Source of the DNA: an uncultured Bacilli bacterium
Lineage (GTDB): Bacteria; Bacillota_I; Bacilli_A; RF39; UBA660
Length of the DNA: 61,758 bases
NCBI GenBank assembly: GCA_947600335.1
Contig: CANQGB010000002.1
Coordinates: forward strand, 1-61,758
Direction: 5' to 3'
In this document: one piece after another, positions 1 through 61,758 of the stretch
Layout: every line of letters begins with the position of its first letter
How positions within the stretch are numbered: the stretch's first letter is position 1
The notes under the pieces: generated by a model
What the model was told of the DNA's origin: nothing
Database searches by the model: none
What the model saw: the letters and a program-made list of their open reading frames with translations, nothing else
Program-made: the position numbers and the translations under genes

Positions 1-85
1 CCCCCCCCAGACACATGCCTGCTATGCCTAGAGTGAGGAGAGTCTTCTTATATTTATTGTTTTTCTTGAATTTTTTCAATTCCAT
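1..85 (-). CDS. 5' end of an ORF running off the left edge. The N-terminus MELKKFKKNNKYKKTLLTLGIAGMCLGG looks like a signal peptide or membrane anchor
   Basis: ATG at 83-85 (minus) is preceded by an AAGGAGAG RBS (plus-strand 93-100) and a TTGTAA-17-TATAAT promoter further upstream. Only 28 codons are visible. The first 8 nt are a poly-C run that may be an artefact. Confidence 0.3.
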   Translation of the reverse strand, partial: MELKKFKKNNKYKKTLLTLGIAGMCLGG

Positions 86-276
86 ATTCTTTCTCTCCTT
101 CTATTTTTTATACCTTTATTATAATTTGTATTACTCTTAATTACAATATCTATATGGTACTTTCTTTACATTTATCAATTAACATAAAAGCCAAAAATAT
201 TTTGTCAGTTTAACGATTTTATAAAAAAAGCATTAATTTTTCAAAACTAATACTTTTTTATTCATAATAATAAATA

Positions 277-3200
277 TTATTTTTTTAACACTAAATTTAA
301 AGCATTTATCTCATCATATTTGCTCATTATTTGATATTCTTTTACATCTTCAATACTCAAACCTAAAGTATCTGCAATTATACTATCCGTTATATCAGAA
401 TTACTTAAAGCTAACAATTTTAAATAAATAAGTTTTTGCTCTTTTAAAGTTAATTCTTTTAAATAAGGTGCAAAATAATTAGAACTTAACAACATAGCAA
501 TATAAGTTGGATAATTAGTAGCAATATATAAAACTAATTTATTTACATCATAAATTTCTATATTATCAATTAAAGATGTTAAAACTGTATCTAATGAATA
601 TTGGTGAAGACTAATGATATTATCTATACTTAAACCATCTTGAATATCTCGATAAATAACTAAATCCGTTTTCAAAGTTTTATATTCTTCATATATTTCA
701 TTTTTATCAATTAAATTATCTTTTTCTTCACTTATTTGAGAAGCAATTATCTCCTTATTTAACCATAATTTTATATATCTAATACCATTATAAAAAATTT
801 TTTGCTCCTTTTTATTAAATTTACTTGTATTAACCATTGAATCAATACCATTATTTAATAAAGATTTTAAATTAATTAAAGATTTACTTTTCTTAGTTTT
901 AAAAATCAACTCCACTTTTTTTCTTAAAATAGCCAATTCTTCATTTTGATTTTTTTCTATATAGCTCATAAAAGATTTTGCTCTTTTATCATCCATATTT
1001 AGCCTTTTCGTTAAAATAACTAAACCTTTATTAAACAAATCTAAATCTTGCTGAGATAATTCATAAAATTTAATATTTGTTAACACTTTTTTATGTGTTA
1101 ATTTACTAATAATTGCATATTCGGGAAATTGATTATTAGCCAATTCTTCATAAACTTTTTGTTGAAGCTTTTGAACCTCTAAAAACTCCAAGTTTTGACT
1201 TGTTAAACATTCCAATAGATTTTTTATATTAAACTTAACTTTTATCTCATCTAGAGACAAGTCTAAATATCTTTTTAAAGATTTAACTCCATCCCGAAAT
1301 AATACTTTATCACTACGATTAAATTCTTTAAAATCTATTAAAGCCTTAATATCTCCCTGAGTTAAATTATTTATTAATTGATAATGTTTTACATTGCTAG
1401 CTACTTTATATTCCATAACAATTTGATATTTAACTTTTAACTCAGTTAATTCTTGTGATGTTAACTCACTTTCTGTTAAATAATCTAACATACATTTTTT
1501 TCTTTTTTTATAAATCCCACTTTGTAAAATTTTAGTTATTTGTTTAATTCCCACATAAAAGTTACTTCTTTGAATATTATTTTCAAACTTATCAATTGGT
1601 TTATGAATATCCCCATTTGTCACTGCAATAATTACTTGAGCATATTGATTTTCACAATCTCGATAATCTAATAATATTTGTTCTAACTTTCTCTCTAATT
1701 CACTTATTTCATCCTTACTTGCCTCTTGTTTAATAAAATAATCCATTAAAGTTAAAGACTTAATTTTACCATTAATTGTCTCGACAATTGTTTCTTTATC
1801 ATAAGATAAATATTGGCGAATTACTTTAATTACAGAATATAAATAATTTATTGTTGTTTTAGAAAGGTTTTTCAAAACTATTTCTGAATCTAAACCATTC
1901 GTTAAGATTGTCTGTATTTTTTTAAAAGGAACGCTATTTTCTAAAGCCATAATTAATTCTACTTTTTCCCTAATAATGTTCTTTTGTTCTAATGACATGT
2001 CTTCATTGACAAAATAACTTAGAAAAGTTTTACTTTTTTTCTTTTTGTCTTTAACTTTTTTCTTAGATTTTAATTTTAATGTTAATTCTTCCAAGCTTAA
2101 ATCAATATATTTGGCAATTATTTTTCGACAATTTTTTAATGTATATTTTTGCTCACGCGTTAATTTTAACGATTTAACATCTGTTTCTACCCCATTAATC
2201 AAAATTTGCTCTAATTCACTAAACGATACTACTTGTTTCTTAATTTCCAAATCTATTATTAATTTAATCTTTTGCTTAATTAAGTCTTGTTCTTCTAAAG
2301 TCATATCTTCATTTATAAAATAATCTAGAAAAATTTTAGTTTTTATCTTTATTGCTTTAGGCTTAGTTGCTAATTTTATTGCTATTTCTTCTAAGCTTAA
2401 ATCGATATATTTTGCAATTATCATTTGACATTTTCTTAATGTATATTTTTGCTCATCCGTTAAAGTTATTAAATTAACATTGGTATCTAAACCATCAGGA
2501 AAAATATGCCTAAATATTACAAAAGAATTAACTTGCTTTTTTATTTTCAACTCTATTATCAAATTTACTTTTTGCCTAATTAAATCTTGTTCTTCTAAAG
2601 TCATACTATCATTTACAAAGTAATCTAAAAGCGTTTGTAATTTCTTTTTTATTTTAACCGGAGACTCATATTCTTTTTTTAATTCATTTATATCCTTATT
2701 CAAATATTTTTTAATAAGCCGATTACAACTATAAACTACATTGATATTTTGGATTTCGGAAATGCTTGTTTCTAATCCATTTGCTAACATTTGTTTCAAG
2801 TCTATGAACGACTTAACTTGCTTTTTTATTTTTATATCTATTATCAAATTTACTTTTTGCTTAATTAACTCTTGTTCTTCTAAAGTCATATTATCATTTA
2901 CAAAGTAACTCATAAAAGTTTTATCTTTATTTTTAATTTTAAGATTTACTTTTAATATTATTTTTATTTCTTCTGGACTTAAATTAATATACTTTTTAAT
3001 AGTTTTCTTACATTTATTTAATATACATTTTTGTTCATTAGTTAATTTTTTTAGATTAATATTTGTTTCCAATCCATTGGTCAAAATTTGTTTCAATAAT
3101 ATAAAAGACTCAACTTGTTTTTTAATCTCTCCCTCAATTATCAAATTTAATTTTGCCTTAACCAAATCCTGTTCTTCTACAGACATATTATCTGTTATAA

Positions 3201-3918
3201 AGTATTCCCAAAAAATCTCAGTATTTCTAATATTATTATTTTCTTTTAAAGCAGATTTAGTAATTTCCTTTTTAACAGGTATTTCTTTAACTCTTGTACT
3301 TTTATATTCTTTAAGCAACTTAGGCATTTCTTTAATTACATTATCCACATATTTTAAAACTTTAGTTTCTGCAACCCCTAAAATTTGACTAACCTCTTCC
3401 AAATTCTTTTTTTCTGTATGAATGCCATAATAATATTTAAAGGCAATTCTTTCATCTTGATTCTCATGTAGCATTAAAGCATTACTTAAAACATCTTCGC
3501 TTGCTTGAAGCATTCTTATCAATTGTGTTTTTGAAACTATAGAATCTGAATTTTTAAAAGCATCTTTTTCTTTACTTAAAATATTTTTTTGATAAGCTAT
3601 TAATTCACTATCATTTTTATCTAAAATGATATGCTCAATTACTACTAAAGACTTATTTTCTTTTTCTTGTAAAATCAGCATGAATTTTAACAATTCTTCA
3701 ATTCGAAATAAGATACTATCTAATTTAAAATCATCAGCATAAGAAAATATTATCATATCTCGGTCTTTTCCATCAAACTTTGGTCCAAATTTCTTTTGTA
3801 ATAATTCCATTGAGCTTTTGGCTTTTCTAAAACGTTTAAGAACTATATCGATAAATTCTTTAGGATAATCTTTAAATAATTCATACAATGATTTTACTTG
3901 TTTATTATACTTCATCAT
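277..3918 (-). CDS. Giant (1213 aa) internally repetitive protein of unknown function. It has an N-terminal ~235-aa domain ending in a sigma-70 region-4-like HTH, nine tandem 82-102 aa modules, and a C-terminal ~140-aa domain with a second region-4-like HTH
   Basis: Uninterrupted ORF with an AGAGGT RBS 5 nt before the ATG. N-terminal segment ERIAFKYYYGIHTEKKNLEEVSQILGVAETKVLKYVDNVIKEM and C-terminal segment LKEQKLIYLKLLALSNSDITDSIIADTLGLSIEDVKEY both resemble sigma region 4. Modules start near aa 235, 334, 429, 529, 631, 722, 809, 900 and 982. Confidence 0.85.
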   Translation of the reverse strand: MMKYNKQVKSLYELFKDYPKEFIDIVLKRFRKAKSSMELLQKKFGPKFDGKDRDMIIFSYADDFKLDSILFRIEELLKFMLILQEKENKSLVVIEHIILDKNDSELIAYQKNILSKEKDAFKNSDSIVSKTQLIRMLQASEDVLSNALMLHENQDERIAFKYYYGIHTEKKNLEEVSQILGVAETKVLKYVDNVIKEMPKLLKEYKSTRVKEIPVKKEITKSALKENNNIRNTEIFWEYFITDNMSVEEQDLVKAKLNLIIEGEIKKQVESFILLKQILTNGLETNINLKKLTNEQKCILNKCKKTIKKYINLSPEEIKIILKVNLKIKNKDKTFMSYFVNDNMTLEEQELIKQKVNLIIDIKIKKQVKSFIDLKQMLANGLETSISEIQNINVVYSCNRLIKKYLNKDINELKKEYESPVKIKKKLQTLLDYFVNDSMTLEEQDLIRQKVNLIIELKIKKQVNSFVIFRHIFPDGLDTNVNLITLTDEQKYTLRKCQMIIAKYIDLSLEEIAIKLATKPKAIKIKTKIFLDYFINEDMTLEEQDLIKQKIKLIIDLEIKKQVVSFSELEQILINGVETDVKSLKLTREQKYTLKNCRKIIAKYIDLSLEELTLKLKSKKKVKDKKKKSKTFLSYFVNEDMSLEQKNIIREKVELIMALENSVPFKKIQTILTNGLDSEIVLKNLSKTTINYLYSVIKVIRQYLSYDKETIVETINGKIKSLTLMDYFIKQEASKDEISELERKLEQILLDYRDCENQYAQVIIAVTNGDIHKPIDKFENNIQRSNFYVGIKQITKILQSGIYKKRKKCMLDYLTESELTSQELTELKVKYQIVMEYKVASNVKHYQLINNLTQGDIKALIDFKEFNRSDKVLFRDGVKSLKRYLDLSLDEIKVKFNIKNLLECLTSQNLEFLEVQKLQQKVYEELANNQFPEYAIISKLTHKKVLTNIKFYELSQQDLDLFNKGLVILTKRLNMDDKRAKSFMSYIEKNQNEELAILRKKVELIFKTKKSKSLINLKSLLNNGIDSMVNTSKFNKKEQKIFYNGIRYIKLWLNKEIIASQISEEKDNLIDKNEIYEEYKTLKTDLVIYRDIQDGLSIDNIISLHQYSLDTVLTSLIDNIEIYDVNKLVLYIATNYPTYIAMLLSSNYFAPYLKELTLKEQKLIYLKLLALSNSDITDSIIADTLGLSIEDVKEYQIMSKYDEINALNLVLKK
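700..3216 (-). repeat. In-frame tandem coding repeats (9 modules). Modules 1-4 (about 2029-3216) are still recognisable at the DNA level with a 287-305 bp period
   Basis: The string (g)ttcttctaaagtcat... recurs near 2290, 2590 and 2877, with diverged copies near 1985 and 3172. Protein motif: F(L/M)xYF(V/I)N(D/E)xM(T/S)LEEQxLIxQK(V/I)xLIIxxxIKKQV...LTxEQKxxLxxCxxxIxKYIxLSxEEI. Confidence 0.8.
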
Positions 3919-3931
3919 TTCTACCTCTTTT

Positions 3932-3983
3932 CAAAAAAACATTCAAAATAATAGGTTAGATTACCTAATAATTTGAATGTTTT
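3932..3983 (-). terminator. Long hairpin plus U-tract lying between the DUF362 stop and the RBS of the giant gene. It is either a terminator or a leader attenuator
   Basis: Arms 3937-3956 and 3963-3982 pair at 18 of 20 positions (AAACATTCAAAATAATAGGT / ACCTAATAATTTGAATGTTT) around a 6-nt loop. The plus-strand A7 run 3933-3939 is the U-run on the minus transcript and ends about 14 nt before the giant gene's start codon. Confidence 0.55.
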
Positions 3984-4063
3984 AAATTTTTAAATATTAT
4001 CTCAACTATTTTAGCCACCTAAAAATAGGTTAGCACAAATTTAACCGCGTTGCAATTATTTTC

Positions 4064-4945
4064 TTAGGCAATTTCAATTAATTCGTATTCCTTATTTCCT
4101 ATTCCTAAGTCATATGCCGCATCTATGGTATGAGTTCCATGTCGCGAATTAATTCTTTCTAATAAATGGTCTTTCCCAGCATCTTGCGAATTCTTAACTA
4201 AATCAATACATGCTTGGTCAATAGCTACTGGGTCTAAGGATGCTAAAATTCCAATATCTTGCATACAAGGGTCTTCTGCCGTAGCACAGCAATCACAATC
4301 AACAGACATATTAGCCATGATATTTATATAAGCAATTCTATCTTGAAAATGCTTTGTAATTGATGAAGCCGCATCGGCCATGGCTTCTAAAAATTTATCT
4401 TGATCGACTTGAAACATTTCTTCATAAGTTCCATTTTCTTTTCCTACACAATGAATATATCTTTTGCCTACACTTGAAGAAACCCCAATAGAAAGTTGTT
4501 TCAAAGCTCCACCATAACCACCCATTGGATGTCCTTTAAAATGCGATAAAACTAACATTGAATCATAGTTTTCTAAATGACTACCTACATAATTTTTCTT
4601 AATTACCTTGCCGTTAGGAATTTCCAAAACTACCTTGGCATTTTCTCCATCCATAATGTCGACATCAAAATATTTGCTCCAACCATGCTCTTGCATTAAT
4701 ACCTCATGTTTTGCGGTGGTATCTCTTGCTCCATCATAAGCCGTATTACATTCAACAACGGTTCCGTTAACATAATCAATCATGGGTTTTAAAAATTCTG
4801 GTTTTAAATAATTTTGATTACCAGCTTCTCCTGAATGCACCTTAACAGCCACTTTTCCCGGCAAATTTATTCCTAATTGTTGATAAAGTTTAACAACATT
4901 TTCTTTCGTTAAATTTTTGGTAAAATACACTTTAGCTTTTTCCAT
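4064..4945 (-). CDS. DUF362-like protein with a Cys-rich motif (putative Fe-S binding)
   Basis: 293-aa ORF with a GAAGG RBS. The N-terminus MEKAKVYFTK...VAVKVHSGE and the motif SVDCDCCATAEDPC recall the DUF362 family. Assigned from memory, not searched. Confidence 0.55.
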   Translation of the reverse strand: MEKAKVYFTKNLTKENVVKLYQQLGINLPGKVAVKVHSGEAGNQNYLKPEFLKPMIDYVNGTVVECNTAYDGARDTTAKHEVLMQEHGWSKYFDVDIMDGENAKVVLEIPNGKVIKKNYVGSHLENYDSMLVLSHFKGHPMGGYGGALKQLSIGVSSSVGKRYIHCVGKENGTYEEMFQVDQDKFLEAMADAASSITKHFQDRIAYINIMANMSVDCDCCATAEDPCMQDIGILASLDPVAIDQACIDLVKNSQDAGKDHLLERINSRHGTHTIDAAYDLGIGNKEYELIEIA

Positions 4946-4992
4946 CTATTAACCTTCTTTCTATCTAATAGTATAGCATACTTTCTCCAAAT

Positions 4993-5613
4993 TCATTTAC
5001 TTTTTTCCTCATCTTTTTGCCAAATCAACAGATAACGATTATACAAGCCATATTTAATCTTCGCATTCGGTAAATATTTTTGGGCTAATTTTCTTATGGT
5101 CGTTAACGTTGAAAACTGATAACTAGTCGGAATATTTAACTCTTCACTTGTCTGATTATGATGAAAAAATGTCCCGATTTGACAAGGAATAAACCGGGCT
5201 ATCTCCACTAAATAATCTAATACTGTACTCGATTTATATAACCCAACTATTAGCAAAATTCCCTTATTTTTTAATAATTCTTTAGCTTTTTTAATTGCTT
5301 CTTTTTCCTTCATATGATGGATTGAAGCTACAAAAGTTATTGCTTCAAACTTCTTATCACTTTTAAAATCTGTTAAAGAACTTTCTTTAAAAATAACATT
5401 TGACTTAATTAATGCTTTCTCTTTTGCTCTTTTAACACAATCTTTATCTGTATCAATTCCTACGATAGTTTTACCTTCATCGGCTAAATACAAAGCTAAA
5501 GTCCCATCCCCACAGCCGACATCTAAAATACTTTGACAATTTTCTAACTGTTTTTTAATCCACTTATAATAAGCCGCGTTATGATTCCAAAAAGGCAATT
5601 TCGTATCTTTCAT
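4993..5613 (-). CDS. Class I SAM-dependent methyltransferase
   Basis: Motif I ILDVGCGDGTLALYLA followed by an acidic residue (GIDTD). AAGGTGAG RBS. Confidence 0.75.
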   Translation of the reverse strand: MKDTKLPFWNHNAAYYKWIKKQLENCQSILDVGCGDGTLALYLADEGKTIVGIDTDKDCVKRAKEKALIKSNVIFKESSLTDFKSDKKFEAITFVASIHHMKEKEAIKKAKELLKNKGILLIVGLYKSSTVLDYLVEIARFIPCQIGTFFHHNQTSEELNIPTSYQFSTLTTIRKLAQKYLPNAKIKYGLYNRYLLIWQKDEEKSK

Positions 5614-5650
5614 CTTCTCACCTTCTTTATTGTACTAAAAAAACAATCCT

Positions 5651-6394
5651 TTATAAAGATTGTCCTTTTTTCGTAGTTCTAGTTTTTTTCTTTGGTGCAC
5701 TACTAGTCTTACTTAATTTAATTACTTGAGCATTACTTTGTTCCATTTGTTCTAATTTAGCATAAATTTTTTCATATTGTTTATGATCAGCTCTTAAAAT
5801 TAAACAACCAGTTATCGAAATCCAAACTACAATAATACAAATACCTAAAATTATTAAATTTTTATTATCACTTCTAGAATTTAGTTTTTCTTCAGCTTTT
5901 TTAGCTTCTTCCATTTTTGTAAAAACATCATATCTTTCTTTTTTAGGCGTATTATATAATTCGGTAATAGCACTCTTTATTTGTTCATCATAAGAGTTTG
6001 AATAACCAGGGAATACTTTATCTCCAATTATAATATAAGGTACTCCACCCGCTGGATTTCCTAAAAAGTTAGATACTTCGGTTAAAAGTTGAGAATTCTT
6101 ACTATCATTCCATACCTCAAAAGACTTAACCTTAAAATACTTACCATATTCATCTGTAATACTATTCATAAAATTTAAAAATCTTTGACAAAAGCCACAA
6201 CCTTTACCGCGGAATAAATAAATTGTTATTTGATCATCATTTTCTTGATAATTTGTAAATGCTTCTTCAATAGACTCTTCTTTTAAAGTTTCTTGAAAGT
6301 TTAAAGTCTTATACTCTTCTTCTGCCCAAACATTAATTGGCCAAATTAGAAAATTTAATAAAACAACTAACATTAATATAACATTCTTTTTCAC
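5651..6394 (-). CDS. Exported thioredoxin-fold protein (CGFC active site) with a C-terminal TM anchor and a Lys-rich tail
   Basis: The motif FRGKGCGFCQRF is a CxxC site. There is an N-terminal signal-like segment and a C-terminal helix LIILGICIIVVWISITGCLIL. The likely start is the GTG at 6394 behind a GGAAGTGA RBS; the ORF track extends to 6418. Confidence 0.65.
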   Translation of the reverse strand: MKKNVILMLVVLLNFLIWPINVWAEEEYKTLNFQETLKEESIEEAFTNYQENDDQITIYLFRGKGCGFCQRFLNFMNSITDEYGKYFKVKSFEVWNDSKNSQLLTEVSNFLGNPAGGVPYIIIGDKVFPGYSNSYDEQIKSAITELYNTPKKERYDVFTKMEEAKKAEEKLNSRSDNKNLIILGICIIVVWISITGCLILRADHKQYEKIYAKLEQMEQSNAQVIKLSKTSSAPKKKTRTTKKGQSL

Positions 6395-6440
6395 AAAATC
6401 ACTTCCTAATAGATACAATTATACCACGCATTACTTAAAT

Positions 6441-7442
6441 TTAATACTTTTTCTTCACAATCATATCATCATATGCTTCTAATTGTTTAGGATTTAAATA
6501 ACCATCATCTATCGCTTTTTTAATATTCATTTTTAAACCATTTAATTCCAACCTAATTAAGACATTTTTACTATCATGATTTTTTAAATAATACTTATAA
6601 TCTTTATCTTGATAAATTAATTCGTTATTTTCTATATCTTCATCTTGGTAATCATATACATTAAAAAATAAATAACTCGTTTCTTGTTCGATTAATTTGC
6701 GAAAATCAAAACCATTAGTAACCGAATAATAAGCACATCCACCCAGTTGACTTTCTAAGTTTAACCTTTTGCCATCGCTCCAAAACCAAATAGAATCTAA
6801 CAGTTTATCTTCATTATACATTTCAAACTTAAAATTAGTCCCATCACAAAGGAATACCTCACCATATTGTTTACTAGTTTTAACGGCTTCCACTACTTGG
6901 GCAATTTGTTCTGGACTTGTAATCGCGCCTAAAACTTTATCCCCATTTTTAATTTCTATCTTCGTTGTATCTTGCAAACTATCAACTAAAGCACTATCCA
7001 TTTCTTTATTTTTTACTTCTCTTTTTTTATCTGTTACAAAACATTGGTCTAATTCTTTTAAATCTAAATCATTCTTGCGATTATCAAAATACACAACATA
7101 TTCATTATGTAAATAAGTTTGAAATATATTATCATCTTTATTAAAATATAAATCCATATCTTTTAATAGCTCATATGAAGCATCTTTTAAAACAACATAA
7201 ATATCTTCTTCAGTATTTTTAACTGCTTTAAATATCTTAACAGTTTCTTCATTTGTAAAAGTATCTAAGTTTACCTCTTCTAAATTATTTTTTTCACTCG
7301 CTAAATAGCCCCCTAATTTATTTTCTAAACAGGATACTATCTCTTCATCAGTTAGTTCATCACTAATCATTTCTTGAGTCTTTTCTTTACATCCAACCAC
7401 TAAAAAAGAAAACATTATTAAAAATACAATTTTTTTCACCAT
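6441..7442 (-). CDS. Lipoprotein, function unknown
   Basis: The signal peptide MVKKIVFLIMFSFLVVGC has a lipobox Cys. AAGGAG RBS. Confidence 0.7.
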   Translation of the reverse strand: MVKKIVFLIMFSFLVVGCKEKTQEMISDELTDEEIVSCLENKLGGYLASEKNNLEEVNLDTFTNEETVKIFKAVKNTEEDIYVVLKDASYELLKDMDLYFNKDDNIFQTYLHNEYVVYFDNRKNDLDLKELDQCFVTDKKREVKNKEMDSALVDSLQDTTKIEIKNGDKVLGAITSPEQIAQVVEAVKTSKQYGEVFLCDGTNFKFEMYNEDKLLDSIWFWSDGKRLNLESQLGGCAYYSVTNGFDFRKLIEQETSYLFFNVYDYQDEDIENNELIYQDKDYKYYLKNHDSKNVLIRLELNGLKMNIKKAIDDGYLNPKQLEAYDDMIVKKKY

Positions 7443-7459
7443 TTCGGATAACTCCTTTA

Positions 7460-7981
7460 TTATTTATTAGCTAATTTTCTTACTAAAGTACCAGGATTAT
7501 GAAAACATTCATTAAACAAATTAGATGTTTCATAATTAAAAAATATTTCTTGATAATTAATTACATTACCATTTAAATTATAAATAGCCATTCTATTCAA
7601 TTTAGTATAATCAAAAGGTTTTTGAATAAAATAAAAATTTTTCATATCTCGTGAAATAATTGCAATATCTAAAGTAAAAGTCTCATAACATCCTTTCCAT
7701 TTAGGATAATATGAAAAAGCCAAGTAATTTAGATCTAATAATGTTTCTAACTTTTTAATTGGATCATTTAAAGGCGGATTTACATCCATATTAGCCAATA
7801 TATCTTTTAATTCTTCTAATAATTCTAATTTTTCGTTGCTATCTTCATAGCTATTAATTTTATATATCATTCTTTCAATATCTGTATAAATAATTTTTTG
7901 ATATTCAAAATAATTATCTAGTTCTTCTTTACTACATAAATCTATATCATTGGTATAATAATTTAAATGTTTTAATTCCAT
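7460..7981 (-). CDS. Hypothetical protein (173 aa)
   Basis: ORF only, with a weak RBS and no motif I recognise. Confidence 0.5.
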   Translation of the reverse strand: MELKHLNYYTNDIDLCSKEELDNYFEYQKIIYTDIERMIYKINSYEDSNEKLELLEELKDILANMDVNPPLNDPIKKLETLLDLNYLAFSYYPKWKGCYETFTLDIAIISRDMKNFYFIQKPFDYTKLNRMAIYNLNGNVINYQEIFFNYETSNLFNECFHNPGTLVRKLANK

Positions 7982-8143
7982 TTTAACTGCCTACTTTCTA
8001 ATTAAAGCCATTATAACATAAATATTTAATTATACCCCAAAATTTTTTTTCTACTTTACTATTTTAAATTTAAAGTTTTAATTATTTCTATAGCATTCCA
8101 TTTAAGTGTGTTTCCTAAATTGTCAAAGTTTAATATAAAAGCA

Positions 8144-8172
8144 TTGTATTAAGAACAAATGTTCGATATAAT
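8144..8172 (+). promoter_or_regulatory. Sigma-A-type promoter TTGTAT-17 nt-TATAAT driving the small ORF at 8234
   Basis: The -35 is at 8144-8149, the -10 at 8167-8172, and the spacer is exactly 17 nt. Confidence 0.6.
8152..8165. promoter_or_regulatory. LexA (SOS/Cheo) box AGAACAAATGTTCG
   Basis: GAAC-N4-GTTC palindrome plus the 3' flanking G. It fits the Firmicute consensus CGAACRNRYGTTCG at every position except the first, and it lies inside the promoter spacer. Confidence 0.7.
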
Positions 8173-8233
8173 TTTATTGGGAGCATTTAATAGTTGGGTG
8201 ATTGCCAAACTTCATAAAGAAGGGAGGCGATAT

Positions 8234-8317
8234 ATGAACAAGAAGGATTTTTTAATTCTATCTTTAGTAATTCTTATCTTCCTATTAGTATTATTACTAT
8301 TTATAGTTTTAATATAA
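8234..8317 (+). CDS. Unannotated 27-aa hydrophobic peptide MNKKDFLILSLVILIFLLVLLLFIVLI. Candidate type I toxin or SOS-induced membrane peptide
   Basis: The RBS GAAGGGAGG (8219-8227) sits 6 nt before the ATG. The peptide is a basic N-terminus plus a single TM-length helix. A promoter lies upstream and a terminator downstream. It is too short for the supplied ORF track. Confidence 0.5.
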   Translation: MNKKDFLILSLVILIFLLVLLLFIVLI

Positions 8318-8371
8318 AAAGAAAATCACCTAACTCAGCAATGATTTAGGTGAAACCAAAATTATATTGGC

Positions 8372-8406
8372 AACACTCAACATGCGATATTGAATGTTCC
8401 TTTTTT
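8372..8406 (+). terminator. Rho-independent terminator of the small-ORF transcript
   Basis: Stem AACACTCAA / TTGAATGTT (9 bp, 1 mismatch) with a 9-nt loop, followed by CC and a T6 run. Confidence 0.6.
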
Positions 8407-8444
8407 ATTTTATGCAAGTTTCCTTGACAAATACATAATAACAT

Positions 8445-8468
8445 AAAAACGCACTTTTATCAAGTACG
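8445..8468 (-). terminator. Terminator downstream of tRNA-Met
   Basis: The minus strand reads CGTACTT-GATA-AAGTGCG (7 bp including one G-U pair) followed by TTTTT. Confidence 0.5.
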
Positions 8469-8509
8469 CTATCTATTTTTACTCGTTTTTTCCGAGTTTC
8501 ATATCAATT

Positions 8510-8586
8510 TGGTAGCGGGAGAGGGACTCGAACCCCCAACATTTCGGGTATGAACCGAACTATCTAGCCAGTTGATATATCCCGCC
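8510..8586 (-). tRNA. tRNA-Met (anticodon CAT), elongator type, with the CCA end encoded
   Basis: Hand-folded cloverleaf: GGCGGGA TA TATC AACTGGCTA GATA G TTCGG TTCATAC CCGAA ATGTT GGGGG TTCGAGT CCCTC TCCCGCT A CCA. The anticodon arm and T arm closely resemble Bacillus elongator tRNA-Met. There is no GGG/CCC in the anticodon stem, so it is not the initiator. A lysidine-modified tRNA-Ile2 cannot be fully excluded. Confidence 0.85.
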
Positions 8587-8602
8587 ATAACCAAGTAATG
8601 TC

Positions 8603-8631
8603 ATTATATCAAAATATAATTTTCTTGACAA
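8603..8631 (-). promoter_or_regulatory. Promoter TTGTCA-17-TATAAT for tRNA-Met
   Basis: Read on the minus strand. The -10 ends about 16 nt upstream of the mature tRNA 5' end. Confidence 0.55.
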
Positions 8632-8666
8632 TACTTTTTTACTTTCTTATTCTCAACTTATCAAAA

Positions 8667-9320
8667 TCATTTTTTCAACAATTTTAAAATTTCCCCATTT
8701 TTCTCATTAAATATTGAATTATCCAATAATTTAATTCCTAGAAACTTTTCTATTTTATGCAATTCATTTATATCAATTGACTCTACAAAATCAAAGCTAA
8801 TTAATTCTAAAAGTTGTTGATAATATATATCTATTGTTTGTTGATTTTGATTTAATTGTTTTACTTTTAATAAATTCTCTAATTCCTTTAATTTTAACTT
8901 CTTTGCGTAAATATTTTCTGAATCAATCTCCATAAATTCTTTATTTACTAAGTTAATCTTATCTTCTATAGACTCCTTAGGAGAAACATCATAATTTAAT
9001 ATTTCACTAATAACTTCTGTATCATCATTTAAAAGTTTATCTATTAACAAAACCAAATAAGGAGGATTGTATCTATCATAGCTAAACGAATAAACCTCTC
9101 TTGTTTCTTCAAAATAATCCTGTTTTCCAATATAAGTACTTTGAAAATTTCTTATGATTTTCTTATCACTAAACATTGGATAATAATCACTTTGAAACTC
9201 TTGATGTTCAATAAAACTACATTTATCTATAATAGTGTCTTTTAAATTTTTTACTTGTTGTTTATCAAAAGAAACCTCATATTTTTCAATTTTTTCCCCA
9301 TTATTTATAAAATAATACAT
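8667..9320 (-). CDS. Hypothetical protein (217 aa) lying between the two solitary tRNA genes
   Basis: ORF with a GGAGG RBS and an upstream TATAAT. No motif I recognise. Confidence 0.55.
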   Translation of the reverse strand: MYYFINNGEKIEKYEVSFDKQQVKNLKDTIIDKCSFIEHQEFQSDYYPMFSDKKIIRNFQSTYIGKQDYFEETREVYSFSYDRYNPPYLVLLIDKLLNDDTEVISEILNYDVSPKESIEDKINLVNKEFMEIDSENIYAKKLKLKELENLLKVKQLNQNQQTIDIYYQQLLELISFDFVESIDINELHKIEKFLGIKLLDNSIFNEKNGEILKLLKK

Positions 9321-9511
9321 CTAAAAAACCTCCATCTAAAAGTATTATAACATAAATTTATAATTAATAGTTTTTTTTGATTCCCTATTTAACTACCATA
9401 AATACACATTTTACCATAAAAAAATTAACTCCCTAGACATTTCGAAATGTATCAAAAGAACCTAAAGAGTTATTTTTTATATTAAGATTCGAGAGTTCGA
9501 ATAAATTAACA

Positions 9512-9586
9512 TGGTAGTCTATACGGGATTTGAACCCGTGATACCACCTTGAGAGGGTGGTGTCTTAACCCCTTGACCAATAGACC
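9512..9586 (-). tRNA. tRNA-Glu (anticodon CTC), with the CCA end encoded
   Basis: Hand-folded: GGTCTAT TG GTCA AGGGGTTA AGAC A CCACC CTCTCAA GGTGG TATC ACGGG TTCAAAT CCCGT ATAGACT A CCA. The body is very similar to Bacillus tRNA-Glu (TTGGTCAAGCGGTTAAGACAC...), but the anticodon loop reads CTCTCAA. Confidence 0.8.
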
Positions 9587-9651
9587 ATTAATAATATCTT
9601 TTTTAAAGACATTATTATCTTAACACACGATAATTAATCTGACAATATTTT

Positions 9652-10284
9652 TTAAAATTCTTTTTTCAAGTAAATTTTTAAAGATATACGATAAGAAATA
9701 TAAGGAATTAACACACAAGCAGCCAAGATAATCATCGGCCAATAATTTTCTAATTTAGCTAACATTGCCCCTACTCCGGCTAAATTGACATATTTAAATA
9801 ACAATCCCGCTAAAATAATAATTCCAAAAACTCCGGCAAAAATACATATTCTTGCTTTTTCAATTCCCATTTTATAAATTATCGGAAACATAAAAGATAA
9901 CGACAAGATTGTTCCAAAAACAGAACCCAACAAAGTAAAAATAATATTTTCCCAATTAATAACTGTATTTTGACTATAAGCCATAATTACTGATAAAATA
10001 AGCATTAAGAATGCAGTCACTACAATCAACAAAATAGTTGCTAAATATTTCGCCTTAACATTATTTAATCGCCCATTGGGTAATGCAACAGCATAAGCAT
10101 CCCAATTATTAAATGTATCATAACTAAAAGTTGAAATCATTATCATGACACACATAAAAGGCAAAATAAAAGAAATATCCATTTGACCCATAAAACCCAT
10201 TACTATATAGAAAACAATTAAAAAGCCCAATATTTTAAAATTACTCTTAATCATTAATAAATCTTTTTTTATAAATCCTAACAT
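9652..10284 (-). CDS. ABC-2-type transporter permease
   Basis: 210 aa with about 6 hydrophobic helices. Its start overlaps the ATPase stop (TAATG). Confidence 0.7.
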   Translation of the reverse strand: MLGFIKKDLLMIKSNFKILGFLIVFYIVMGFMGQMDISFILPFMCVMIMISTFSYDTFNNWDAYAVALPNGRLNNVKAKYLATILLIVVTAFLMLILSVIMAYSQNTVINWENIIFTLLGSVFGTILSLSFMFPIIYKMGIEKARICIFAGVFGIIILAGLLFKYVNLAGVGAMLAKLENYWPMIILAACVLIPYISYRISLKIYLKKEF

Positions 10285-11141
10285 TATTTATCACCCTTTA
10301 TCATTAACACCATTAATTTATCTAATGTAATTTTATCAATTGTAGAAATAGAATATTTCTTTTGAAAACTTTTTTTATTCGCCACTAACAATTCATAATT
10401 ATATTTATTTTTTTGATAACGCACATAATCCTCTTTTTTAATTTGTTTAAACTCTTCTTCCGTACATTTAACTAGTCCATAATTATCAAATATATCTAAA
10501 CAAGACTCGGAAAATACTATTTTTCCTTGATTTATAAAAGTTACATAATCAGCAATTTGTTCTAACTCGGAAGTAATATGGGTCGAAATTAAAATAGAAC
10601 AATCTTCATTTTGTATAAAATTTTGAAAAATATTCATAATTTCAGCTCGAGCTACGGGGTCTAAACCACTAGTAGGTTCATCTAAAATTAATAATTTAGG
10701 ATGATGACTTAAAGCGGTTGCTATCTCTAACTTCTTTCGCATTCCTTTCGAAAATGTTTTTATTTGATTACTAGCAATCAATCCAAAATCTTTTAAATAT
10801 TTTTGATATAAATCAGTATCCCAATTTTTATAAATTCCCGCCATAATTTTATCAATATCTTGCGGAGTCAAAATCTCCGGAAAAAACATCTCATCTAAAA
10901 CGACACCAATCTCAGTATTAATTTTCTCGGCATTCTTTTTATTATCCAACCCAAATATTTTAATTTCCCCTTCATATTTATTGATAACATTTAATATTGC
11001 CTTAATCGTCGTTGTTTTACCAGCCCCATTTTCCCCAATAAAGCCCATAATCATTCCTTTAGGTAAACTAAAAGTCACATTTTCTAATGTAAAATCTTGA
11101 TACTTTTTTGATAAATTACTGACCTCTAAAATATTTTCCAT
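10284..11141 (-). CDS. ABC transporter ATP-binding protein
   Basis: Walker A GENGAGKTT, signature FSKGMRKK, Walker B LLILDEPTSGLD. Confidence 0.9.
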   Translation of the reverse strand: MENILEVSNLSKKYQDFTLENVTFSLPKGMIMGFIGENGAGKTTTIKAILNVINKYEGEIKIFGLDNKKNAEKINTEIGVVLDEMFFPEILTPQDIDKIMAGIYKNWDTDLYQKYLKDFGLIASNQIKTFSKGMRKKLEIATALSHHPKLLILDEPTSGLDPVARAEIMNIFQNFIQNEDCSILISTHITSELEQIADYVTFINQGKIVFSESCLDIFDNYGLVKCTEEEFKQIKKEDYVRYQKNKYNYELLVANKKSFQKKYSISTIDKITLDKLMVLMIKGDK

Positions 11142-11143
11142 TA

Positions 11144-11521
11144 CTATTTATCCTCCTCATATAATATGTCTAAAATATTTAAAATAACTTGTTTATCGAT
11201 ATTATTTAACTTAGCTATATTAATCGCGGTATCTAATAAATTTTCTATCTTGCTTAATTGTTCTTCCAAAGCAATTTCTTTATTAATCTTCGCGACATAA
11301 AACCCTTTAGCCGGAATCGTTTCGACATATCCTTCTTTAACCAATTCTTCATAGGCATTTTTTGTCGTAATTACACTACAATTTAAATCTTTCGCTAAAC
11401 TTCTAATCGATGGTAGCAATTCCCCGGTTTTTAACTCTTCCGTAATTATCTTATTTTTAATCTGGTCTTTAATTTGTTCATAAATTGGTACGGTACTCGA
11501 ATTCCTAATTATTATATCCAT
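11144..11521 (-). CDS. GntR-family (YtrA-like) transcriptional regulator
   Basis: The segment PIYEQIKDQIKNKIITEELKTGELLPSIRSLAKDLNCSVITTKNAYEELVKEGYV is a typical GntR winged HTH. The ATG at 11521 is preferred over the TTG at 11551 given in the ORF track. Confidence 0.85.
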   Translation of the reverse strand: MDIIIRNSSTVPIYEQIKDQIKNKIITEELKTGELLPSIRSLAKDLNCSVITTKNAYEELVKEGYVETIPAKGFYVAKINKEIALEEQLSKIENLLDTAINIAKLNNIDKQVILNILDILYEEDK

Positions 11522-11550
11522 CTTAAAACCCTTCTTTTTTGTATATATCA

Positions 11551-11580
11551 ATTATATACAGTATATACACAGTTTGTCAA
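11551..11580 (-). promoter_or_regulatory. Promoter (TTGACA, with TATAAT about 18 nt downstream) of the GntR-ABC operon, with a repeated GTATATAC-type operator
   Basis: The minus strand reads TTGACAAACTGTGTATATACTGTATATAAT. The palindromic motif GTATATAC is followed by a second copy, TGTATATA, inside the spacer and -10 region. Confidence 0.55.
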
Positions 11581-11581
11581 C

Positions 11582-11607
11582 AAAAAAACTTGCATCAATC
11601 CGCAAGT
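11582..11607 (-). terminator. Rho-independent terminator after the 115-aa gene
   Basis: The minus strand reads ACTTGC-GGATTGAT-GCAAGT followed by T7. Confidence 0.7.
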
Positions 11608-11630
11608 CTTCCTAAAATTTTTAATTACTA

Positions 11631-11978
11631 CTAACCTAATTTATTAGAAATATGAAACTCATCCCAAACTTTAACTAAACAACTATTCTTCACATTTTGT
11701 AAATTATCATTACTTAAATTCAACTCTTCCGCTACAAAATAATCTGGTCTATTTTTAAATAAGGCCTCGACTAAATAGACTTCTTCTTCTACCGTTAAAT
11801 CATTAGTTAATTGTTCCAATGTTTGATTAAATTCTTTTCCCCAAGTTGTATTAGCTTCCACTTTATACCGATTAAATCTCTTTAAAAAATCTTTTTTTAA
11901 ATATTCCATATCATAAGATTCCCATATTTCTTTAGCTAATATTTGAGGAACATTTTTCTTTTTCACAAATAGTTTCAT
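11631..11978 (-). CDS. Hypothetical 115-aa protein, possibly with a small sigma region-4 or ArpU-like HTH at the C-terminus
   Basis: The ATG at 11978 has an AAAGGAAGAG RBS; the ORF track start at 12053 is a TTG. The C-terminal segment LTVEEEVYLVEALFKNRPDYFVAEELNLSNDNLQNVKNSCLVKV looks HTH-like. This is a weak assignment. Confidence 0.45.
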   Translation of the reverse strand: MKLFVKKKNVPQILAKEIWESYDMEYLKKDFLKRFNRYKVEANTTWGKEFNQTLEQLTNDLTVEEEVYLVEALFKNRPDYFVAEELNLSNDNLQNVKNSCLVKVWDEFHISNKLG

Positions 11979-12180
11979 AATTTCGCTCTTCCTTTTTATT
12001 AAGTTGCTATTATAAATATTTTTTATCCATTTGTAAAGTCCATATTTTTGCAAACAAAAAGACCATAAGGCCTTTTCTCAAGAATAAAGGAAGGTGAAAT
12101 ATGAAATATATTGAAAGGTCTTTACTCCTTTCACTAATAAACTATGAACTTTTTTTAAATTTGTTTGTATTATTGTCACC

Positions 12181-12213
12181 AAAAAACAAAAATAGCATAA
12201 ATATGCTACTTTT
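12181..12213. terminator. Bidirectional hairpin terminator after the rhomboid gene
   Basis: TAGCAT-AAAT-ATGCTA (12193-12208) is flanked by an A-run on one side and a T-run on the other. Confidence 0.6.
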
Positions 12214-12232
12214 TCAAAAGGGTTTTTATTTT

Positions 12233-13366
12233 TTAACGAAATAACATAAAACTTAAGAAAGCAATATAAATCACTAAAACAATTAAACCGTTAGTTTTTT
12301 CTGCTTTAGTAGTTTTACCATTTATACCAGTGGCCATAGAAGCTAGTAACCCACCAATTAAGCCTCCAATGTGGGCCGCATTATCAATTCCCGGTAAAGT
12401 AAAACCAATAAATAAATTCAAAATGATTAAAGGAATTATTTGCGTTTTTAAAACTGTTCCTAAATAAAGGCGAAAATGATAGCCAAAATACAATAAACTA
12501 CCTAACAAGCCGAAAATTGCTCCACTGGCTCCCACCGAAATTGCATTAGTAAATAACGAAGACATTAAGCTTCCTGAAATAGCACTAACTAAATAAACCG
12601 TTAGAAACTTGCCTTTACCTAAATAAGTTTCTAGTTGCGTACCAATAATAAATAATGAATACATATTAACCAATAAATGAATTAATCCTCCATGCAAAAA
12701 AGTTCCTGTTAACAAACGCCAAATCTCGCCACTTTTAATCGCTGCTGGCGCTACGGCTCCTAATTTATAAAGCGTTAAAGCATCTGTTCCCCCGGCTAAA
12801 ATACTAATCAAATACATTATGGCACAAATAGCAATCAAAACATAAGTAACCACTATTTTTTTATTCTTGAAAATAGCCTCATAAATTCGATTATTTTTTT
12901 CTGTCTTGGCATTAATATCTTGCGTAACATTTAAAATCAGTTCAATTCCCGCTTGGTCTATCAATAATTTATTTTCAATCCCGGGAAAAAGTTCAGCAAT
13001 TAAAGTATTCTTCGTTTCATCAATATTTTTTAAATACACATTTTTAATTGTTTTATCACTATCTACTCTAACATCTTCATTCACATCTAATAATATATTT
13101 AAAGCATTCATTGTAAATGACAAAGTTTTTCGTTTAATTTGATGAATAACATTTTTTAATTTATAAATATCACTCTCTAATTGCTCATTATTATGAATAT
13201 AATTAGAATTAATTCGTACTATTTTATAAACTTCTTCTTGATTCTCTAACCAGATTTCATCTTTAACACCTTTAACGACAATCGGCGTATAATTTTTTTC
13301 GGTTATAAAATAATGCACTAACCGCATCGTTATTTCATCCTTTTTCGTTATAGTTATTGTATTCAT
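12233..13366 (-). CDS. Rhomboid-family intramembrane serine protease with an N-terminal cytoplasmic domain
   Basis: Motifs WRLLTGTFLHGGLIHLLVNM, GASGAIFGLLG (catalytic Ser) and AHIGGLIGG (catalytic His). Six or more TM helices. Confidence 0.85.
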   Translation of the reverse strand: MNTITITKKDEITMRLVHYFITEKNYTPIVVKGVKDEIWLENQEEVYKIVRINSNYIHNNEQLESDIYKLKNVIHQIKRKTLSFTMNALNILLDVNEDVRVDSDKTIKNVYLKNIDETKNTLIAELFPGIENKLLIDQAGIELILNVTQDINAKTEKNNRIYEAIFKNKKIVVTYVLIAICAIMYLISILAGGTDALTLYKLGAVAPAAIKSGEIWRLLTGTFLHGGLIHLLVNMYSLFIIGTQLETYLGKGKFLTVYLVSAISGSLMSSLFTNAISVGASGAIFGLLGSLLYFGYHFRLYLGTVLKTQIIPLIILNLFIGFTLPGIDNAAHIGGLIGGLLASMATGINGKTTKAEKTNGLIVLVIYIAFLSFMLFR

Positions 13367-13420
13367 TTTTTCTCCTTCTAAGTTCTAAAACTTTCGCCAA
13401 AACATATACATTAATATGAG

Positions 13421-13762
13421 GTGATAATAATAAACAATTCTTTACTTATCACAGGCTTTTTTATTACTAACATTTTATTATTAAGTAGTATCATCAAAAT
13501 AATCAAATTAGATTTATTTAATGATGATTTGTTGTTTATTTATTTAACTAATCTCATCCTGTTAATAACTATGATAATCTTTTTTTATTTCTTTTACAAT
13601 ATTATGATATCTTTTTATTTAGCCTTGTTTTTAATGATTTTTGCTTACATGTTAATTTTTAACATTAAAAGTCTTTTAAAAAGATACCATATTTATAGCA
13701 TACCATATTTTTTATTAAGTGTTGCTAATTTTTCTTATTTGTTAGTTCTCTATCTCTTCTAA
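13421..13762 (+). CDS. Questionable 113-aa very hydrophobic ORF in an AT-rich gap
   Basis: It has a GTG start with no properly spaced RBS, a composition dominated by I/L/F/Y/N as expected from AT-rich DNA, and a 3' end that overlaps rluD. Confidence 0.2.
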   Translation: MIIINNSLLITGFFITNILLLSSIIKIIKLDLFNDDLLFIYLTNLILLITMIIFFYFFYNIMISFYLALFLMIFAYMLIFNIKSLLKRYHIYSIPYFLLSVANFSYLLVLYLF

Positions 13763-14662
13763 ACTATCGAGCATATCTTGAAAATACTTGGGCAAATCAG
13801 CTTCAAAATGTAGGTGTTCATTTTTAATGGGATGTCTAAAATCAAGGGTATGAGAATGCAAGAATTGGCCAAACTCGGTTGCTTTTTTGGAATTATATAC
13901 GGGGTCATTAAATATTGGATAACCAATGTAGGCCATATGGACTCTAATTTGATGCGTCCGCCCTGTTTCTAAATTTAATTTGATTAAAGTATAATCTTTA
14001 TATCTTTTTAACACGGTTAAATGCGTAATAGCTTCTTTACTATTTTGGCTAGTCACAGCCATTTTTTTCCGATTTTTCATATCTCGCCCAATCGGGGCAT
14101 CAATCGTCGCTTTATTATGGGGAAATACTCCACAAATAAGAGCAATATATTCTCTTTTAATATTATGTTTCTTAAATTCTTCGCTTAAAATTTGATGAGC
14201 TTGATTATTCTTTGCCGCGAGCATCAATCCCGAAGTATCTTTATCTAAACGATGGACAATTCCCGGTCTCTCTTCATCGACATCACTTAAATTTTGCGTA
14301 TAATATAACAGCCCATTTGCTAAAGTATTGTCTTTATTTCCACTACCTGGATGAACTACAACCCCACTTTCTTTATTAATGACAATAATATCATCATCTT
14401 CATAGACAATATCAATATCCATTTTTTGGGGTTTAATATGTTCTTCTTTTTGATATTCTTTGACAATTTCTATTACATCTGAAGCATTCAATTTATAACT
14501 TGGTTTAGTAGGTTTATTATTAACCAAAATATCTTCTTGCTCAATCATTTTATTGATTTGGCTTCTAGAATAAGCCGTTTGTTCACTTAAATACTTATCA
14601 ACTCGTCCTCCCCCTTCCGTAACTCTAATTTCCAATTTTATCTTCTCCTTTAATAATGGCAA
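13742..14662 (-). CDS. rluD: RluA-family 23S rRNA pseudouridine synthase (RluD-like)
   Basis: An S4-like N-terminus (RVDKYL) and the catalytic motif HRLDKDTSGL. The real start is probably the TTG at 14635, 9 nt after an AAGGAG; the ORF track start at 14662 is also a TTG. Confidence 0.85.
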   Translation of the reverse strand: MPLLKEKIKLEIRVTEGGGRVDKYLSEQTAYSRSQINKMIEQEDILVNNKPTKPSYKLNASDVIEIVKEYQKEEHIKPQKMDIDIVYEDDDIIVINKESGVVVHPGSGNKDNTLANGLLYYTQNLSDVDEERPGIVHRLDKDTSGLMLAAKNNQAHQILSEEFKKHNIKREYIALICGVFPHNKATIDAPIGRDMKNRKKMAVTSQNSKEAITHLTVLKRYKDYTLIKLNLETGRTHQIRVHMAYIGYPIFNDPVYNSKKATEFGQFLHSHTLDFRHPIKNEHLHFEADLPKYFQDMLDSLEEIEN

Positions 14663-15086
14663 TAATTAATAATATTACCCCGACAACTATAAAAGTATCA
14701 GCTAAATTAAATACCGGATAATTATAATTAAAAATTCTAAACGCTAAAAAATCACGCACATAACCTAAAAAAAGTCGGTCAATCAAATTGCCAATTATTC
14801 CTCCCATTAACAACCCAAAAGCCATATTGTTCCGGAAATTATTTTTAAAATTATACATATAACGATATATTATTAATAATGAAAGAACACTACACAAAAC
14901 TAAGATAGTTAATCGCCCATTTAAAAGATTCCAAGCGGCCCCACTGTTTTCTAAATATTGTAACGTAAAAAAATTCGGAATAACTTTTAAACTCGAATTA
15001 ACTGTTAATTTAATGGAAACAATTATTTTACTAAATTGGTCAAGTATTAATGCAATCACGGCATAAGAAAATATCTTTATATTCAT
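14625..15086 (-). CDS. lspA: Lipoprotein signal peptidase II
   Basis: 153 aa with 4 TM helices. Motifs NSGAAWN and FNLADTFIVVG. The lspA-rluD gene order is typical. Confidence 0.9.
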   Translation of the reverse strand: MNIKIFSYAVIALILDQFSKIIVSIKLTVNSSLKVIPNFFTLQYLENSGAAWNLLNGRLTILVLCSVLSLLIIYRYMYNFKNNFRNNMAFGLLMGGIIGNLIDRLFLGYVRDFLAFRIFNYNYPVFNLADTFIVVGVILLIIAIIKGEDKIGN

Positions 15087-15122
15087 AAATCCACTTCCTT
15101 AAGTATTATACCAGCCGCCCTT

Positions 15123-15344
15123 TTAAATTTCAACTAAGATGACATCTTCGCCAATTTTCTTAATATCATTCATTCTAATATTTACCTCACTATTACTTCT
15201 GAAAAAGCGAAAAAAGCGCGGTAAAGCCACGACAAAATATTCGATTGTTCCATTTTCTGTTATTTCAATATCGATTATTCGCCCTATTCTTCGGCCATCA
15301 ATTATACTAATTACATCTTTGGCTTGCATTTCTGCCACTCGCAT
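15123..15344 (-). CDS. YlmC/YmxH-family (PRC-barrel) sporulation protein
   Basis: 73 aa. MRVAEMQAKDVISIIDGRRIGRIIDIEITENGTIEY matches the YlmC/YmxH pattern. Confidence 0.75.
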   Translation of the reverse strand: MRVAEMQAKDVISIIDGRRIGRIIDIEITENGTIEYFVVALPRFFRFFRSNSEVNIRMNDIKKIGEDVILVEI

Positions 15345-15390
15345 AAACTACCACCACTTAATGGTATGGTATTTTTTCATTTTTAGAACT

Positions 15391-15414
15391 AAAAAAATCT
15401 TCTTTTCAGAAGAC
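15391..15414 (-). terminator. Terminator after the surface-protein gene
   Basis: The minus strand reads TCTTCT-GAAA-AGAAGA followed by T7. Confidence 0.6.
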
Positions 15415-15423
15415 TTTAATTTT

Positions 15424-16050
15424 TTATATTTTATATAAAGTATTTTTCTTACGAGAAATTGTAAATACTCCAATTCCTAAAGCTAAGCCACCAATAACTA
15501 CCACATATGGAACAAAATTTCCTGTTTGTGGATTTTTAACACATTCACTATTATAAACGTTTTCTGTTACAACATTACCATCTTTACCATAGTATTTTCC
15601 ATCAACTACTTTACATGTATAACTTTCAGTTACTGTAACTGGATCGCCACAAGTAATTTGACCATCATCATAACATGGTACTAATTTAACATTACATTTT
15701 TGGGTAGCATCATTAATCTTAAATACGATAGTAGCTATTTGGAAACTATCACCTGATACACTTTGAGAAGCTTTAAAACTTAAACTAGTTCCACTAGAAT
15801 AATCTGTCCAAGGAGATGTCGCTTTGATACTCTTAATTGACATATTTTCTAAAGTTAAAGTCGCTGTAAATTGACTAATTGTACTATTATTAGTTGTTTT
15901 TCCAATAATATAGCAAGTCTTTGTTACAGATCCATCAGTTTCATAAACTTTTTCATCACATCTAAAACCATTAAAATCTAAAGCAGCATTGGCTTTTATT
16001 GGTAAAGCTATCATTATTGTCAAAATTAATAAGCTTAATACTTTTTTCAT
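15424..16050 (-). CDS. Secreted cell-wall-anchored protein with a sortase-B-type sorting signal (NPQTG)
   Basis: Signal peptide MKKVLSLLILTIMIALPIKANA. The C-terminus is NPQTGN + FVPYVVVIGGLALGIGVFTI + SRKKN. The ATG at 16050 has an AAGAAAGAGG RBS. Confidence 0.8.
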   Translation of the reverse strand: MKKVLSLLILTIMIALPIKANAALDFNGFRCDEKVYETDGSVTKTCYIIGKTTNNSTISQFTATLTLENMSIKSIKATSPWTDYSSGTSLSFKASQSVSGDSFQIATIVFKINDATQKCNVKLVPCYDDGQITCGDPVTVTESYTCKVVDGKYYGKDGNVVTENVYNSECVKNPQTGNFVPYVVVIGGLALGIGVFTISRKKNTLYKI

Positions 16051-16126
16051 TTCTATAATACCTCTTTCTTCTTTACTTATATTATGCTTCAATTATATCA
16101 TAAAAATTCATAATTACTAGTCATTT

Positions 16127-16141
16127 TTACAAAATTTGTAA
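16127..16141. promoter_or_regulatory. 15-bp perfect palindrome TTACAAA-A-TTTGTAA in the divergent sortase/substrate intergenic region
   Basis: Read directly from the sequence. It is a candidate operator; no binding factor is known. Confidence 0.35.
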
Positions 16142-16286
16142 AATAATCACGAATTTTAGCATTATTTAAAATTAATAAATCAATTATAATTCTAAAATTT
16201 TCTTTTCTAATCTTACTATTTTAATATTAAAATCTCCATTTTTATGTTATTATAATAAAGTAAGAATATAAATGGTGGTGATATAT

Positions 16287-17834
16287 ATGAAAAAGATTCT
16301 AATTAGTATTAAAAATGATTCTTTAGCTTTTTCATATAAAATTTCTACAAGAACCAACATCGAATTATTAAACACCAATATCATTAGTGATAATGAATTA
16401 TTATTTAGTGAAGACTATATTCGTGATAATAATAAAATAGTTAGCCTATTTATTAAAGAACTATGTCAAGAAAGAAATTTATATAAAGCCATTATTGAAA
16501 CCAACGCCTTAGCCTTAATTATTTTAGATTTATTTAAAAGAAATCCTCTTATTACCGCGATTAGTATTCAGGAAAATGTTACTTTATCTTTTGCTGTCTA
16601 CGAAAAACTTTTAGAAAATAAAAATATAAACTATATTGAAGCTCAAAGCATTCAACAATTTATGTTAGAATTACTAGACAAAAACAATATTCATGGGGAA
16701 AGCCGAGCTGAAGTTTTATATCTAAGTAATTTCATGGTTAATAATAACTTAACTAATTTTTCTAAAATTTTCTATAAAATGAATATTCGGATCAATAACT
16801 ATTTAAAACCTGATGATATTGATGATTTACAAGCTTTTTTTAATATTAATAAATACTTAAAAAATATTCATTTAGATGTTTTTTACAAAAGTGATTTAGA
16901 AGTCATTATCAACTTTCTTCTAAAATACAAGATTAAAAATATTAAGATTTTAATTTATGAAAACATTCAAGAGAGCAAAGTTATTGAATATTTAAAAAAA
17001 ATAAATAAAAAATTAAGCAAAAAACGAATTAAAATTGAACTTGTTTATTCTCAAGAATATTTAAAAAGTGCCATCTTTAAACAAATTATTGTTAACACTA
17101 TTAAAGCATGTGGTGTTTTAATCTTAGCCATAGTTTCTGGTACTTTAAGTTATGTTGGTATAAGCAATTATTTTTCTTTACAAGAAGTTACCAAAATCCA
17201 AGAGACTGTTAAAAAAACTATTGAAGAAAATAAAGATGAAGACGTTATTATTCCTGAAAGCAGTTTTGAAATTAAAAATAATTATATCGCCTCTTTACTC
17301 TCAATTAACCAAGATGTTATGGGTTGGTTAAAAGTTAACAACACCAATATTGATTATCCCGTAGTTCGCGGTACAGATAATGAATACTATTTAAACTATA
17401 ACTTATATCATGAAAAAGATATTAATGGTTGGGTATTTATGGATTATCGTAATTCAATCTATAATTTAGATACTAACACCATTATCTATGCCCATAATCG
17501 TTATTACAGTGGTGTTATGTTTGGCAGTCTATACAAAGCTTATAACAGTAGCTGGTATAAAAATCCGGAAAATCAAATTATTTCATTTAACACTTTATAT
17601 GAAACCAATAATTATCAAATATTCTCTATATATAAAACTCCTAAAACCATCGATTACTTAAAAACCTATTTTGCTAATGATGATGAATACAACAGCTATA
17701 TCAATATGGTTAAAAGTAGAAGCATTTACGATTTTGGCATCACAATTAATACCAACGATAAAATATTAACCTTATCAACTTGTAGCAACAATAATCAAAG
17801 ATTAGTTATTCATGCTAAATTAATAACCGACTAA
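16287..17834 (+). CDS. srtB: Class B sortase with an unusual ~270-aa N-terminal cytoplasmic extension
   Basis: The C-terminal ~230 aa align by eye with S. aureus SrtB (VMGWLKVNNTNIDYPVVRGTDNEYYL, NTIIYAHN, ILTLSTC, RLVIHAKL). A single TM helix lies near aa 285-310. The ATG at 16287 follows a GGTGGTG RBS. Confidence 0.85.
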   Translation: MKKILISIKNDSLAFSYKISTRTNIELLNTNIISDNELLFSEDYIRDNNKIVSLFIKELCQERNLYKAIIETNALALIILDLFKRNPLITAISIQENVTLSFAVYEKLLENKNINYIEAQSIQQFMLELLDKNNIHGESRAEVLYLSNFMVNNNLTNFSKIFYKMNIRINNYLKPDDIDDLQAFFNINKYLKNIHLDVFYKSDLEVIINFLLKYKIKNIKILIYENIQESKVIEYLKKINKKLSKKRIKIELVYSQEYLKSAIFKQIIVNTIKACGVLILAIVSGTLSYVGISNYFSLQEVTKIQETVKKTIEENKDEDVIIPESSFEIKNNYIASLLSINQDVMGWLKVNNTNIDYPVVRGTDNEYYLNYNLYHEKDINGWVFMDYRNSIYNLDTNTIIYAHNRYYSGVMFGSLYKAYNSSWYKNPENQIISFNTLYETNNYQIFSIYKTPKTIDYLKTYFANDDEYNSYINMVKSRSIYDFGITINTNDKILTLSTCSNNNQRLVIHAKLITD

Positions 17835-18919
17835 TCTTTTTTTATTTGCTCTTGAAATATTTTAATGTTCTTTTGAATTCTTTCATTATTCGGATTCATC
17901 TTATGTGCCAAATTTGCATACTCTAAAGCTTCAGAAAAATGTTCTGTATAAAAACAAACTACACTAAATAAATCATAAAAATAATAATTCCAACAAAACT
18001 CTTCATTAATATAAGTTTTTGGCTTTTCCTTAATTTCACTTGCCGACTTTAAAAGTTGATAGGCCTTCAAATAATTTTGTTCATCATAATATAACATTGC
18101 TAATTCTACATACCCTTCTCTTAAATAAGGCGCTTCGGCAATAGCTAATTCATAATACATTTTCGCCTCTCTCACGCGCTTTAAACCTTGATAATCTTTG
18201 GCTATAAAACGCATAGAAGCTGCCCGTTCATCTCGCCAAGTACTTGTTTTCAAATCTAAATGTTTAATTAACGTATCAATACTTTCATTATATTTTTTAT
18301 AGTACATATACTCTCGCCCTAAATAATGTAAATTTCGGTCATCTTCGGGGTCTTCTTGCACTGAAAGTTCTAAAAGGGGTAAATAACTTCCTCGACTTTT
18401 CGCATAATCTTGATGATGATTTAGGACAATTCCTTCCACAATAATACTTTTCTCCTGCGAACCGGTAAACTTTAAAACTTCATGCACCGGATGATACCAA
18501 GTATATTGTTTATCATGAATTTTCGAAATATAAAATGTCGTTCCTGGATTACCATACTCATCAAAACTCCAATTATATAAATACTCTACTTTCGTTGGTT
18601 TTTCTTTTAACCAAGCACTTTCTAATTTTTCGCGCCATCCCGGGTCAAATGCCTCATCAAAATCAGTACAAACGCAAACATCCGCATCCTCTGGTACTAA
18701 AGCCAAAGACTTATTGCGCGCAACATCAAATCGAAAATTTTCAAACTTTTCGGTAACTACATTAACCCCCAATTTTTTTAATTTTTCTACCGTATCATCA
18801 GTTGACCCAGTATCTAATACATATATCCCATCGGTTTCACTCATGCTTCGCACATAATCTTCAACATACTTACTTTCATTTTTACAAATGGCATATGCAT
18901 AAATTTTTAGTTTTTTCAT
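17831..18919 (-). CDS. Family-2 glycosyltransferase fused to TPR repeats
   Basis: The N-terminus YAICKNESKYVEDYV...LDTGSTDDT...CTDFDE has a GT2-like fold with a DxD motif. The C-terminal half is TPR-like (YYELAIAEAPYLREGYVELAMLYY...). Confidence 0.7.
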   Translation of the reverse strand: MKKLKIYAYAICKNESKYVEDYVRSMSETDGIYVLDTGSTDDTVEKLKKLGVNVVTEKFENFRFDVARNKSLALVPEDADVCVCTDFDEAFDPGWREKLESAWLKEKPTKVEYLYNWSFDEYGNPGTTFYISKIHDKQYTWYHPVHEVLKFTGSQEKSIIVEGIVLNHHQDYAKSRGSYLPLLELSVQEDPEDDRNLHYLGREYMYYKKYNESIDTLIKHLDLKTSTWRDERAASMRFIAKDYQGLKRVREAKMYYELAIAEAPYLREGYVELAMLYYDEQNYLKAYQLLKSASEIKEKPKTYINEEFCWNYYFYDLFSVVCFYTEHFSEALEYANLAHKMNPNNERIQKNIKIFQEQIKKD

Positions 18920-19011
18920 CCAATACCTCCGTTTAATTATATTAAAAAAAGATATTTTTATTAAATTGAGGCTTAGATTTTTTTAATATACGATTTTATT
19001 AATTAATTTCC

Positions 19012-19035
19012 AAAAAAAATAGAGCCTAAGCTCTA
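19012..19035 (-). terminator. efp terminator
   Basis: The minus strand reads TAGAGC-TTAG-GCTCTA followed by T8. It overlaps the efp stop codon. Confidence 0.7.
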
Positions 19036-19586
19036 CTTGAATATTTACCATCTTTTGTGGAAATAATAATTTTTTCTCCAGTTTCAATAAATAATGGCAC
19101 TTTAACAGTATAGCCTGTTTCAATCGTGGCATCTTTCATTGCGTTATTAGCTGTATTACCTTTAACAGCTGGTTCAGTTGCCGTTACTTCAAACTCGATT
19201 TTTTCTGGTAAAGTTATCCCAATAATTTCACCTTCATAAAAATCAATCATAATTTCTAAGTTTTCTTTTAAGAATTTTTTATCGTCTCCTAAAACATTAG
19301 ATGGTATTTCAATTTGTTCATAAGTATTAGAATCCATAAATACATAATTGTCACCAGATAAATATAAATATTGCATTGGTGATTTAGTAATATGAGCTCT
19401 ATCTACTTTAGTTCCCGAATTGAATGATACTTCAGTAATAGAACCACTTTTTAAATTCTTTAGTTTCATTTTAACAAATGCGGCACCTTTACCAGGTTTA
19501 ACATGAGAAAATTCTAAAACTACACAAGGACTACCATCAACCATGATAGTCATGCCATTTTTAATATCGTTTACACTAATATTCAT
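19026..19586 (-). CDS. efp: Elongation factor P
   Basis: 186 aa. The motif SHVKPGKGAAFVKMKLKNL and the overall EF-P pattern. Confidence 0.95.
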   Translation of the reverse strand: MNISVNDIKNGMTIMVDGSPCVVLEFSHVKPGKGAAFVKMKLKNLKSGSITEVSFNSGTKVDRAHITKSPMQYLYLSGDNYVFMDSNTYEQIEIPSNVLGDDKKFLKENLEIMIDFYEGEIIGITLPEKIEFEVTATEPAVKGNTANNAMKDATIETGYTVKVPLFIETGEKIIISTKDGKYSSRA

Positions 19587-19603
19587 TGTTTTACCCTCCT
19601 AAT

Positions 19604-19777
19604 TTATTTTCCTAATTTGGTTTCTTTAAATACAGTCGTTTTTTTACAATTTGGACAATATTTTTTTAATTCAACTTTATCAGGAGTATTTTTTTTGTTT
19701 TTAATAGATGGTCTTCTACTGTATCCACATTCTGTACATTTCATACCAAAAAATACTCTATTTAAATTTTTTGCCAT
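19604..19777 (-). CDS. rpmG: 50S ribosomal protein L33 (zinc-ribbon form)
   Basis: MAKNLNRVFFGMKCTECGYSRRPSIKNKKNTPDKVELKKYCPNCKKTTVFKETK. The ATG at 19777 follows a GGAGG RBS. The ORF track's longer N-terminus is unlikely. Confidence 0.85.
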   Translation of the reverse strand: MAKNLNRVFFGMKCTECGYSRRPSIKNKKNTPDKVELKKYCPNCKKTTVFKETKLGK

Positions 19778-19867
19778 GTAAGATGCCTCCTTTTCTTTAA
19801 AACTATATGTAGTATATCGTAAATTAGGCATATTTGCAATAAATAAAGGGATATGACTTAGAATAGT

Positions 19868-21181
19868 TTAAAAATTTATAGGTACGATTTCACAGCCTCT
19901 TTTTATTTCTTGAATTTCCGCGGCATATAAAATCTTTCTAGTTGCCAATTTCCGGGCCATTTTTTCCAATAAATCTTTATTTAAAGCAATAATCTCTTTA
20001 GCCTTTAGATAATATTGATAAACTTGACTAGATATGACATATTCTTGAGATTCTTTTAGTTTATTAGAAATATCAAATGAATTTGAAAAATAATTAAATC
20101 CACAGATACAATCATCTAAAACTAAGTTTTTTACTAAACTAAAAGCTTTACTATAATCTTTACGAGCCCCAGAATCAACGATTCCAAATTTTTGTTCCAA
20201 GGCGGCCATTCCCCCTAAACTTATTAAAATGTTATATTTCATCCAATTCATATTTTCCATGCTAACATCTCGATAAATAGAGGTAAAACCCCCAGAGTTT
20301 CCTTCTTTCCCATAAGCTGTGATTAGACTAACACTTCCGGGCATTAATACTTCGGATATCAAAGCGTGTCCAACCTCATGATATATAATTCTTGATGAAA
20401 GCTCATTTCTATTTTGTAAATTGTCTAACCAATTATTACTTTCTTCTTCCCGAGCCACGGAAACTTTAAAAATAATTTGTAAACAAGCTTTTAAAATATG
20501 TTGCATAGTAATGTATTTTTCTCTTTCAAACCCAGCATATATCCCCGCTTGATTTATAACGGTTTCTAGTTCGGCACATGAACAACCATTTAAAATCTTC
20601 GCTAAAGATTTTATGTCTACATCTATTTTCATCTTTTTATTATTCAAATAATATTTAATGATATTTAAAGCATCCTCACCTACCGGATTTTTAATTTCGA
20701 TTCTTTGGTCAAATCGACCGGCTCTTAAAAGTGAATCCGGTAAATTTAGAATATTATTAGCGGTAGCTAAAACAAAGACATCCCGGCCTTTTACCTCATC
20801 AATACATGATTGGACGGTAACATATTCTTCGGCATCCTTGCGATGAATATCCCCATTCGCAAACTTATCCATATCATCTAAAAAGATTATCGCTGGGGCA
20901 TTATCTAAAGCCTTTTTAAACATACTTTTTAAATGATTGATAAAATCACCATTGGGTTTATCTTTTCGACAAACAAAACACTTTAAACCGGATGCCTCTA
21001 CTAAGCAATTAGCCATTAATGTTTTTCCAACTCCTGGTTCACCATAAAGTAACAAACCATTGGGTTTTGTTATTCCTAATTCAGAATATACTTTATCATT
21101 TTTTAAGATATCAGCAATTTGTTTTAATTCTTTTTTTACTGCACTATATCCAATAATTTTTTCAAATTCTTTCATACACAT
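19868..21181 (-). CDS. Soluble FtsH-like protein with no TM segments: an AAA+ ATPase fused to an M41-type zinc metalloprotease (HEVGH)
   Basis: Walker A GEPGVGKT, Walker B IIFLDDMD, second-region-of-homology-like LLRAGRFD, then HEVGHAL. There is no hydrophobic N-terminus. The start is at 21181 or 21175. Confidence 0.8.
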   Translation of the reverse strand: MCMKEFEKIIGYSAVKKELKQIADILKNDKVYSELGITKPNGLLLYGEPGVGKTLMANCLVEASGLKCFVCRKDKPNGDFINHLKSMFKKALDNAPAIIFLDDMDKFANGDIHRKDAEEYVTVQSCIDEVKGRDVFVLATANNILNLPDSLLRAGRFDQRIEIKNPVGEDALNIIKYYLNNKKMKIDVDIKSLAKILNGCSCAELETVINQAGIYAGFEREKYITMQHILKACLQIIFKVSVAREEESNNWLDNLQNRNELSSRIIYHEVGHALISEVLMPGSVSLITAYGKEGNSGGFTSIYRDVSMENMNWMKYNILISLGGMAALEQKFGIVDSGARKDYSKAFSLVKNLVLDDCICGFNYFSNSFDISNKLKESQEYVISSQVYQYYLKAKEIIALNKDLLEKMARKLATRKILYAAEIQEIKRGCEIVPINF

Positions 21182-21248
21182 ACTTCTTTCTTTTTTAAGA
21201 TTGAAGGTATTATATAAAAAGAAATGTACCATTTTTAGTACATTTTCA

Positions 21249-22223
21249 TTAATTTTTATACTTATCTATTCCCTTTAATAAATCCTTTTTAATTTGTTCT
21301 CTTAAAGTTAAAGGCGATATTATTTCTACACTGTTAAGATACTGCATAGCCCAATATTTCATGGCATTCGGACTAGCTTTAACGGTTACTTTAATGGTAT
21401 CTTCATTTTCTTCCATTTGGACATTGGTCCCAAACCATTCGACAATATCATCAATAATTGCTTTCTTCGCTCCAAAGACTATCGTTTGTAAATCATCAGT
21501 AAACAAATAAGGATAAGACGTTGATAATTCTTCATAATTAATTCCTTGTTCATAACCTTTTATATTATGAATATCTGTTAATTTATTATCGGTTAAAGAT
21601 ATATTGGTAATATGATCAACCCGATAATAAACAATATTTTGATAATACTCATGTAGAGCCATTAAATAATAATGTTGATTATGAACAATTAATTGATAAG
21701 GACTTACAGTATGACTCTTCGTAAAATGCAATTTTTTATCAATACCATATTTATTATAATCAAACTTAATTTGTAATTCTTTTTCAATAGCTTCATCAAT
21801 TTGTTCTATATTATAAAATAAACTTTTAGATTCCGTTTTATTCCATTCATTAACCGAGTAAATATTTTTAACATGGGCTTGAAAATACTTATTAGCTAAA
21901 CTACATAACTTATAAATTAAATCTTTAGAATAAGTAGCATTGATATATTTACTACATAAGACCCCATCAATTAAAACTCTTAATTCCGAATCTTCAAAAT
22001 CTCTTTCTTCTAAATAATTACCTAAATGGTTAGTTTCAATGGCATATCCCGCTTCTTTTAATAAAGATATATTTCGGCCAATGGCTTTTCTTTCAATAAT
22101 TATCCCATAATCATTTTCCAAATACTTTGCAATATCTTCTTGCGTTAAAGGATGATTTATATCCGTATGTTTTTTTAAAATATCTAAAATTCTTAATAAA
22201 GCCAATTTTTTCGATTCATTCAT
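21249..22223 (-). CDS. WYL-domain transcriptional regulator (wHTH-WYL-WCX, YafY/PafBC/BrxR-like architecture)
   Basis: N-terminal wHTH LRILDILKKHTDINHPLTQEDIAKYLENDYGIIIERKAIGRNISLLKEAGYAI. WYL-like core SPYQLIVHNQHYYLMALH...YYRVDHITNI. C-terminal WCX-like segment YWAMQYLNSVEIISPLTLREQI. AAGGTGA RBS. Confidence 0.8.
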   Translation of the reverse strand: MNESKKLALLRILDILKKHTDINHPLTQEDIAKYLENDYGIIIERKAIGRNISLLKEAGYAIETNHLGNYLEERDFEDSELRVLIDGVLCSKYINATYSKDLIYKLCSLANKYFQAHVKNIYSVNEWNKTESKSLFYNIEQIDEAIEKELQIKFDYNKYGIDKKLHFTKSHTVSPYQLIVHNQHYYLMALHEYYQNIVYYRVDHITNISLTDNKLTDIHNIKGYEQGINYEELSTSYPYLFTDDLQTIVFGAKKAIIDDIVEWFGTNVQMEENEDTIKVTVKASPNAMKYWAMQYLNSVEIISPLTLREQIKKDLLKGIDKYKN

Positions 22224-22270
22224 CTTATCACCTTACCTATTTAATTGTAACATACTTTATTCGTTTAACC

Positions 22271-22299
22271 AAAAAAAGAATAGAAACTAAGTCTATTCT
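22271..22299 (-). terminator. rpoC terminator
   Basis: The minus strand reads AGAATAGA-CTTAGTT-TCTATTCT followed by T7, starting at the rpoC stop codon. Confidence 0.75.
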
Positions 22300-25200
22300 T
22301 AATTAATCGGGTCAACTACTTCAGAACTATTGTCCATTAATTTTTCTTCCAGCATTTCATCTGGTTCATCACTCATAAATTCTTTTTCTAAAAGGATTTC
22401 AATATCGCTATATTGTTTAGCTCCTGTTCCAGCTGGAATTAATTTACCAATAATAACGTTTTCTTTTAATCCTCTTAAGTAATCAATTTTACCTTTAATG
22501 GCTGCATCCGTTAAAACTTTTGTTGTTTCTTGGAATGAAGCAGCTGATAAGAAGGAATCAGTTTCAAGAGATGATTTAGTAATACCAAGCATTAGTGGTC
22601 GACCTTTAGCTGGAACACCACCTCTTAGAATAACCGGTTTATTACCTTCAGTAAATTCACGCATCGAAACAGTTAAACCTTCTACAAAGTCAGTATCACC
22701 TTTATCGATAATCCGAACTTTATTAGTCATACGAGAGGCAATAATTTCGATATGTTTATCAGAAATATCAACACCTTGTAATTTATATACCATTTGAATT
22801 TCTTTTAAGATATATTCTTGCGCGGTAATTGGGTCAGTAACGGCTAGTAATTCTTTAGGACTTATAGCACCTTCAGTTAATTTATCACCAGCATTTACTA
22901 CATCGCCAACATTAACTCTAATTTTCATATTATAGTTAGTTACATGCTCACGAACTTCCACATCGTTGGCAATAACAATTTTATATTTGCCATTTTGTTC
23001 TTCAATAGATTCAATTTTACCACTAATTTCTGCGATAGTTGCTTTACCTTTAGGGTTACGAGCTTCGAATAATTCTTCAACTCTTGGAAGACCTTGGGTA
23101 ATATCATCGCCCCCAGCAACACCACCAGAGTGGAATGTCCGCATGGTAAGTTGGGTACCAGGCTCACCAATTGATTGAGCAGCCATAATACCAACAGCTT
23201 CACCAGTTTCAACTAAGTTACCAGTTGCTAAGTTACGACCATAACATTTTTGACAAACGCCATTTTCGCATTTACATGTAAGAATTGAACGAATTTCTAC
23301 GCGTTTAATCCCGGCTTTTTCAATTTTAGCGACGATATTTTCGTTAATTTCTTCGCCTTTTTCTAAGATAACTTCTTTAGTCGTTGGATTGATAATTCTT
23401 TGCGCTGAATAACGACCTAAAATACGTTCTGATAAAGGCTCAATTACCGAACCATCTTTATCATTAATTAAATCGTATACTTCGACACCATTAATTGAAC
23501 CACAATCGTATTCGCGAACAATTATATCTTGAACAACATCAACTAACCGTCTAGTTAAATATCCTGAATCGGCAGTACGAAGAGCAGTATCGGCAGAACC
23601 TTTTCTAGAACCATGGCTAGATAAGAAGAATTCTGATACGCTTAAGCCTTCAATAAAGTTTGATGTAATTGGGATTTCAACAGTTGAACCATCTGGTTTA
23701 GCCATTAAACCCCGCATACCAGCAAGTTGAACGAAATTCGAAATAGAACCACGAGCTCCAGAGTTCATCATCATGAATAATGGATTATCAAAATCACCTT
23801 TAGCCATCGCTTGTAATTCGGCTTTAATTTTATCGCTTTGTTTTGTCCAAGCTTCAATAACATTATTATAACGTTCTTCTTCCGTTATTAAACCACGTTT
23901 AAATTGTTTATTAATTTTATCAACTAATTCATTACCTTCTGCAATGATTTGGTCTTTAGTTTCACTAACTTTAATATCAGCAGCCGAAACTGTAATACCA
24001 GCGATAGTAGAATATTTAAATCCTAAATCTTTTAATTTATCAAGCATTACAGATGTTTCAGTTGTTTTATATCTTTTAAAGACTTGGGCAATAATACTTT
24101 CCAAATTTTTCTTGATAAATGGTTGCACTAAATCGCGTTTTTCCACTTCTTCTTTAATATTTGAACCCATATCAATAAAATATTTACTTGGCGTAATTCC
24201 TTCGATATTTTCTTTAGTTGGTTCATTTATAAATGGGAAAGTATCTGGTAAAATCTCGTTGAAAATAATTTTACCACAAGTAGTTATTAAATATTTATCT
24301 TTTTGGTCATCCATAAATAATTTATGTTTGAAAGAACGAACAGGAACAACAATTCTCGTATGAAGAGTTATTTCTTTTCGGGCATAAGCCATTAATACCT
24401 CATTAGAATCTTTATAAACTTTAGCCTCATTAGGTTCGCCAGCTTTTTCAATAGTTAAGTAGCAGTTACCTAATACCATATCTTGGGATGGGGTAACGAT
24501 TGGTTTACCATCTTTTGGGTTTAAGATGTTATTAGCCCCTAACATTAATATTCTAGCTTCGGCTTTAGCTTCTTCCGAAAGTGGTACATGGACAGCCATT
24601 TGGTCACCATCGAAATCGGCGTTGAATGCGGCACAAACAAGTGGATGTAACCGGATAGCTTTACCACCAACTAATTTTGGTTCGAAGGCTTGAATACCTA
24701 GTCTATGTAAAGTTGGAGCCCGGTTTAGCATTACTGGGTGTTCAGTTATAACATCTTCCACAACATCCCAAACTTGGTCATCACGAGCTTCAATTAATTT
24801 TTTCGCACCTTTAATATTATGGGCTAAACCTCTTTCAACTAAGCCATGAATAACATGCGGTTTAAATAGTTCCAAAGCCATTTCTTTTGGAATACCACAT
24901 TGATACATTTTTAAGTTTGGTCCAACAACGATAACACTACGACCAGAATAGTCGACACGTTTACCTAATAAGTTTTGACGGAAACGACCTTGTTTACCTT
25001 TTAAGATACTAGATAAACTCTTAAGTGGCCGATTACCAGCAGCGGTTACACTTCTTCCTCTTCGACCATTGTCAATTAAGCTATCAACAGCTTCTTGAAG
25101 CATTCTCTTTTCATTTTGAACAATGATAGTTGGAGCTCCAAGTTCCAGTAATTTTTTTAAACGATTATTCCGGTTAATAATTCTTCGATATAAGTCATTT

Positions 25201-25961
25201 AAATCAGATGTGGCAAATCTTCCACCATCTAATTGAATCATTGGCCGTAAATCGGGAGGTAAAACTGGCAATACATTTAAAACCATCCATTCAGGGCGAT
25301 TATTAGATTCTTGGAATGATACTAAGCAATCTAAACGTTTGCCTAAACGAATCCGTTTTTGACCAGTAGCATTTTCTAATTCTTTCTTTAATTCTTCAAC
25401 TTCTTTATCAATATCGACTTCTTTAAGTAGTTCTTGAATAGCTTCAGCACCCATACCTACTTTAAAGCTTGAGCCATATTTTTCATAATAAGCCCGATAT
25501 TCTTTATCAGATAAAGTTTGTTTTTTCGCAAGTGGAGCACTTCCGGGGTCAATTACAACATAACTAACAAAGTATAAAACTTCTTCCAAATCTCTTGGTG
25601 ACATATCTAGAACTAGACCCATTTTCGAAGGAACACCTTTAAAGAACCAAATATGGCTACAAGGACTAGCAAGTTCAATATGACCCATTCTTTCCCGTCT
25701 TACTTTTGATTTAGTTACTTCAACACCACAACGGTCACAAACAACATTTTTATATCTTAATCTTTTATATTTACCACAACTACATTCATAATCTTTAGTT
25801 GGTCCAAAGATTTTTTCACAGTATAGACCATCTCTTTCAGGTTTTAAGGTCCGATAGTTAATAGTTTCTGGTTTTTTAACTTCACCATAAGACCAAGAAC
25901 GAATCTTATCAGGAGAGGCAATACCTATCTTGATTCCTTTAAAATTATTTACTTCCATCAT
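22299..25961 (-). CDS. rpoC: DNA-directed RNA polymerase subunit beta'
   Basis: 1220 aa. NADFDGDQM catalytic motif and a zinc-finger CxC...CxxC at the N-terminus. Confidence 0.98.
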
Positions 25962-28900
25962 AAGATATCACCTTCCTTTAAATCTTCTTCTTCCAAATCA
26001 TCTGGAAATTCTAAATCATCTAAATCGTTATCAAATTCGCTTTCTTCCTCTTCGTAATCGGAATTTTCCGGTTCTTCTGGCTCAGTAGGTTCTTGAATAT
26101 CAATTTCATCTATTCTAATAACATTATCTTCTTTATCTTCTTCCTCTTCAATGTCTTTGATATCAATTAATTTATCATCATTGTTAAGGATTTGAATATC
26201 TAAGCCTAAAGCTTGGAATTCTTTAATTAATACTCTAAAGCTTTCTGGTACGCCAGCTTGATTAACTGTTTTACCTTTAACTAAAGATTCATATACTTTA
26301 ACCCGACCAACAACATCATCGGATTTAATTGTTAAGATTTCTTGAAGAACATGAGCAGCACCATAAGCATATAGAGCCCAAACTTCCATTTCCCCAAATC
26401 TTTGACCACCAAATTGGGCTTTACCACCAAGTGGTTGTTGAGTTACTAAGGAATAAGGTCCTGTTGCCCGAGCATGTAATTTATCATCAACCATGTGGTG
26501 AAGCTTTACCATGTACATAACACCAACATTGATACGATGTTCAAATGGTTCACCAGTTCGACCATTGATTAATTCAACTTTACCATCTTCACTCATGCCA
26601 GCTTCTTTCATTTCTTCATGAATATCATCAAGGTTAGCTCCATCGAATACTGGAGTGGCATATTTAACGCCTAATCGTTTTCCGGCCATTCCTAAATGAA
26701 CTTCCAAAATTTGACCGATGTTCATCCGCGATGGAACACCTAATGGATTTAACATGATATCAACTGGACGACCATCTGGTAAATAAGGCATATCTTCTTC
26801 TGGTAAGACTAATGAGATAACACCTTTGTTACCATGACGACCACTCATCTTGTCACCAACTTGAATTTTCCGCTTTTGAATAATATATACTCTAATTATT
26901 TTGAATACTCCTGGTGGCATGTCATCACTATTTTCTTTAGTATAAACTTTAACATCATGAACAATACCATCAGCACCATGCTCTACTTTTAATGAAGTAT
27001 CTCGAACTTCCCGAGTTTTTTCACCAAATATAGCATGTAATAATTTTTCTTCACTAGTTAATTCTTGAACCCCTTTTGGTGTTACTTTACCAACTAAGAT
27101 ATCGCCTTCGTGAACTTCAGTACCAATTCGAACAATACCTTCACTATCCAAATTACGGCGAGCTTCTTCACCAACATTCGGAATATCACGAGTAATTTCT
27201 TCTGGTCCTAATTTAGTATCACGGCATTCAATTTCATATCTTTCAATATGTAGTGATGTATAGACATCATCTTTAACTAATCTTTCATTCAAAATAACGG
27301 CATCTTCATAGTTATAACCATTGTAAGTCATGAACGCAACAGTCATATTTTTACCAAGAGCAAGTTCTCCGTTTTCAGTACTAGGTCCATCGGCAATAAC
27401 TTGGCCAGCATGAATTTTGTCGCCTTTTTTAACAAGTGGTCTATGATTTAAACTACTTGAAGCATTAGTTCTTTCGAAATTAGCTAAGTAATAAGTATCT
27501 TTAGCTTTAGCGGTTTTAACAACAATTTTTAAAGCATCCGCATATTCAACAACACCATCCGCTTTAGCAACAACTGTACTTCCTGAGTATTTAGCGGCTA
27601 CATGTTCAACACCCGTACCAACAATTGGACTTTCGGATGTTAATAAAGGAACTGCTTGCCGTTGCATGTTGGCACCCATTAAAGTACGGTTAGCATCATC
27701 GTAATCTAGGAATGGAATACAACTAGTTGTAATAGCAACAATTTGACTTGGAGCGACATCGACATAGTTTACTTGTTCCCGATTAACCATCACGTTATCG
27801 CCATTAATTCGAACGATTACTTTATCATCGACAATGCGTTTATTATCATCTAATTTAACAGTTGCTTGTGAAATATAGAAATCGGCTTCTTCATCTGCGG
27901 TTAAGTAAACAACATCATCTTGAACTACTCCATCAATTACTTTACGATATGGCGTGGTAATAAAACCATATTCATTGATTTTTGCATAACCGGCTAAAGA
28001 TGTAATAAGTCCGATATTTTGACCTTCTGGTGATTCGATTGGACAAATCCGACCATAATGGCTTGCATTAACATCTCGAACTTCCATACCTGCCCGGTCT
28101 CTTGATAGTCCACCTGGACCTAAGCTTGATAACCGCCGTTTATTAGTTAACTCGGCAATCGGATTGATTTGGTCCATGAAAGCCGATAATTGAGATGAAC
28201 CAAAGAATTCTTTTAAGACAGCTGTTACTGGGCGAATATTAATTAAAGATTTTGGCGTAACATTTTCAATTTCTTGGGTAGTCATTCGTTCCCGAATAAC
28301 TCTTTCCATTCTCGCCATACCAGTTCTAAATTGGTTTTGAATTAATTCACCAACTTGGCGAACTCGACGATTTCCTAAATGGTCAATTTCATCGACATTA
28401 CCAATACCAGCATGTAAGTTTAAATAATAAGAAATAGAAGCATAAATATCTGAAATTGTTAAACGTTTAATATCGATATTTTGGTCATTACCAATAATCT
28501 TAATAACTTTATCAGGATTTTGTTTATCATAAACTAAAATCTCTTGAATTTGGTCATATTCATCTAATTCTTCATTAATAATAGTTTTCTTTAAACCAAA
28601 ACCATTTTTTAGAATTGGTTTAATTTTTTCTAACAAGTCTTTAGTAACGACATCGCCTTTTTTAGCGACTACTTCTTTGCCATCTTTAATATCCATAGCT
28701 AAAGTGGTATTAAGTAAACGGTCAGCAACATTTAATTTTTTATTGAATTTATAACGACCTACTTTCGCTAAGTCATAACGGAAATGGTCAAAGAAACGAA
28801 CAACTAATTGGTTTTTCGCTGAATCTAATGTAGCTGGTTCGCCTGGTCTTAATTTTTCGTAAATTTCAATTAAAGCTTCATCACTATTCTTAGTATTATC

Positions 28901-29569
28901 TTTCAAAATAGTATTTTCTAAAATTTCATTTTCGCCAAAGACTGACTTGATATCTTCATCATTTGATAAACCTAACGCTCTTAAGAAAGTTGTGACTGGT
29001 ACCTTTCTTGTCCGGTCAATACGTACATACATAATATCCCGAGCATCAAGTTCATATTCTAGCCAAGTTCCTTTATTTGGTATTACTTCCCCGGAAATAA
29101 TCCGCCGACCATTTTTATCAATTTCCCGTTTAAAGTAAACACTTGGACTACGAACTAATTGAGAGATAATAACTCTTTCAGCTCCGTTGATAATAAATGT
29201 TCCCGCATCAGTCATCAAAGGCATATCGCCTAAGAAAATTTCTTGTTCTTTAACTTCACCAGTTTCATGAATAAATACTCGTGCTTGAACCTTTAATGGT
29301 GCGGCGTAATTTACCATTCTTTCTTTGGATTCTTTTATAGAATATCTAGGCGTGTCAAAAGAATAATCGCCAAAGTCTATTGTAACATTTCCTGTAAAGC
29401 TTTCGACAGGAAATAATTCTTCAAATACTTCTTTGATTCCTTCTTCTAAGAACCATTGATATGATTTTTTTTGGATTTCTAGCAAATCAGAAAGTTCCAT
29501 AGTATTTTTGGATTTAGAGAAACTTCTTCTCTTAACATAATCTCCGAATTTTTGTACTTTATAAGCCAC
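25958..29569 (-). CDS. rpoB: DNA-directed RNA polymerase subunit beta (GTG start, acidic C-terminal tail)
   Basis: 1203 aa with conserved beta-subunit blocks throughout. The GTG at 29569 follows a GGGGTGA RBS. The stop overlaps the rpoC start (ATGA). Confidence 0.98.
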
Positions 29570-29641
29570 GATTTCACCCCATCTAAATTTTTCAAAAATA
29601 ATAATTTTTTACGAAAAAAATTAACAAGTCACCAATTTATA

Positions 29642-29670
29642 ATTTTAGCAGTAGTATTCTAGCTTGTCAA
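29642..29670 (-). promoter_or_regulatory. Promoter TTGACA-17-TAAAAT upstream of rpoB
   Basis: Read on the minus strand. The -35 overlaps the stop codon of the methyltransferase gene. Confidence 0.5.
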
Positions 29671-30275
29671 CATTTTTCCGCATGAAATATATAAAATCCC
29701 CGATTTCTTTCCACAGTTTCAATTTTATAAAATGAACTTAAAGTTTTACAAATACTTTTAGCCCCTTGGTCTTTACGAATAACAAACCACAAATGGCCAT
29801 TTTTAGTTAAATGCTTTTCAGCTTCAGTTAAAATTTTTAAGACGACATCTTTACCCGCTCGAATAGGTGGATTAGTTACTATTAAGTCGTATTGGTTCTG
29901 GACATTTTCATAAATATTAGAAGAAAAACATTCCGCCTTAACATTATTTTCTTTAATGTTTTTTTCAGTTAAATGTAGGGCTCTTTTATTAACATCAATT
30001 AACGTCGCCGAACAATTTAAAATCTTACTTAAGGTTATACCAATAAAACCATAGCCACAGCCGACATCTAACAAATTGTTAACAGCTTCCTGGTTTTTCT
30101 TTAGGATTGTTTCAACTAACAAACGACTGCCATAATCAATTTGACTTTTGGAGAATACGCCATTATCACTTAGAAACGTAAAAGAATAAGTATCGTATTC
30201 ATACTTAATCATTCTTATATTACTTGGAAGATTCGCGTTATTCGTAAAATAATGTTCCAAAAAATCACCATTCAT
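29667..30275 (-). CDS. RsmC/RlmG-type (YbxB-like) rRNA methyltransferase
   Basis: Motifs LLDVGCGYGFIG and the N-methyltransferase motif VTNPPIRAG. Its position immediately upstream of rpoB matches ybxB in Bacillus. Confidence 0.8.
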   Translation of the reverse strand: MNGDFLEHYFTNNANLPSNIRMIKYEYDTYSFTFLSDNGVFSKSQIDYGSRLLVETILKKNQEAVNNLLDVGCGYGFIGITLSKILNCSATLIDVNKRALHLTEKNIKENNVKAECFSSNIYENVQNQYDLIVTNPPIRAGKDVVLKILTEAEKHLTKNGHLWFVIRKDQGAKSICKTLSSFYKIETVERNRGFYIFHAEKC

Positions 30276-30299
30276 TCTAAAAGACTAACTATATTCAAA

Positions 30300-30328
30300 A
30301 TTATACACTTTCAAAAAATAAAAGTCAA
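30300..30328 (-). promoter_or_regulatory. Promoter TTGACT-17-TATAAT for the methyltransferase-rpoBC unit
   Basis: Read on the minus strand. Confidence 0.5.
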
Positions 30329-30395
30329 TAAGGACCTGGAAAGTTTTCTCAAACGTGAAATGAAAAATTAAAATCCAGTTTACACCAATTTTATG

Positions 30396-30707
30396 TTATG
30401 GTTTATTTCTATCTTTTATTTGAATACATGTACCATCAGTTTTATATATAGCCACACCATTTATGTCATTATATAGATTTAAACATCTTTCTAAAATATC
30501 ATCTATCGAAATAAATGGTGGTATATCATCTTCATCTATAATAGGGTCACACTCTGCAAAACCAATCATAAATCCTTCAATCGTCTTGCAATATGCCCCA
30601 ATTGAATATTTATTATTCTTTTCAAAATATACAATTCTATAGCCTTCATCATATTTACTACCATTTCCGGCATCAGTTAATTTTTCAGTTGAAATATCCA
30701 TATCCAC
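30396..30707 (-). CDS. Hypothetical acidic 101-103 aa protein translationally coupled to the ClpX-like gene
   Basis: The RBS TTAGGAG begins 1 nt after the upstream stop codon. The start is the GTG at 30707 or the ATG at 30701. No motif I recognise. Confidence 0.6.
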   Translation of the reverse strand: MDMDISTEKLTDAGNGSKYDEGYRIVYFEKNNKYSIGAYCKTIEGFMIGFAECDPIIDEDDIPPFISIDDILERCLNLYNDINGVAIYKTDGTCIQIKDRNKP

Positions 30708-30723
30708 TCAACTCCTAACTTTA

Positions 30724-32772
30724 CTAGTAAAGTTTTCGTGATAATTTTTGTGATTCATTTAAAGAAATTCGGCGGTTATCTTTCGTTATTAAAACACAGT
30801 CGTTGTTATCTATCGGTGCATTATCTAAAAGCAAAATAGCAGAATAATTTTCCAAATTCATTAAAACTTCCCAAAGTGCCTTTTTAATTGAATATTCAAC
30901 AATATTGCTTAAAGACCTAGCTCCAGTTTTCAATTTCATTGCTTGTTCAATAACATTATCGATATAACCCTCAGTCCACATTAATTGAATATTTAGTTGT
31001 GATAGCTTTTTTTGTAATAAGATTAAAGGACTTTTACTTGAAGACAACAAAATATTTTTTAAACTTTCTTTCGTATGACCTGAAAGTTGGACAATAATAT
31101 TGAAGCGTCCAATTAATTCAACTGGCATATGGCCATATTTGACAAAATCTTCTTGTTCTAATTTAACATAAGTGATATCTTCTTGTGGTTTAGTTTCTAA
31201 ATTAGCTAGATAACCAGCTTTACATTCGTGATATAATGTTCCAATACTATTTTTGGCTTTCGCTTCCGCTACATCAGTAAATGCTCCAGTAGCCAAGATT
31301 GTTAATTTAGAGGTATTAAACAGAATCATTCGCCCATTATATTCGACATTATAAGTTGTGCCTTGAAAAAATGCAAGAAATGTATTTAAAACGCCTTTTC
31401 CACTTACATGGCTATTAGATTCTGAACCCTTTTTATCTATTTCATCAAAAACAATAATACCTTCTTCAGCTTTTTCAACTATCCCATTAGCTTTAACTAA
31501 AAGTTGACGTAAAAAATCTTCAATGCTAGCCCCAACATAACCGGGCATAGTTAATTGAGTTGTATCGACAATTAATAAAGGTATATCTAAATATTCACTA
31601 ATAGTTTCCGCAATTAAAGTTTTACCACTACCTGTTGGTCCCACTAACAAACAAGACTTCTTGACGCGCTTATCTCCAACTTTATTCATAACAATAGTCG
31701 AAATTACATCTCTTTTAGCTTCTTCTTGCCCAATAACCACTTTATCCAAATATTTCTTCATTTTGGGAACATTTATTTGAGGTAATTTAGTTTTATTGTT
31801 CGATTTATCTTCTATAGCTGGAACTGGCATTTCTTCTGGTCTTAAATAATTTTGATAAGTTGCATAATTTTTAGCTATTTTTTGCATTCGTTGTTTGGAA
31901 CTTTCATGGATAGCCCTAATAGATGCTTTAATTAATTCTAAATCATTTAATTTTAATAACCTATCATAAGTATTTACTAAAGTATATAAAAATTCATTAG
32001 CCAAATTCGTATTCTTCGCATTTAGTGTATCTAACCAAACACTTAATTCCGTATAATAATCAATTAATTCATTGATACTTTTTTTCATTTCATCTAAATT
32101 ATCAAGACTAGCAAAAGCCTCATAACTTTGATTAAAAATATCTAATAATTCTTGACCATTATGCCAATATTCTTTCTTTTCGATTATTTCATCATTATCT
32201 ATAAAATTCTTAATTTGATTTAATTTAGTCATTACTTCATCATAAGTTTTGGAACTAATTAAGTCATTAAATAATTCTTCATTAATTAGAATGTTCATTT
32301 TTTCCTCATTAGCTTCCGGGATGTTAGATAATTCGGGTTGAGTAATCTTTGAAGCATCAAGATTAATTGTATGATTAGTAATGTGTAAATCATCAAGACT
32401 TAGGTTATAAAACATTTCTTTTAAATTTAAGGGAACTAAAGCAATAATATCTCTATCGGGTAAATAAAAACCTAAACTGGATATATCATAAATCTCATCA
32501 AAGTACCTAGATTTAGCCTCAACGATACTACAATCGGGATACTTAGCTAATAAATCACTTTCAGAAATAATGTAGCCAACACCACTTTGGTTTTCACTGT
32601 AAGTCATTTCGCCACTATAAATTGGAAAATACTCCATACCTATTGTATCTTGAAAATAAACATAATCATCTTCAATTATTTCTTGACCTTCGATAATGGC
32701 TGAAGGATTAAAATAATAAATATCTTCACTTAAATTAATTTTGATCATTAATATTGCATATTTTGTTTCCAT
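30724..32772 (-). CDS. ClpX-family AAA+ ATPase lacking the ClpX zinc-ribbon, with a novel ~340-aa N-terminal domain
   Basis: Residues ~340-682 match ClpX by eye: YLDKVVIGQEEAK, Walker A GPTGSGKT, pore loop GYVG, Walker B IIVFDEIDK, ELIGRFN, sensor-2 TGARSL. There is no N-terminal CxxC pair. Confidence 0.8.
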   Translation of the reverse strand: METKYAILMIKINLSEDIYYFNPSAIIEGQEIIEDDYVYFQDTIGMEYFPIYSGEMTYSENQSGVGYIISESDLLAKYPDCSIVEAKSRYFDEIYDISSLGFYLPDRDIIALVPLNLKEMFYNLSLDDLHITNHTINLDASKITQPELSNIPEANEEKMNILINEELFNDLISSKTYDEVMTKLNQIKNFIDNDEIIEKKEYWHNGQELLDIFNQSYEAFASLDNLDEMKKSINELIDYYTELSVWLDTLNAKNTNLANEFLYTLVNTYDRLLKLNDLELIKASIRAIHESSKQRMQKIAKNYATYQNYLRPEEMPVPAIEDKSNNKTKLPQINVPKMKKYLDKVVIGQEEAKRDVISTIVMNKVGDKRVKKSCLLVGPTGSGKTLIAETISEYLDIPLLIVDTTQLTMPGYVGASIEDFLRQLLVKANGIVEKAEEGIIVFDEIDKKGSESNSHVSGKGVLNTFLAFFQGTTYNVEYNGRMILFNTSKLTILATGAFTDVAEAKAKNSIGTLYHECKAGYLANLETKPQEDITYVKLEQEDFVKYGHMPVELIGRFNIIVQLSGHTKESLKNILLSSSKSPLILLQKKLSQLNIQLMWTEGYIDNVIEQAMKLKTGARSLSNIVEYSIKKALWEVLMNLENYSAILLLDNAPIDNNDCVLITKDNRRISLNESQKLSRKLY

Positions 32773-33014
32773 CTTTATCCCCTGCTTTTTAATTTAATGC
32801 TTATTATAACTAATATTTGGAAAAATGAAAACTATTTTTTATGATTATTACAGACCTAATTTTCTATATCATAAAAATAAAAGTTATTATTCTCCCATAT
32901 GTATTTGAGTTTTTAACATAATAACTTGGTTTATAAATTTTTGTAACTTACTTTACATTTACTAATTCTTGCAATATACGAAATACATCGATTTTACTAT
33001 TTACATTTTCTTCT

Positions 33015-34664
33015 TTAATTTCCTTGTTTCTTTGTTTCGGAACTTAATGATGATTTATAATTATCATAATTTCCTAAATATTCTTTTGCTTTACCGTTTT
33101 CAAATACAATTATTTTATCTGCAAATTTATTTATAAAATATCTATCATGACTAATAAAGATCAAAGTACCTGTAAAATCTTCCAATGCTTCTTCCAATAC
33201 TTCTTTAGTAGGTATATCAATATGGTTAGTTGGTTCATCAAAAATTAAAGTATTTACTTCTTGTTGCAAAAGTTCAGCCATTTTAACTTTCATTTTCTCT
33301 CCACCTGATAAATTTTTAACTCTTTTGGCAACATCTTCTACATTAAATTTAAATCTTGCTAATATGCTTCGACATCTTTGTTCTGGTAATCCAACTGCTC
33401 TATTAAAATATTCTAGTAAAGATTGATCTCCTTTTTCAAATTCTATCATTTGAGGTATATATCCTATTTTAACACTTGGGCCTATAAATACATCACCACT
33501 TATTGGTAAAGTTTGCTCCCCCATAATTGTTTTGACAAAAGTAGATTTTCCTGTTCCATTTTCTCCTAAAATTGCTACTCTCTCCCCAGCACAAATTTCT
33601 AAATTTATGTCATTAATAATCGGTGTCCCATCATCTGTAGAAACTGATAAATCATTAGTTATTATTATTTTTTTACTAGTTTTATTTTGTTCTAGAAAAG
33701 ACATATTTAATTTTTTTTGCTCAACTGGTTTTTTTATTGCTTTTTCTCTCATTCTTTGAGCTCTTTCCCATAAAGTCTTCCCTTGCTTCGTTAAAGAAGA
33801 ACTATTCCTACTCATACCTAAATTCATGAATTGTTTAGCTTTTGCTTCTAGTTGTTTAATGGCTTCTTGTTCATCACCATATTGTGTTAATCGTTTTTCA
33901 AATTCCTTTTCACGTTGTTCTAAATATCCTGTATAATTTGTTGTATAAACTTTACTAATTCCATAATCATCCACTGCTAATATTTGATTAGCCATTTTAT
34001 CTAAGAAATATCTATCGTGTGATACTATAACAGACGCTCCTTTAAAAGACTTAATATAGCTCTCTAACCATTCAATTCTTTTTAAATCTAAGTGATTTGT
34101 TGGTTCATCAAGCAATAATAAATCTGGTCCTATTAATAAAGCTTTTGCTAATTGAACTAAAGTTTTTTCTCCACCCGATAGAGTACTATAAGAATGATTT
34201 AACATATCAGAGTCTAATTCTAAACCATTTATTACTGTATTAATTTTTACACCTACATCATATCCACCAATTAAATTAAATTTCTCTAGTAAAGCACAAT
34301 ATTTTTCTAAAAGAACCTCATTATTACAATCTTGATTTACTTTTAATTCACACTCTTTTAATTGTTTCTCAACTTCATTAATTTCAATAAAAGCATCCTT
34401 TAGTATTTCATAAACAGTTCTATCATCTTTTATATTTGATCCTAATTGATCTAAATAGGCAACTTTTGCTCCTTTTTTGATACTAACTGTACCCTTATCT
34501 GGTGTTTCAAATCCTGCAATTATTTTTAAAATAGTTGATTTTCCGCAACCATTTGGTCCAACAATAGCAACTGATTCTCCCTCATTAAGGGTAAAAGATA
34601 TATCCTCAAATAATTGTCCGTATCCAAAATTTTTCGCTAACTTATTAACATCAAGTATTAACAT
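33015..34664 (-). CDS. ABC-F family ATPase (two ABC cassettes, no TM domain). Housekeeping versus antibiotic-resistance subtype is undetermined
   Basis: Two copies of Walker A (GPNGCGKST, GENGTGKST), two LSGGEK signatures, and a long charged interdomain linker. Confidence 0.9.
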   Translation of the reverse strand: MLILDVNKLAKNFGYGQLFEDISFTLNEGESVAIVGPNGCGKSTILKIIAGFETPDKGTVSIKKGAKVAYLDQLGSNIKDDRTVYEILKDAFIEINEVEKQLKECELKVNQDCNNEVLLEKYCALLEKFNLIGGYDVGVKINTVINGLELDSDMLNHSYSTLSGGEKTLVQLAKALLIGPDLLLLDEPTNHLDLKRIEWLESYIKSFKGASVIVSHDRYFLDKMANQILAVDDYGISKVYTTNYTGYLEQREKEFEKRLTQYGDEQEAIKQLEAKAKQFMNLGMSRNSSSLTKQGKTLWERAQRMREKAIKKPVEQKKLNMSFLEQNKTSKKIIITNDLSVSTDDGTPIINDINLEICAGERVAILGENGTGKSTFVKTIMGEQTLPISGDVFIGPSVKIGYIPQMIEFEKGDQSLLEYFNRAVGLPEQRCRSILARFKFNVEDVAKRVKNLSGGEKMKVKMAELLQQEVNTLIFDEPTNHIDIPTKEVLEEALEDFTGTLIFISHDRYFINKFADKIIVFENGKAKEYLGNYDNYKSSLSSETKKQGN

Positions 34665-34699
34665 ACATTATCACTCCTTTCAACTCCCTTGCTTATTTT

Positions 34700-34738
34700 A
34701 TAAAAAATGAACAAAAGACAGTTTGATGCTCTTTGTCC
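34700..34738 (-). terminator. Terminator-like hairpin plus U-run about 35 nt upstream of the ABC-F start (leader attenuator or upstream-operon terminator)
   Basis: The minus strand reads GGACAAAG...(loop)...CTTTTGTTC (8 bp including 2 G-U pairs) followed by ATTTTTTAT. Confidence 0.45.
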
Positions 34739-34892
34739 AAAATTACTATGTTAATATACGGGCAACATTTAAATTTTAGCTTATTATATTATTATAATTG
34801 TAAAAAATAAACATGTTGCAGTAAATAGTAAATATGGTAATTTTATGATAATGTCAGTAAAATAAATTATAATATCTTTCCTAGAAAAAGGA

Positions 34893-35020
34893 TATAAAAC
34901 ACTGACCCCAAAAGAACAAAAAATGAATGCATTATAGGAAAATTAATTGCCAAAGAAATAACTATATCTCAAGTATGTAAATTAACTAGCTTAAGCAAAA
35001 GGCACATATTTAATTTATAA
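34893..35020 (+). pseudogene. Remnant of a transposase N-terminal HTH with a frameshift and no start codon
   Basis: Two frames read YKTLTPKEQKMNAL* and ...IIGKLIAKEITISQVCKLTSLSKRHIFNL*. Joined, they resemble the LTxKE...I..Li.geit..ea...L.lS.R.i.rL N-termini of several IS transposase families. The fragment abuts and overlaps the 3' end of the dGTPase-like gene. Confidence 0.4.
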
Positions 35021-36131
35021 CATTTTTATTAGCAATTAATAAAATATCTCGTTCATAACATTTTTTGATGTAATCATCGGTCATACCGGCTAAAAAGTCA
35101 ATTACTTTACGGGCTTCAGTAGTATTAGTTAGATATTCTTTACTCATCGTATTTAAAAAAACTTGATAGATAACAGAATCTAAATTTTTTTCTTTGATAT
35201 CTTTTAAATATTTGGCAAATAATGTATTAAACATTTTTTCATATAACTTAATATCTTCTTCGTTATTAGCTTTCTTATAAATGTTTTGATAATTAAAATC
35301 TTTTAATTTAACTAAAGCATCATAAACCGGTTCGCTTAACCGAATATAATTTTGATTTTGACTATTTTTTATTATATCGACAACTATGGTATTAATTATC
35401 TCCCGATTAGTCGAACCTAAAACATTTGTAATGTCCGTTGGAATATCCGTTGTTTGAATAACTCCTAACATTTGGGCATCTTCAATATCTTTACCAATGT
35501 AGGCAATAATATCACTAATGCGTACTACACAACCTTCTAAAGTAGCTGGTCGTAATTTTTTGATTATATCTTTATCTTGATATGTTAATTTGTATTCATG
35601 TAAAAATTCTTCTTTGGTTTTTCTTTTCGGAAAATATTCTTGTCTAGGCAATTCTCCATTGTGGCACATGATAGCATCTAAAACTTGATATGTTAAATTT
35701 TGCCCCTTTCCCCCATTTTCTAAATACATTAACGTTCTAACACTTTGGACATTATGATTAAAATAACCTTCATTATTTTTTAGACTGATTTCGTTTAAAA
35801 TACTTTCGCCGGTGTGACCAAATGGCACGTGACCTAAATCGTGGCCTAAGGCTGCTGCTTCAATTAAATCTTCATTTAGCTTAAGATTGCGTCCAATGGT
35901 TCGGGCAATTTTACTTACTAGTTGCACGTGAACCATTCTTTTAGTAATATGGTCATTTTCATTAAAAGTAAAAACTTGGGTTTTATCGGCATATCTTACA
36001 TAACTTAAGGAATAAATAATACGGTCAATGTCGTGAAAAAAAGTAGTTCGATAAGGGTCTTCTATTTCTTTAAAAAAACGCTCGCCATTTTCATTTTGGC
36101 AAGCAAAAGAACTAAGTTTTGGATTATTCAT
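35010..36131 (-). CDS. dGTPase-like HD-domain triphosphohydrolase
   Basis: Motifs RMVHVQLV, ALGHDLGHVPFGH and DRIIYS...RYADKTQVF. Confidence 0.8.
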   Translation of the reverse strand: MNNPKLSSFACQNENGERFFKEIEDPYRTTFFHDIDRIIYSLSYVRYADKTQVFTFNENDHITKRMVHVQLVSKIARTIGRNLKLNEDLIEAAALGHDLGHVPFGHTGESILNEISLKNNEGYFNHNVQSVRTLMYLENGGKGQNLTYQVLDAIMCHNGELPRQEYFPKRKTKEEFLHEYKLTYQDKDIIKKLRPATLEGCVVRISDIIAYIGKDIEDAQMLGVIQTTDIPTDITNVLGSTNREIINTIVVDIIKNSQNQNYIRLSEPVYDALVKLKDFNYQNIYKKANNEEDIKLYEKMFNTLFAKYLKDIKEKNLDSVIYQVFLNTMSKEYLTNTTEARKVIDFLAGMTDDYIKKCYERDILLIANKNVIN

Positions 36132-38376
36132 CAGTATTTTCCTCCTCTTTTAATTTAACTAATACTTCACGAGGTTTACTACCATTTTGAGGTCCAATAA
36201 TACCTCGGTCTTCTAACAAATCAATAATTCGCGCAGCCCGATTATAGCCTAATCTAAAACGCCGTTGTAAAAGAGAAGCACTTACTTTTCCTGTCGAAAT
36301 AGCAAATTTAACTATTTCATCATATAATGGGTCATCACTATCATCATTCGGAGCATCAATACCAACTGGACTTGAACCTTCAATATTACTATTAATCATT
36401 AAAGAATCATCGTATGAAGCAGCTTGTTCTTTACAAACATATTTAATTATTTTATCAATCTCGGCATCTGATATGAAACAACCTTGAATACGAGTTGTCG
36501 AATTGGCTCCCATTGGTAAATAAAGCATATCACCTTTACCTAAAAGTTTTTCGGCACCTGAGGTATCCAAAATGGTCCGAGAATCAATATAAGAAGCAAC
36601 GGAGAAAGCAATCCGCGATGGAATATTAGTTTTGATAACCCCCGTAATTACATCAGTTGATGGTCTTTGAGTAGCTACGATTAAATGAATACCAGCAGCC
36701 CGGGCTAATTGGGTAATTCGCATGATGGAATCTTCGACTTCTTTTTTAGCGACAATCATTAAATCAGCCATTTCATCAACTATTACAACTAAGTAATTCA
36801 TTTTTGGTTGAGGACTATCGGGATTTTTTTGGTTTTCTTCTTCAATTATGCGGTTATAGTCAGCAATTTTTTTGGCACCTTTTTCCGCTAAAACGCGATA
36901 CCTTCGGTCCATTTCATTAACCACTTTTTGTAAAGTTAAAGCCGCCTTTTTCGGGTCAGTTACAACTGGACACATTAAATGAGGAACACCATTATAATTA
37001 GACAATTCTACTTGTTTAGGGTCGACAAGTACTAACTTTACCTCATCCGGCCGATAACGCATTAACAAAGAAGCAATAATACTATTAATACAAACTGATT
37101 TACCACTACCGGTAGAACCAGCCACTAATAAATGGGGCATTGTTGTTAAATCAGCATTAACCGTACAACCAGTTAAATCTTTACCTAAAGTAACCAACAA
37201 ACCTTTCTTAATTTTTTCGGGATTAGCATCGACCATAACTTCTTTAATTTTAACCGCACTTATCTCGCGATTAGGAATTTCGACACCAATGGTACTTTTA
37301 CCTGGAATTGGGGCTTCGATTCTAACATCTTTCGCCGCTAAAGCCAAAGCAATTTCTTTATTTATACTACTTATGCGACTAAGTTTTGTTCCCGTAGGCA
37401 CGACAACTTCATATTGAGTTACCGCGGGACCCACATGAATTTCGACAACTCGTCCGGCAATTTGGAAATCATTTAAAACACGTTCCAAAGATTCTTTATT
37501 GCTGCGAATAAACTCCGTTGAATTAACTTTCTTATTACGCGGACCATCATCTAATAAACTTAAAGGTGGTAAACGATAAGAATTATTTACCGCATTAGTT
37601 GAAGGAGCACTTGGTTCAGGAGCTTTAACATTTTCAATCAAACGTGGTTCTTCAACGGGTTCTTTATTATAATTATGCTTTAATTCTTCCACACTGGTAA
37701 TGACAATTTTATCATCCTCTTCATCCATTCCAGCTCCCGTAATTGGTACAAGTTCATTTTCACTAGCATGGTGTTCTTTAGAATGAGGCTTTTTAATCTT
37801 AAACATTTTCTTTAAAATATTGCCTAAATTCAAATTAAAGGTCATAACTAAACTAAATAAGAATAAAATCGTTAAGACAATATAAGTACCCGTAAGGCCA
37901 AATAAACTCGAAACGACAAAAGAACTAGCCGCACCCAGGATACCTCCCCCAATAACTATTGAAGTAGCTCCAGTGGAATTTAAGATATTTTCTTTATTAA
38001 TGCTATCAACTCTGTCCATATAATTATTAATAGTTTCTTGAAAAATATTGACTGGTTTATCAACTGTCTTCACAAAAGTCATGTGAGATAAAACCAAAAC
38101 AATTATTATAAAAATATAAATGCCAATTAATTTAGCTTGAAAAAAATTAGGGAATTTTCTTTTAATCAGCATGTAAATACCTAAAGCCAAGATTAAAATT
38201 AAAACACAAAACCACCATTCGCCTAATAAAAACATGGCAAATTCTTTCAAAATGGCTCCGACCGGCCCAAATCCAAAACCGATTAACCCAATTAAAATCA
38301 GAACTAAACCTGTTAGTTCAACACTATATTCAAATTTATTAGCACTTTCTTCTTTCGTTTTTTTCTTCTTGGCCAT
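36124..38376 (-). CDS. ftsK: DNA translocase FtsK/SpoIIIE
   Basis: N-terminal TM helices, a linker, a motor domain with Walker A GSTGSGKS and Walker B VVIVDEMADL, and a C-terminal gamma wHTH (LLQRRFRLGYNRAARIID). Confidence 0.95.
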   Translation of the reverse strand: MAKKKKTKEESANKFEYSVELTGLVLILIGLIGFGFGPVGAILKEFAMFLLGEWWFCVLILILALGIYMLIKRKFPNFFQAKLIGIYIFIIIVLVLSHMTFVKTVDKPVNIFQETINNYMDRVDSINKENILNSTGATSIVIGGGILGAASSFVVSSLFGLTGTYIVLTILFLFSLVMTFNLNLGNILKKMFKIKKPHSKEHHASENELVPITGAGMDEEDDKIVITSVEELKHNYNKEPVEEPRLIENVKAPEPSAPSTNAVNNSYRLPPLSLLDDGPRNKKVNSTEFIRSNKESLERVLNDFQIAGRVVEIHVGPAVTQYEVVVPTGTKLSRISSINKEIALALAAKDVRIEAPIPGKSTIGVEIPNREISAVKIKEVMVDANPEKIKKGLLVTLGKDLTGCTVNADLTTMPHLLVAGSTGSGKSVCINSIIASLLMRYRPDEVKLVLVDPKQVELSNYNGVPHLMCPVVTDPKKAALTLQKVVNEMDRRYRVLAEKGAKKIADYNRIIEEENQKNPDSPQPKMNYLVVIVDEMADLMIVAKKEVEDSIMRITQLARAAGIHLIVATQRPSTDVITGVIKTNIPSRIAFSVASYIDSRTILDTSGAEKLLGKGDMLYLPMGANSTTRIQGCFISDAEIDKIIKYVCKEQAASYDDSLMINSNIEGSSPVGIDAPNDDSDDPLYDEIVKFAISTGKVSASLLQRRFRLGYNRAARIIDLLEDRGIIGPQNGSKPREVLVKLKEEENTDE

Positions 38377-38395
38377 ACCACTTCACCTATTATCA

Positions 38396-38425
38396 ATTAT
38401 AGCATGCCTCTATTTTTAATTGCAA
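38396..38425 (-). promoter_or_regulatory. Promoter TTGCAA-18-TATAAT upstream of ftsK
   Basis: Read on the minus strand, directly after the upstream gene's terminator. Confidence 0.5.
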
Positions 38426-38449
38426 AAAAAAAGTGCCTAATTTGACACT
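38424..38449 (-). terminator. Terminator after the 299-aa gene
   Basis: The minus strand reads AGTGTC-AAATTA-GGCACT (one G-U pair) followed by T9. Confidence 0.6.
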
Positions 38450-39347
38450 ACTTATAAATTTTTTTTCTTAAAATGTAATCATTGTCAGTTTGATAATTAT
38501 GCATAATATTTTTTACTTTTTCTAACGATACAGCATAGAATTTATAATAACCATTTATCGGGCGATAACAATAATAATAAGTTTCTTGATTAACTATAAT
38601 AAGCGCAATTTGAATATAAGTATTTTTTTCTAAATCATAATAGTTCACAAATTTAAAATAATATTTTCGAGGTAAAAAGAAATCTGCTAAAGCACCTAAA
38701 TATTCGTTACCACTGGCAAAGTTCACATTAGACCTAGGAAAATTTAAAATCGTTTCAATAGCCTTTATCGCTTTAAAAACATATTCTTCTTCGGTTAAAT
38801 TTTCCTTTTGGAGTTCTTTTTTTATGGTATGAAGAATATCTAAAGTATTAACATCTCTTTTATAATTTAATAATTTATCAATATCTTGTAATAAATTTCT
38901 TTGTTTTTCTTCATCTTTTAAAATATAAAAATCATTAGTAGGTAAGCCAAATTTCATATCGACATAATCTAGATTTTTACCAGAAAAATCAGCATGAATT
39001 AAATAATCCTCTAACTCTATTTTCACAAAACTGTGTCTAGTACCATCACTAAAAAATTTATTTATAATATGAGCATTTATCCCATAATCTTGCAATAAAC
39101 TTTTATATAAATGACTCCATTCGGTACAAATCAAAGTATTTTTTGTTATATTATCTTTATCTACCTTATTAGATAGCATCGCCATTTTTTCTTTTAAATT
39201 AGCAAAATAATAACGCGCATCAAAGTCAAATAATTCTCCTAATCTTAAATAGATATAACGAGTAATTATTAATTTAGCTTTTAAAGATTTATCTTGTAAA
39301 ATATTTAAATTATCTATTTCATTTTGTAATTTAGCTTTTAAATTCAT
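38448..39347 (-). CDS. Hypothetical protein, possibly a transglutaminase-like Cys-His-Asp fold
   Basis: The order ICTEWSHLYKSLL ... RHSFVKIEL ... IHADFS resembles the C / H / D order of transglutaminase-like proteases. This is a weak assignment. Confidence 0.5.
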   Translation of the reverse strand: MNLKAKLQNEIDNLNILQDKSLKAKLIITRYIYLRLGELFDFDARYYFANLKEKMAMLSNKVDKDNITKNTLICTEWSHLYKSLLQDYGINAHIINKFFSDGTRHSFVKIELEDYLIHADFSGKNLDYVDMKFGLPTNDFYILKDEEKQRNLLQDIDKLLNYKRDVNTLDILHTIKKELQKENLTEEEYVFKAIKAIETILNFPRSNVNFASGNEYLGALADFFLPRKYYFKFVNYYDLEKNTYIQIALIIVNQETYYYCYRPINGYYKFYAVSLEKVKNIMHNYQTDNDYILRKKIYK

Positions 39348-39393
39348 ATAAATTCCCCTTTTGTTGGTTATTTATTATAACCATTTAGGGGTT

Positions 39394-40407
39394 TTAGTCA
39401 ACCTTTTTTAATTTTACTAAACCGGTAAACAATAAAGGATGCATTAAAAATTCTAACGAATCGGCTTTATCGACTAAAGTTAAAAGCCAAGCTTCTTTAC
39501 TCCGCGGTATTCTTTTATTTAAAGGAAACATGTGGGTTTCAATCATACTGCATATCTTCGGATTCATTAATTCAGGGAAATATTTTTCAGCATTAACTCG
39601 AGCTTCATGGGCATGAACAAAACCGTGCTTTTGGAAAAATTTAGTTTTCTTCTTTTTTACTTGCCAAGGATTACTATAAAAATCATGTAATAAACCTGCG
39701 ATAGCTAAAGATTTATAATCTAATTTAAATTTTTTACCAATTTTATAACAATCAAGCGAAACTCTTAAAACATGGTCATAAACACTTTCATTGTAGTGAT
39801 GCATAAAATTCTTGCGCTTTTGAAATTCTTTACTATTTAAAATATCTTTAACAATTCTATAATATTCACTTTCCAGATTTTTTAATTTTTTTTTTAGCTT
39901 TTTATGTTGATTATACGAGATCGCATATTTGATTAAACACAATATTTGTAAGATGATTGTTATAATTAAGAAGACATTCAAAGAAATATTGATTTGTGGG
40001 AAGATAATTCTTAAGAAACCTAATAAAATGGTAAAAAAGATTATCCAAGTTTTAATCTTACCTATTAATAATGATTCGACAATACGCAATTTATAATAGT
40101 AATAAACATTAAAAGAAGCAATTAACGTTTCTAAAATAAAGACAATAATAAAATATTCATTTTGGGTTATTAAAACAATCAATAAACTAAAGGCTAATAC
40201 TTTATCGGCAATGGTATCTAATTTTGCTCCTAATTCACTAGTAGTATGCCACATCCGAGCTAATTTACCATCTAAAAAATCAGTTAAAGCAATAAATACG
40301 GCAATGATTAATAAGGCTAAATAATGTTTACTTAAACCTAAATAAATAATTAATGGAGTAACAACTATTCGCGAGATAGTTAAAAGATTCGGAATATACT
40401 TTTTCAT
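39394..40407 (-). CDS. pgsA: CDP-alcohol phosphatidyltransferase (PgsA-like) fused to a C-terminal HD-domain phosphohydrolase
   Basis: A perfect CDP-alcohol signature, DFLDGKLARMWHTTSELGAKLDTIADK, and about 5 TM helices in aa 1-165. The HD domain follows: YDHVLRV, LLHDF, HGFVHAHEA, LVDKADS. Confidence 0.8.
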   Translation of the reverse strand: MKKYIPNLLTISRIVVTPLIIYLGLSKHYLALLIIAVFIALTDFLDGKLARMWHTTSELGAKLDTIADKVLAFSLLIVLITQNEYFIIVFILETLIASFNVYYYYKLRIVESLLIGKIKTWIIFFTILLGFLRIIFPQINISLNVFLIITIILQILCLIKYAISYNQHKKLKKKLKNLESEYYRIVKDILNSKEFQKRKNFMHHYNESVYDHVLRVSLDCYKIGKKFKLDYKSLAIAGLLHDFYSNPWQVKKKKTKFFQKHGFVHAHEARVNAEKYFPELMNPKICSMIETHMFPLNKRIPRSKEAWLLTLVDKADSLEFLMHPLLFTGLVKLKKVD

Positions 40408-40485
40408 AATTAGCCTCTTTTTTCTATATGCTTATTATAACAAAATTTAAGTCAAGAAAAAACATTAATTTTACTTAATGTCTTA

Positions 40486-40917
40486 TTATAAATATATTTT
40501 TAATTCTTCGATATTATGCTCCATTAATGTGATTAATTCTTGAGCAAGTTCCACTATTTCATTATCAGCATCCGGATTTTCATTTAAACCTTTATTCATT
40601 TTAATAATTCCTTTATTAGTGCCTTCAATCATCATCTTGGCTATTCGCCCATCTTCTTTTCCCATTAGTTTCATATCGCTCATCATTTTACTACTCATTT
40701 TAACCATGGTATTTAATTCGGGTTCTTGCGCACCATAAGAGGTTAAAATCGCACTAGTTTTGGTTAAGATTTTATTATATTCATCTTTTTGCTTTTGTAA
40801 GATTTCTCTTAAATCGGACTTATTAGCTTTATCAAAAACATCATTTATCCCTACTATTCCCATTTCACAAGTTTTACTAATAGAGTTTAAAAAACTAATA
40901 TTTTTATTTTCTTTCAT
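40486..40917 (-). CDS. Hypothetical helical protein (143 aa)
   Basis: The ATG at 40917 follows a GGGTGA RBS. No motif I recognise. Confidence 0.5.
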   Translation of the reverse strand: MKENKNISFLNSISKTCEMGIVGINDVFDKANKSDLREILQKQKDEYNKILTKTSAILTSYGAQEPELNTMVKMSSKMMSDMKLMGKEDGRIAKMMIEGTNKGIIKMNKGLNENPDADNEIVELAQELITLMEHNIEELKIYL

Positions 40918-40958
40918 CAAAAAATCACCCATTTTTATTATGAGTGATTAATTTATTT

Positions 40959-42593
40959 TTATACCTCTTGGACAACAGCAATAATCATTGGTTTGCATTC
41001 AGTTTCTTCATACAAGTATTTACTTAATTCAGTTCTGATATCGGTTTTTATTTTATTAAAATCAACAAAATTGTCAGTTATATTGCGGGTAATTATATCT
41101 TCCGAAATCCGTTTAATTTCTTTAATAATTTCTTTGGAATCTTTAACATAGATGAAGCCTCTGGTCGTTACTTCGGGACCAACTAATAAGGTTTTAGTCT
41201 TTTTACTTAAAGTCGCACTGATTAAGACAATACCATTTTCGCTTAGCATTTCCCTATCTTTAATAACTAATTCGCCAACATCATCGCTTGATTTACCATC
41301 AATTAAAACAGCATTTACTTTAATTTTTTCCGTAGTTTCTTTTAATTCGCCATCTTCAAATAAAACAACTTCCCCATTTTGTTTTAAAATAATATTTTCT
41401 TTAGGCATATTTAAACTACTAGCTAAATTAGCATTTTGAACCATAAACCGATATTCCCCTTTAACCGGCATATAATATTTTGGATTGACTAATTTTAACA
41501 TTAACATTAAATCTTCACTCGAAGCATGATGTAATATATTTTTATCTTTAGGGATAGAAACAATTCGACAACCTAACATCGAAAGTTCATTTTCAATTTT
41601 AACTAATAGTTTTTCGTTGCTATCATAACGCGGTTCGGCAAAAATTATGGTATCCGTTGGTTTTAATTTAACATATCTATCGTAACCGCTCATCGCTTTA
41701 CTAATTGAAGCATAAGGATTTTCTTTGTCATCACATAAAAGTAAAATAGCATCCTCATCATTGATGTTTGATAAATCGCCAAGTAAATCATCAGCAAAAG
41801 TTAAGTAACCTTCTTTTTTAGCAAAAGATACGACATTTTGTAGTTTCTTACCCATTAAAATTACTTTTCGATGTTTATTGGCGGCACTGTTAAAAATGTC
41901 TTGAATAGTATATAAATGGGTTGGTAAAACCAAATAAATTAAACGATTATTATACTTATTAACTAAATCTTTAAAAAATTCTTCTAAACGATGAGATGGT
42001 GAAGTATGCCCAATTTTTTCCGAAAAAGTAGATTCTGATAGTAAACATAAAACACCCATTTTTCCTACATAAGCAATTTTCCCTAAATCCATATCATAAT
42101 GGCCACTCATTTTCGGGTCAATAATAAAGTCGCCGGTATAACAAATGCTACCATCTTTAGTATTTACTACATACATGACAGCATCCGGACAACTATGAGA
42201 AACCGTGATTGGAAAAATACTTACACGCCCAAAGTTTAATTTTTTATGTGGTGTTATTTCAAAAATATTCTTCTCTGGTACTCCTGATTCCATTAAAACA
42301 TATTTCGTAAACTTTGTCGCATATAATCTTATAGTGGGAATACTTTTAATTAAATCACTAGCACTACCCATATTTTCATAATGACCATGGGTTAAAAAGA
42401 CACCCTTAATTCTTTTTTTATTTTTTACTAAATAATCAAAATCGGGAATAATATAATCGATACCAAACATATTACTTGAAGCATATTTTAAACCGCAATC
42501 AAAAACAAATATATCTTTATCTATTTCAATACAATAGGTATTCTTGCCATTTTCATCTAGGCCACCTAAACTAAATATTTTAATTTTACTCAT
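40959..42593 (-). CDS. rnj: Ribonuclease J (metallo-beta-lactamase / beta-CASP) with a degenerate HxHxDH motif
   Basis: N-terminus IKIFSLGGLDENGKNTYCIEIDKDIFVFDCG and a 544-aa RNase J architecture. Motif II reads HGHYEN. Confidence 0.85.
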   Translation of the reverse strand: MSKIKIFSLGGLDENGKNTYCIEIDKDIFVFDCGLKYASSNMFGIDYIIPDFDYLVKNKKRIKGVFLTHGHYENMGSASDLIKSIPTIRLYATKFTKYVLMESGVPEKNIFEITPHKKLNFGRVSIFPITVSHSCPDAVMYVVNTKDGSICYTGDFIIDPKMSGHYDMDLGKIAYVGKMGVLCLLSESTFSEKIGHTSPSHRLEEFFKDLVNKYNNRLIYLVLPTHLYTIQDIFNSAANKHRKVILMGKKLQNVVSFAKKEGYLTFADDLLGDLSNINDEDAILLLCDDKENPYASISKAMSGYDRYVKLKPTDTIIFAEPRYDSNEKLLVKIENELSMLGCRIVSIPKDKNILHHASSEDLMLMLKLVNPKYYMPVKGEYRFMVQNANLASSLNMPKENIILKQNGEVVLFEDGELKETTEKIKVNAVLIDGKSSDDVGELVIKDREMLSENGIVLISATLSKKTKTLLVGPEVTTRGFIYVKDSKEIIKEIKRISEDIITRNITDNFVDFNKIKTDIRTELSKYLYEETECKPMIIAVVQEV

Positions 42594-42915
42594 AAATCAT
42601 CTTCCTTTAATTTTCTTTTTTTTCTTTAATATAAAGTTTAATAGCAGAACCATTATAACAAAGATACTAGCTTTTTTCAAATAAAATGTGCCCGTAACAT
42701 AAATTAAGTGGAAGAAAAAAATATTAATCGACATTTTTCGACAATTTATTTAGGCATTTTACTATATATTAAAGTTGATTAAAATATAGCAATTATAATT
42801 AATCATAATTAAAAGTTAAAAATATCATGTTTAAATAGGAAATTTTAATTATTGGCAAATAAAATTATAATAGTTATATATGCAGTAAATAAATATTTAA
42901 AAGATGAGGTGGATT

Positions 42916-43152
42916 ATGAATAACTTAGTTTATGTACTGGAAGATTTTGGAAAAATTGACATTAAATTAAAGGAACTTTTAGCAAAGAAAGGAATCAGCC
43001 GCAATAAATTATGCACAATGATGGGTAGTAATTATGATTTAATTACTCGTTATTACAATAATAAAGTTACACGAGTTGATTTAGAAATCATTGCTAAAAT
43101 TTGCTTTGTTCTAAACTGCGATATTACAGATGTAATTGAATATAAAAAATAG
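42916..43152 (+). CDS. Small XRE/Cro-like HTH regulator (78 aa)
   Basis: IKLKELLAKKGISRNKLCTMMGSNYDLITRYYNNKVTRVDLEIIAKICFVLNCDITDVIEY. The RBS GAGGTGG precedes the ATG at 42916. Confidence 0.7.
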   Translation: MNNLVYVLEDFGKIDIKLKELLAKKGISRNKLCTMMGSNYDLITRYYNNKVTRVDLEIIAKICFVLNCDITDVIEYKK

Positions 43153-43167
43153 ACTTTAAGAAAAAGC

Positions 43168-43944
43168 CTATTTTTTTTCGGTTAATAATTCACTTAAATA
43201 AATTATATTTAAACCTTTAAAATTTATTTCTTTTAATAAAAGTTTTACTTCTTCTAAATTAGCATTTTTCTTTATTAAGATAATAGCTCCACTTTCAATA
43301 TTTTTTTTAACTTCTATAATATTATTAGAATTTAGATAAAATGTTTCTTCAAATAAATATTTGTTTTGCTTTTGACAAAATTCTTTCGTTAAAGTTTTTA
43401 TATAACAAAAATTTGTATTTTGATTATTTTTATTTAACAAAGTTTCAATATTGTTATACTTAGCATTGTCATTGTTTATTTGTTCTAACAAGTTAGTTTT
43501 ATTATAATCTTTTTCTTCTATGAGTATATCGGCTTTTATTTTATTTTCTTGAAAGTAACTCGCAATTTCGGAATTATTTTCTAAAATTAAAGCCACACTT
43601 TTTTTACTTTTATTACCTTGTTTAATAATTTTATCTTTATTATCTTGTAAAGAAATTTTCGGTTTGATTTCATCAAAAATTAAATAATATTCATTAAAAA
43701 TACCAAAAGATTTCATATTATTATAGCTTTTAGTTTTATTAATCATTCGGCCATTAATTCCAGGTGTTATATATTCTCCTTCAATTTGGGCATCCGTTGC
43801 TTCAGTAAAATAGGAGGCAGCAACTTCATTAATCCCCATCATAATTGGGCTTTTATTTTGCATAATAATAGCAATTTTTTCCGTATAATAAAAACTAAAG
43901 ACCATAATAGCAAATAAACCAAGTGTTTTATAAAATTTTTTCAT
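43168..43944 (-). CDS. Membrane-anchored hypothetical protein (258 aa)
   Basis: An N-terminal TM helix. The remainder is Asn/Lys-rich with no firm motif. Confidence 0.5.
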   Translation of the reverse strand: MKKFYKTLGLFAIMVFSFYYTEKIAIIMQNKSPIMMGINEVAASYFTEATDAQIEGEYITPGINGRMINKTKSYNNMKSFGIFNEYYLIFDEIKPKISLQDNKDKIIKQGNKSKKSVALILENNSEIASYFQENKIKADILIEEKDYNKTNLLEQINNDNAKYNNIETLLNKNNQNTNFCYIKTLTKEFCQKQNKYLFEETFYLNSNNIIEVKKNIESGAIILIKKNANLEEVKLLLKEINFKGLNIIYLSELLTEKK

Positions 43945-43967
43945 TTTATCACCTAGTTAAATATATG

Positions 43968-44309
43968 TTATTTCTTTGGTTCTTTTTCCGAATTTTTATT
44001 TGAAGAAAGAAAAGTTATTTTTTCAGCAATGACTTCCATAATATGCTTTTTTGTCTCATTTTCTTCGTATACTCTTGTTTGTAACCGCCCTTTTATGCCG
44101 ATGACATCACCAGTATGACAATATTCACAAGTATTACTAGCAATATTATTCCAAAGAATGCAACGAATAAAATCTGTTTCATAGATACCATCAATATTTT
44201 TATAAGGCCGATTGACGGCAATGGTTATTGAACTTCTTTTAGTGTTATTTTCAGAAAAAGTTATTTCTGGTTCACTAGTTAAACGACCAACTAATATTAC
44301 TTGATTCAT
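43968..44309 (-). CDS. ssb: Single-stranded DNA-binding protein lacking the acidic C-terminal tail (SsbB-like)
   Basis: OB-fold N-terminus MNQVILVGRLTSEPEITFSENNTKRSSITIAVNRPY...DFIRCILWNNIA. It ends in ...SSNKNSEKEPKK rather than D-D-D-(I/L)-P-F. The ATG at 44309 follows a GGAGG RBS. Confidence 0.8.
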   Translation of the reverse strand: MNQVILVGRLTSEPEITFSENNTKRSSITIAVNRPYKNIDGIYETDFIRCILWNNIASNTCEYCHTGDVIGIKGRLQTRVYEENETKKHIMEVIAEKITFLSSNKNSEKEPKK

Positions 44310-44353
44310 GAAATTCCTCCTTTCAAGAGGCATTAAATCATATTAACGATACT

Positions 44354-44471
44354 TTAGCAAATTGCAGATTTTGAAAATTTGCGCACACTTTTTAAAAATT
44401 TGCTTAAGCAGATTTTTAAATTTTGTAGACAGATTTACCGAATTTGTGCTCACTTTTGAAAAATTTGCTAA
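44354..44471. repeat. Array of five or six AAATTTG(C/T)-centred direct repeats phased at 21-22 bp, bracketed by a 10-bp inverted repeat (TTAGCAAATT / AATTTGCTAA)
   Basis: ATTTG cores start at 44377, 44398, 44420 (ATTTTG), 44442 and 44463. There are two unit types: AATTTG(C/T)GC(A/T)CACTTTT in 2 copies and AAATT..G..CAGATTT in 3 copies. The array lies upstream of ssb. Confidence 0.7.
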
Positions 44472-44525
44472 ATAAAAAAAAGTTAGCATTTGGCAATAGT
44501 TCAACACGCTAATCTTTTTTTAAGA

Positions 44526-45740
44526 TTATATTTTATAATACCTTATCTCAAATGTCGTTTGTTCTTGATTAGACTCCACAACAATATTACCATTTTCGGA
44601 TTCAATTATATTTTTAGCTAAAGCGAGACCAATTCCCACACTGTCAATCGAGGCATTTTTTCCTTTATAAAATCTCTCAAAAATATGGGGCAAATCTTCA
44701 GGCGCAATACCCTCCCCAAAGTCAGTAATAGTAATTAAGACATAGGCTTTAGTTTCTAAACATTTAATAATTACTTTACTTTCCTCTAAAGAATGTTCCA
44801 CACAATTTTTTAAAATATTGGTTATCGCTTCCACTTGCCATAAAAAATCACAATTTAAATTAATACCTTTAGGTGCCTTAAACTCAATTTCAATGTTTTT
44901 TAAATCACATAAAGCGGCGACATTTTTGATGGCTTCCTTAATTAAATCTTCAACTTTAACTTTTTGTTTTAAATAATGCACTGTATTAGTATCTAACTTG
45001 GATAATTTTAAAAGCGATTGCACTAAAAAATTGATATTCAATATTTCTCTTTTAATATCCTTAATAAATTCTTCTTTTGTAACTTGGTCCATATTGTTAT
45101 CATCAATTAAATTATCTAGCATAATTAAAATCGAAGTTAAAGGGGTTTTTAACTGATGCGAAATATCTTCTAAGGACTTTTTTAAATTCATCTTATCTTG
45201 CTCTTTATTAAAAGCCACTTCTTTTAACATTACTGTCGTTTTATAAATTTCATTTTTTAAAATAGAAAGTTCATCTTCCGAATTATCTCGTAAATCTAAA
45301 GCATAATTATTTTTATTAATAGCTTGAATATATTGAGTAATCTTATTTAACTCGCGACTTTTTTTCCGTTCATAACCAAAAAATATTACGTAAATAACTC
45401 CTATACCTAAAAGGCCAATTATCATATTTATTTTTTGGAAATCAGCTAACTTTTCATCATTATTTAACACTATTGAATCATTTTCTATATCAATTCCATA
45501 CTTAAAAAAGATATCTTGCTCTGGTTTAGAAGAATTATTCAAAATTTCCATTATCTCTAATTCTGAAACCATGGGATATTTTTCTTGGACTTTAGCTACA
45601 ATGGAAACTATTTTTTCATTAAATTGGCGGTTGTAAATTCGATACTCATAAGTTGTCACTAAATTAATTATAAGGAGAAATAAGCCACTAACTAATAAAC
45701 TTATTAAAAGATATTTTTTTAAATTAATTTTATTTTTCAT
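44526..45740 (-). CDS. Sensor histidine kinase (two TM helices, ~80-aa extracellular loop)
   Basis: H-box SHQLKTPLTS, N-box ILKNCVEHS, G-boxes DFGEGI and GIGLALA. Confidence 0.9.
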   Translation of the reverse strand: MKNKINLKKYLLISLLVSGLFLLIINLVTTYEYRIYNRQFNEKIVSIVAKVQEKYPMVSELEIMEILNNSSKPEQDIFFKYGIDIENDSIVLNNDEKLADFQKINMIIGLLGIGVIYVIFFGYERKKSRELNKITQYIQAINKNNYALDLRDNSEDELSILKNEIYKTTVMLKEVAFNKEQDKMNLKKSLEDISHQLKTPLTSILIMLDNLIDDNNMDQVTKEEFIKDIKREILNINFLVQSLLKLSKLDTNTVHYLKQKVKVEDLIKEAIKNVAALCDLKNIEIEFKAPKGINLNCDFLWQVEAITNILKNCVEHSLEESKVIIKCLETKAYVLITITDFGEGIAPEDLPHIFERFYKGKNASIDSVGIGLALAKNIIESENGNIVVESNQEQTTFEIRYYKI

Positions 45741-46380
45741 CTATCCGATATCCTATTCCTTTTAAAGTTATGATGACTTCACTGCCAATTTTCTCTCGCA
45801 GGCGATTGATATAAACTGTTACCGTATGGTCATCGACATCATTACCAGTCCATTCCCAAATTTTTTCAATTATCGTTTGCCGACTAACTACATTGTTAAT
45901 ATTCAAAAATAATAAGTTAAGAATTTTTAATTCTAGCGCGGTTAATTCAACAATTTTATTATGCTTTTTTACTTCCATCTTCGCCAAATCAAAAGTAAGA
46001 TTTTGTACTTTAATTATATTATTATTTTGCGTTCTTGCTAAAATTTTATTTATTCTTGCCAGTAATTCTTTGGTACTAAAAGGCTTCGTGATATAATCTT
46101 CTGCTCCCATATCTAAACCTTTAACAATTTCATCTTCTTCATCCCGCGCCGTTAGAAATAAAACGGGAATTTTTAAACTTTGAATTTCGCTAAAAAAATT
46201 AAAGCCATTGCCATCGGGTAACAAAACATCTAAAATGATTAAATCAACATTTTGACTTGCCAAAATAGTTTTCGCCATAGCTATATTCTCCGCCGTTAAT
46301 AAATTATAAGAACTTTTCTTAAAAGTATATTTTAAACCTTTACAAATTGTGGAATTATCTTCTACTAGTAAAATTGTCAT
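45730..46380 (-). CDS. OmpR-family response regulator
   Basis: Receiver domain (LLVEDN..., DLIILDVLLPDG, LTARD) plus a winged-helix output domain. The ATG at 46380 follows a GGAGGAA RBS. Confidence 0.9.
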   Translation of the reverse strand: MTILLVEDNSTICKGLKYTFKKSSYNLLTAENIAMAKTILASQNVDLIILDVLLPDGNGFNFFSEIQSLKIPVLFLTARDEEDEIVKGLDMGAEDYITKPFSTKELLARINKILARTQNNNIIKVQNLTFDLAKMEVKKHNKIVELTALELKILNLLFLNINNVVSRQTIIEKIWEWTGNDVDDHTVTVYINRLREKIGSEVIITLKGIGYRIDEK

Positions 46381-46435
46381 TAGGTTTCCTCCTTCCAAAT
46401 ATTATAGCATAAGTCAAAAAAAGGCCTAAGCCTTT

Positions 46436-49075
46436 TTAAATGTTTTCATTCCGAATTGTTTCAATCGTATTTTGTTTATTGATTTTATTTAACGAATATT
46501 TCATCAACGTAGTTATTAATAAGAAAACGGCGGCGATAGCTAAAATAATCGCTAAAACTGGTAATTGATAAGCAAATTCGCGGTCTGGAACTAAGAAGTG
46601 ATAAATTATAAGCGATAAACCAACGCCAATCGGAATGCCAAAAATAAGTGATTTCATGCCCATAAATAAACTTTCTAATCTAATCATGGCTTTAAATTCT
46701 TTTGAGGTCATACCAATCGACTTTAACATAGCAAACTCTCTTTTACGCAATTCCATATTAGTAGTAATCGTATTAAAAATATTAGTAATTCCAATCAACG
46801 AAATAACAATAATAAAACCATATAAGAAAATCGCTACTAAGATAAATAAATTTTTCATCATTCGGACATTTTCTTCGATATTATCTAACTGATAATCTTC
46901 ATCTTGCAAAATGGTTTCAATTTCATCTTGTAATTTATCAGCATCACTGGCATCGTAGAAAACTTCTAAAACTTTGGAAGTGCCTAAACTCTCAAATAAT
47001 TCATCACTCACAATTAATTCTTGATTAGCCGATTTATTTTTTAAACCAAATGGTGCGGTCGTCGTCACATAACCAATTTCTAAATCGGAATAACTTTCTC
47101 CATAATCTAAAGTCCCGGTTATAACATCGCCAGCTTGATAATCATATATACTCATATACTTATCAACATCAATGCCTTCATCTGGTCGTTTAACCGAAAT
47201 GTGTTCAAAATCAACTAAAATGGCTTTATTTTTCATAGTTTCATAATCTAAACCAAAAGATTTAAGATATTTTTGATATTGGTCTTCACCTAAAGCCACG
47301 ATGTTAAAATAGGCATTTCTTTCTTTACTTGGGTCTAATTTGAAATAATTTAAATATTCTTCATTCATTTTAACATTTAAAACATTGTATCCTAAATAAC
47401 GAACTATGGCAAAATTATTAATGTTATCTAATTTCGTAGTTGCTAAAACATTGGCATAACTATTATCGGTAATATTTCGAATAGAGGTATAAACATTATA
47501 TTCCGAAATATTTAATTCACTTTCCACGGTCGAAAAAGCGAGACTCATAAACGAAGATAAAGCAATAAAGACGGAAACTGATACGATTATTGACAAAATG
47601 GTAGTCCGATATTTCTTTTTGTTGCGTTTTAAATTTTTGTAAGATATCTCACCACCAATGCCAAAAACTTTCGAAATTATTTTAGGCGTTCTTAAACTTT
47701 TAGCTTTGATTTTAATGTTGGCACTATTGCGAATTGATTCGATGGGACTAATAACACTTGCTCTTTTGGCACTTTTAAAAGCCGATAGATAAATAGTCAA
47801 AATACCTAAAACTACCGCGGTTAGTAAGAAAGGTAAACGAATACTAAAAATTAATTTTATCCCGGTTGCTAAACTATCATTAAGATAGTAATTACTAATA
47901 ATAATTAATAAAACTGAAGCTATTAAACCTAAGATAAGACCTAAAGGTATCCCAATTATGCCTAAAATACTGGCCTCATAGAAAACATTCTTTTTAATTT
48001 GTTTTTTAGTTGCTCCAACACTTTTAAGCATTCCATATTGTCTTTGTTTTTCGGTAATCGAAATATCAAAACTATTTTTAATACAAAAGACGGAAGTCAC
48101 TATAATAATTAAACAGACAATAGCAATAACGATATCTAACCCTTCAATCGCACTTAAAGGATTATTTTCTAAAGTTATTAAATAAGAATTAATATCCGCA
48201 TCATATTTAACTTTAGCTAATTCTTGGTAAGCCGCTTCTATGTCATCATTCTCATCAAATTCAGCATAACTTAAATCGCCTTCTTGCCATTTTTTATAGA
48301 TTTGTCTATCTACTCCTAAAATATCAGCAGTAACTTCATAGGCACTCTTAGCCCCTTTTTTGGTATACTTAGCATAAATATCTACTACTCCATCCGTCGG
48401 AATAGAATCACTATAAGTAATAAAAGTATAACCCGGCGCGGTATAAGATTCTAAATTAGATGCTACTCTTTCCATTATTCCCACAATTTTATAAGTTTTC
48501 GCCGTGGTATTAATAATTGTTTCTGATTTTTCTTTACTTGCTTCATCATATTGTAAAGGATTACTTTGGTCTAAAAGATAGCCATCCAAAGCAACTCTTG
48601 TTCCCACATCTAAAGTGATTTCATCCCCGACATGCCAAGTAATTCGCCCATTAGTTTTCAAATGCGTTGGAATTAGAATTTCATTTTCATTTTCAGGAAA
48701 CCGTCCTTCGACTAAATTAATCGATAAATTAGCCAATGCTTCCTGATTTAAGGCTTTCAAATAAGCATACGGTTTATAAGTATTTTGGGAATTTTCTAAA
48801 TTAGCATAACCGATATTCTTTACTATATAGAAGTCTTTTATATCCCGATTATTTTGAAAAACATTGATATCTTCAACCGGCACATCTGAAAAAACCGCAT
48901 GAAAATTTCCCTTTACTTGGGTTTCATATTTTATTAACGAAGACAACAAACTCGAATACATCGTTGTTACCGCGGTGATTAAAGCAACTGACAAAATAAT
49001 TCCAATAATGGTTACAATTGTTCTTTTTTTATTTAATTTTAAGTTATTAATAGTCAAACGATTCAGTAAATTCAT
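46436..49075 (-). CDS. FtsX/MacB-type ABC transporter permease, duplicated (two TM-ectodomain-3TM halves)
   Basis: 879 aa. The hydrophobicity pattern is 1+3 and 1+3 helices with two large loops. It lies directly downstream of a MacB/LolD-type ATPase. Confidence 0.8.
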   Translation of the reverse strand: MNLLNRLTINNLKLNKKRTIVTIIGIILSVALITAVTTMYSSLLSSLIKYETQVKGNFHAVFSDVPVEDINVFQNNRDIKDFYIVKNIGYANLENSQNTYKPYAYLKALNQEALANLSINLVEGRFPENENEILIPTHLKTNGRITWHVGDEITLDVGTRVALDGYLLDQSNPLQYDEASKEKSETIINTTAKTYKIVGIMERVASNLESYTAPGYTFITYSDSIPTDGVVDIYAKYTKKGAKSAYEVTADILGVDRQIYKKWQEGDLSYAEFDENDDIEAAYQELAKVKYDADINSYLITLENNPLSAIEGLDIVIAIVCLIIIVTSVFCIKNSFDISITEKQRQYGMLKSVGATKKQIKKNVFYEASILGIIGIPLGLILGLIASVLLIIISNYYLNDSLATGIKLIFSIRLPFLLTAVVLGILTIYLSAFKSAKRASVISPIESIRNSANIKIKAKSLRTPKIISKVFGIGGEISYKNLKRNKKKYRTTILSIIVSVSVFIALSSFMSLAFSTVESELNISEYNVYTSIRNITDNSYANVLATTKLDNINNFAIVRYLGYNVLNVKMNEEYLNYFKLDPSKERNAYFNIVALGEDQYQKYLKSFGLDYETMKNKAILVDFEHISVKRPDEGIDVDKYMSIYDYQAGDVITGTLDYGESYSDLEIGYVTTTAPFGLKNKSANQELIVSDELFESLGTSKVLEVFYDASDADKLQDEIETILQDEDYQLDNIEENVRMMKNLFILVAIFLYGFIIVISLIGITNIFNTITTNMELRKREFAMLKSIGMTSKEFKAMIRLESLFMGMKSLIFGIPIGVGLSLIIYHFLVPDREFAYQLPVLAIILAIAAVFLLITTLMKYSLNKINKQNTIETIRNENI

Positions 49076-49078
49076 AAA

Positions 49079-49750
49079 TTACACCTCTTCGACAATTTTC
49101 CCATCTTCAATTTTAATAATTCTATCAGCACATTTCGCTATTTCTAAATTATGGGTTATCATAATAATTGTTTGTTTTAATTCTTTATTGGTCTTTTTTA
49201 ACAAGGCAACAATTTCTTCACTCGATTTTGAATCTAGGTTACCCGTGGGTTCATCAGCTAAAATAATCGCCGGTTTCGTAATTAAAGCCCGGCCAATACT
49301 AGTTCGTTGTTGTTGACCTCCCGATAATTCATTTGGTAAATGTTTTTTGCGGTTTTCTAAACCAAGTAGTTTTAATAATTCATTTAATTCTTGACTATCG
49401 ATTTGGCGATTATCTAAAGATAAAGGTAGACAGATATTTTCTTCAACATTCAATATCGGAATTAAGTTATAAAACTGATAAATTAAGCCAATTTGTCTTC
49501 GACGAAAAATAGCTAACTTGTCATCATTTAATTCACAAATATTTTCTGCTTCAATAAAAATCTTGCCACTAGTTGGTCTATCTACTCCACCAATTAAATG
49601 TAAAAGGGTTGACTTCCCACTACCACTTGCTCCCACGATGGCAATAAATTCCCCTTTTTCAACCGAAAATGATACATGGTCTAAAGCCACAACTTTGGTG
49701 GTATTTTTGCCATATACTTTAGTTAAATTTTCTACTCTAAGTATTTCCAT
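49079..49750 (-). CDS. ABC transporter ATP-binding protein (MacB/LolD-like)
   Basis: Walker A GASGSGKST, LSGGQQQR signature, Walker B ILADEPTGNLD. Confidence 0.9.
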   Translation of the reverse strand: MEILRVENLTKVYGKNTTKVVALDHVSFSVEKGEFIAIVGASGSGKSTLLHLIGGVDRPTSGKIFIEAENICELNDDKLAIFRRRQIGLIYQFYNLIPILNVEENICLPLSLDNRQIDSQELNELLKLLGLENRKKHLPNELSGGQQQRTSIGRALITKPAIILADEPTGNLDSKSSEEIVALLKKTNKELKQTIIMITHNLEIAKCADRIIKIEDGKIVEEV

Positions 49751-49839
49751 AATGTGTTTCCTCTTTTCTTTTTTTTAGTCATTTTACTAAATCTAAGTTA
49801 CAACTAAGTTACAAAATAAAAGAGATTTAATAAAACCTC

Positions 49840-50889
49840 TTAAAAGAATCTTAAAATATCTTGGAAAGTTATATAAATCATTAACAAGATAAGTAAGAAA
49901 AAGCCAATTGTATGAGCTGTTGCTTCAATTTTCGCATTGATTGGACTACCTTTAATTTTTTCAATTATCATAAATAAGACATGACCACCATCAAAAGCAG
50001 GGAATGGTAATATATTGATAAAACCAACATTGATACTTAAAAACGCAACTAAATAGATAAGTTGGGATATGCCAACACTAACTGATTCTCCAACTACTTG
50101 ATATATACCTACTGGTCCCGATAAAGCATTGACTGAAATCTTTCCAGTAAATAAACTTGCAATGGTTAAAACCATGGAATCAATAATACTATAAAATTTA
50201 CTAAAGGCATAACCAATACTATTTAACAAACCATAATGTTTCGTAGTATCGACCCCAAAACCAAATTGAGTACTTTCACTGCCATCTTCATTTTGAATCG
50301 TATTTGGTGTTACTTGATAAGTTTTTATCTCGCCATTACTTTTCTTAATTTCAAATTCATAAGTATCACTCGAATTTTTCCGAATTAAAGCAATTTGCGC
50401 TTTATCCCAAGTTCTTACTCGCATGCCATTGATTTTTAAAATTGTATCGCCAACTTCTACTCCCGCTTGTTCCATACTCGAATTTTCTAATATAGCTCCA
50501 ATAATCGGTTTAGTAGTTGTAGAACCACAAAATAATCCTAAGAAAAATAAGATAATAATTGCAAGTAAAAAGTTATTGAAAACTCCAGCTACTAAAATAA
50601 TTAATCTTTGATACCAAGGCCGATTACACATAAATTTTTCTTTGGCAATTTTTCCATCATCTTCGTATACTTCTCCCGCCATTGAGACAAAGCCTCCAAT
50701 CGGAAAAGCCCGAATGTTATAATCGATATTATCTTTACCTTTATGGGTATGTAAAATTGGACCCATTCCAATAGAAAATTCATAAATATGAACATGTGAC
50801 AATTTCGCGGTAATAAAATGCCCAAATTCATGCACTAAAATGATAATACCTAAAATTAAAATTAATAGTAATAATGTTATAAACCACAT
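49840..50889 (-). CDS. rseP: Site-2 (M50) intramembrane zinc metalloprotease RseP/RasP with a PDZ domain
   Basis: HEFGHF motif, a PDZ-like segment (AGVEVGDTILKINGMRV) and the FDGGH motif. The cdsA-rseP order is typical. Confidence 0.9.
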   Translation of the reverse strand: MWFITLLLLILILGIIILVHEFGHFITAKLSHVHIYEFSIGMGPILHTHKGKDNIDYNIRAFPIGGFVSMAGEVYEDDGKIAKEKFMCNRPWYQRLIILVAGVFNNFLLAIIILFFLGLFCGSTTTKPIIGAILENSSMEQAGVEVGDTILKINGMRVRTWDKAQIALIRKNSSDTYEFEIKKSNGEIKTYQVTPNTIQNEDGSESTQFGFGVDTTKHYGLLNSIGYAFSKFYSIIDSMVLTIASLFTGKISVNALSGPVGIYQVVGESVSVGISQLIYLVAFLSINVGFINILPFPAFDGGHVLFMIIEKIKGSPINAKIEATAHTIGFFLLILLMIYITFQDILRFF

Positions 50890-50901
50890 AATATTTCCTC
50901 C

Positions 50902-51690
50902 TTATATAAACTTAATTAATACAATAAATGCCAATATGACAAATATTAAACTATCCAGTCGGTCTAAAATACCTCCATGACCGGGAATTAAATTACTAAA
51001 ATCTTTTATATTATTTTCTCTTTTTATTTTACTGAAAAACAAATCCCCTAATTGAGCCACCATCGATAATAAAATCGTGATAATGATAGTTGCTAAAACT
51101 TTAGTTGAACTAATAAAATTTAAATAATACAAGGTCGCTACCACCGTTGAAACCAATAAGCCACCCAGTGAACCTTCAATAGTTTTGTTAGGACTTATTT
51201 TACTCCACTTATGTTTACCAATTAGTTTACCAATCAATAAAGCAAAGACATCGGTTAAAACTACAACTAATAACAAATATAATAAGTATGTTAAACTAGA
51301 AGTTCTAATTAAAATTAAAACATTAAAAATAAAGCCTACAAACAAAGTCATTCCACTTAAATAGATAGCATCTTGCGTTTGATATTCTTCTTGATAAAAT
51401 AAACAAGGTAACAACAAGACTAAAAAGGTCAAAGCTATATAAAAATAAGAAAAATTTAATATTAAGCTTTGTGATTCAAATTCACTAAAACACAAAAAGA
51501 TAACTAAGCCAAAACTTAAAAATTTTACTAAATCGGGATAATCTCGATGACTTTTTTTTAAGTCCATTATTTCCTTTAAAGCTATAACACTTAGCATGGC
51601 ACATAATACTTTAAATACATTATTTCCCAAGATAATAGCTGGGATAAATATGAGTGCTACTAAGAACCCGCCTAATAACCGTTTTTTCAT
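50902..51690 (-). CDS. cdsA: Phosphatidate cytidylyltransferase
   Basis: Signature [28 protein letters not shown]. Polytopic membrane protein. Confidence 0.9.
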
Positions 51691-51730
51691 ACATTCACCT
51701 ATCTTTTATAGTATATAATTAAATTTTTCT

Positions 51731-52804
51731 TTAGTCAATTGCATCTTCTAACTTCTTTGCATCAAATTCTTCACAAACATTGGAATTTAAAGTTAAACTT
51801 TTATCGCCTAAAATTACATTATTGGTTTGACATTTTAAAATATTTAATTTATCAGTTTCATACAATGTTAAACCATCTTTTTCTGTTACAATTGCTTTTT
51901 CAATCATTTTTTTAAAAGTCATACGATGGTCTGTTAAAACATAACTTAATTCATAGATATTTTCTTCATCATATTTTATATACATATTATTTAAACATTG
52001 ACTATAAAAATTATATTCATCAGTTTTCGAAATAATATTTAAGTTATTAGTACATTCACTTGCTTTATCAAATACTAATTCATAAGTTTTATATAAATCG
52101 GTTTCGAGTAGAATCGCATCTTTTACATAAATGTAGGTGGTATTATTTTTCTTACTTTTACTCGCTATTCGACCGATTATATTAACACTATCATATATTT
52201 TATAATCGGATAAATCATAACGATTGCCTAAATCAACTTGAACGGTGATATGGTCCTTAAAAGCCACATGCCCATTTAATTTATTATCGGTTTGTTCATA
52301 TCCTTGGAGTTCTAAAATATTTGTTCCTTGAATTTTACTAATTTTCCCTTGAATATTAAAAAACTTTTCCCGATATTTACCATAATTATTTAGAATTTCA
52401 TTGCTTATAGTATTGATGGATGTTTCATCTAAAATAACATTACAAGCATATACTGAACGATAAAAATGGTCGAGCATTTGGTTATCTTGACAATTATAAA
52501 CCCGATATAATAAAGAGTTATAAGTACTAACATCTTTAGAAGAAGTTACTTTTATAGCTAAGATAGGTGGCAATTCGAGAAAACTAACTAACAGATAATC
52601 AATTAAAAACAATTCACTAAAAAAAGATAAGAAAACTATTGTCATTTTAAAAACATTTTTTTTCTTATTTAAAAATAAAGCTAAAGTTAAAAGAATCAAT
52701 CCCATTAGTGCTAAAGCTAAACGTAATAGTTGATAATCTTTAAACCAAAAAGGCGCGATAATCATAATTAAACTTATTGTTACTAAAAAGAGTTTTCCTT
52801 TCAC
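51731..52804 (-). CDS. Membrane protein of unknown function (357 aa)
   Basis: GTG start after an AAGGTGA RBS. Three N-terminal TM helices, then a soluble domain. Confidence 0.55.
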   Translation of the reverse strand: MKGKLFLVTISLIMIIAPFWFKDYQLLRLALALMGLILLTLALFLNKKKNVFKMTIVFLSFFSELFLIDYLLVSFLELPPILAIKVTSSKDVSTYNSLLYRVYNCQDNQMLDHFYRSVYACNVILDETSINTISNEILNNYGKYREKFFNIQGKISKIQGTNILELQGYEQTDNKLNGHVAFKDHITVQVDLGNRYDLSDYKIYDSVNIIGRIASKSKKNNTTYIYVKDAILLETDLYKTYELVFDKASECTNNLNIISKTDEYNFYSQCLNNMYIKYDEENIYELSYVLTDHRMTFKKMIEKAIVTEKDGLTLYETDKLNILKCQTNNVILGDKSLTLNSNVCEEFDAKKLEDAID

Positions 52805-52861
52805 TGGCCATCACCTTAATTATTACCATTATAACATAACTTTTCCTAAATGTTAAATTCC

Positions 52862-52890
52862 TTGACAATCAAAAAGTTTTAAACTAATAT
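52862..52890 (+). promoter_or_regulatory. Promoter TTGACA-17-TAATAT of paralogue 1
   Basis: Read directly. The same hexamers and spacing are seen at paralogue 2. Confidence 0.6.
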
Positions 52891-52916
52891 ATAACCGAAA
52901 GAAAGGAAAAAAAATT

Positions 52917-53687
52917 ATGCAAGATTATAGTTTAAATGACCAAGAAGCAAATCAATTTATTATTAACTATGAAATTAAAGATAATAAGATTGAAATTAAT
53001 TATGCCAATGGCGATATTAAAGAAATAAATTATTCAGTTGATAACGAAAAAAGAATTCTTGAGGAAATGGAAAATCAAGTTCAAAATTGTCAACAATTTA
53101 AAAGTAAACAAGAAAAAACTTTAGGTAAATATCGTAAAAAGAATGCTAAAGCTTGGTTCTACGTAGAATTATTTTTATTTTCTATTTTAGGTGGTGCTTT
53201 AGGATTAACTTTAGTTTATAGTATCTTATTTATGGGTTCTACTTTAATCAGTATACCGGAAATACTTAAAATAATAATTTCAGCGACATCCGCATTAGCA
53301 GCCATCTTAGTTCCTTATCCATTAGGAAAAGCTGTTGCTAGCAAACTAAAAATTAATGATATTGAAGCTACTCTAGAAGATATTGAAAAAAACGAATTAT
53401 TCTTAGAAAATAAAAAGAAGATTAATAAAAACATTAAAAAAGGTAATTGTTTAGATAATGTTGCTCAAGAAACTAAAGAAATCATCATAGACAAAGAAAA
53501 TCCTAGTTTAAATATCAATGATTTAGATAAAATGCAATTAGCTGATATAGAAAATATCTTACTAAATATTAAAAGAAATAAATTATTAAATTTAAAACAA
53601 GAAAATGATTTAGTAGAAGATAACTTATTTACTCCTGAAGAACTTACAAAGGATGAAGAATATACGCGAACTAAAAGTTTAAATTAA
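52917..53687 (+). CDS. Membrane protein, paralogue 1 of a tandem pair (conserved N- and C-terminal soluble parts, divergent TM core)
   Basis: 256 aa. RBS GAAAGAAAGGAAA. Central hydrophobic region near aa 80-135. Confidence 0.7.
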   Translation: MQDYSLNDQEANQFIINYEIKDNKIEINYANGDIKEINYSVDNEKRILEEMENQVQNCQQFKSKQEKTLGKYRKKNAKAWFYVELFLFSILGGALGLTLVYSILFMGSTLISIPEILKIIISATSALAAILVPYPLGKAVASKLKINDIEATLEDIEKNELFLENKKKINKNIKKGNCLDNVAQETKEIIIDKENPSLNINDLDKMQLADIENILLNIKRNKLLNLKQENDLVEDNLFTPEELTKDEEYTRTKSLN

Positions 53688-53736
53688 ACATGAAAAAAGT
53701 TAACCTAATTTGGTAAATAACTTTTATTTAGAAAAT

Positions 53737-53784
53737 GGGCTGTTCAATTATTAAGTGATTAATTTTTGAATTTGCCCTTTTTTA
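53737..53784 (+). terminator. Terminator of paralogue 1
   Basis: An extended imperfect hairpin, GGGC...TTCAA...TTGAA...GCCC, followed by T7. Confidence 0.55.
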
Positions 53785-53803
53785 TGTGGTTTTATTTATT
53801 TTC

Positions 53804-53832
53804 TTGACACTAAAGACTTTTTTTACTAATAT
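53804..53832 (+). promoter_or_regulatory. Promoter TTGACA-17-TAATAT of paralogue 2
   Basis: Read directly. Confidence 0.6.
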
Positions 53833-53862
53833 ATACAAGTCGAAAGAAAGGGAAAGAAAATT

Positions 53863-54621
53863 ATGCAAGATTATAGTTTAAATGACCAAGAAGCTAACAA
53901 ATTTATTATTAACTATGAAATTAAAGGTAATAAGATAGAAATACATTATGCTAGTGGTGATATTAAAGAAATAGATTATTCAGTTGAAACAGAAAAAAGA
54001 ATTCTTGAAGAAATGGAAAATCAAGTTCAAAATTGTCAACAATTTAAAAAGACAAAAGAAGAAGATTTAAATAATTATCGTAAAGAAAATCATTATGATT
54101 GGAAAATTATTAAAACTGGTTTAGTTACTTTAATTGGTGGATTTTTAGCTAGTTTAGTTTTTTTTACATTTTTTACTGATCTAAATATAATGGAAATGCT
54201 TACAATATTAATTGTATCAGTTTCGGTGACATCTATCGGAGCATTTCCTGAACCAATAATAGAAGCTATTGCTAGTAAACGAAAAATTAATGAAATTCAA
54301 GCAACCCTAGAAGATATTGAAAAACACGAATTATTCTTAGAAAATGAAAAAGAAATCAATAAAGACATCATAAAAGATAATTGCTTAGATAATATTTCTC
54401 AAGAAACTAAAGAAATCATCATGGACAAAGAAAATCCTAGTTTAAATATTAATGATTTAGATAAAATGCAATTAGCTGATATTGAAAGTATCTTACTAAA
54501 TATTAAAAGAAATAAATTATTAAATTTAAAACAAGAAAATGATTTAGCCGAAGATAACTTATTTACTCCTGAAGAACTTACAAAGGATGAAGAATATACA
54601 CGAACTAAAAGTTTAAATTAA
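53863..54621 (+). CDS. Membrane protein, paralogue 2 of the tandem pair
   Basis: 252 aa. The first 62 aa differ from paralogue 1 at 7 positions and the last ~70 aa at 3 positions. The central TM region is largely different. Confidence 0.7.
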   Translation: MQDYSLNDQEANKFIINYEIKGNKIEIHYASGDIKEIDYSVETEKRILEEMENQVQNCQQFKKTKEEDLNNYRKENHYDWKIIKTGLVTLIGGFLASLVFFTFFTDLNIMEMLTILIVSVSVTSIGAFPEPIIEAIASKRKINEIQATLEDIEKHELFLENEKEINKDIIKDNCLDNISQETKEIIMDKENPSLNINDLDKMQLADIESILLNIKRNKLLNLKQENDLAEDNLFTPEELTKDEEYTRTKSLN

Positions 54622-54629
54622 AACCATGA

Positions 54630-54665
54630 AAAAAGTTAACCGTTAATTGGCTAACTTTTTTTAAT
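54630..54665. terminator. Bidirectional terminator between paralogue 2 (+) and hbs (-)
   Basis: AGTTAACC-GTTAATT-GGCTAACT (7 of 8 bp) is flanked by an A-run and a T-run. Confidence 0.55.
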
Positions 54666-54671
54666 TAATAA

Positions 54672-54944
54672 TTAGTTTACAGCATCTTTTAATTTGCTGC
54701 CAGCTTTGAATGAAACAACATTTTTAGCTGGTATTTTAATTGCTTGTTTAGTTAATGGATTAATTCCTTCACGAGCAGCTCTTTCTTTAGATTGGAATGT
54801 ACCAAAACCTACGAAAGATACTTTACCTTCTTTTTTAAGTCCTTCTGTAATTCCTTCTAAAGTTGCATCTAATGCACGAGTAGCATCAGCTTTAGTTAAT
54901 CCTGCTCTATCAGCAATGAATTCTACTAATTCTTGTTTTGTCAT
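54672..54944 (-). CDS. hup: Nucleoid protein HU
   Basis: MTKQELVEFIADRAGLTKADATRALDATLEGITEGLKKEGKVSFVGFGTFQSKERAAREGINPLTKQAIKIPAKNVVSFKAGSKLKDAVN. The ATG at 54944 follows a GGGAGG RBS. Confidence 0.95.
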   Translation of the reverse strand: MTKQELVEFIADRAGLTKADATRALDATLEGITEGLKKEGKVSFVGFGTFQSKERAAREGINPLTKQAIKIPAKNVVSFKAGSKLKDAVN

Positions 54945-55094
54945 TTTTTTACCTCCCACTTTCTTAAAGGCCTTAGCCTTACATACTAAAAATAGCAAAG
55001 ATTTTCTTTAAAAGCAAGAATAATCAGGCTATTTGATAAATATATGACATCTAAATAGCGGAAGTTTACCTTTAATTTACGTTAATTTCTATAA

Positions 55095-56573
55095 TTAAAT
55101 AACAATCGTAATTAAATTACTTGACCCTTTATTAACAATTTTCGTAACTGTTTGACTTAATTTATAACGCATATTTTCCGGCATAACATTTAATTTAGCT
55201 TGAATACCTTCTTTAACTATTACATCTAAACTCCGACCAAAAATTTCACTTTGCCAAATACTATTCGGGTCAGTTTCATAATCTTTCATTAAATAATTAA
55301 TCAATTCTTTACTTTGTAATTCACTACCAATAATTGGTTCAAAAGTTGACTCAACATTAACTTTCATCAAATGAATACTTGAAGCAACAGCCTTTAACTT
55401 AACTCCATATCTTGAGCCTTGTTTGACTATTTCAGGGGTTGACAAAGTCATATCTTTTAACGATGGATAAACTATACCATAACCCGTACTTTTAGCCATT
55501 TTTAAAGCCTCTTTCATACTATCTAACTCTTCTTTACCCTCTTTATAAGTGGTAAAAATCTTTAAAAGTCCGGCTTTAGTAGTAACCATATCCCCCATTA
55601 AATCTTTTAAAATTTGATTATATAATTCATCGCTACTTTCTAAATTAATGGTGACATTGCCTGTTGCGGTATCGACTTCACTTATATAACTTTTACTAAT
55701 TATTTCACTATCACTAAAAGAATTTAAAATATTATCGACATCGCGTATTTTATTAACGGTTGTAATACTTTCTCTAATTTTTTCTAAATAATGTTTCTTT
55801 ATATAATGATTATTATCTAAAACATGAACCCATTTAGGAATATTTACTTTAATATCTAAAACTGGAAATTCGTATAAAGCCTCTTTTAAAACATTTAAAA
55901 TTTCGGATTCATCCATATCAACTACACTAATGGGAATAACAGGTACATCATAACTTTCTTTTAAACTTTCGGCTAGATTTCGGGTATCTGGGTTATTTTT
56001 ATTCTTAGTATTTAAAACGACAATAAAAGGTTTACCTAATTCTTTTAATTCATAAATAACTTTTTCTTCGGCTTCGATATAATTTTCTCTGGGAATTTCA
56101 CCAAATGATGCATCAGTAGTGACCACAATTCCGATAGTTGCATGGTCTTTAATAACTTTTTCCGTTCCAATCTCAGCCGCTTCATTAAAAGGTATCGATT
56201 CATCAAACCAAGGTGTTTTGACCATTCTAGGATTACCATCTTCATCAATATGTCCTGTTGCCCCTTTAATTATATAACCTACACAATCGACTAATTTAAT
56301 ATTAGTTGAAAATTCATCAATTTTAATAGTTGCCCCGCTACTAGGCACAAATTTAGGTTCCGTAGTCATAATTGCTTTACCCTCAGCACTTTGAGGTATT
56401 TCATCTAAGCATTTTCTTTTTTCATATTCATCTTCGATATTGGGAACAACTAAATTTTCAATAAAGCGTTTAATAAAGGTACTTTTACCACATCTAACTG
56501 CTCCAACTACTCCTAAGTAAATTTCACCATTACCTCTTTTAGCAATAGAAGCAATTATCTCATTTTTTTCCAT
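55095..56573 (-). CDS. spoIVA: Stage IV sporulation protein A (spore-coat basement-layer ATPase)
   Basis: 492 aa, collinear by eye with B. subtilis SpoIVA (IYLGVVGAVRCGKSTFIK, MTTEPKFVP, LVDCVGY, ALYEFPVL, GSRYGVKLKAVASSIH). The spoIVA-hbs adjacency matches Bacillus. Confidence 0.95.
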   Translation of the reverse strand: MEKNEIIASIAKRGNGEIYLGVVGAVRCGKSTFIKRFIENLVVPNIEDEYEKRKCLDEIPQSAEGKAIMTTEPKFVPSSGATIKIDEFSTNIKLVDCVGYIIKGATGHIDEDGNPRMVKTPWFDESIPFNEAAEIGTEKVIKDHATIGIVVTTDASFGEIPRENYIEAEEKVIYELKELGKPFIVVLNTKNKNNPDTRNLAESLKESYDVPVIPISVVDMDESEILNVLKEALYEFPVLDIKVNIPKWVHVLDNNHYIKKHYLEKIRESITTVNKIRDVDNILNSFSDSEIISKSYISEVDTATGNVTINLESSDELYNQILKDLMGDMVTTKAGLLKIFTTYKEGKEELDSMKEALKMAKSTGYGIVYPSLKDMTLSTPEIVKQGSRYGVKLKAVASSIHLMKVNVESTFEPIIGSELQSKELINYLMKDYETDPNSIWQSEIFGRSLDVIVKEGIQAKLNVMPENMRYKLSQTVTKIVNKGSSNLITIVI

Positions 56574-56660
56574 TTACTAATCCTCTTTCCATTTTTCTAT
56601 TTAAGCGTATGAAAAAAGAAAGTCGTTTAGAACTTTCTCGTATATTTTTTTCAAAATTAA

Positions 56661-56867
56661 TTAAAACTTACCTTTTTCATAAAAAATATCATCGGGTTTT
56701 AAGTCAAATATCGCCGCAATTTTCTTGGCCATATAATAAAACAATTTTCTTTTTTTATGTTCAATTTGCCAGTAAAAGCACTCACTTATTCCCAACTTTT
56801 CTGCCATATCTTTATAACTAAACTTATATTTTTTTCGTAATTTAGTTAATTTTTTATATGTATCCAT
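56661..56867 (-). CDS. Small XRE-family HTH regulator (68 aa), paralogue of 57694-57897
   Basis: LTKLRKKYKFSYKDMAEKLGISECFYWQIEHKKRKLFYYMAKKIAAIFDLKPDDIFY. The ATG at 56867 is preferred. Confidence 0.75.
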   Translation of the reverse strand: MDTYKKLTKLRKKYKFSYKDMAEKLGISECFYWQIEHKKRKLFYYMAKKIAAIFDLKPDDIFYEKGKF

Positions 56868-56978
56868 TTCTGATTCACCCACTTTATTAATTAAATTATA
56901 GCATATTTTATTATAATAACCCACAGTTTTCCGTATTTTAAATTTTTTTAAGCGAAAATTATTAATAGGTGATTTTCA

Positions 56979-57410
56979 ATGTTTGAACATCTTAAAGAAA
57001 TTAGAAATTATGAAGGCTTAACGCAAAAAGAAGTAGCAAATATATTAGGAGTAGCAAGAAGCACTTATGCTGGTTGGGAAAGTGGTAAAGATATTATTCC
57101 TTTTCCTAAATTAATTATTTTTGCCAATTACTTTAAAGTTTCCTTAGACTATTTAGTTGGCAATACTTTAAATATTGAATATGTTAATTCAACTGGTGAA
57201 ATTGATTTAAAAACGGTAGCTAATAATTTAAAACAATTTCGCGAAGATTTTAATATTACGCAAACTAAATTAGCTAAGACATTAAAATGTAGTCAGCCTA
57301 GCATCGTAAAATATGAATCAGGAGAACATTTAATTACCACTACCTATGCCCTAGAATTTTCTAAACAATATAATTATTCTTTAGATAAGTTAGTTGGTCG
57401 TAAAAAATAG
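56979..57410 (+). CDS. Tandem double-HTH XRE-family regulator (143 aa)
   Basis: Two Cro/C1-type HTH units (LTQKEVANILGVARSTYAGWESG and ITQTKLAKTLKCSQPSIVKYESG). AGGTGA RBS. Confidence 0.8.
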   Translation: MFEHLKEIRNYEGLTQKEVANILGVARSTYAGWESGKDIIPFPKLIIFANYFKVSLDYLVGNTLNIEYVNSTGEIDLKTVANNLKQFREDFNITQTKLAKTLKCSQPSIVKYESGEHLITTTYALEFSKQYNYSLDKLVGRKK

Positions 57411-57411
57411 G

Positions 57412-57654
57412 TTAAAACATTTTGTCCACATTTTTAGGTACCTTATCAGTCATAATGGTACTTATTATTTTATCTTCCTTTTCTTTAGAAACGCTTTTAC
57501 CAGTCATTTGACTCAAAGTAGCAATTATTTCTCTTAAAGTAGTTTCATCTTTCATTCCCGTTGTTTGTAATTTTTTCGCCAAAGTTATAATTGTTTCCTT
57601 ATTAACTTTGGTTTTCTTTTCTATTTTATCATAAAGTTCATCTTTAATTTCCAT
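57412..57654 (-). CDS. SpoVIF-like (stage VI sporulation protein F family) small protein
   Basis: 80 aa. The pattern KIEKKTKVNKETIITLAKKLQTTGMKDETTLREIIATLSQMTGKSVSKEKEDKIISTI parallels B. subtilis SpoVIF/YjcC. Confidence 0.6.
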   Translation of the reverse strand: MEIKDELYDKIEKKTKVNKETIITLAKKLQTTGMKDETTLREIIATLSQMTGKSVSKEKEDKIISTIMTDKVPKNVDKMF

Positions 57655-57693
57655 TTAACATTCACCTAAAATAGTATATGTTTTAAGTAATTT

Positions 57694-57897
57694 TTAGTTA
57701 TCATCAAAAAATATATCATCGGGTTTTAAGTTAAAAATAGCCGCGATTTTGACAGCGACATCATAATATAATCGGCGATTTTGGTGTTCTATTTGCCAAT
57801 AATAAGATTTACTCATATTTAATATCTTAGCCATATCATCACAAGATAAGCCTAATTCATTTCTTAATTCTTTTAATTTTACTGTACTTTTTTTCAT
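57694..57897 (-). CDS. Small XRE-family HTH regulator (67 aa)
   Basis: LKELRNELGLSCDDMAKILNMSKSYYWQIEHQNRRLYYDVAVKIAAIFNLKPDDIFF. GGAGGAT RBS. Confidence 0.8.
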   Translation of the reverse strand: MKKSTVKLKELRNELGLSCDDMAKILNMSKSYYWQIEHQNRRLYYDVAVKIAAIFNLKPDDIFFDDN

Positions 57898-57917
57898 TTT
57901 ATCCTCCGAGTGTCTTT

Positions 57918-57946
57918 ATAATACCCTAATTTTAGGGTAATGTCAA
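57918..57946 (-). promoter_or_regulatory. Promoter TTGACA-17-TATTAT of the 67-aa XRE gene, with the 18-bp palindromic operator TACCCTAA-TT-TTAGGGTA (57922-57939) overlapping the -10 and filling most of the spacer
   Basis: Read directly. The 8-bp arms are perfect. Confidence 0.65.
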
Positions 57947-58017
57947 TTTTGTGCAGTTATAGTATGGTAGACTTAGTTTTTTTAAATTCATATAGTTAAA
58001 AATGGAGGAAGTGCAGT

Positions 58018-58272
58018 ATGAATTCAATTAAAAAAATTGTTGGAAATAACATTAAATATTTTCGATATCAATCAAATTTATCACAAGAAAAATTTTATGA
58101 ACAATTTGATTTAAATTCCAAATATTTAGCTTGTGTAGAAAGAGGCGAAGTTAATGTAACTATCGAATTTCTTTACAACTTAGCTAAAATTTTAAAAGTA
58201 GATATAAGAGAATTTTTTAATCCTGATGAATCACGTTTTATAACTAAAAAACGGATTGATAGTAAAAACTAA
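58018..58272 (+). CDS. XRE-family HTH regulator (84 aa)
   Basis: IKYFRYQSNLSQEKFYEQFDLNSKYLACVERGEVNVTIEFLYNLAKILKVDIREFF. GGAGGAAG RBS. Confidence 0.75.
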   Translation: MNSIKKIVGNNIKYFRYQSNLSQEKFYEQFDLNSKYLACVERGEVNVTIEFLYNLAKILKVDIREFFNPDESRFITKKRIDSKN

Positions 58273-58334
58273 GTTCTAAATTCTATTCATATCAAATTAA
58301 AAATTTCCATATTAATTTATGGAAAAATTTTTTG

Positions 58335-59579
58335 TCAAAAAACATTTAGTTTACTATCTTGAGTCTTTAATAATTCATAATATTCACTGTAACTTTTTAA
58401 ATCATCATCATTACAAATATAAAAATTGTCATCTTCAACATACCAACAAGCATCATCTTTAACTAAAATATATAACATAGATTCTAAATATTCCATTTTT
58501 TCATTATTAATTTTTTCTTCTTCTTCGAAAGTTTTTGAATTACTAAAATTAGCTAATTTATTAATATAACTTGCATAAATATTTTCATAAAACATACCTA
58601 GATTATAAGGAGTAATTTGATACATTGCCATACTTTCATTAGTTAATCGTTTCATTTCTGCCAATGCCTTATCAGCTTTTTCTTTTCTTGCATTTAAATC
58701 ATTATACAAATTAACTGCATTTTCTTTGCCTTTTTTTAAAAAATCTGTATTTAGTAAATAAAAGGTCCCATAAGCTGAATTTTCATTATATAAATCTTGA
58801 TTATTTTTAAATTGAATATAATCATCTTTAACTATTGATTCAACTACCCGATATTTACCATAAGCATAAAGATTAGAATCTAATTTATAATCATCAATAT
58901 TTAAATACTTAAATTCTTTTTGCAAAATAGCCATATTATAATTATCCCATAACATTAATAAATTAATTAATATTCCTAAAACAATTAATATATACCCATA
59001 ATTGTTAAAAAAACATTGCAATTTACTAGTTTCTTCTAATGATTGTAAATCAATTGTCTTAACCGAAATATTACCATTTTTTAGGATCTTCATTAAATCT
59101 TCCAGATTATTATTTTCATTCTTTATAATAAACAGAATTTTTTCCTTAGAATACAATAAAATAACTTTTTTTAAAATCACAATAGAATCTATCGTATCCC
59201 AAGATTTTTCGATTTCATAATCTAAAGATTTATGAAATATCTTTTTATCTGTAATTACATATTCACCTTCACTTGCTAAATTACACATAAATAGTACTTT
59301 TATAATAACAATTAAAAACAAACCATTTATTAATAATAAAAGCCAAAAGATAAACATTAAAATATTGACTATTATATTTAAATTATTTAAACTATCTAAA
59401 AATACCATAATCGGAATTAACATAAAAATAACTAATAAATTGCATAAATAAAAACTACTAAAAGTTCTTATTTTTTTTATTTTATTATTGGCAATTTTTC
59501 GCTTATCCAACCATATTCCCAAAGCTATATTTAGATAATTATAAAATTCTAAGCTTCTATATTTATATTTTATTTTCAT
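58335..59579 (-). CDS. Membrane protein of unknown function (~414 aa)
   Basis: The ATG at 59579 follows an AGGGTGA RBS. There are several TM helices in the N-terminal half and one more near aa 195-215. Confidence 0.55.
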   Translation of the reverse strand: MKIKYKYRSLEFYNYLNIALGIWLDKRKIANNKIKKIRTFSSFYLCNLLVIFMLIPIMVFLDSLNNLNIIVNILMFIFWLLLLINGLFLIVIIKVLFMCNLASEGEYVITDKKIFHKSLDYEIEKSWDTIDSIVILKKVILLYSKEKILFIIKNENNNLEDLMKILKNGNISVKTIDLQSLEETSKLQCFFNNYGYILIVLGILINLLMLWDNYNMAILQKEFKYLNIDDYKLDSNLYAYGKYRVVESIVKDDYIQFKNNQDLYNENSAYGTFYLLNTDFLKKGKENAVNLYNDLNARKEKADKALAEMKRLTNESMAMYQITPYNLGMFYENIYASYINKLANFSNSKTFEEEEKINNEKMEYLESMLYILVKDDACWYVEDDNFYICNDDDLKSYSEYYELLKTQDSKLNVF

Positions 59580-59608
59580 TAGTATCACCCTAAGCCCTTT
59601 AAACTAAT

Positions 59609-61171
59609 TTATTTGGCCTCTTCTTGCACTCTAGTTTCCCGAATCACTGTCACTTTAATTGTTCCAGGATATTTCATTTCTTCTTCAATTTTATTTTTTA
59701 TATCTCGCGCAATTTTAAAACTCTTGATATCATCAACTTCTTCTGGTTCGACCATAACGCGCAATTCTCGACCAGCTTGCATGGCATAACTTTTCTTAAC
59801 CCCTTCAAATGAATCGCCAATGTTTTCTAATTGTTCAAGTCTTTTAATATAGTTTTCTAAAGAATCATTTCGAGCTCCTGGTCTTGCGGCGGATAAAGTA
59901 TCAGCTATTTCAACTAATACAGCAATAACGGAATTTTGTTGTTCATCTCCATGATGAGATGCAATAGCATTAATAACTATTTCATCTTCATGATACTTTT
60001 TAGCAATATCAACTCCAATTTCAACATGTGAGCCTTCAATTTCAAAATCGATAGCTTTCCCAATATCATGTAACAATCCGGCTCTTCTCGCGAGAATAAC
60101 ATTTTCGCCTAATTCACTAGCCATTAAACCTGTTAAATTTGCAACTTCAATGGAATGTTGTAAAGCATTTTGACCATAACTAGTCCGAAAATGAAGTTTT
60201 CCGATTAAATGAACTAAATCAGGTTCCACATTACTTATACCCAATTTAAACAAAGCTTCCGTACCCATTTCCATAATCTTATTATCGATATCTTTGCTTA
60301 TTTTATCATAAACTTCTTCTATTCTAGATGGATGAATTCGACCATCTTTTATTAAAGTTTCAATTGTTCCTTTAGCAATCTCTCTTCGTAATGGGTCAAA
60401 ACTAGAAATAACTATCGCTTCCGGAGTATCATCAATAATTAAATCAACTCCTGTTACTGACTCAATAGTTCGAATATTTCTTCCTTCCCGGCCAATTAAA
60501 CGACCTTTCATTTCATCATTCGGTAAAGTTATAGTACTAACAGTTTGTTCACTTGCTACATCCTCTGAATATCTTTGCATACTAGATACAATCAAATCTT
60601 TGGCTTTATCATTTGCTACCAAAGTAGCTTCTCTTTCTTTTTCTTTAATTAATTTAGTCATTTCTAATGATATTTCTTCTTCGACTCTTTTCATTATTAT
60701 AGAACGAGCCTTCTCTTTTGATAAATTAGATATCTCTTCTAATTTTTTCATCTCATCTTTTAGCAAATCATCTATTTTTAATTCTTTTTCTTGCAATTCT
60801 TTTTGCTTAGCTAATAAATTATTATCTCGTTCATCAAGGACAGCATCCCTTTTTTGCAACATTTCATCTCTTTTATCTAAATTAGCTTCCCGTTGCATTA
60901 AACGATTTTCAGTTTCTTTTATTTCATCTTTTTTAATTTTAATTTCTTTATCAGCCTCTTGTTTTAACCTAAAAGATTCTTCTTTAAGTTCTAACATACT
61001 ATCTCGTTTATATTTATCAGCTTCTTTTTTAGACTCTGTTAACATATCTTGTGCTTTTTTGGCGGCTTTATTTCCTTTTATAGTTAAAAGAGCATAAATA
61101 AATGCTGTGCCAAGAAAAATACCAAAAACTAAAGCTAAAATAATGGATGCTATATAATTTCTAAAATCCAT
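59609..61171 (-). CDS. rny: Ribonuclease Y
   Basis: 520 aa with an N-terminal TM helix, a coiled coil, a KH domain (IGREGRNIR) and an HD domain ([12 protein letters not shown]). Confidence 0.95.
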
Positions 61172-61395
61172 AAAAATCCTCCATTATTTATAATAGCAAA
61201 TTTAATTAAAATAAATTCACTTACATACTAATTATAAGATTTTATGACAAATTTAGCAATAGTTTTAATAAATTATAATATTACAAAGTAAGTTCAAAAT
61301 TTAATTATAGTATTATTATAAATTATAATATCTTTCTAGTATCTTCTTTACATTTATATCTTATCATAGAAAAAGAAAAAACTTTGTCAAAAATT

Positions 61396-61422
61396 AAAAC
61401 TACGCCTTCAAGACGTAGTTTT
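61396..61422 (-). terminator. 9-bp hairpin (AAAACTACG / CGTAGTTTT) with a trailing T-rich run. It is either the terminator after tnpA or an IS200 sub-terminal hairpin
   Basis: Read directly. Two further hairpins follow at 61429-61441 and 61455-61468, and another (ACCCTT-TCC-AAGGGT) lies just inside the tnpA 3' end. Confidence 0.5.
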
Positions 61423-61501
61423 TAAGCAACCCTATAAGGGTATATTACTGGCGACCTCCACATGGAGGCTTTTTTTTAATCAGCCAACCGTCTTTGTCAC
61501 T

Positions 61502-61758
61502 CTAGCTTACCCTTGGAAAGGGTCTTTTTATTGTTTGCTTATTTAATCCTAATGTGCTTACATAGTATCCTTTTGCCCAAAAATTTCTTTGGCCATATTT
61601 ATATTTTCAGTTTGCATGATTATCGAATATCATTAACGCACTTTTCCCTTTCATATATCCCATGAATTGTGATATATTAAACGTAGGTGGAATTTTTAAC
61701 AACATATGTATATGGTCTATACATGCTTTTGCTTCTATTATTTCCACTCCTTTATATT
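61502..61758 (-). pseudogene. tnpA: 3' part of an IS200/IS605-family tnpA (Y1/HUH transposase), truncated by the window edge and carrying an in-frame TGA
   Basis: The minus-strand translation is YKGVEIIEAKACIDHIHMLLKIPPTFNISQFMGYMKGKSALMIFDNHAN*KYKYGQRNFWAKGYYVSTLGLNKQTIKRPFPRVS*. HIH is the HUH motif and FWAKGYYVSTLG is a typical block. The TGA is at 61607-61609. The C-terminal Tyr helix is not present in frame. Confidence 0.75.

Follow-up and report, generated by a model that had tools for sequence, protein, structure and literature searches.

The window analyzed here is a stretch of 61,758 nucleotides from an uncultured Bacilli bacterium, and the open reading frame (ORF) predicted originally at positions 277 to 3918 is present on its minus strand, where it encodes 1213 aa. 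A Shine-Dalgarno element read off the sequence (AGAGGT, 3923 to 3928, minus strand) lies 4 nt upstream of the first ATG and 7 nt upstream of a second ATG at 3915, the second being the better spaced of the two. Gene callers record the 1212-aa product from the second ATG (P0001), and judging from the sequence this is likely the true start; residue numbers below refer to the 1213-aa ORF. The ORF was matched with 0 mismatches by Logan contigs from 4 runs of one rabbit-gut sample; single contig pieces bridge more than 3 repeat periods, and the 4 runs agree base for base over the repeat boundaries. A close syntenic ortholog of 1405 aa (P0002) is present as the same sequence on contigs of several assemblies, and comparison with its gene gave a dN/dS of 0.30 for the whole ORF and of 0.14 to 0.33 in all segments. 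Taken together, the good Shine-Dalgarno sequence and start, the mismatch-free independent contigs, the dN/dS values and the syntenic ortholog indicate that the ORF is a genuine chromosomal gene under purifying selection. An assembly artefact, a possible flaw raised with the prediction, or a spurious long ORF in repetitive AT-rich DNA might be suspected in a short-read metagenome with a depth of ~5x, for which a look for RNA runs listed none, but this reading is effectively refuted already, with a negligible probability, by the agreement of the independent contigs across the repeats, the ortholog with its dN/dS and conserved end domains, the 45 family representatives and 4 GTDB species described below, and confident AlphaFold2 models. 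A promoter and terminator scan, with 37 sites versus 36.9 expected, carried no information in DNA this rich in AT. The protein is predicted to be cytoplasmic, and neither a signal peptide nor surface features were found in its 1213 residues.

A phmmer search against 1.84 billion representatives returned 45 proteins with the N-terminal domain and/or the C-terminal domain, and the family comprises about 45 clusters at 50% identity. Its layout is a ~205-aa N-domain, 0 to 13 modules and an acidic ~112-aa C-domain; the 1213-aa protein has this layout, with FxxYF...YG/NG...L(T/S)xxE-type modules between conserved end domains, and some other members carry an N-terminal extension of ~150 aa. The full layout is also encoded in 4 further GTDB species, which were found with a 7-sequence C-domain alignment, while a GTDB scan with a full-length alignment returned no relative. 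The source labels of family members read only 'Erysipelotrichales bacterium' and 'Bacilli bacterium', and the family is confined to metagenome-assembled genomes (MAGs) of uncultured, low-GC Bacilli/Erysipelotrichales from the gut. Pfam, NCBIfam, PHROG and PADLOC gave no family match to the whole protein, and searches of these kinds with 20 modules, 26 N-domains and 25 C-domains likewise gave sub-threshold or scattered matches only; sequence and profile searches of the PDB, run with the complete protein and with module, N-domain and C-domain profiles, returned nothing meaningful, and a full-text literature search nothing relevant. The earlier statement that no characterized protein has such a layout is consistent with all of these searches. 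Neither the viral contigs of IMG/VR nor the metagenome contigs of JGI yielded relatives at the sensitivity used; the IMG/VR result gives no sign of a phage origin. Gene neighborhoods are not conserved, and the context therefore offers no functional clue.

Between the end domains lie nine head-to-tail modules of ~95 aa each, starting at residues 236, 335, 430, 530, 632, 724, 810, 901 and 983 when placed by the motif [FLM]x[SDE][YC][FLI], and the predicted tandem array is borne out by inter-module BLASTP E-values of 1e-9 to 1e-38. Modules 1 to 4 (positions 2098 to 3210, minus strand; cores at 2980-3210, 2695-2913, 2398-2628 and 2098-2328) are, as had been claimed, highly similar, with 42-60% mutual identity (E 1e-25 to 1e-38), and are still repetitive as DNA: copies 66-79% identical recur every 285-306 bp across 1938-3239, a stretch that takes in the anchors first noticed. 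Modules 5 to 9 occupy positions 754 to 2022 of the minus strand (cores at 1801-2022, 1519-1746, 1258-1488, 994-1215 and 754-969). Against modules 1 to 4, modules 5, 7 and 9 give BLASTP E-values of 1e-9 to 1e-17; pairwise comparison picks up modules 6 and 8 only weakly, yet the family module HMM recognizes them. A Lys-rich linker with a net charge of +3 (3214 to 3300, minus strand; residues 207-235) connects the N-domain to the array, and its counterpart shows as disordered in the model of P0012, a module-less, 396-aa family member, 28-30% identical, that stood in for the 1213-aa protein in modeling of the end domains. An acidic linker with a net charge of -7 (619 to 753, minus strand; residues 1056-1100) precedes the C-domain. 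The modules are approximately neutral, the linkers basic and the C-domain acidic (pI 4.6), and the whole protein has a pI of 9.07.

The number of modules varies from 0 to 13 across the family, with 9 here versus 11 in P0002, and the difference in young modules is 4 versus 6. Within a single protein, paralogous modules reach 81% identity, and the expansion suspected at the N-proximal (5') side is still under way. Modules 5 to 9 had been thought to decay progressively; they do not: P0002 contains a one-to-one ortholog, 60-73% identical, of every one of them. By sequence comparison, modules 1 to 4 are young duplicates and modules 5 to 9 old and conserved. The array grows when N-proximal modules are duplicated in tandem in individual lineages; purifying selection continues to act on the distal modules and on the two end domains. 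The different counts in the two closest lineages and the range in the family could also be read as the mark of a phase- or copy-number-variable contingency gene, in which modules recombine at high frequency, but this is very improbable: the DNA repeats are at most 79% identical (66-79%) and share no near-exact stretch longer than 23 nt, simple-sequence tracts of note are absent, the 1405-aa sequence of P0002 is unchanged between several assemblies, no well-supported alternative junctions occur in the four runs, and the protein is without a signal peptide or surface features. The phase-variable product of the original prediction is thus unlikely.

The fold of the module was modeled with AlphaFold2 on the pair of modules 3 and 4 (pLDDT 85.8, pTM 0.47, linker pLDDT <50). 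The order of elements is a short helix, a 20-aa helix, a 9-aa helix, a 15-aa loop, a 17-aa helix and a 9-aa helix, and the module is accordingly modeled as a compact, autonomous four-helix globule of ~75 aa followed by a disordered basic linker. This model excludes a generic coiled coil, and it speaks against the idea that the second half of each module is a helix-turn-helix (HTH) of the sigma region 4 type, because the 15-aa loop sits where the tight turn would be expected. Furthermore, none of 20 modules matched an HTH or sigma family of Pfam even at E<=10, hhalign of a 195- to 231-module profile against both terminal HTH regions and sigma region 4 gave probabilities of 0.4-2.7%, and a Foldseek search of the di-module model against the PDB returned noise, with nothing below E=1. 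As the modules fail the Pfam, profile-profile and model tests, having no detectable HTH or sigma likeness, the notion of a polymer built from as many as eleven HTH units has to be abandoned. The module motif, with an aromatic-x-x-x-F start, an acidic helix and '...IL.nW..G..T', superficially resembles the DDBH2 domain of DnaD/DnaB, replication initiators of Firmicutes; in Bacillus subtilis DnaB, a small helical domain occurs in tandem copies. A DnaD/DDBH2 identity for the module was rejected, since DnaB_2 (PF07261) matched 0 of 20 modules at E<=10 and no DnaD structure was among the Foldseek matches. Pfam repeat families matched neither the whole protein nor the 20 modules.

The conserved N-domain (3301 to 3912, minus strand; residues 3-206; family HMM E 1e-68) is the hallmark of the family, and its homolog in P0012 was modeled at a pLDDT of ~95. 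An HMM built from 195 array modules only detects a further module region within the N-domain of many family members, and the iterated HMM gives 10 module matches in the 1213-aa protein, one of them at 3685 to 3885 (minus strand; residues 12-78). On these matches, the N-domain harbors a tenth, cryptic module ('module 0') homologous to those of the array, which the count of nine had missed. The ~205-aa N-domain consists of this four-helix module, two helices and an HTH sub-domain resembling region 4 of sigma-70 (3301 to 3504, minus strand; residues 139-206), which reads SEDVLSNAL...ERIAFKYYYG...LEEVSQILGVAETKV.... Its ERIAFKYYYG... stretch matches Pfam Sigma70_r4 with 18.4 bits (E 0.0015), below the cut-off of 24.1, and hhalign put the sub-domain in the correct register against sigma region 4, with a low probability (E 0.02). 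The matches agree with the region 4 originally read at the end of this domain, but the Pfam one stays under threshold.

The acidic C-domain (283 to 618, minus strand; residues 1101-1212; pI 4.6; family HMM E 1e-38) is, with ~112 aa and a dN/dS of 0.14, the family's best-conserved part; its P0012 homolog was modeled at a pLDDT of ~90. A second region-4-like unit is located at 325 to 453 of the minus strand (LTLKEQKLIYLKLL...ITDSIIADTLGLSIEDVKEYQIM). It was aligned in the correct register by hhalign both to sigma region 4 (E 0.0021, low probability) and to the HTH of the N-domain (E 6.5e-4), and Sigma70_r4, HTH_36 and HTH_11 of Pfam match the C-domain weakly in a few family members. In the model of the P0012 homolog, the 'recognition' helix of this unit is only ~5 residues long, and this, together with the acidity of the domain, argues against classical DNA reading by the C-domain. 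A C-domain match to a designed 'CAP repeat' (8vd6) was set aside as a generic T-x-EEI-x-x-LGLS HTH pattern.

The AlphaFold2 model of P0012, in which the N- and C-domains are joined by a disordered linker (pLDDT 86.1), was compared with known structures using Foldseek, and sigma factors dominate both the PDB and the BFVD lists. The best local match is region 4 of Mycobacterium tuberculosis SigA (6onu_F; 62 columns, rmsd 2.1 A, TM 0.70, probability 0.93, E=4), the matches being scored on the whole model with the aligned part not specified; none reaches E<0.27. No sequence match passes the curated threshold of any HTH family, and the recognition-helix positions of the family hold no conserved basic residues. 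The case for sigma-4 likeness is therefore built on several weak signals that agree with one another (sub-threshold Pfam matches, in-register hhalign alignments and the local Foldseek match) and not on any single threshold passed; the region-4-like units originally proposed at both ends are weakly supported, the C-terminal one being atypical.

These signals could also point to a divergent alternative sigma factor or mimic that binds the RNA polymerase core, with the array replacing the region 3.2 linker. ECF SigH, AlgU, SigE, FliA, SigK, SigW and SigA top both Foldseek lists with 156-240 columns, there are two region-4-like units, and module-less members are sigma-sized (P0012, 396 aa). However, the long alignments have an rmsd of 16-22 A and a TM of ~0.3, so that only one small domain superposes, and an insert of at least 800 residues in the 3.2 linker misfits the RNA exit channel of the established holoenzyme structure. 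Sigma region 2 is likewise missing: Pfam Sigma70_r2 was absent from the 1213-aa protein, 26 N-domains and 8 full-length relatives, and hhalign against region 2 of RpoD, SigA and RpoE gave probabilities of at most 0.3% for the ~150-aa N-extension of other members, for the N-domain's first half and for the modules. Because no region 2 was found, identity as a sigma factor was rejected, and we regard the broader reading, mimics included, as improbable.

The explanation that we prefer as a whole, with somewhat less than even confidence, is that this genuine gene encodes a member of an undescribed family of two-ended transcription or nucleoid adaptors or scaffolds. At the core of the family are two conserved end domains flanking a cassette array of 0 to 13 (here 9) four-helix modules, the array modules being the same ~75-aa module as in the N-domain, joined like beads on a string by short disordered basic linkers. 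The region-4-like HTH of the N-domain is a putative contact with DNA or with an RNA polymerase- or sigma-type partner, the acidic C-domain may bind a protein partner, and the array with its basic linkers would set the reach between the ends, perhaps also making multivalent, low-specificity contacts with nucleic acids or proteins. This role in transcription or nucleoid organization, including the functions assigned to the parts, is put forward more tentatively than the explanation as a whole.

Less likely still is a protein-protein scaffold without a nucleic-acid role, in which the modules dock HTH or sigma-4-type domains and thereby form polymers or a regulator 'sponge'. Consistent with docking, module 0 and the region-4-like sub-domain of P0012 were modeled as one continuous high-confidence domain and the array modules are homologous to module 0; the acidic C-domain with its truncated recognition helix and the lack of conserved basic residues at HTH recognition positions also fit a protein partner. 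However, the existence of module-less members implies that the core function can do without the array, and the linkers and the whole protein (pI 9.07) are basic. A bolder reading, which we consider a long shot, takes the four-helix module to be a new domain flanking sigma-4-type HTHs and the array to be a rail that offers multivalent docking to sigma-4/HTH domains; the partners would be either the protein's own ends, giving a self-assembled nucleoid mesh, or bona fide sigma factors and regulators. If this were true, the protein would act stoichiometrically as a 'sigma sponge' or as the scaffold of a transcription hub, its capacity tuned by module number, and would represent a new type of organizer of bacterial transcription or of the nucleoid.

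The locus defines a protein family and a repeat module that are not represented in Pfam, NCBIfam, PHROGs, PADLOC or the PDB, in a gut Bacilli clade known from MAGs alone. It offers a clean natural cassette array of 0 to 13 copies, with young and old modules distinguishable, flanked on either side by a conserved sigma-4-like domain. Should the ends bind DNA or RNA polymerase, the family would count as a Firmicutes transcription or nucleoid factor of a new architectural type and the module as a new interaction domain; if they do not, a useful new domain definition for genome annotation would still be gained. The practical value today is modest, the function being a proposal and the organisms uncultured.

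With regard to known systems, both ends share with sigma-70 region 4 (PF04545) the order 'helix ending in aromatic-G / short helix / turn / helix' and align in register to region 4 of RpoD, SigA, RpoS, RpoH and RpoE. They differ from it in scoring below the Pfam cut-off and in lacking conserved basic recognition-helix residues, and the C-terminal unit differs further in its ~5-residue third helix and its acidic domain; unlike in sigma factors, no region 2 or 3 accompanies the units. Stand-alone region-4-type folds outside sigma factors are represented among the local Foldseek matches of the P0012 model by UPF0122/YlxM (1xsv; 87 columns, TM 0.47) and the plasmid regulator KorA (5clv; 60 columns, TM 0.65); however, these are single domains of ~100 aa with neither a module array, a second HTH domain nor sequence similarity to the family. 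TFIIB and Brf2 rank low in the same list. All-helical units repeated in variable number are also found in TPR/Sel1, HEAT/ARM and TFIIB cyclin repeats, but those repeats pack as one continuous solenoid or as a pair, whereas the modules described here are modeled as separate globules.

The gene for the repeat protein is an uninterrupted ORF of 1213 aa on the minus strand (277..3918), in window DNA with a G+C content of 23%. A Shine-Dalgarno sequence (AGAGGT, 3928-3923, minus strand) lies 4 nt from the first ATG; the second ATG, at a distance of 7 nt, is the start used in public gene calls and yields the 1212-aa protein P0001. No signal peptide or membrane segment was evident in the translation. 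Logan contigs from four runs of one rabbit-gut metagenome sample covered the ORF ~5x with 0 mismatches, and individual pieces cross several repeat periods (e.g., 2219-3199 and 187-1966); with repeat identity not exceeding 79%, collapse or expansion in the assembly is unlikely. A look for RNA-seq runs containing the sequence listed none. A single close relative, P0002 (1405 aa, 59-66% identical), was found among 5.8 billion proteins; its gene lies in a MAG in the same neighbourhood as the window gene (methyltransferase and DUF362 upstream), and identical copies are present on contigs from several assemblies. The dN/dS values (Nei-Gojobori) between the two genes were 0.24 for the conserved N-terminal domain (N-domain), 0.33 for modules 1-4, 0.29 for modules 5-9, and 0.14 for the conserved C-terminal domain (C-domain); with 0.14-0.33 in all segments, this comparison indicates purifying selection on the whole reading frame. 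That the ORF is an artefact is hardly conceivable, since the contigs of four runs agree without a mismatch and dN/dS is low in every segment.

To compare the repeats, the protein was cut at the module boundaries of the original prediction, and the pieces were compared by BLASTP. Modules 1-4 matched each other at 42-60% identity (E 1e-25 to 1e-38), and modules 5, 7, and 9 matched modules 1-4 at E 1e-9 to 1e-17; modules 6 and 8 were weak in pairwise comparison, yet were recognised by the family module HMM. The tandem modules were thereby confirmed, as were the DNA-level period and its predicted anchors, all of which fall within 1938-3239, the extent of DNA copies that are spaced 285-306 bp apart and are 66-79% identical. 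The count of nine holds for the array, but a tenth module was missed inside the N-domain: its first ~70 residues are themselves a module, matched in many family members at E 1e-5 to 1e-8 by an HMM built from 195 array modules only, and the iterated module HMM placed this module 0 at residues 11-77 of P0001. In the alignment of P0001 with P0002, the N-domain, the C-domain, and modules 5-9 (60-73% identical) each have a one-to-one ortholog. In the N-proximal sub-array, however, P0001 has four modules and P0002 six, paralogous modules inside P0002 are up to 81% identical, and a short 'VVYSCN' module variant occupies position 2 in P0001 and position 6 in P0002. From this pattern of orthology, the similarity gradient reflects young, lineage-specific tandem duplications adjoining an old, stable set, rather than the progressive decay of modules 5-9 that had been proposed. 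That the array is a contingency locus is extremely improbable.

The module itself was modelled with AlphaFold2 on modules 3-4, with paralogous and orthologous module pairs as the alignment (18 rows; mean pLDDT 85.8; pTM 0.47, as expected for two independent globules). Each module is predicted to consist of a short helix (FLDYF), a 20-residue helix (acidic MTLEEQ...), a 9-residue helix, a 15-residue loop formed by the conserved NG/YG-x-x-L-D/E-T stretch, a 17-residue helix, and a 9-residue helix, and is followed by a basic linker with pLDDT <50. A coiled coil or a tight helix-turn-helix (HTH) is ruled out by this model. Foldseek of the model against the PDB returned nothing below E=1, the module profile matched no PDB sequence, 20 modules had no match to HTH, sigma, or DnaB_2 models of Pfam at E<=10, and hhalign of the module profile against both terminal HTH regions and sigma region 4 gave probabilities of 0.4-2.7%. 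The 15-residue loop and the Pfam, Foldseek, and hhalign results give no support to the idea of a region-4 HTH in the second half of each module, and the module remains, as modelled, an unclassified four-helix domain.

The ends of the protein were examined in P0012, a module-less homolog that is 28-30% identical to the window protein and has an N-domain recognised at E 5e-65 by the family HMM for this domain. Based on a family alignment of 33 sequences, the P0012 model reached a mean pLDDT of 86.1 (N-domain, 1-217, ~95; linker 218-266, <50; C-domain, 267-396, ~90). Foldseek of this model against the PDB and BFVD yielded no match with E<0.27; sigma factors (ECF SigH, AlgU, SigE, FliA, SigK, SigW, SigA, and phage sigma) stood at the top of both lists, but the long alignments have an rmsd of 16-22 A and a TM of ~0.3, so that one small domain alone superposes. 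Locally, SigA region 4 (6onu_F) matched over 62 columns at 2.1 A (TM 0.70, Foldseek probability 0.93), and further short matches were to region 4 of SigL and SigD, the YlxM-like 1xsv, and KorA. Furthermore, the window N-domain has a sub-threshold match to Pfam Sigma70_r4, and a few family C-domains match Sigma70_r4, HTH_36, or HTH_11 weakly. The N- and C-domain HTH regions aligned with each other by hhalign (E 6.5e-4), and each aligned in the expected register with a small region-4 alignment (N-domain E 0.02, C-domain E 0.0021) composed of RpoD, which is 100% identical to 1tlh_B, and further sequences. We therefore hold with medium confidence that both ends contain sigma-4-like HTH units, as originally predicted; the sequence signals from Pfam and hhalign are weak but consistent, and no Foldseek match reached E<0.27. 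A divergent sigma factor or sigma mimic would account for these units and for the heads of the Foldseek lists; however, hhalign gave no signal of sigma region 2 anywhere in the family protein parts compared, and only one small domain superposes in the long alignments. We conclude that the repeat protein is not a sigma factor, and consider this whole alternative improbable.

An exhaustive phmmer search with residues 1-1200 against 1.84 billion representatives recovered 45 proteins of 90-1517 aa at E<=1e-3 (31 at E<=1e-10), which have in common the N-terminal ~205 aa and/or the C-terminal ~112 aa. The iterated module HMM detected 231 modules in this set, each protein having between 0 and 13; P0012 (396 aa), P0013, and P0007 lack an array. 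The complete layout is present in four further GTDB species representatives (937-1420 aa, 7-11 array modules). About a third of the family (P0003, P0005, P0007, P0011, P0014, P0015, P0018, P0022, P0025, P0029, and P0045) carries a conserved N-extension of ~140-155 aa (…KYEYLDF…GNxEIYDA…RRRKDL…) that is absent from the window protein and is not detectably related to sigma region 2, the module, or either end domain. No family of Pfam, NCBIfam, PHROG, or PADLOC scored above threshold on any part of the repeat protein, and no relative was found on viral contigs. A word-indexed search of 5.8 billion proteins with a 25-sequence C-domain alignment gave zero matches although that collection holds family members, and negatives of this search are unreliable for short, compositionally biased domains. 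Source labels are solely 'hypothetical protein [Erysipelotrichales bacterium]' and 'uncultured Bacilli bacterium', and relatives of the window RpoB at 87-89% identity are labelled 'Bacilli bacterium'. An rpoC/rpoB pair (1220 and 1203 aa) lies at window 22299-29569. Public data contain >100 RpoB relatives at 82-99% identity, whereas the repeat protein has one above 40%, so the repeat protein either changes much more rapidly than the core genome or has a patchy distribution.

Gene neighbourhoods of family members vary among lineages and are housekeeping in character. In the lineage of the member P0017, the end of an upstream 461-aa ORF without a Pfam match (L006:8619-10004) overlaps the family gene (L006:10001-14365) by 4 nt, which suggests translational coupling; no such partner gene was seen in the window. 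In a mouse-gut Bacilli MAG, a 411-aa ORF (L009:1294-2526) with the family C-domain only (E 2e-14) lies directly upstream of a full-length 937-aa member (L009:2530-5340), so that in this lineage the two form a pair that is either split or paralogous. CAZKFB010000009.1, a contig under the name 'uncultured Muribaculaceae bacterium', is probably mis-binned; its 1413-aa member has the module layout of a water-deer Bacilli MAG. In the window, the next gene downstream (~190 nt; 1-84, minus strand) has a GGAGAG Shine-Dalgarno sequence, an ATG at ~84, and an N-terminus resembling a signal peptide (MELKKFKKNNKYKKTLLTLGIAGMCLGG), is cut by the window end, and is probably the counterpart of the 342-aa gene after that of P0002. 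In three of the four runs, the Logan word depth over window 1-150 is 200-250x, compared with ~5x elsewhere in the window, and the plus strand opens with a run of eight C; this left end resembles an artefact of the contig end, or sequence common to something abundant. Upstream, three consecutive minus-strand ORFs (333, 173, and 217 aa; 6441-9320) have no Pfam match, and the third (8667-9320) is flanked by tRNA-Met (8510-8586) and tRNA-Glu (9512-9586).

The anatomy is that of two conserved end domains joined by a variable beads-on-a-string array. The modules are near-neutral, the linkers are basic (family-wide average +2 over ~18 aa, up to +8 in the window protein), an acidic stretch precedes the acidic C-domain (pI 4.6, net charge -5), and the whole protein has a pI of 9.07. 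Across the family, no basic recognition residues are conserved in either HTH, and the third helix of the C-domain spans only ~5 residues in the P0012 model, which, together with the acidity of the domain, argues against classical DNA reading at the C-terminus. A scaffold for protein-protein contacts alone, or a 'sponge', with modules that dock HTH domains, is rather unlikely. We tentatively favour a two-ended adaptor that acts in transcription or in organising the nucleoid: the N-terminal HTH would bind DNA or an RNA-polymerase/sigma-type partner, the C-domain would engage a partner protein, and the array may be both a length-adjustable spacer and a surface for multivalent contacts of low specificity. 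Since some members have no modules, the array modulates the core function but does not constitute it. Anatomy and function taken together make an explanation to which we give somewhat less than an even chance.

No protein with this layout was found described in the literature, and the finding is real, with both the family and the domain being new. The most fitting classification is a new family in which an HTH of known type is put to use in a novel architecture, alongside an unclassified repeat module. Among known elements, the sigma-70 region 4 fold comes closest, also where it stands alone, in YlxM-like proteins and KorA; in contrast to the solenoid repeats of TPR, HEAT, and cyclin pairs, the array is built of autonomous globular modules with flexible linkers.

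Follow-up and report, generated by a model that had tools for sequence, protein, structure and literature searches.

Type I toxins under SOS control are known from two textbook cases in Escherichia coli, TisB and DinQ. In both systems, tisB/istR-1 and dinQ/agrB, LexA represses the toxin promoter, the toxins are hydrophobic inner-membrane peptides of 27-29 residues, the primary mRNA folds into a translationally inert structure, and a small constitutive antisense RNA (IstR-1 or AgrB) sets a threshold. To our knowledge, no SOS-controlled type I toxin has been described in Firmicutes or Bacilli. Here we examine a locus from an uncultured Bacilli bacterium, lying in a window of 61,758 nucleotides (the whole stretch of DNA that was analyzed). 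It resembles the E. coli systems in a hydrophobic peptide of 27 residues, a predicted closed mRNA, a predicted antisense RNA and a proposed LexA-repressed promoter. However, in E. coli the antitoxin genes lie upstream and their RNAs pair with the 5' UTR; the antisense RNA proposed here is convergent and lies over the 3' UTR. The operators also differ (CTGT-N8-ACAG in E. coli, the Firmicute GAAC-N4-GTTC here), and the new cassette, present in multiple copies, docks at tRNA genes. Searches of NCBIfam, Pfam and Rfam gave no hit to TisB/DinQ or IstR/AgrB. From these sequence comparisons we propose, with a probability of roughly 0.65, that we are dealing with a type I toxin-antitoxin cassette under LexA repression.

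The gene order resembles that of the Bacillus subtilis systems txpA/RatA, bsrG/SR4, bsrE/SR5 and yonT/SR6, in which the two genes converge, their transcripts overlap 3' to 3', the antitoxin has the stronger promoter and the SD is partly sequestered, all as seen or predicted here. These systems sit in prophage or skin-like elements and their toxins are longer, with charged C-terminal tails, features that set them apart from the cassette. We know of none that is LexA-regulated. Neither sequence nor covariance models place the locus with TxpA/BsrG/Fst or RatA/SR4/RNAII; the 3'-overlap architecture is the same without homology.

Other type I systems share single traits with the locus. In both hok/sok (plasmid R1) and aapA1/isoA1 (Helicobacter pylori), long-distance pairing between the 5' and 3' regions keeps the complete toxin message in an inactive fold, similar to the one predicted here, but their antisense RNAs target the 5' region, they lack LexA control and they show no homology to the cassette. 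The convergent RNAs of par (fst, RNA I/RNA II) of Enterococcus faecalis meet at terminator hairpins, as here. The Ibs peptides of E. coli Ibs/Sib are extremely hydrophobic, very short and encoded in multi-copy repeats, like the cassette peptide, although Sib overlaps the entire ibs ORF and the antisense overlap here stops at the stop codon. No Fst or Ibs match to the peptide was found in Pfam or NCBIfam. Three hallmarks of type I systems can nevertheless be recognized: a small (<60 aa) hydrophobic peptide encoded by a real ORF; a cis-encoded overlapping antisense RNA, at the level of sequence signals; and, in the predicted structure, an mRNA fold that would block translation by SD sequestration or a 5'-3' lock.

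A conserved cassette in gut Bacilli

DNA identity of 84-95% with other genomes is limited to positions ~8104-8518, and the flanks are unrelated, so that the similarity defines a discrete block of ~410 bp. Its features are as follows.

8104..8509, unstranded: whole conserved cassette, comprising putative toxin gene, antisense RNA gene and trailer adjoining the tRNA (similarity limits and conservation profile)
8144..8172, plus: putative toxin promoter, -35 TTGTAT 8144-8149, 17-nt spacer, -10 TATAAT 8167-8172 (read in the sequence)
8152..8165, unstranded: predicted LexA operator within the spacer of that promoter, AGAACAAATGTTCG (position in the family, likeness to lexA promoters, uniqueness in the window)
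8179..8233, plus: structured 5' UTR (alifold, pair counts, MFE fold)
8234..8317, plus: putative toxin ORF, 27 codons and stop, MNKKDFLILSLVILIFLLVLLLFIVLI (length conservation, SD, codon-position pattern)
8326..8353, unstranded: hairpin 1, TCACCTAA/TTAGGTGA, a 3'-UTR hairpin on the plus strand and a predicted antisense terminator on the minus strand (sequence and folds)
8369..8406, plus: putative terminator of the toxin mRNA, its stem carrying a conserved internal C.A mismatch, then U6 (folds, pair counts)
8314..8428, minus: predicted antisense RNA of ~115 nt (fold, stem counts, covariation)
8435..8463, minus: putative antisense (antitoxin) promoter, -35 TTGATA 8463-8458, 17-nt spacer, extended -10 TGT-TATTAT 8443-8435 (promoter scan)
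8448..8497, minus: conserved tRNA trailer, hairpin ACUCGG..CGAGU 8497-8481, then tRNA terminator hairpin and T-run 8470-8448 (sequence and scan)
8510..8586, minus: tRNA-Met(CAT); the cassette starts right after its CCA end (tRNA scan)

The cassette recurs in at least 119 stretches from species-representative MAGs of gut Bacilli, Erysipelotrichaceae and 'Tenericutes', and thus forms a large and apparently undescribed family in uncultured gut Bacilli. We gathered 134 copies (110 complete; promoter counts use n = 131 or n = 133), which share descent and are counted as non-independent events. Both the peptide and the LexA-like box recur among these homologous cassettes, the box in 48/133 promoters. 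Several copies per MAG are found, some in tandem, and 8/110 complete copies have lost the start codon or carry a frameshift with the RNA elements still present. Multiple, tandem and degenerate copies are typical of toxin-antitoxin cassettes. The degenerate copies also offer an indirect hint, the only one, at toxicity of the peptide. No further copy was found within the 61.8-kb window. The cassette had no match in public plasmid records, phage records or IMG/VR viral contigs, and therefore shows no sign of plasmid or phage origin. The hosts are uncultured Bacilli living in the guts of humans, rodents, rabbits and ruminants, and the cassette repeats disrupt assemblies.

A preliminary description of the locus, whose coordinates all proved exact when the sequence was re-read, considered the peptide to be either an SOS-induced toxin or a division inhibitor. 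A LexA operator plus a short single-pass peptide would indeed suit an SOS membrane effector that is not part of a toxin-antitoxin pair, a checkpoint protein or division inhibitor whose antisense RNA only tunes its level. SidA of Caulobacter (29 aa), YneA of Bacillus and SosA of Staphylococcus are likewise LexA-repressed, small and membrane-anchored. We consider this explanation unlikely. The known inhibitors are encoded by single-copy genes that lack an antisense RNA of their own, and YneA, which has a LysM domain, and SosA are larger proteins with extracellular domains. The cassette, in contrast, occurs in several copies per genome, in tandem arrays and in degenerate forms, which is unusual for a checkpoint gene; it carries four stacked layers of repression, its operator is missing from ~42% of copies, and its 27-residue peptide has no domain. 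In addition, yneA lies divergent from lexA in Firmicutes, and in one related locus (L105) that place is already occupied by a separate 51-aa transmembrane ORF. We found no cassette in any of 80 lexA loci, and lexA was within a few kb in 4 of ~119 cassette genome loci; we therefore dropped the idea of tight cassette-lexA linkage. A multi-copy, sometimes tandem, sometimes degenerate gene with its own antisense RNA fits a toxin-antitoxin system better than a division inhibitor.

The promoter spacer and LexA

Transcription of the putative toxin gene would start at G8179. The promoter had been called a good one, an assessment that we do not share: its -35 matches TTGACA at 3/6 positions, which is why a promoter scan omitted it, and the TG of the extended -10, found in 84% of family members, is absent from this copy. 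Among family promoters (n = 131), the TTG of the -35 is kept in 83-95% and TATAAT in 91-99%. With a weak -35 and no TG, the window copy may be poorly expressed even once derepressed.

The Firmicute LexA (DinR) consensus is CGAAC-RNRY-GTTYC, or GAAC-N4-GTTC. The box at 8152-8165, AGAACAAATGTTCG, fits this consensus and fills the 17-nt promoter spacer as first described; it ends 1 base before the -10 hexamer, and its 12-nt core ends 2 bases before. It is the single GAAC-N4-GTTC in the window, where 0.31 are expected and 26/100 shuffles contain at least one. It is also the sole rAAC-N4-GTTYG on either strand of the 61.8 kb and the sole 14-mer in the window within one mismatch of CGAAC-N4-GTTCG. 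By itself the box is insignificant, and its significance comes from a fixed promoter position in relatives. GAAC-N4-GTTY is present in 48/133 cassette promoters, compared with 0.11 expected from shuffles, and in 46 of these 48 it lies exactly 2 nt before the -10. It is seen in both UTR subfamilies, and a further 22/133 promoters have AAAC-N4-GTTY. The family consensus of the spacer is A-G-A-A-C-A-A-A-T-G-T-T-T-G. A recognizable box is absent from 56/133 promoters (~42%), which indicates that SOS control is facultative rather than universal in the family.

True lexA genes, with LexA_DNA_bind and Peptidase_S24 domains, are present in related MAGs. In 64 of 70 lexA upstream regions of the clade, taken from related MAGs and metagenome contigs rather than from the window's own genome, the motif [G/A]AAC-A(A/T)(T/A)T-GTTTG (rAAC-AWWT-GTTTG) lies over the -35. 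The motif thus precedes lexA in the same lineage. The lexA genes seen come from related MAGs; the window itself contains no lexA, and recA, uvrA and similar SOS genes were also sought in its 61.8 kb without success. Outside cassettes, 913 kb of related DNA contains only four non-coding GAAC-N4-GTTY motifs upstream of ORFs. Two are lexA promoters and one precedes a MazG gene; the MazG gene (Pfam) of locus L118 sits in an operon divergent from lexA, and its counterpart in L105 has no Pfam hit. We conclude that the family conserves this operator, which is identical to the autoregulatory motif of the clade's lexA genes.

Could the cassette be a type I system without LexA control? The AAC-N4-GTT palindrome might be bound by another factor or kept for the sake of the promoter, with the GTTC of the window arising by a chance T-to-C change. 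The extended -10 takes its TG from GTTTG, so the conservation of the GTTT half-site is partly explained by the promoter itself, and the window's T-to-C change destroys that TG. Most copies have GTTT and only 2/133 have the GTTC right half-site, a count that also speaks for this explanation, as do the boxless copies and the insignificance of the lone box. On the other hand, the C at -11 (63%) and the G at -6 (70%) of the spacer are conserved, and no promoter element accounts for either. The identical 13-nt motif, with the same N4 preference and the same first-base alternation of G and A, recurs at the 64 lexA genes in another promoter setting, where it lies over the -35, and is otherwise almost absent from the 913 kb and from the window. 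We judge a LexA-independent cassette to be somewhat less probable even than a division inhibitor. Sharing the operator of the clade's own lexA, a LexA-repressed cassette would probably be switched on by DNA damage and produce a membrane-damaging peptide.

The peptide, the predicted mRNA fold and a predicted antisense RNA

The ORF runs from ATG 8234 to a stop codon at 8315-8317 behind the RBS GAAGGGAGG (8219-8227). The encoded peptide has a polar N-terminus, MNKKD, followed by a hydrophobic helix of 22 residues, a transmembrane length. As the preliminary description supposed, the ORF is real. It is intact and exactly 27 codons long in 102/110 complete copies, the SD spacing is 7 nt in 98 of these 102, pN/pS is 0.26, and entropy by codon position (13.0/4.8/18.5) is lowest at the second position. 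No indels occur in the ORF across the family, although they do in the UTRs. The ORF is a selected coding gene under purifying selection. Eight metagenome proteins end C-terminally in the peptide, and their upstream parts correspond to read-through of the UTR. A 52-codon ORF from ATG 8159 was rejected as the gene because its start lies inside the operator, upstream of the -10; an exact look-up of this 52-aa ORF returned no record. Three variants of the peptide matched no toxin family in Pfam and NCBIfam, the sole match being HokA at a noise-level E = 0.12. A non-coding structured element with an incidental ORF, for example a tRNA-trailer or recombination-site element, is very improbable: it would account for the very high nucleotide conservation, which includes some wobble positions (TTATCTTCCT), for the RNA covariation within the ORF and for the exact junction with tRNA 3' ends, but not for an indel-free ORF of fixed length, a strong SD at constant spacing, or coding-type entropy and pN/pS.

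Folding of the mRNA gave an MFE of -65.9 kcal/mol (z = -6.6), with 5'-3' closure as the MFE structure. The two terminator arms have their partners in the 5' UTR at 8180-8190 and 8193-8200, and positions 8202-8208 bind 8367-8373. The segments originally proposed to close the message, GTTGGGTGATTGCCAA (8193-8208), AATCACCTAAC (8324-8334) and TTGGCAA (8367-8373), are present in the sequence, and the TTGCCAA:TTGGCAA pairing is part of the MFE fold. The proposed partner of GUUGGGUG has to be revised: pairing with CACCUAAC of hairpin 1 is possible (99.9% canonical), but alifold and the MFE fold prefer CACUCAAC (8374-8381), in the 5' arm of the terminator. CACUCAAC and CACCUAAC are near-repeats, and both pairings are nearly always canonical. 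In the family pair counts, 98.6% of cells are paired, and 14 pairs show double changes, compared with 6.7 ± 1.3 in shuffles (0/500) and 3-9 in slid controls. The three-way covariation among UTR, left arm and right arm cannot separate pairing in cis from pairing in trans.

The SD, GGAGG 8223-8227, lies partly within a local hairpin (GCC 8204-8206 with GGC 8226-8228; CUUC 8210-8213 with GAAG 8219-8222), whose CUUC/GAAG stem shows compensatory CG/UA changes. Both the 5'-3' closure and the SD hairpin are supported by covariation. The closing pair of hairpin 1 also covaries (UA54/CG47). The 3' arm of the terminator pairs canonically with the mRNA 5' end in 103/110 copies, and all nine terminator stem pairs are canonical on the plus strand in only 2/110. 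We predict from these folds that the terminator arms re-pair with the 5' UTR in the mature mRNA. If the lock works as in hok/sok and aapA1/isoA1, activation would need 3' processing or refolding.

The suggestion made at the outset to look for an antisense transcript gains support on the minus strand from a conserved promoter, hairpins and a terminator. Across 110 cassettes, the promoter has a 17-nt spacer in 101, the TG in 105 and a fixed position in 102. The predicted RNA begins with a 5' hairpin, CAAG-GAAA-CUUG (8426-8415), followed by a middle hairpin that is the complement of the toxin terminator, and ends in a 3' terminator hairpin; hairpin 1 on the minus strand together with UUUUCUUUUU (8325-8316) forms this intrinsic terminator. 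It would overlap the toxin mRNA at ~8316-8406, that is, in the 3' UTR. Its fold has z = -4.1. The 5' stem shows compensatory changes and has a GNRA loop on the minus strand only, and the middle stem is fully canonical in 93/110 copies on the minus strand versus 2/110 on the plus strand, a G.U versus C.A asymmetry. The antisense promoter, hairpins and terminator are thus conserved with strand-specific signals. Rfam scans, by gathering threshold and by E-value, found tRNAs and noise only, and no antitoxin model.

How might the cassette operate? From these features we infer LexA binding, transcription of both RNAs, RNase involvement, toxicity and a membrane target. In an undamaged cell, LexA bound to AGAACAAATGTTCG would block RNA polymerase at the toxin promoter. 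Any toxin mRNA would be kept inert by closure of its 5' UTR on the 3' terminator region, in a helix of ~36 bp, and a second block would come from the SD partly buried in its local hairpin. The stronger convergent promoter, presumably constitutive, would supply the antisense RNA, which matches the final ~90 nt of the toxin mRNA with perfect complementarity, and by analogy with the B. subtilis systems the duplex may be cleaved and decay. Upon DNA damage, RecA-stimulated self-cleavage of LexA would release a burst of toxin mRNA that outruns the antisense RNA, and the 27-residue peptide could then insert in the membrane and slow or kill the cell. Taken together, the comparative evidence from ORF, box, closure and antisense signals supports the earlier suggestion of an SOS-controlled, membrane-active peptide.

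If this reading is correct, the family would link DNA damage caused by antibiotics, bile, oxidants or phage to membrane depolarization, arrested growth or persistence in a little-studied share of the gut microbiota. It would also provide a compact model, with four elements stacked in ~330 nt: an operator within the spacer of a promoter, a hairpin at the SD, a 5'-3' lock in competition with the terminator, and an antisense RNA that overlaps the 3' end. The rAAC-AWWT-GTTTG motif specific to this clade could be used to predict SOS regulons in these bacteria. The locus also exposes a blind spot of annotation, as gene callers either overlook the 27 codons or report a spurious longer ORF that runs through the 5' UTR.

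The tRNA junction

Cassettes often start directly past the CCA end of different tRNA genes, as this one does at tRNA-Met. The tRNA terminator hairpin region (8470-8448) contains the -35 of the antisense promoter. We considered a genomic island at tRNA-Met and rejected it, since the window holds no further direct repeat of the tRNA-Met 3' end and the ORFs on its left side (277-7981, left of the cassette) include no integrase. It is conceivable, though doubtful, that the cassette is a selfish, self-contained unit, docks with precision at the 3' CCA ends of many different tRNA genes and has spread as a block through >100 gut Bacilli species. Docking of this kind would imply that a minimal toxin-antitoxin element is targeted or mobilized by a mechanism so far undescribed or, alternatively, that antitoxin supply is coupled to tRNA transcription via read-through. 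A docking cassette would bring its own trailer hairpin and tRNA terminator, the latter serving also as the antitoxin -35.

Anatomy of the cassette and its proposed toxin gene

On comparative and structural evidence, the basis of the whole case, the conserved cassette appears to be built as a type I toxin-antitoxin system whose antisense RNA overlaps the toxin mRNA at the 3' end, under LexA control. Every element placed by the preliminary description was borne out on reading window positions 7600-9000. The toxin promoter is absent from the list produced by a consensus scan because its -35 agrees with the consensus in just 3 of its 6 bases, and the same scan returned a strong promoter on the opposite strand.

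Elements of the cassette (read in the sequence unless stated otherwise)
8144-8149, plus strand: toxin promoter -35, TTGTAT
8152-8165: LexA-type box, AGAACAAATGTTCG
8167-8172, plus strand: toxin promoter -10, TATAAT
8219-8227, plus strand: SD, GAAGGGAGG
8234 (ATG) to 8315-8317 (stop), plus strand: toxin ORF, 27 codons
8193-8208, 8324-8334 and 8367-8373: complementary segments
8326-8353: hairpin (hairpin 1)
8369-8406: hairpin followed by T6
8463-8458 (TTGATA) and 8443-8435 (TGT-TATTAT), 17-nt spacer, minus strand: antisense promoter (consensus scan)
8448-8586: tRNA trailer/terminator with the antisense -35, and tRNA-Met; the trailer recurs in other genomes (loci L013-L131)

The unannotated 27-codon ORF is, to judge from its conservation, a real gene of a large family. 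A protein search with a mechanical 52-codon ORF matched 8 metagenome proteins that end in the 27-residue peptide; what precedes it in them is read-through of the 5' UTR and depends on the frame, 'KEGGE' being the SD in translation. A DNA pattern built from the 5' UTR and SD (GTTGGGTG-N3-4-CCRAAYT-N7-16-GGAGGCGA) matches at least 119 stretches in a one-genome-per-species collection. Cassette copies are not independent samples, a limit that applies to every family count given here. The matches listed are all MAGs from the gut of rabbits, ruminants, mice and humans, under labels such as uncultured Bacilli, Erysipelotrichaceae, 'Tenericutes' and Firmicutes CAG:321; in several of these MAGs two or three contigs each bear a cassette. 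Five loci (L060, L082, L106, L120 and L127) have a pair of nearby copies, separated by 333-414 nt where the distance was measured. The ORF is intact, at exactly 27 codons, in 102 of 110 complete non-identical copies, with an SD-to-ATG spacing of 7 in 98 of these 102. Codon-position entropy is 13.0/4.8/18.5 and pN/pS is 0.26. Residues K3, K4, L21 and L22 are invariant and D5 nearly so. The other 8 copies lack the start codon or carry a frameshift, and still keep the RNA elements. The peptide matches no Pfam or NCBIfam family.

Many genome contigs terminate inside the cassette, and three low-coverage contigs of the window's species (L001-L003) all break within the toxin ORF (window ~8279-8289); repetition of the cassette may fragment assemblies. 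An IS-type rve transposase adjoins one cassette (L005, 181-1006). Several cassette-bearing contigs (L041, L044, L076, L079 and L084) bear the MAG label Muribaculaceae; as their sequence is AT-rich and Firmicute-like, they are more probably mis-binned than truly from Bacteroidota.

The predicted antisense RNA and the fold of the proposed toxin mRNA

Across 110 cassettes, the antisense promoter has a 17-nt spacer in 101, the TG in 105 and a fixed position in 102. The predicted transcript, 115 nt from ~8428 down to 8314, has a three-hairpin fold (z = -4.1), and three of its features are specific to the minus strand. The shape of its 5' hairpin (8426-8415) is kept through many compensatory stem variants (CAAG/CUUG, AUGAAG/CUUCAU, GAUGAG/UUCAUC, AUGAGA/UCUCAU and others), and its GAAA loop is a GNRA tetraloop on the minus strand only. 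The middle stem is the complement of the toxin terminator: read on the minus strand, 93 of 110 copies have every one of the nine pairs canonical, against just 2 of 110 read on the plus strand, and positions that vary are G.U on the former and C.A on the latter. Hairpin 8353-8326 followed by UUUUCUUUUU then forms, on the minus strand, an intrinsic terminator of canonical type, the end of which falls at the stop codon of the toxin ORF. Toxin mRNA and antisense RNA would therefore overlap over about 8316-8406.

The preliminary description had also proposed that the toxin mRNA closes 5' to 3'. Folding of 8179-8407 recovered this closure, with an MFE of -65.9 kcal/mol where shuffles average -37.6 ± 4.3 (z = -6.6); in the window fold about 36 bp join the 5' UTR to the mRNA 3' end, and Alifold returned the same long-range helices from 110 sequences. 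Positions 8182-8190 pair with 8390-8398, the terminator 3' arm, with changes on both sides in 5 of 9 pairs, and 8193-8200 (GUUGGGUG) pairs with 8374-8381 (CACUCAAC) in the terminator 5' arm. The suggested TTGCCAA:TTGGCAA pairing is present in the MFE fold; CACCUAAC, suggested as the partner of GUUGGGUG, gives way to a near-repeat and survives as a possible alternative. Alifold also recovered hairpin 1, a local hairpin (GCC/GGC plus CUUC/GAAG) that buries part of the SD and shows CG-to-UA and UA-to-CG swaps, and an intra-ORF hairpin where Val25-to-Thr covaries with synonymous changes at Leu21 and Leu22. Paired cells stand at 98.6% overall; double-change pairs number 14, whereas shuffles average 6.7 ± 1.3 (0 of 500) and slid controls yield 3-9. 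In the modelled structure the terminator seems built to yield to the 5'-3' lock, because its 3' arm fits the mRNA 5' end (canonical in 103 of 110 copies) while its own 5' arm always presents a C.A mismatch to that 3' arm.

Within the ORF hairpin (8289-8314), ACU 8296-8298 pairs with AGU 8305-8307, with AU82/GC13 and CG93/UA14 covariation. The segment TTATCTTCCT (8274-8283) is nearly invariant, wobble positions included, and pairs with the SD in the MFE fold.

The LexA-type operator

Taken alone, the single window box is not significant: GAAC-N4-GTTC occurs once in the 61.8-kb window against 0.31 expected, and at least once in 26 of 100 shuffles. It is the window's only rAAC-N4-GTTYG on either strand, and its only 14-mer within one mismatch of CGAAC-N4-GTTCG. 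Comparison across the family supports the SOS proposal in that the box is a family feature, fixed in promoter position and equal to the lexA-promoter motif of the clade. Anchored on the -10, 131 unique promoters give the consensus TTG(-35)...A-G-A-A-C-A-A-A-T-G-T-T-T-G-n-TATAAT. The T-G at -3/-2 (88% and 84%) also serves as an extended -10; conservation of C at -11 (63%) and G at -6 (70%), against a background of 13% for both, has no promoter-element explanation. In 46 of 48 promoters the box stops 2 nt short of the -10, and it is present in both UTR subfamilies; shuffled promoters hold a mean of 0.11 boxes.

Box classes among 133 toxin promoters
GAAC-N4-GTTC: 2 (the window and one other locus, L019)
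GAAC-N4-GTTT: 46
AAAC-N4-GTTY: 22
Looser variants: 7
None: 56

Relative to the consensus, a T-to-C change in the window copy completes the canonical GTTC half-site and removes the extended -10 TG; this copy combines the best operator of the set with a weakened promoter. SOS control looks ancestral but facultative, since about half of the copies keep the rAAC-N4-GTTY box.

Full-length lexA genes were found by tblastn in three related MAGs (L118, L062 and L105) and a partial one in a fourth (L110), and Pfam confirmed LexA_DNA_bind and Peptidase_S24 in the LexA of the clade. Their promoters carry CGAACAAATGTTTG, TGAACATTTGTTTG and AAAACATTTGTTTG. The lexA gene and matching motif that SOS control presupposes are present in relatives; it is there, not in the window's own genome, that lexA is shown. 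A metagenome scan with the L118 LexA yielded 80 lexA loci (64-96% identity), and 64 of 70 unique upstream regions contain [G20/A44]-AAC-A-(A/T)-(T/A)-T-GTT-T(60/64)-G(62/64) at about -70, over the -35 TTGAC; a distal box ending TTCG-TG is present in 46 of 70. Toxin and lexA promoters have an identical 13-nt motif, N4 preference and G/A alternation in different promoter contexts, as a shared repressor would predict. Outside cassettes, 913 kb of cassette-bearing loci hold only four non-coding GAAC-N4-GTTY motifs upstream of ORFs: two at lexA promoters, one at an XRE-type gene and one at a MazG gene (L131, ~5875), whose promoter TTGTTTAAAGAACAAATGTTTGATATAAT has the operator-in-spacer design of the toxin promoter.

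The two-box lexA promoters (L132-L211, about -120 to -60 from the start) combine a distal (G/A)TTCG-TGTCAAT end with a proximal rAAC-AWWT-GTTTGAC over the -35, a layout usable as a clade-specific LexA profile. A Pfam-confirmed MazG-type pyrophosphohydrolase gene is divergent from lexA in L118 (4600-5867). At L105 (3735-4960), a 110-aa MazG counterpart (no Pfam hit) and a 51-aa transmembrane ORF, in a position that we take to resemble that of yneA, are divergent from lexA.

Classification and genomic setting

The cassette matches no known toxin, antitoxin or RNA family, nor any public plasmid, phage or viral contig; on these grounds we place it in a new family of a kind already known. In type I systems of Bacillus subtilis the antisense RNA likewise overlaps the toxin 3' end, and tisB and dinQ of E. 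coli are LexA-controlled, as proposed for the cassette toxin. A dedicated division inhibitor had been the other candidate product. A harmful product fits better, because repression is stacked (operator, SD hairpin, 5'-3' lock and antisense RNA), because cassettes occur in multiple and tandem copies and because degenerate copies still keep the RNA elements.

Similarity between genomes is limited to about 410 bp (window 8104-8518). The plus-strand toxin ORF is convergent with tRNA-Met(CAT) at 8510-8586, and a convergent tRNA lies beyond the antisense promoter in 36 of 106 cassettes. The trailer, which is conserved, consists of (G/A)ATTGATAGGAAACUCG..CGAGU followed by a terminator containing the antitoxin -35. 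It directly abuts the CCA end of the tRNA, as seen with at least 10 tRNA species (Ala, three Arg, Cys, three Leu, Lys, Met, two Thr and Trp), the tRNA always being convergent with the toxin gene; a TGGTRCC stub is all that copies without a tRNA keep. This arrangement suggests either that the cassette docks or recombines site-specifically at the 3' ends of tRNA genes or that antitoxin expression is coupled to the tRNA.

The window chromosome is of low GC (~27%) and Firmicute type, with almost every gene on the minus strand. It encodes EF-P, FtsK, RNase J, SSB, a sortase and SpoIVA; ORFs at 22299-29569 are of rpoBC size, a label given by length. The ORFs flanking the cassette (left 173 aa, right 217 aa) have no Pfam family, and neither does a 1213-aa ORF at 277-3918 (E <= 0.001). 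Just downstream of the rpoBC-sized ORFs, at 19868-22223, a 454-aa AAA plus Peptidase_M41 (FtsH-like) protein adjoins a 324-aa WYL-domain protein. A typical FtsH is longer than 454 aa, and given its short length this protein may lack the N-terminal membrane part; a regulated cytosolic protease, or a defence-type pair with its neighbour, is a possible reading.

Follow-up and report, generated by a model that had tools for sequence, protein, structure and literature searches.

DriD of Caulobacter crescentus is a WYL-family transcription activator of an SOS-independent response to DNA damage. According to excerpts of its description, DriD sites overlap the -35 position and are located at a constant distance from the -10 element in all regulated promoters, which have no recognisable -35 element, and the driD gene has a bidirectional promoter (PMC13004042). 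The actinobacterial WYL/WCX regulator PafBC switches on a large set of DNA-damage genes from a site that takes the place of the -35 element, a mechanism called 'sigma adaptation' (cited in PMC11804915 and PMC13004042). Two paralogues form the PafBC heterodimer, whose binding to DNA requires RNA polymerase (PMC13004042). DdaA of Moraxellaceae recognises the site CGWCA-N5-TGWCG and co-regulates repair genes and defence genes, which include CRISPR-Cas and restriction-modification systems (PMC12392091), and SiwR of Mycobacterium smegmatis controls adjacent genes after genotoxic stress (PMC10693628). BrxR of BREX and CapW of CBASS have the wHTH-WYL-WCX architecture, are encoded immediately upstream of the genes that they control, bind inverted repeats, and repress one adjacent system.

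The pafBC genes are located in the pafA operon, beside the genes of the Pup-proteasome. Canonical FtsH has an N-terminal membrane anchor, in which two transmembrane helices flank a periplasmic domain. The catalytic glutamate of the Walker B motif and the aromatic residue of the pore loop are both considered essential for the ATP-driven threading of substrates.

The locus described here contains a WYL regulator gene followed by the gene of a soluble FtsH-like AAA+/M41 protein. The WYL protein probably activates transcription in response to a ligand, with the protease as one of the inducible members of a dispersed regulon and not as part of a closed two-gene defence system.

Organization of the locus

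Within the window, which is the whole 61,758-nucleotide stretch of DNA analysed, the pair is positioned between the rpoC terminator and rpmG-efp.

22271..22300, minus strand: rpoC terminator-like hairpin with U-run; 9-bp AT-rich stem and seven U, overlapping the rpoC stop codon
22252-22244, minus strand: extended -10 element TGTTACAAT of the WYL gene, read by eye and valid as an extended -10
22223..21249, minus strand: WYL-family transcription regulator of 324 amino acids with wHTH, helical bundle, WYL, and WCX (Pfam, AF2)
19868..21175 (435 amino acids) or 19868..21181 (437 amino acids), minus strand: transmembrane-less FtsH-like AAA+/M41 protein (Pfam, NCBIfam, AF2)

Both open reading frames had been recognized in a first-pass annotation of the sequence, including the wHTH-WYL-WCX layout of the regulator and the lack of a transmembrane helix in the protease. 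The protease had been given approximately 437 residues and a distance of 68 nt from the WYL gene; however, the ATG at 21175 (MKEFEK, 435 residues) is the likelier start because of the alignment of the 5' region with that of the closest related locus, L003, and the spacer is then 73 nt. The hairpin at the end of rpoC, described in the annotation as a strong terminator (22271-22299), is a plausible AT-rich hairpin but not a strong one (-7.5 kcal/mol, z = -1.75), and a terminator scan that requires at least three G-C pairs made no call at 22271-22300. The proposal that the pair interrupts the usual synteny is not supported: rpmG and efp follow downstream, and at none of the 163 related loci is the pair beside rpoC, efp, or the gene of L33.

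In 34 of 80 species loci, the AAA-M41 gene has a WYL homologue no more than 6 kb away. The linkage expected by chance is approximately 1.5% for a Firmicutes genome with 2.8 WYL genes (PMC6789036) and an assumed size of about 2.5 Mb. No other regulator-type gene is repeatedly linked to that of the protease. This linkage supports the functional connection suspected between the two genes; a conserved operator on the protease promoter is described below. The pair is not the insulated two-gene unit that had been envisaged, since only about 14 of 80 WYL-orthologue loci have the protease gene within 10 kb.

The WYL protein resembles DriD and PafBC

The WYL domain of the regulator is recognized by Pfam above the gathering score (3e-10), and the WCX domain is slightly under the cut-off (2.5e-4; 21.8 versus 23.9 bits). 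The AF2 model contains the wHTH, helical bundle, Sm-like WYL, and WCX domains in the order found in DriD and PafBC. Orthologues are 60-70% identical, and there are more than 3100 homologues. The PDB folds closest to the model in Foldseek are DriD (7e-15) and PafBC (3e-12), both aligned over the full length, followed by CapW and BrxR (about 1e-8). The sequence profile matches DriD and PafC only, with DriD as the sole full-length match in the PDB.

The WYL protein has the size of DriD and differs from it in sequence (15-17% identity). Only some of the residues by which DriD contacts single-stranded DNA could be mapped, and several are not conserved: Y192 and R207 of DriD correspond to Y186 and R201, whereas R204 is replaced by V198, and the motif RLDR reads RVDH, with the second arginine changed to histidine.

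A palindromic operator replaces the -35 element of the protease promoter

The spacer between the two genes contains a palindrome and a -10 box.

21223..21244 (18-bp core 21225-21242), no strand assigned: palindromic 22-mer operator, 24.4 bits in a position weight matrix (PWM)
21209..21214, minus strand: TATAAT -10 box of the AAA-M41 promoter, 8 nt after the 22-mer

The first-pass annotation had suggested a search for a palindrome upstream of 22223, ahead of the WYL gene; the operator was located instead between the two genes, at 21225-21242, and the PWM scan found none upstream of the WYL gene in the window. The consensus of the operator is TGTACC-N6-GGTACA, and the copy in the window reads TGTACT-AAAAAT-GGTACA on the gene strand. 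It covers the -35 position of a promoter that has no -35 consensus, with the 18-bp core 10 nt upstream of TATAAT. It is the sole strong site in the 61.7-kb window, where the runner-up scores 10.7 bits and 0.08 exact matches to the operator arms are expected by chance. The same element is in the same place in L003.

The arrangement is fixed. In 94 non-identical operator-bearing promoters, that of the window included, exactly 8 nt separate the 22-mer from the TATAAT box downstream of it. The base frequencies in the box are T.87, A.90, T.69, A.73, A.74, and T.80, and an extended -10 TG is usual. In divergent WYL/AAA-M41 pairs, a single operator has a -10-like hexamer 8 nt off each side (identified by eye in L019, L024, L056, and L063). 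As RNA, the window copy folds into a hairpin (-8.7 kcal/mol, z = -3.8) with the U-run CUUUUUAU behind it, directly after the WYL stop codon. The palindrome in the window could double as a terminator hairpin, which would keep read-through from the WYL gene out of the protease gene.

The operator precedes repair and replication genes in related loci

The operator was surveyed in the 163 related loci, which comprise 1.77 Mb; the promoters of recA, uvrA, and lexA lie outside the scanned set. The survey identified 248 sites of at least 12 bits, compared with 12-24 in shuffled sequence, counts with some circularity, because these loci also served to train the PWM. No such circularity affects the position of the sites or their preference for certain gene families. 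Sites cluster 35-60 nt upstream of start codons, and the operator recurs as a sequence, not just as a stem, in genomes of 28-50% GC. It precedes 17 of 20 genes of SpoVK-like AAA proteins, 13 of 16 SNF2 helicase genes, 40 of 86 AAA-M41 genes, and 35 of 111 WYL genes, where the sites would be autoregulatory, versus 101 of 1519 for all other genes in the same loci. Other operator-bearing genes encode a LigA-like ligase, UvrD, a DnaQ-like exonuclease, a fragment of the polymerase III alpha subunit, RtcB, NADAR, and an HD-domain protein. No site of at least 12 bits was found ahead of the remaining 46 of 86 AAA-M41 genes, many of which are behind another operator-bearing gene or have degenerate sites. 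A WYL gene is absent within 6 kb of 22 of 34 operator-bearing protease genes.

Because the same operator precedes genes of helicases, ligases, nucleases, and polymerases across gut Firmicutes, the pair looks like part of an undescribed nucleic-acid-damage regulon in the style of DriD and PafBC. It had been taken for a self-contained module, which the presence of the operator before many other gene families contradicts.

The SpoVK-like AAA protein, a frequent neighbour in other loci that is absent from the window, scores 274.6 bits against a cut-off of 422.95.

A soluble FtsH-like protease with altered ATPase motifs

The AAA-M41 protein is a member of a large unnamed family in gut Firmicutes. 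Its relatives, about 150 cluster representatives, are roughly 415-440 residues long and mostly start at the AAA domain. Pfam identifies the AAA (1.5e-19), AAA_lid_3 (3e-7), and Peptidase_M41 (1e-12) domains. The N-terminal membrane and periplasmic parts of FtsH are missing, because the alignment to the NCBIfam FtsH model (TIGR01241) covers only model positions 160-597; the score is 172.8 bits versus a cut-off of 600, and the identity to FtsH is 25%. No transmembrane helix was found by hydropathy, with a peak Kyte-Doolittle value over 19 residues of 1.29, and of 0.7 in the first 60 residues. The AF2 monomer (pLDDT 89) has the whole cytosolic fold of FtsH without a membrane anchor, in agreement with the fold anticipated in the first-pass annotation; the best PDB match is the cytosolic region of FtsH (3kds, TM-score 0.75-0.77), and AFG3L2 and YME1 were also matched. 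The SpoVK model TIGR02881 is not among the 18 NCBIfam matches of the protein, and membership of the SpoVK sporulation family was rejected.

The four motifs read from the sequence at first pass, GEPGVGKT, IIFLDDMD, LLRAGRFD, and HEVGH, are all present. Residue numbers refer to the 437-residue form.

21020..21043, minus strand: Walker A GEPGVGKT, residues 47-54; G47, P49, G50, and K53 invariant in 48 sequences
20942..20959, minus strand: pore-loop-1 region K-P-N-G-D-F, residues 75-80, aligned to K-W-V-G and K-Y-Y-G of VAT
20867..20890, minus strand: Walker B IIFLDDMD, residues 98-105, with aspartate in place of the catalytic glutamate, aligned to FLDEID of VAT
20366..20380, minus strand: HEVGH zinc-binding motif of the M41 domain, residues 268-272, aligned to HEAGHA of 2dhr and 3kds
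20156-20158, minus strand: D342, putative third zinc ligand, aligned to the G-A-x-N-D segment of 2dhr and 3kds

The family has retained Walker A, the sensor-1 asparagine (N142), and the arginine fingers of the second region of homology (R153 and R156), all of which are invariant. The zinc site is that of FtsH, with HExGH in 82 and HExxH in 83 of 84 members and an invariant D342. By contrast, Walker B reads LDD[MLI]D or FDDMD in all 84 members, with D-D instead of D-E. The aromatic-hydrophobic-glycine sequence of pore loop 1, MFVG in FtsH, is replaced by Pro-Asn-Gly, in which P76, G78, and F80 are invariant and N77 is present in 43 of 48 sequences, and the preceding segment is four residues shorter than in FtsH. 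The family also differs from FtsH in several invariant cysteines. The loss of essential residues, raised in the first-pass annotation as a point against the protease, is thus real for the Walker B glutamate and the pore-loop aromatic, which are invariantly absent, and does not extend to the zinc site.

The protein probably assembles into a ring like that of FtsH and has its zinc site intact. Because of the D-D Walker B and the non-aromatic Pro-Asn-Gly pore loop, we argue from the alignments that it may be a slow or ATP-switch-type enzyme and not a processive unfoldase.

A probable damage-response regulon

The WYL protein is probably a transcription factor like DriD and PafBC, dimeric and gated by a ligand, and is produced from its own operator-less promoter just past the rpoC terminator. 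It would bind TGTACC-N6-GGTACA at the -35 position of the protease promoter. A nucleic-acid-derived signal, by analogy single-stranded DNA from damage or from invading DNA, would act on the WYL and WCX domains and lead to the recruitment of RNA polymerase and the expression of the protease. The protease would then cleave particular proteins, probably exposed or damage-associated ones. The pair would be the local representative of a regulon that is dispersed and is conserved in gut Clostridia and Bacilli, and that elsewhere includes SNF2 and UvrD helicases, an NAD-dependent ligase, exonucleases, nucleases, RtcB, NADAR, the SpoVK-like AAA protein, and ClpP. A damage-response regulon is favoured over a phage-defence effector because of the regulon content, the DriD-like fold, and the promoter geometry. 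The module had been proposed to be stress- or phage-responsive; its soluble FtsH-like fold stands, and the evidence points to a damage response more than to phage defence.

The likeness to DriD extends to the palindromic operator with a short spacer and to a regulon that mixes repair genes with genes of unknown function. The position of the operator at -35, its fixed distance from -10, and the -35-less promoters correspond to the DriD layout, and the divergent WYL/AAA-M41 pairs that share an operator correspond to the bidirectional driD promoter. The two systems differ in their operators, CGAC-N7-GTCG for DriD (as quoted in PMC12392091) versus GTACC-N6-GGTAC here, and in their hosts, Alphaproteobacteria versus Firmicutes. 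No AAA-M41-like protease was seen among the DriD regulon members named in the excerpts. PafBC shares with the locus a genomic link to an AAA+-dependent proteolytic machine; however, that machine is the 20S proteasome with Mpa and not an FtsH-like enzyme, and a single WYL gene and a symmetric palindrome are present here. DdaA and SiwR are likewise WYL damage-response activators with palindromic sites, with other operators and in other taxa.

A factor other than the WYL protein could bind the palindrome. An operator over the -35 position would also suit a repressor, as BrxR and CapW are.

Alternative explanations

The most serious alternative, which we consider unlikely, is anti-phage defence, in which a BrxR/CapW-like WYL repressor would silence a toxic or abortive-infection AAA-protease until infection is sensed. 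Genes of the GmrSD restriction type are frequent neighbours of WYL orthologues in other loci, often directly downstream of them in variable, island-like contexts, and it is because of them that defence retains some probability. These neighbours fit defence as well as repair. DdaA is a known WYL activator of both kinds of genes (PMC12392091), an operator at -35 is compatible with repression, and the SNF2 neighbour weakly matches the helicases of DISARM and Zorya. However, the operator-bearing genes mostly belong to repair and replication (LigA-like ligase, UvrD, exonuclease, polymerase III fragment, RtcB), and the pair in the window sits among core genes and not in a defence island. By fold, the WYL protein is closer to DriD and PafBC, which are activators, than to the repressors BrxR and CapW, for which there is no sequence-profile match. 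Whereas BrxR and CapW repress one adjacent system, the operator here is on many unlinked promoters at an activator-like position, and its rigid spacing from -10 without a -35 element is a signature of activator-dependent promoters.

Searches with PADLOC and NCBIfam returned no named system, as the first-pass annotation had surmised, and the PADLOC run that it had suggested matched the protease to no system model. The AAA domain resembles the anti-phage ATPase IetA (best PADLOC match, 1.6e-23; NCBIfam IteA, 3e-19) of the Iet system of Gao, which also combines a classical-clade AAA ATPase with protease activity. The similarity is limited to the generic AAA core, the IteA score is 69.4 bits versus a cut-off of 510, and the protease here is a fused M41 metalloprotease and not a separate IetS. 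An IetS-like protease gene was not found in 19000-22300. The identity as IetAS was rejected because of the score and the missing IetS gene.

It is highly doubtful that the genes are a plasmid- or ICE-borne replication and maintenance module of which the chromosomal copy here is a remnant. A 40%-identical homologue is encoded on the Butyrivibrio proteoclasticus plasmid pCY186 near a WYL gene, dnaX, a DnaA/Hda-family gene, and a PolC-type polymerase gene, with operator-like sites; additional copies of PolC and LigA-like ligase recur near the protease gene, and genomic contexts vary between species. However, there are just two matches in 2.9 million viral contigs and one close match among 72,556 plasmids. 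The flanks are housekeeping genes both in the window (rpoBC, rpmG, efp) and in L003 (ileS, murF, ddl), the GC content of the pair is like that of its flanks, and no integrase or transposase was seen beside it.

A further alternative, to which we give very little probability, takes the palindrome for nothing more than an intrinsic terminator at the end of the WYL gene, as its hairpin and U-run right behind the stop codon would allow, and the protease for a constitutive housekeeping enzyme adjacent by coincidence. Against it, the sequence recurs at 28-50% GC upstream of genes without a convergent or preceding ORF. It invariably has a -10 box 8 nt further on and a start codon 35-60 nt downstream, and in divergent pairs it lies between two promoters, where a terminator makes no sense.

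Implications

WYL sensors of single-stranded DNA have so far been characterized in Actinobacteria, Caulobacter, Acinetobacter, and a few defence systems. A literature search found no description of an equivalent WYL regulon in Firmicutes or of the transmembrane-less FtsH-like AAA-M41 family. As a short palindrome with a fixed promoter position, conserved over genomes of 28-50% GC, the operator is a directly testable handle with which a complete stress regulon can be traced in gut Clostridia and Bacilli, which are abundant and mostly uncultured. For the mechanism of AAA+ enzymes, the protease is of interest because the whole family keeps the zinc site of FtsH while invariantly lacking the Walker B glutamate and the pore-loop aromatic.

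A more specific version of the damage-response regulon, which is quite unlikely to be correct, is an undescribed SOS-independent nucleic-acid-damage response in gut Firmicutes with a DriD-like WYL activator. One of its signature effectors would be a soluble FtsH-derived metalloprotease without processive unfolding that acts on DNA- or replisome-associated proteins, for instance by clearing DNA-protein crosslinks or stalled complexes, or else degrades the activator to reset the response. In the former case, its function would resemble that of the SPRTN/Wss1-Cdc48 pathway of eukaryotes.

Should damage-associated proteins be the targets of the protease, regulated proteolysis would be linked to genome maintenance in the bacteria that carry it. 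This would parallel the long-noted and unexplained linkage of the genes of PafBC and the proteasome.

Gene neighbourhood of the pair

The genes for the 324-residue WYL regulator and for a transmembrane-less FtsH-like protease with AAA+ and Peptidase_M41 domains (AAA-M41) follow those for two RNA polymerase subunits:

29569..25958, minus strand, rpoB
25961..22299, minus strand, rpoC, upstream of the 324-residue open reading frame
22223..21249, minus strand, WYL open reading frame of 324 residues, after rpoC
21232..19868, minus strand, protease, 454 residues as an open frame, after the WYL open reading frame

The start of the protease was placed at the ATG at 21175 (MKEFEK, 435 residues) by comparing the 5′ region with that of the closest relative, L003 (L-numbers denote related loci from other genomes and metagenomes). 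Genes for ribosomal protein L33, efp, and a glycosyltransferase-TPR protein lie downstream; all genes described in the region of the pair are on the minus strand except a sortase gene on the plus strand. The first-pass annotation held that the pair interrupts the synteny behind rpoC; however, no other locus has the pair near rpoC. Searches of the related loci gathered by then with rpoB, rpoC, L33, efp, the glycosyltransferase, and the sortase (tblastn) gave no match, and rpoC-linked synteny of the pair was rejected. A scan for promoter and terminator consensus sequences in this AT-rich region is uninformative; it gave no terminators and 14 promoter-like sites where 18.6 are expected.

The L33 gene (rpmG, 19604–19831), directly 3′ of the protease gene, encodes the cysteine-containing form (CxxC...CxxC). 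A promoter-like site of its own, TTGCAA-17-TATACT, begins 29 nucleotides past the protease stop codon. Since there is no terminator between the two genes, read-through from the protease gene into rpmG is possible. The sortase-domain protein (16272–17834, plus strand) has an N-terminal extension of ~350 residues without a domain match; its gene is the sole long plus-strand gene of its part of the window, where the local GC content is ~21%. An open reading frame of 1213 residues (277–3918, minus strand), in a region of 21–24% GC, matches no Pfam family at E ≤ 1e-4. Two genes upstream of rpoB is a 682-residue Clp/Hsp100-like protein (30724–32772), in which only one AAA_2 module and the ClpB D2-small domain were matched.

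A soluble FtsH-like protease with altered ATPase motifs

The protease matches the Pfam families AAA, AAA_lid_3, and Peptidase_M41. The NCBIfam FtsH model aligns over its positions 160–597 only, scoring 173 bits where the cut-off is 600; therefore, the protein corresponds to the cytosolic part of FtsH alone. Hydropathy stays below the transmembrane level in every 19-residue stretch (maximum 1.29), and the AlphaFold2 model (pLDDT 89) matches the FtsH cytosolic region 3kds with a TM-score of 0.75–0.77, as well as the structures of AFG3L2 and YME1. The soluble, FtsH-like character that had been read from the sequence is confirmed by hydropathy and fold, and the observation of a WYL gene next to a membrane-less AAA-M41 gene is correct in substance. 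It had been considered that the protein might belong to a known sporulation AAA family, but the NCBIfam scan gave no SpoVK match and no family above its cut-off.

More than 3400 homologues of ~435 residues were found, the best of which are only 56–59% identical; where the source gives any name, it is 'AAA family ATPase'. In an exhaustive search without a profile, the clusters listed at 50% identity had 150 representatives, mostly 415–440 residues long, and in most of them the AAA domain forms the N-terminal start. Relatives occur in 332 species representatives of the genome collection, 80 of which, mostly metagenome-assembled genomes of gut or rumen Clostridia and Bacilli, were kept as protease loci. 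One carrier genome is the Oscillospiraceae chromosome OZ007023.1, in which L025 is located.

Walker A, the sensor-1 asparagine, both arginine fingers, and HExGH are conserved family-wide, as is the aspartate aligned with the third zinc ligand of FtsH. By contrast, the catalytic glutamate of Walker B is replaced by aspartate (84 of 84 members, as LDDMD or a close variant), and the aromatic-hydrophobic-Gly of pore loop 1 is Lys/Gln-Pro-Asn-Gly throughout, preceded by a four-residue deletion and an invariant Cys-Arg-Lys. The loss of essential residues, which the first-pass annotation had named as a ground for refutation, is thus partly borne out: the zinc site looks intact, whereas the Walker B glutamate and the pore-loop aromatic are absent. 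It is unlikely that the ATPase works as a canonical, processive unfoldase; the DD Walker B and the PNG pore loop point to a slow or switch-like enzyme whose substrates are accessible. Five cysteines (C71, C126, C202, C358, and C430), three of them invariant and two nearly so, are spread across the AAA, lid, and protease domains (window 19868–21181) and are absent from canonical FtsH in the alignments inspected. The 'FtsH ternary systems' described by Kaur et al. have a double AAA domain and a ternary MoxR-vWA make-up and occur in other phyla (PMC7159879), which rules them out as an identity for the pair. Literature searches gave nothing relevant on a transmembrane-less FtsH in Firmicutes.

Linkage of the WYL and protease genes

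A WYL homologue is located within 6 kb of the protease in 34 of the 80 protease-centred species loci, and it is the only strongly recurrent neighbour. Firmicutes encode 2.8 WYL proteins per genome (PMC6789036), from which the chance expectation is ~1.5% if a genome of ~2.5 Mb is assumed. The layout varies between same-strand tandem (the window, L003, L064, and L076), divergent (L019, L024, L031, L056, and L063), and arrangements with one to several genes between. The reverse linkage is weaker: among 80 metagenome loci picked for a WYL orthologue of 55–61% identity, only ~14 have the protease within 10 kb. Downstream of the other orthologues are GmrSD-type gene pairs, an operon of an SNF2 helicase, a MoxR-like AAA protein, a DUF2201/vWA protein, and a metallophosphoesterase, or a DUF2779 or UDG-like gene. 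The strong forward and weak reverse linkage indicate that the two genes are linked yet do not form a closed two-gene system, so that the proposed two-gene unit stands as a linkage and not as a self-contained module.

In one group of human-gut contigs (L106, L111, L123–L127, L130, L133–L137, and L139), the WYL orthologue is solitary on its own strand in a fixed context: small open reading frames, WYL, UDG-like, unknowns of ~600 and 216 residues, and an M16 peptidase. For the operator described below, the sites upstream of the WYL gene in these loci are all weak, at ~12.5 bits.

An operator at a fixed distance from the −10 box

The WYL-protease spacers of the window and L003 share a palindrome, TGTACC-N6-GGTACA, directly before the −10 box. 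In the window the operator (21225–21242, within a 22-mer at 21223–21244) and promoter read AAAATGTACTAAAAATGGTACATTT + CTTTTTA + TATAAT, and in L003 AACATGTACCAAATATGGTACATGTT + TTATTT + TATAAT. Within the 61.7-kb window, the arms have a single exact match, against 0.08 expected by chance. With at most one mismatch, the element is positioned 35–60 nucleotides upstream of start codons in many loci, in front of protease, WYL, SNF2, and SpoVK-like genes. An iterated weight matrix has the consensus aATG[T/C]ACC[A/G]AATT[T/C]GGT[A/G]CATt. At a threshold of 12 bits it picks out 248 sites in the 1.77 Mb that the loci comprise, compared with 12–24 in shuffled sequence, a count that is partly circular because the matrix was trained on the loci that it scored. 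The specificity of the sites for genes and positions is not circular.

Genes with an upstream site of at least 12 bits
AAA-M41 protease: 40/86, median 41 nucleotides to the start codon
WYL: 35/111
SpoVK-like AAA: 17/20
SNF2 helicase: 13/16
Remaining genes of these loci: 101/1519 (still including true regulon members)

In 94 non-identical promoters TATAAT begins exactly 8 nucleotides past the 22-mer, with base frequencies of 0.69–0.90 per position, and the extended −10 position is usually T-G. This fixed gap puts the palindrome at approximately −42 to −21, the usual place of a −35 element, and the operator promoters contain no −35 consensus. The protease operator is the sole strong site in the window (24.4 bits; next best 10.7), and the weight-matrix scan found no site at the promoter of the WYL gene itself. 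In the species set, 22 of 34 protease genes with an operator have no WYL gene within 6 kb, which implies control in trans.

Where the gene of a more distant WYL subfamily (36–42% identity) is transcribed away from the protease gene, one degenerate operator, ATGnnnC...GnnnCAT, is situated between them. By eye, −10-like boxes are present 8 nucleotides from both sides of the operator in L019, L024, L056, and L063. The intergenic regions of these and of L031 are ~110–130 nucleotides long, and in each the two back-to-back promoters share one degenerate palindrome. Unlike in the main subfamily, the inner arm positions read TGGGAG, TGAGAC, or TGTGAC; they may covary with the more distant WYL subfamily. 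Variants of the inner positions across WYL subfamilies include TGTACC, TGCACC, TGTCCC, and TGGGAG.

The GlnR/TnrA box is TGTNA-N7-TNACA. The operator is one base longer and has C instead of A at position 5, and no nitrogen-metabolism gene is among its targets, so that this identity was rejected.

Genes carrying the operator elsewhere

Modules of operator and −10 box precede genes for a LigA-like NAD-dependent ligase (25.7 bits), a UvrD/Rep helicase, a DnaQ-like exonuclease fused to a CPCC domain, a DNA polymerase III alpha fragment, RtcB, NADAR, an HD-domain protein, and several small proteins of unknown function. Overall, the predicted products point to nucleic-acid repair and replication, together with proteolysis. 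GmrSD-type restriction genes often lie nearby. Cysteine-rich CPCC domains (PF14206) turn up repeatedly in the operator-controlled genes (L069:4868–5527, L105:11155–12780, and L107:5082–5759); besides the DnaQ-like fusion, another is with BspA-type leucine-rich repeats.

Some loci contain a conserved operon of a SpoVK-like AAA protein, AAA-M41, a 280-residue unknown, ClpP, and small proteins. It was observed in L006, L008, L010, L013, L015, and L149 (for example, L149:~14000–19500), with two small proteins last. The first gene encodes a SpoVK/CbbX-like AAA protein of ~680 residues with a long N-terminal extension, and the operator is usually upstream of it. The ~280-residue protein, a frequent neighbour (c3), matches nothing in Pfam, NCBIfam, or the PDB, and its N-terminus is similar to that of ABC/SMC ATPases.

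Plasmid pCY186 of Butyrivibrio proteoclasticus (L081, record positions 118819–136048) carries a 40% identical AAA-M41 homologue in the same region as a WYL gene. Operator-like sites are present at locus positions 3976–3993 and 12065–12082, and such sites precede a gene pair whose last member encodes a PolC-type polymerase. The genes of the region encode WYL, an MBL-fold hydrolase, DnaX, the AAA-M41 homologue, a DnaA/Hda-family protein, and the PolC-type polymerase.

A probable DriD-like factor and dispersed regulon

The WYL protein matches Pfam WYL at 3e-10, with WCX just under its gathering score. DriD and PafC, WYL activators of DNA-damage responses, are the only solved structures matched by the family sequence profile (~1e-5). 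Full-length DriD is also the best fold match of the AlphaFold2 model (pLDDT 75; 7e-15), followed by PafBC (3e-12), and then by CapW and BrxR (~1e-8). According to a cryo-EM study, the DriD site overlaps the −35 position, is at the same distance from −10 in all regulated promoters, which are without a recognisable −35 element, and the driD promoter is bidirectional (PMC13004042). All four features are reproduced by the operator loci. The WYL activator DdaA of Moraxellaceae likewise binds a palindromic site and co-regulates repair and defence genes (PMC12392091). When the ssDNA-contact residues of DriD (PMC9186387) were mapped, in part, onto the profile alignment, Y192 and R207 had equivalents in Y186 and R201; however, R204 has no conserved counterpart, and in the RLDR motif the window protein has histidine in place of the second arginine. 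Because the contacts are only partly conserved, a DriD-type ssDNA ligand is no more than plausible by analogy.

It is probable, with good confidence, that the WYL protein controls the protease through the operator. As a DriD-like ligand-gated factor, it would turn on the protease promoter, and the pair would be the local portion of a dispersed regulon of the damage-response type; this composite is, on balance, the likelier account. Activation is favoured over repression by the rigid spacing, the −35-less promoters, and the fold ranking. Operator and linkage bear out the regulatory link proposed in the first-pass annotation; the insulated two-gene defence unit does not survive, since the regulon extends far past the pair.

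The WYL protein could instead be a repressor of the BrxR/CapW kind and the protease a repressed defence effector. This is unlikely; PADLOC, run on the two proteins, matched only generic WYL and IetA-like AAA models and assigned no system. That the pair is cargo of a mobile element is more doubtful still. The phage collection contains matches of 24–30% identity, some of them genes annotated as ftsH and several others short records without annotation, and IMG/VR gave two loci; a phage-borne origin was rejected. A plasmid origin was likewise rejected, pCY186 being the only close match, informative but isolated. The window palindrome can fold as a terminator-like hairpin (−8.7 kcal/mol with a U-run), but that it is a mere terminator without a regulatory link is highly improbable, given the fixed −10 spacing in 94 promoters and the operators in divergent pairs. 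Within the DriD-like activation favoured here, the hairpin form would insulate the protease against read-through from the WYL gene.

WYL activators and FtsH-like proteases are already known in kind. As far as the literature was searched, the Firmicutes regulon with its operator and the transmembrane-less AAA-M41 family with altered ATPase motifs appear to be new. Butyrivibrio proteoclasticus is a cultured carrier; therefore, the regulon could be tested there.

Follow-up and report, generated by a model that had tools for sequence, protein, structure and literature searches.

The locus lies within a window of 61.8 kb, by which we mean the whole stretch of DNA that was analysed (61,758 nt), and holds two open reading frames (ORFs), both on the minus strand, as are all the features described below: the gene for a predicted ClpX-like AAA+ unfoldase of 682 aa starting at an ATG (30724-32772, with its TAG stop codon at 30724-30726), and a small conserved ORF listed as 103 aa from a GTG (30396-30707). 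Both exist as the original prediction gave them, as does the AGGGGA ribosome-binding site (RBS) at 32778-32783, 5 nt ahead of the ATPase ATG. The TTAGGAG motif in front of the small ORF, which had been placed 1 nt after the ATPase stop codon, lies 6 nt from it. The AGGAG at 30712-30716 lies 4 nt ahead of the GTG and 10 nt ahead of an ATG at 30701, and all 28 aligned homologues of the small ORF begin at the Met of this ATG (M3 is invariant), so the small protein is most likely 101 aa long (30396-30701). From the ATPase stop codon it is 16 nt to the listed GTG and 22 nt to the likely ATG.

Downstream of both genes, the predicted TTGACT-17-TATAAT promoter of the methyltransferase-rpoB-rpoC unit (30300-30328) was borne out as an 11/12 match. 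Loci L001 and L083 have this site too; in the two closest relatives it reads TTGACT-17-TAGAAT or TTGACT-17-TAAAAT. Promoter-like sites occur in this AT-rich stretch at the frequency expected by chance (20 observed against 20.4 expected from shuffled sequences), so it is the conservation of the site, and not its resemblance to the consensus, that supports a promoter upstream of the methyltransferase gene. The candidate promoter of the ATPase gene is a weak one with such a chance-frequency consensus: a TTTTCA-17-TATAAT site (32803-32831) which, with the AGGGGA RBS, makes up the region 32778-32831. Rfam and tRNA scans gave no match near the locus, and no tmRNA in the window.

The original prediction had treated the two genes as a coupled module in which the small ORF encodes a dedicated partner of the ATPase, and proposed profiling their co-occurrence. 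Such profiling contradicts it by that prediction's own yardstick, linkage in other genomes. The small protein has 194 homologues, up to 90% identical, and copies 55-90% identical to that of the window occur elsewhere with no ATPase nearby. Its profile matched none of the 16 other ATPase-family loci, so that the two genes adjoin in only 1 of 17, and nine other small-gene loci were free of a ClpX-like ATPase or its N-terminal domain within 5-6 kb (HMM check on four). In the two closest relatives of the ATPase, which are syntenic and share the order ATPase-methyltransferase-rpoBC, the small gene is absent and the intervening gaps of 86 and 104 nt leave no room for it. Comparison by blastn and of the sequences themselves delimits a 340-bp cassette (30385-30724) made up of the RBS, the small ORF and 11 nt, the DNA of which is 87% identical to a stand-alone gene of another organism and the left edge of which is exactly the ATPase stop codon; its place between this stop codon and the conserved promoter of methyltransferase-rpoBC is peculiar to this genome. 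The small ORF had no match in Pfam, NCBIfam or PADLOC at E ≤ 1, its single PHROGs match was at E = 0.074 (13.8 bits), and PDB sequences gave no significant match (best E = 0.13). In two of its other contexts the small gene follows the gene for a 263-aa HExxH protein or what remains of it. A 99-aa ORF that follows the ATPase gene at L086 was considered as a conserved downstream partner and discarded, being unrelated to the small ORF of the window (E = 0.92).

Sequence comparison thus indicates that the small ORF is a separately conserved gene, unrelated to the ATPase family and not its partner. Its expression probably depends on read-through of the ATPase gene; no promoter or terminator of its own was detected. 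A genuine new partner of the ATPase (adaptor, substrate or inhibitor), acquired on insertion in this organism alone, would be in keeping with this lack of signals of its own, with the short distance from the ATPase stop codon to either start, with the good AGGAG 10 nt ahead of the ATG and with a partly conserved M-I-G-F stretch in the small protein. We nevertheless consider it very improbable: the linkage is confined to 1 of 17 ATPase loci and missing from all nine other small-gene loci, the close copies without a nearby ATPase imply a function independent of it, and in two contexts the small gene lies behind the HExxH protein or its remnant.

The ATPase itself has a ClpX-type AAA+ module at residues 334-682 (30727-31773), as delimited by Pfam and NCBIfam matches, invariant columns and matches to PDB sequences and folds. 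The full ClpX motif set claimed for it is present (VIGQEEAK, GPTGSGKT, GYVG, IIVFDEIDK, ELIGRFN and TGARSL), including Walker A at residues 378-385 (31618-31641), the pore-1 GYVG at residues 411-414 (31531-31542) and the Walker B DEIDK (31432-31446), together with the Arg finger R556 and sensor-2 R619; G378-T385, Y412, G414, E444, D446, R556 and R619 are invariant in the family alignment. Pfam recognises only AAA_2 (372-560) and ClpB_D2-small (584-638) in the 682-aa protein. Its assignment as a ClpX-family unfoldase is upheld by searches of PDB sequences, where all matches were ClpX (E = 1e-39; HslU 1e-19), and of folds, where the 50 top matches were ClpX without exception (TM 0.70-0.87). Yet against the curated ClpX equivalogs the protein matches over residues 325-656 alone and scores about half the cut-off (NF003745, 192.9 bits against 359; TIGR00382, 171.3 against 370.75), which places it below equivalog level; nor does it fit HslU, which is defined by an equivalog-level score and an I-domain insertion (TIGR00390, 75.6 bits against 362). 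The module shares 32-38% identity with canonical ClpX from eight lineages; those ClpX sequences mostly share 59-69% among themselves (44-55% for one divergent sequence and 82% for one pair). The RKH loop of E. coli ClpX, PPQGGRKHPQQEF, aligns to EYN-------GRM, so the canonical loop is absent, and the 7-residue deletion is common to every family member displayed in the alignment. Taken together, the sub-threshold scores, the low identity and the RKH-loop deletion point to a distinct ClpX-like subfamily in uncultured low-GC Bacilli.

The absence of the ClpX zinc ribbon, noted at the outset, is confirmed: residues 1-330 are without CxxC pairs and gave no Pfam zf-C4_ClpX match. In its place, models predict with high confidence (AF2 pLDDT above 90) an alpha/beta domain at residues 1-126 (32395-32772), conserved at Y19, P23, G29, F40, D42, Y48, L74, A86, Y90 and G101, which is the portable module that defines the family; a profile of this domain always places it at residues ~1-130. 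A helical bundle follows at residues 165-310 (31843-32280; AF2 helices), whose fold matches are generic four-helix proteins such as hemerythrin, cytochrome b562 and FliS (all E ≥ 0.1) and which is optional in the family, being absent from P0025, P0044, P0052 and P0112. Residues 311-333 (31774-31842) form a predicted disordered linker (pLDDT below 50 at 312-330), whose length and sequence both vary across the family alignment. The N-terminal ~330 aa had defied assignment in the original prediction and still do: no match was found in Pfam, NCBIfam, PHROGs, PADLOC, PDB sequences, PDB folds or BFVD folds, nothing in the PDB or BFVD resembles the fold of the alpha/beta domain at E ≤ 0.001, and our literature search found no description of a ClpX-like family with such an N-terminal domain, nor of the ClpP status of RF39-like Bacilli. 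The N-terminal LGF that had attracted notice as a tripeptide is the family's conserved HIGFY motif (G101 at ≥ 90%), and its position inside a predicted beta-strand argues for a structural element rather than a docking loop. On these models, the C4 zinc-binding domain of ClpX has been replaced by a new alpha/beta domain, an optional four-helix bundle and a flexible linker.

The family is large and widespread. More than 100 full-length homologues of the ATPase share 37-55% identity with it, the N-domain profile search gave at least 237 clusters (50% identity), and members are common in animal-gut metagenomes. Among the genomes with a member are GCA_947631515.1, GCA_947631105.1, GCA_947628235.1 and JGI 3300056808 Ga0558721_00056. 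A metagenome scan with the pattern DTTQLT.PGYVG gave 10 loci; a scan of genome contigs with full-length alignment (Walker A and DEIDKKG patterns) gave mostly canonical ClpX and one family member, L003. The slot upstream of rpoBC usually held by rplJL, in which the ATPase gene had been placed, is occupied by it only in the window and in the two closest relatives; other members precede hisS-aspS or rplS. All 12 full-length family neighbourhoods examined consist of core housekeeping genes: rpoBC, hisS-aspS (with 2-nt coupling), rplS and relA-dtd. The ATPase evolves much faster than the core genes around it: compared with its closest relative it is 55% identical (N-terminal region 44%, engine 65%), against 90% for RpoB, 80% for FtsK and 71% for an HD protein. 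The family also includes paralogues arranged in tandem, 682 and 759-766 aa in length.

Rapid evolution, paralogues and the shuffling of engines described below would all be explained if the family were a component of a conflict system, anti-phage or inter-bacterial, instead of a proteostasis enzyme. Weak matches of the AAA region to IetA and DolB in PADLOC (E = 1e-7) and to the NCBIfam IteA model (18.7 bits against a cut-off of 510), and a match to phrog_4339 (E = 4e-46), could be read in the same way. However, the PADLOC and IteA matches span the generic P-loop region alone and lie far below family level, so that together with the housekeeping context they do not place the protein among known anti-phage AAA+ ATPases. 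Among the best 80 viral contigs, the matches were of canonical ClpX type over residues ~246-682 and none covered residues 1-245, and none of the 12 neighbourhoods is a defence island. We therefore regard a role in conflict as distinctly improbable.

Whether the unfoldase works with ClpP bears on a tripeptide. At the position of the IGF ClpP-docking loop of ClpX, the window protein has A-G-Y (residues 519-521; 31210-31218), since both HMMER and a 129-sequence MAFFT alignment set the G-IGF-GA of E. coli ClpX opposite K-AGY-LA. The original prediction had read '...NSIGTLYHE...' there, owing to mis-registration, and on this basis had called the protein ClpP-independent, a claim that loses its footing since the family retains [ILMVA]-G-[FY] across the 129 aligned sequences with Gly520 invariant. 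The tripeptide is IGF in 98 of them, MGF in 9, IGY in 8, AGF in 5, LGF in 3, VGY and VGF in 2 each, and MGY and AGY in 1 each, the last being that of the window. It stands in a loop predicted to be flexible (pLDDT below 50 at residues 512-526), and the flanking sequence is highly variable in the family alignment. Being unique in this set, the A-G-Y of the window protein may give only weak docking or none.

The N-terminal domain is not confined to ClpX-type engines: it is also fused to engines of the SpoVK/CbbX type (PF00004 with AAA_lid_6). At two loci, L105 and L107, hisS is 97% and the N-terminal region 79% identical, and the engines differ at the same site before hisS-aspS. The N-terminal domain is thus portable, and engine types replace each other at one locus in near-identical genomes. 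In all nine SpoVK-type members, [ILM]GF lies within the last 15 residues, for which the chance frequency is 0.007 each. By analogy, these C-terminal IGF tails may serve as ClpP-docking motifs. An IGF tail at the C terminus of a SpoVK- or CbbX-type protein did not turn up in our literature search and, to our knowledge, has not been described. It may be that the N-terminal domain defines an unrecognised class of ClpP-coupled unfoldases in uncultured Bacilli in which the substrate-selecting head is kept and the motor, either ClpX-type with an internal IGF loop or SpoVK/CbbX-type docking by its IGF tail, is interchangeable, a tentative proposal that we place somewhat short of even chances. If so, the SpoVK-type members would represent a novel sort of ClpP partner, and near-identical genomes with swapped engines would offer a natural experiment on the replacement of one motor by another. 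The swapped, IGF-tailed motors open to testing the notion that a flexible IGF peptide, on whichever hexameric AAA+ ring carries it, is all that ClpP docking requires, and the fusions of this head to SpoVK motors may outweigh the window gene in importance.

These observations also weigh on the possibility that the protein is a lone disassembly chaperone, an unfoldase or remodeller acting without ClpP, in which the loop tripeptide is a relic. Many Mycoplasma-like reduced Bacilli are without ClpP, clpP was found neither in the 61.8-kb window nor in any fetched family locus, A-G-Y is seen once in 129 sequences, and the RKH loop and zinc-binding domain are both absent. But Firmicutes commonly carry clpX and clpP at separate sites, so that little can be read from the lack of clpP nearby; Gly520 never varies, with [ILMVA]G[FY] conserved among proteins of 37-55% identity inside an otherwise hypervariable loop; and in the relatives with a swapped engine the tripeptide reappears at the C-terminal end in nine of nine cases, an observation not easily accounted for unless there is a partner to dock to. 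We consider ClpP-independence unlikely. A housekeeping protease partner would nonetheless not usually evolve so fast, form tandem paralogues or swap engines, which counts against coupling to ClpP.

We therefore favour, as the probable reading, a fast-evolving ClpX-like unfoldase with a new N-terminal domain that would dock to ClpP and for which the small ORF is no partner. The 682-aa protein would act as a hexameric AAA+ protein unfoldase, its N-terminal domain selecting substrates or adaptors or localising the enzyme, a role that we can only infer since no structural or sequence relative was found. Clients would be threaded by the engine, via its GYVG pore, into ClpP, to which the [ILMVA]G[FY] loops would dock it. 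With both the zinc-binding domain and the RKH loop lost, these clients probably differ from classical ClpX clients, both those dependent on the zinc-binding domain and SspB and those tagged with ssrA.

ClpX is among the best-studied AAA+ machines, and its choice of substrates is ascribed to three elements: zinc-binding domain, RKH loops and pore loops. The large natural family described here is without two of the three and has a new, confidently predicted N-terminal domain; if coupled to ClpP, it would represent a separate route of substrate selection for Clp proteolysis in poorly known Bacilli with reduced genomes. The proteins, now unnamed or annotated as 'ClpX', should be treated as a separate subfamily, and the adjacent small ORF should not be labelled a partner.

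Of the known systems, ClpX (TIGR00382/NF003745; 6PO1, 6WRF, 6VFS) is the one that the window protein resembles in its single-ring AAA+ module of the same fold, in the Walker A and B motifs, GYVG, Arg finger, sensor-2 TGAR and C-terminal small domain, and in a predicted flexible loop with x-G-[FY] at the IGF position. It differs in having the 126-aa alpha/beta domain and helical bundle in place of the C4 zinc-binding domain, an RKH loop 7 residues shorter, and AGY instead of IGF. The mitochondrial ClpX-like chaperone (9DVY, 9YKX; PDB sequence match at E = 4e-35) has a divergent RKH-equivalent loop, and hence does not recognise bacterial ssrA tags and has an altered substrate selection; unlike the window protein, it keeps the zinc-binding N-domain, carries an E-domain insertion and belongs to a eukaryotic lineage. 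Lon-A proteases are laid out as a beta-rich N-domain, a helical bundle and an AAA+ engine, which is similar by analogy only: there is no sequence similarity, no Lon N-domain was found among the fold matches, and the window protein has no protease domain in cis. SpoVK/CbbX-type ATPases supply the engine borne by relatives of the N-terminal domain, whereas that of the window protein is ClpX-type. Finally, in the class proposed here, the C-terminal IGF tails of the SpoVK-type members would have their analogue in the HbYX tails of proteasomal ATPases.

The engine of the 682-aa ATPase, encoded at 30724-32772 on the minus strand from an ATG start, is of the ClpX type, as its sequence and predicted structure show. 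The ClpX motifs previously recognized in it are all present (VIGQEEAK, GPTGSGKT at residues 378-385, the GYVG pore at 411-414, IIVFDEIDK, ELIGRFN and TGARSL), Pfam assigns AAA_2 (372-560) and ClpB_D2-small (584-638), and no catalytic residue varies across a family alignment of 52 sequences. A PDB sequence search with the AAA+ half returned only ClpX chains as top matches (E = 1e-39), with HslU next (1e-19), and the best 50 fold matches to the AlphaFold model (mean pLDDT 82) were all ClpX (TM 0.70-0.87, normalised to the target). Nevertheless, the sequences point to a separate subfamily that is ClpX-like but not canonical ClpX. With 193 and 171 bits, the protein falls short of the NCBIfam ClpX equivalog cut-offs (359 and 371), and its engine shares 32-38% identity with canonical ClpX proteins of eight lineages, which among themselves mostly share 59-69% (with one pair at 82% and a divergent sequence at 44-55%). 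Compared with canonical ClpX, the RKH loop at the pore entrance is seven residues shorter (PPQGGRKHPQQEF opposite EYN-------GRM), a shortening seen in every family member displayed in our alignments. ClpX-like proteins of 563-587 aa in related loci (L096:7140-8903, L097:2608-4299 and L104:10976-12721) resemble the family in its specific DTTQLT.PGYVG motif, in the RKH deletion and in IGF, but their N-terminal region is different and shorter. The window protein matches phrog_4339, of unknown function (E = 4e-46), so some proteins of this shorter type may be phage-borne.

The N-terminal region lacks CxxC pairs, confirming the absence of the ClpX zinc ribbon, and it proved as unassignable as had been stated. 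Foldseek returned nothing from PDB or BFVD at E <= 0.001, its sole credible alignments pairing the helical part with generic four-helix bundles, and sequence and profile searches found nothing in PDB, Pfam (residues 1-330), NCBIfam, PHROGs or PADLOC. Modelled alone with AlphaFold from a 30-sequence alignment (mean pLDDT 84), the region comprises a very confident alpha/beta domain (the N-domain; residues 1-126, pLDDT >90), a low-confidence spacer, a helical bundle (165-310) and a disordered linker. The bundle is dispensable: in family members of 520-560 aa the alpha/beta domain runs almost directly into the engine. The LGF tripeptide noted in this region does exist, but as part of a conserved HIGFY motif inside a predicted beta-strand; this second 'IGF' of the same protein is probably structural. 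It reads SLGFY in the window (residues 97-101, nt 32470-32484), with G101 at least 90% conserved. The family is widespread: we found more than 100 full-length homologues (37-55% identity), and a search of 1.84 billion representatives, with the N-terminal 128 residues as profile, retrieved 237 clusters (50% identity), all with the N-domain at residues ~1-130. Named sources are 'Bacilli bacterium' or 'Firmicutes bacterium' MAGs.

Does the ATPase work with ClpP? The original prediction placed the docking site at NSIGT and proposed a ClpP-independent unfoldase, yet that site lies nine residues upstream of the true position. E. coli G-IGF-GA is set opposite K-AGY-LA (residues 519-521 of the window protein) both by HMMER and by MAFFT, the latter on 129 sequences with an enterobacterial ClpX among them. 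At this position the 129 sequences read IGF (98), MGF (9), IGY (8), AGF (5), LGF (3), VGY (2), VGF (2), MGY (1) and AGY (1, the window protein); the glycine is invariant and the surrounding loop hypervariable. The loop is disordered in the model (pLDDT <50 at residues 512-526), as is the IGF loop of ClpX. That proteins otherwise only 37-55% identical retain the tripeptide speaks for a docking partner, and independence from ClpP is thus unsupported for the family. The alanine at the first tripeptide position, shared with the five AGF members, makes docking strength uncertain in the window protein, and we consider a remodeller acting without ClpP unlikely. Neither the window nor any of the loci retrieved contains clpP or a second clpX, which says little as only 5-20 kb per genome is visible.

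The N-domain is also found on engines of another kind. Nine proteins (P0267, P0296, P0302, P0324, P0338, P0350, P0358, P0368 and P0382) combine it with PF00004 and AAA_lid_6 and carry GNPGTGKT and FGNGR signatures; their engine is of the SpoVK/CbbX type. All nine have [ILM]GF among their last 15 residues, as in ...KVKKIGF or ...KNKIGF, against a chance expectation of 0.007 per protein. In locus L105 (8001-11992) two SpoVK-type genes stand in tandem directly before hisS-aspS, and in L107 (8001-10214) a ClpX-type member, P0016, occupies the same place. The two loci are close relatives, with HisS 97% and hisS-aspS DNA 94% identical, and the first ~345 residues of their ATPases are 79% identical (DNA 84%), while the engines show no similarity at all. 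The motor was therefore exchanged between very close relatives with head and IGF peptide kept, and this exchange is the strongest indirect support both for a functional tripeptide and for the N-domain as the specificity-determining part. The domain further occurs on 450-520-aa proteins without an ATPase (P0337, P0354 and P0334), whose C-terminal part is helical and without Pfam match; these might act on their own as adaptors for the unfoldases or compete with them. Tandem paralogues occur at L084:5001-9351, L101:826-5125 and L103:2734-7126, where a 672-703-aa member is followed 2 nt on by a second gene and then by hisS-aspS. This second gene encodes a 759-766-aa paralogue that shares the N-domain, has GPTGTGKT as a variant Walker A and reads IGY at the docking site.

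The ATPase gene had also been paired with the small ORF behind it (30396-30707, minus strand, GTG start, 16 nt after the ATPase ORF). The AGGGGA ribosome-binding site of the ATPase gene was indeed found, 5 nt ahead of its ATG, but TTAGGAG of the small ORF starts 6 nt past the ATPase stop codon rather than 1 nt. AGGAG lies 10 nt from an ATG at 30701 that is the start in all 28 aligned homologues, so the small protein is probably 101 rather than 103 aa long. Its family has 194 homologues, no known domain and a partly conserved M-I-G-F stretch; members from different organisms are 55-90% identical to the window copy. We met it in nine other loci with differing contexts: between epimerase and ABC-transporter genes near hrcA-grpE-dnaK, adjoining TetR, amidase, Bro-N, TnpB and Abi_2 genes, or behind a 263-aa HExxH protein or a 594-aa membrane protein. 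Neither ATPase, N-domain nor engine was found within 5-6 kb of the small gene in these nine loci (HMM check on four). Conversely, its profile matched no ORF of 16 other ClpX-like loci, 12 of them with the N-domain. The closest relatives, L001 and L083, have HD-ATPase-methyltransferase-rpoB-rpoC with ATPase-methyltransferase gaps of 86 and 104 nt, and elsewhere in the family the next genes are hisS-aspS (2 nt away), rplS, the 759-766-aa tandem paralogue or unrelated ones. The two genes are unlinked in all these other loci, a finding the original prediction had itself named as refuting it, and the two-gene module is not borne out.

How the small gene came to its place is suggested by locus L088, where a stand-alone gene shares 87% DNA identity with window 30385-30724. 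The similarity sets in right at the stop codon of the ATPase gene and stops 11 nt past the small ORF; the L088 gene has its own TATAAT-like box and hairpin terminator, both missing from the window copy. The predicted TTGACT-17-TATAAT site (30328-30300) is present, matching the consensus at 11 of 12 positions. Promoter-like sites are no more frequent in the region than in shuffles (20 found, 20.4 expected; G+C is ~28% throughout the window), but this one is also kept ahead of the methyltransferase gene in L001 and L083, and we regard it as a promoter that drives the methyltransferase-rpoB-rpoC unit. The simplest reading of these sequences is that a 340-bp piece, ribosome-binding site plus ORF, came between the ATPase gene and this conserved promoter, and that the small ORF is expressed, if at all, by read-through. 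That it is a partner newly recruited in this one genome is very improbable. Its real partner may be the 263-aa HExxH protein: in L189:4176-5315 the small gene lies 33 nt behind such a protein with a HEIEH motif, and in L088:5748-6321 a 72-aa C-terminal remnant of that protein (51% identical) lies just upstream of the small gene.

On its other side, the ATPase gene is separated from the HD gene by a 549-aa ABC-F-type ATPase (33015-34664; two ABC_tran plus ABC_tran_Xtn), absent at this place in L001 and L083, a second local insertion or rearrangement beside the ATPase gene. Directly downstream of rpoC, 19868-21232 and 21249-22223 encode, respectively, an FtsH-like protein of only 454 aa, in which AAA spans residues 60-181 and Peptidase_M41 residues 280-443 and which seemingly has no N-terminal transmembrane region of the usual kind, and a WYL-domain protein (324 aa).

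The ATPase family is fast-evolving: identity to L001, the closest relative of all, is 90% for rpoB, 80% for ftsK, 71% for the HD phosphohydrolase and 66% for the methyltransferase, but 55% for the ATPase (N-region 44%, engine 65%). Such a rate, together with paralogy and domain shuffling, would suit a component of a conflict system, yet the neighbourhoods are uniformly housekeeping and the best 80 viral contigs hold no copies, so we regard this as distinctly unlikely.

In summary, the original observation was largely right, but its interpretation as a two-gene, ClpP-independent system is not supported. We are left with a ClpX-like subfamily that is real, widespread and undescribed and that has a new N-terminal domain. 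We think it probable that the subfamily is ClpP-coupled, that its head confers specificity and that the small ORF is unrelated. The more interesting lead lies in the related loci rather than the window, in interchangeable motors with IGF tails; our literature search found no description of such a C-terminal tail on a SpoVK-type AAA+ protein, and we know of none. The ATPase itself combines an intact ClpX-type motor and its GYVG pore with a flexible loop bearing x-G-[FY] and a new head on a flexible linker. Its hexamers would bind clients or adaptors via this head, move clients through the pore and hand them to ClpP docked via the loop tripeptides. Unlike canonical ClpX, the family has neither the ZBD nor the RKH loop, and its choice of clients would be expected to depart from the ZBD/SspB-dependent and ssrA-tagged ones that are classical for ClpX.
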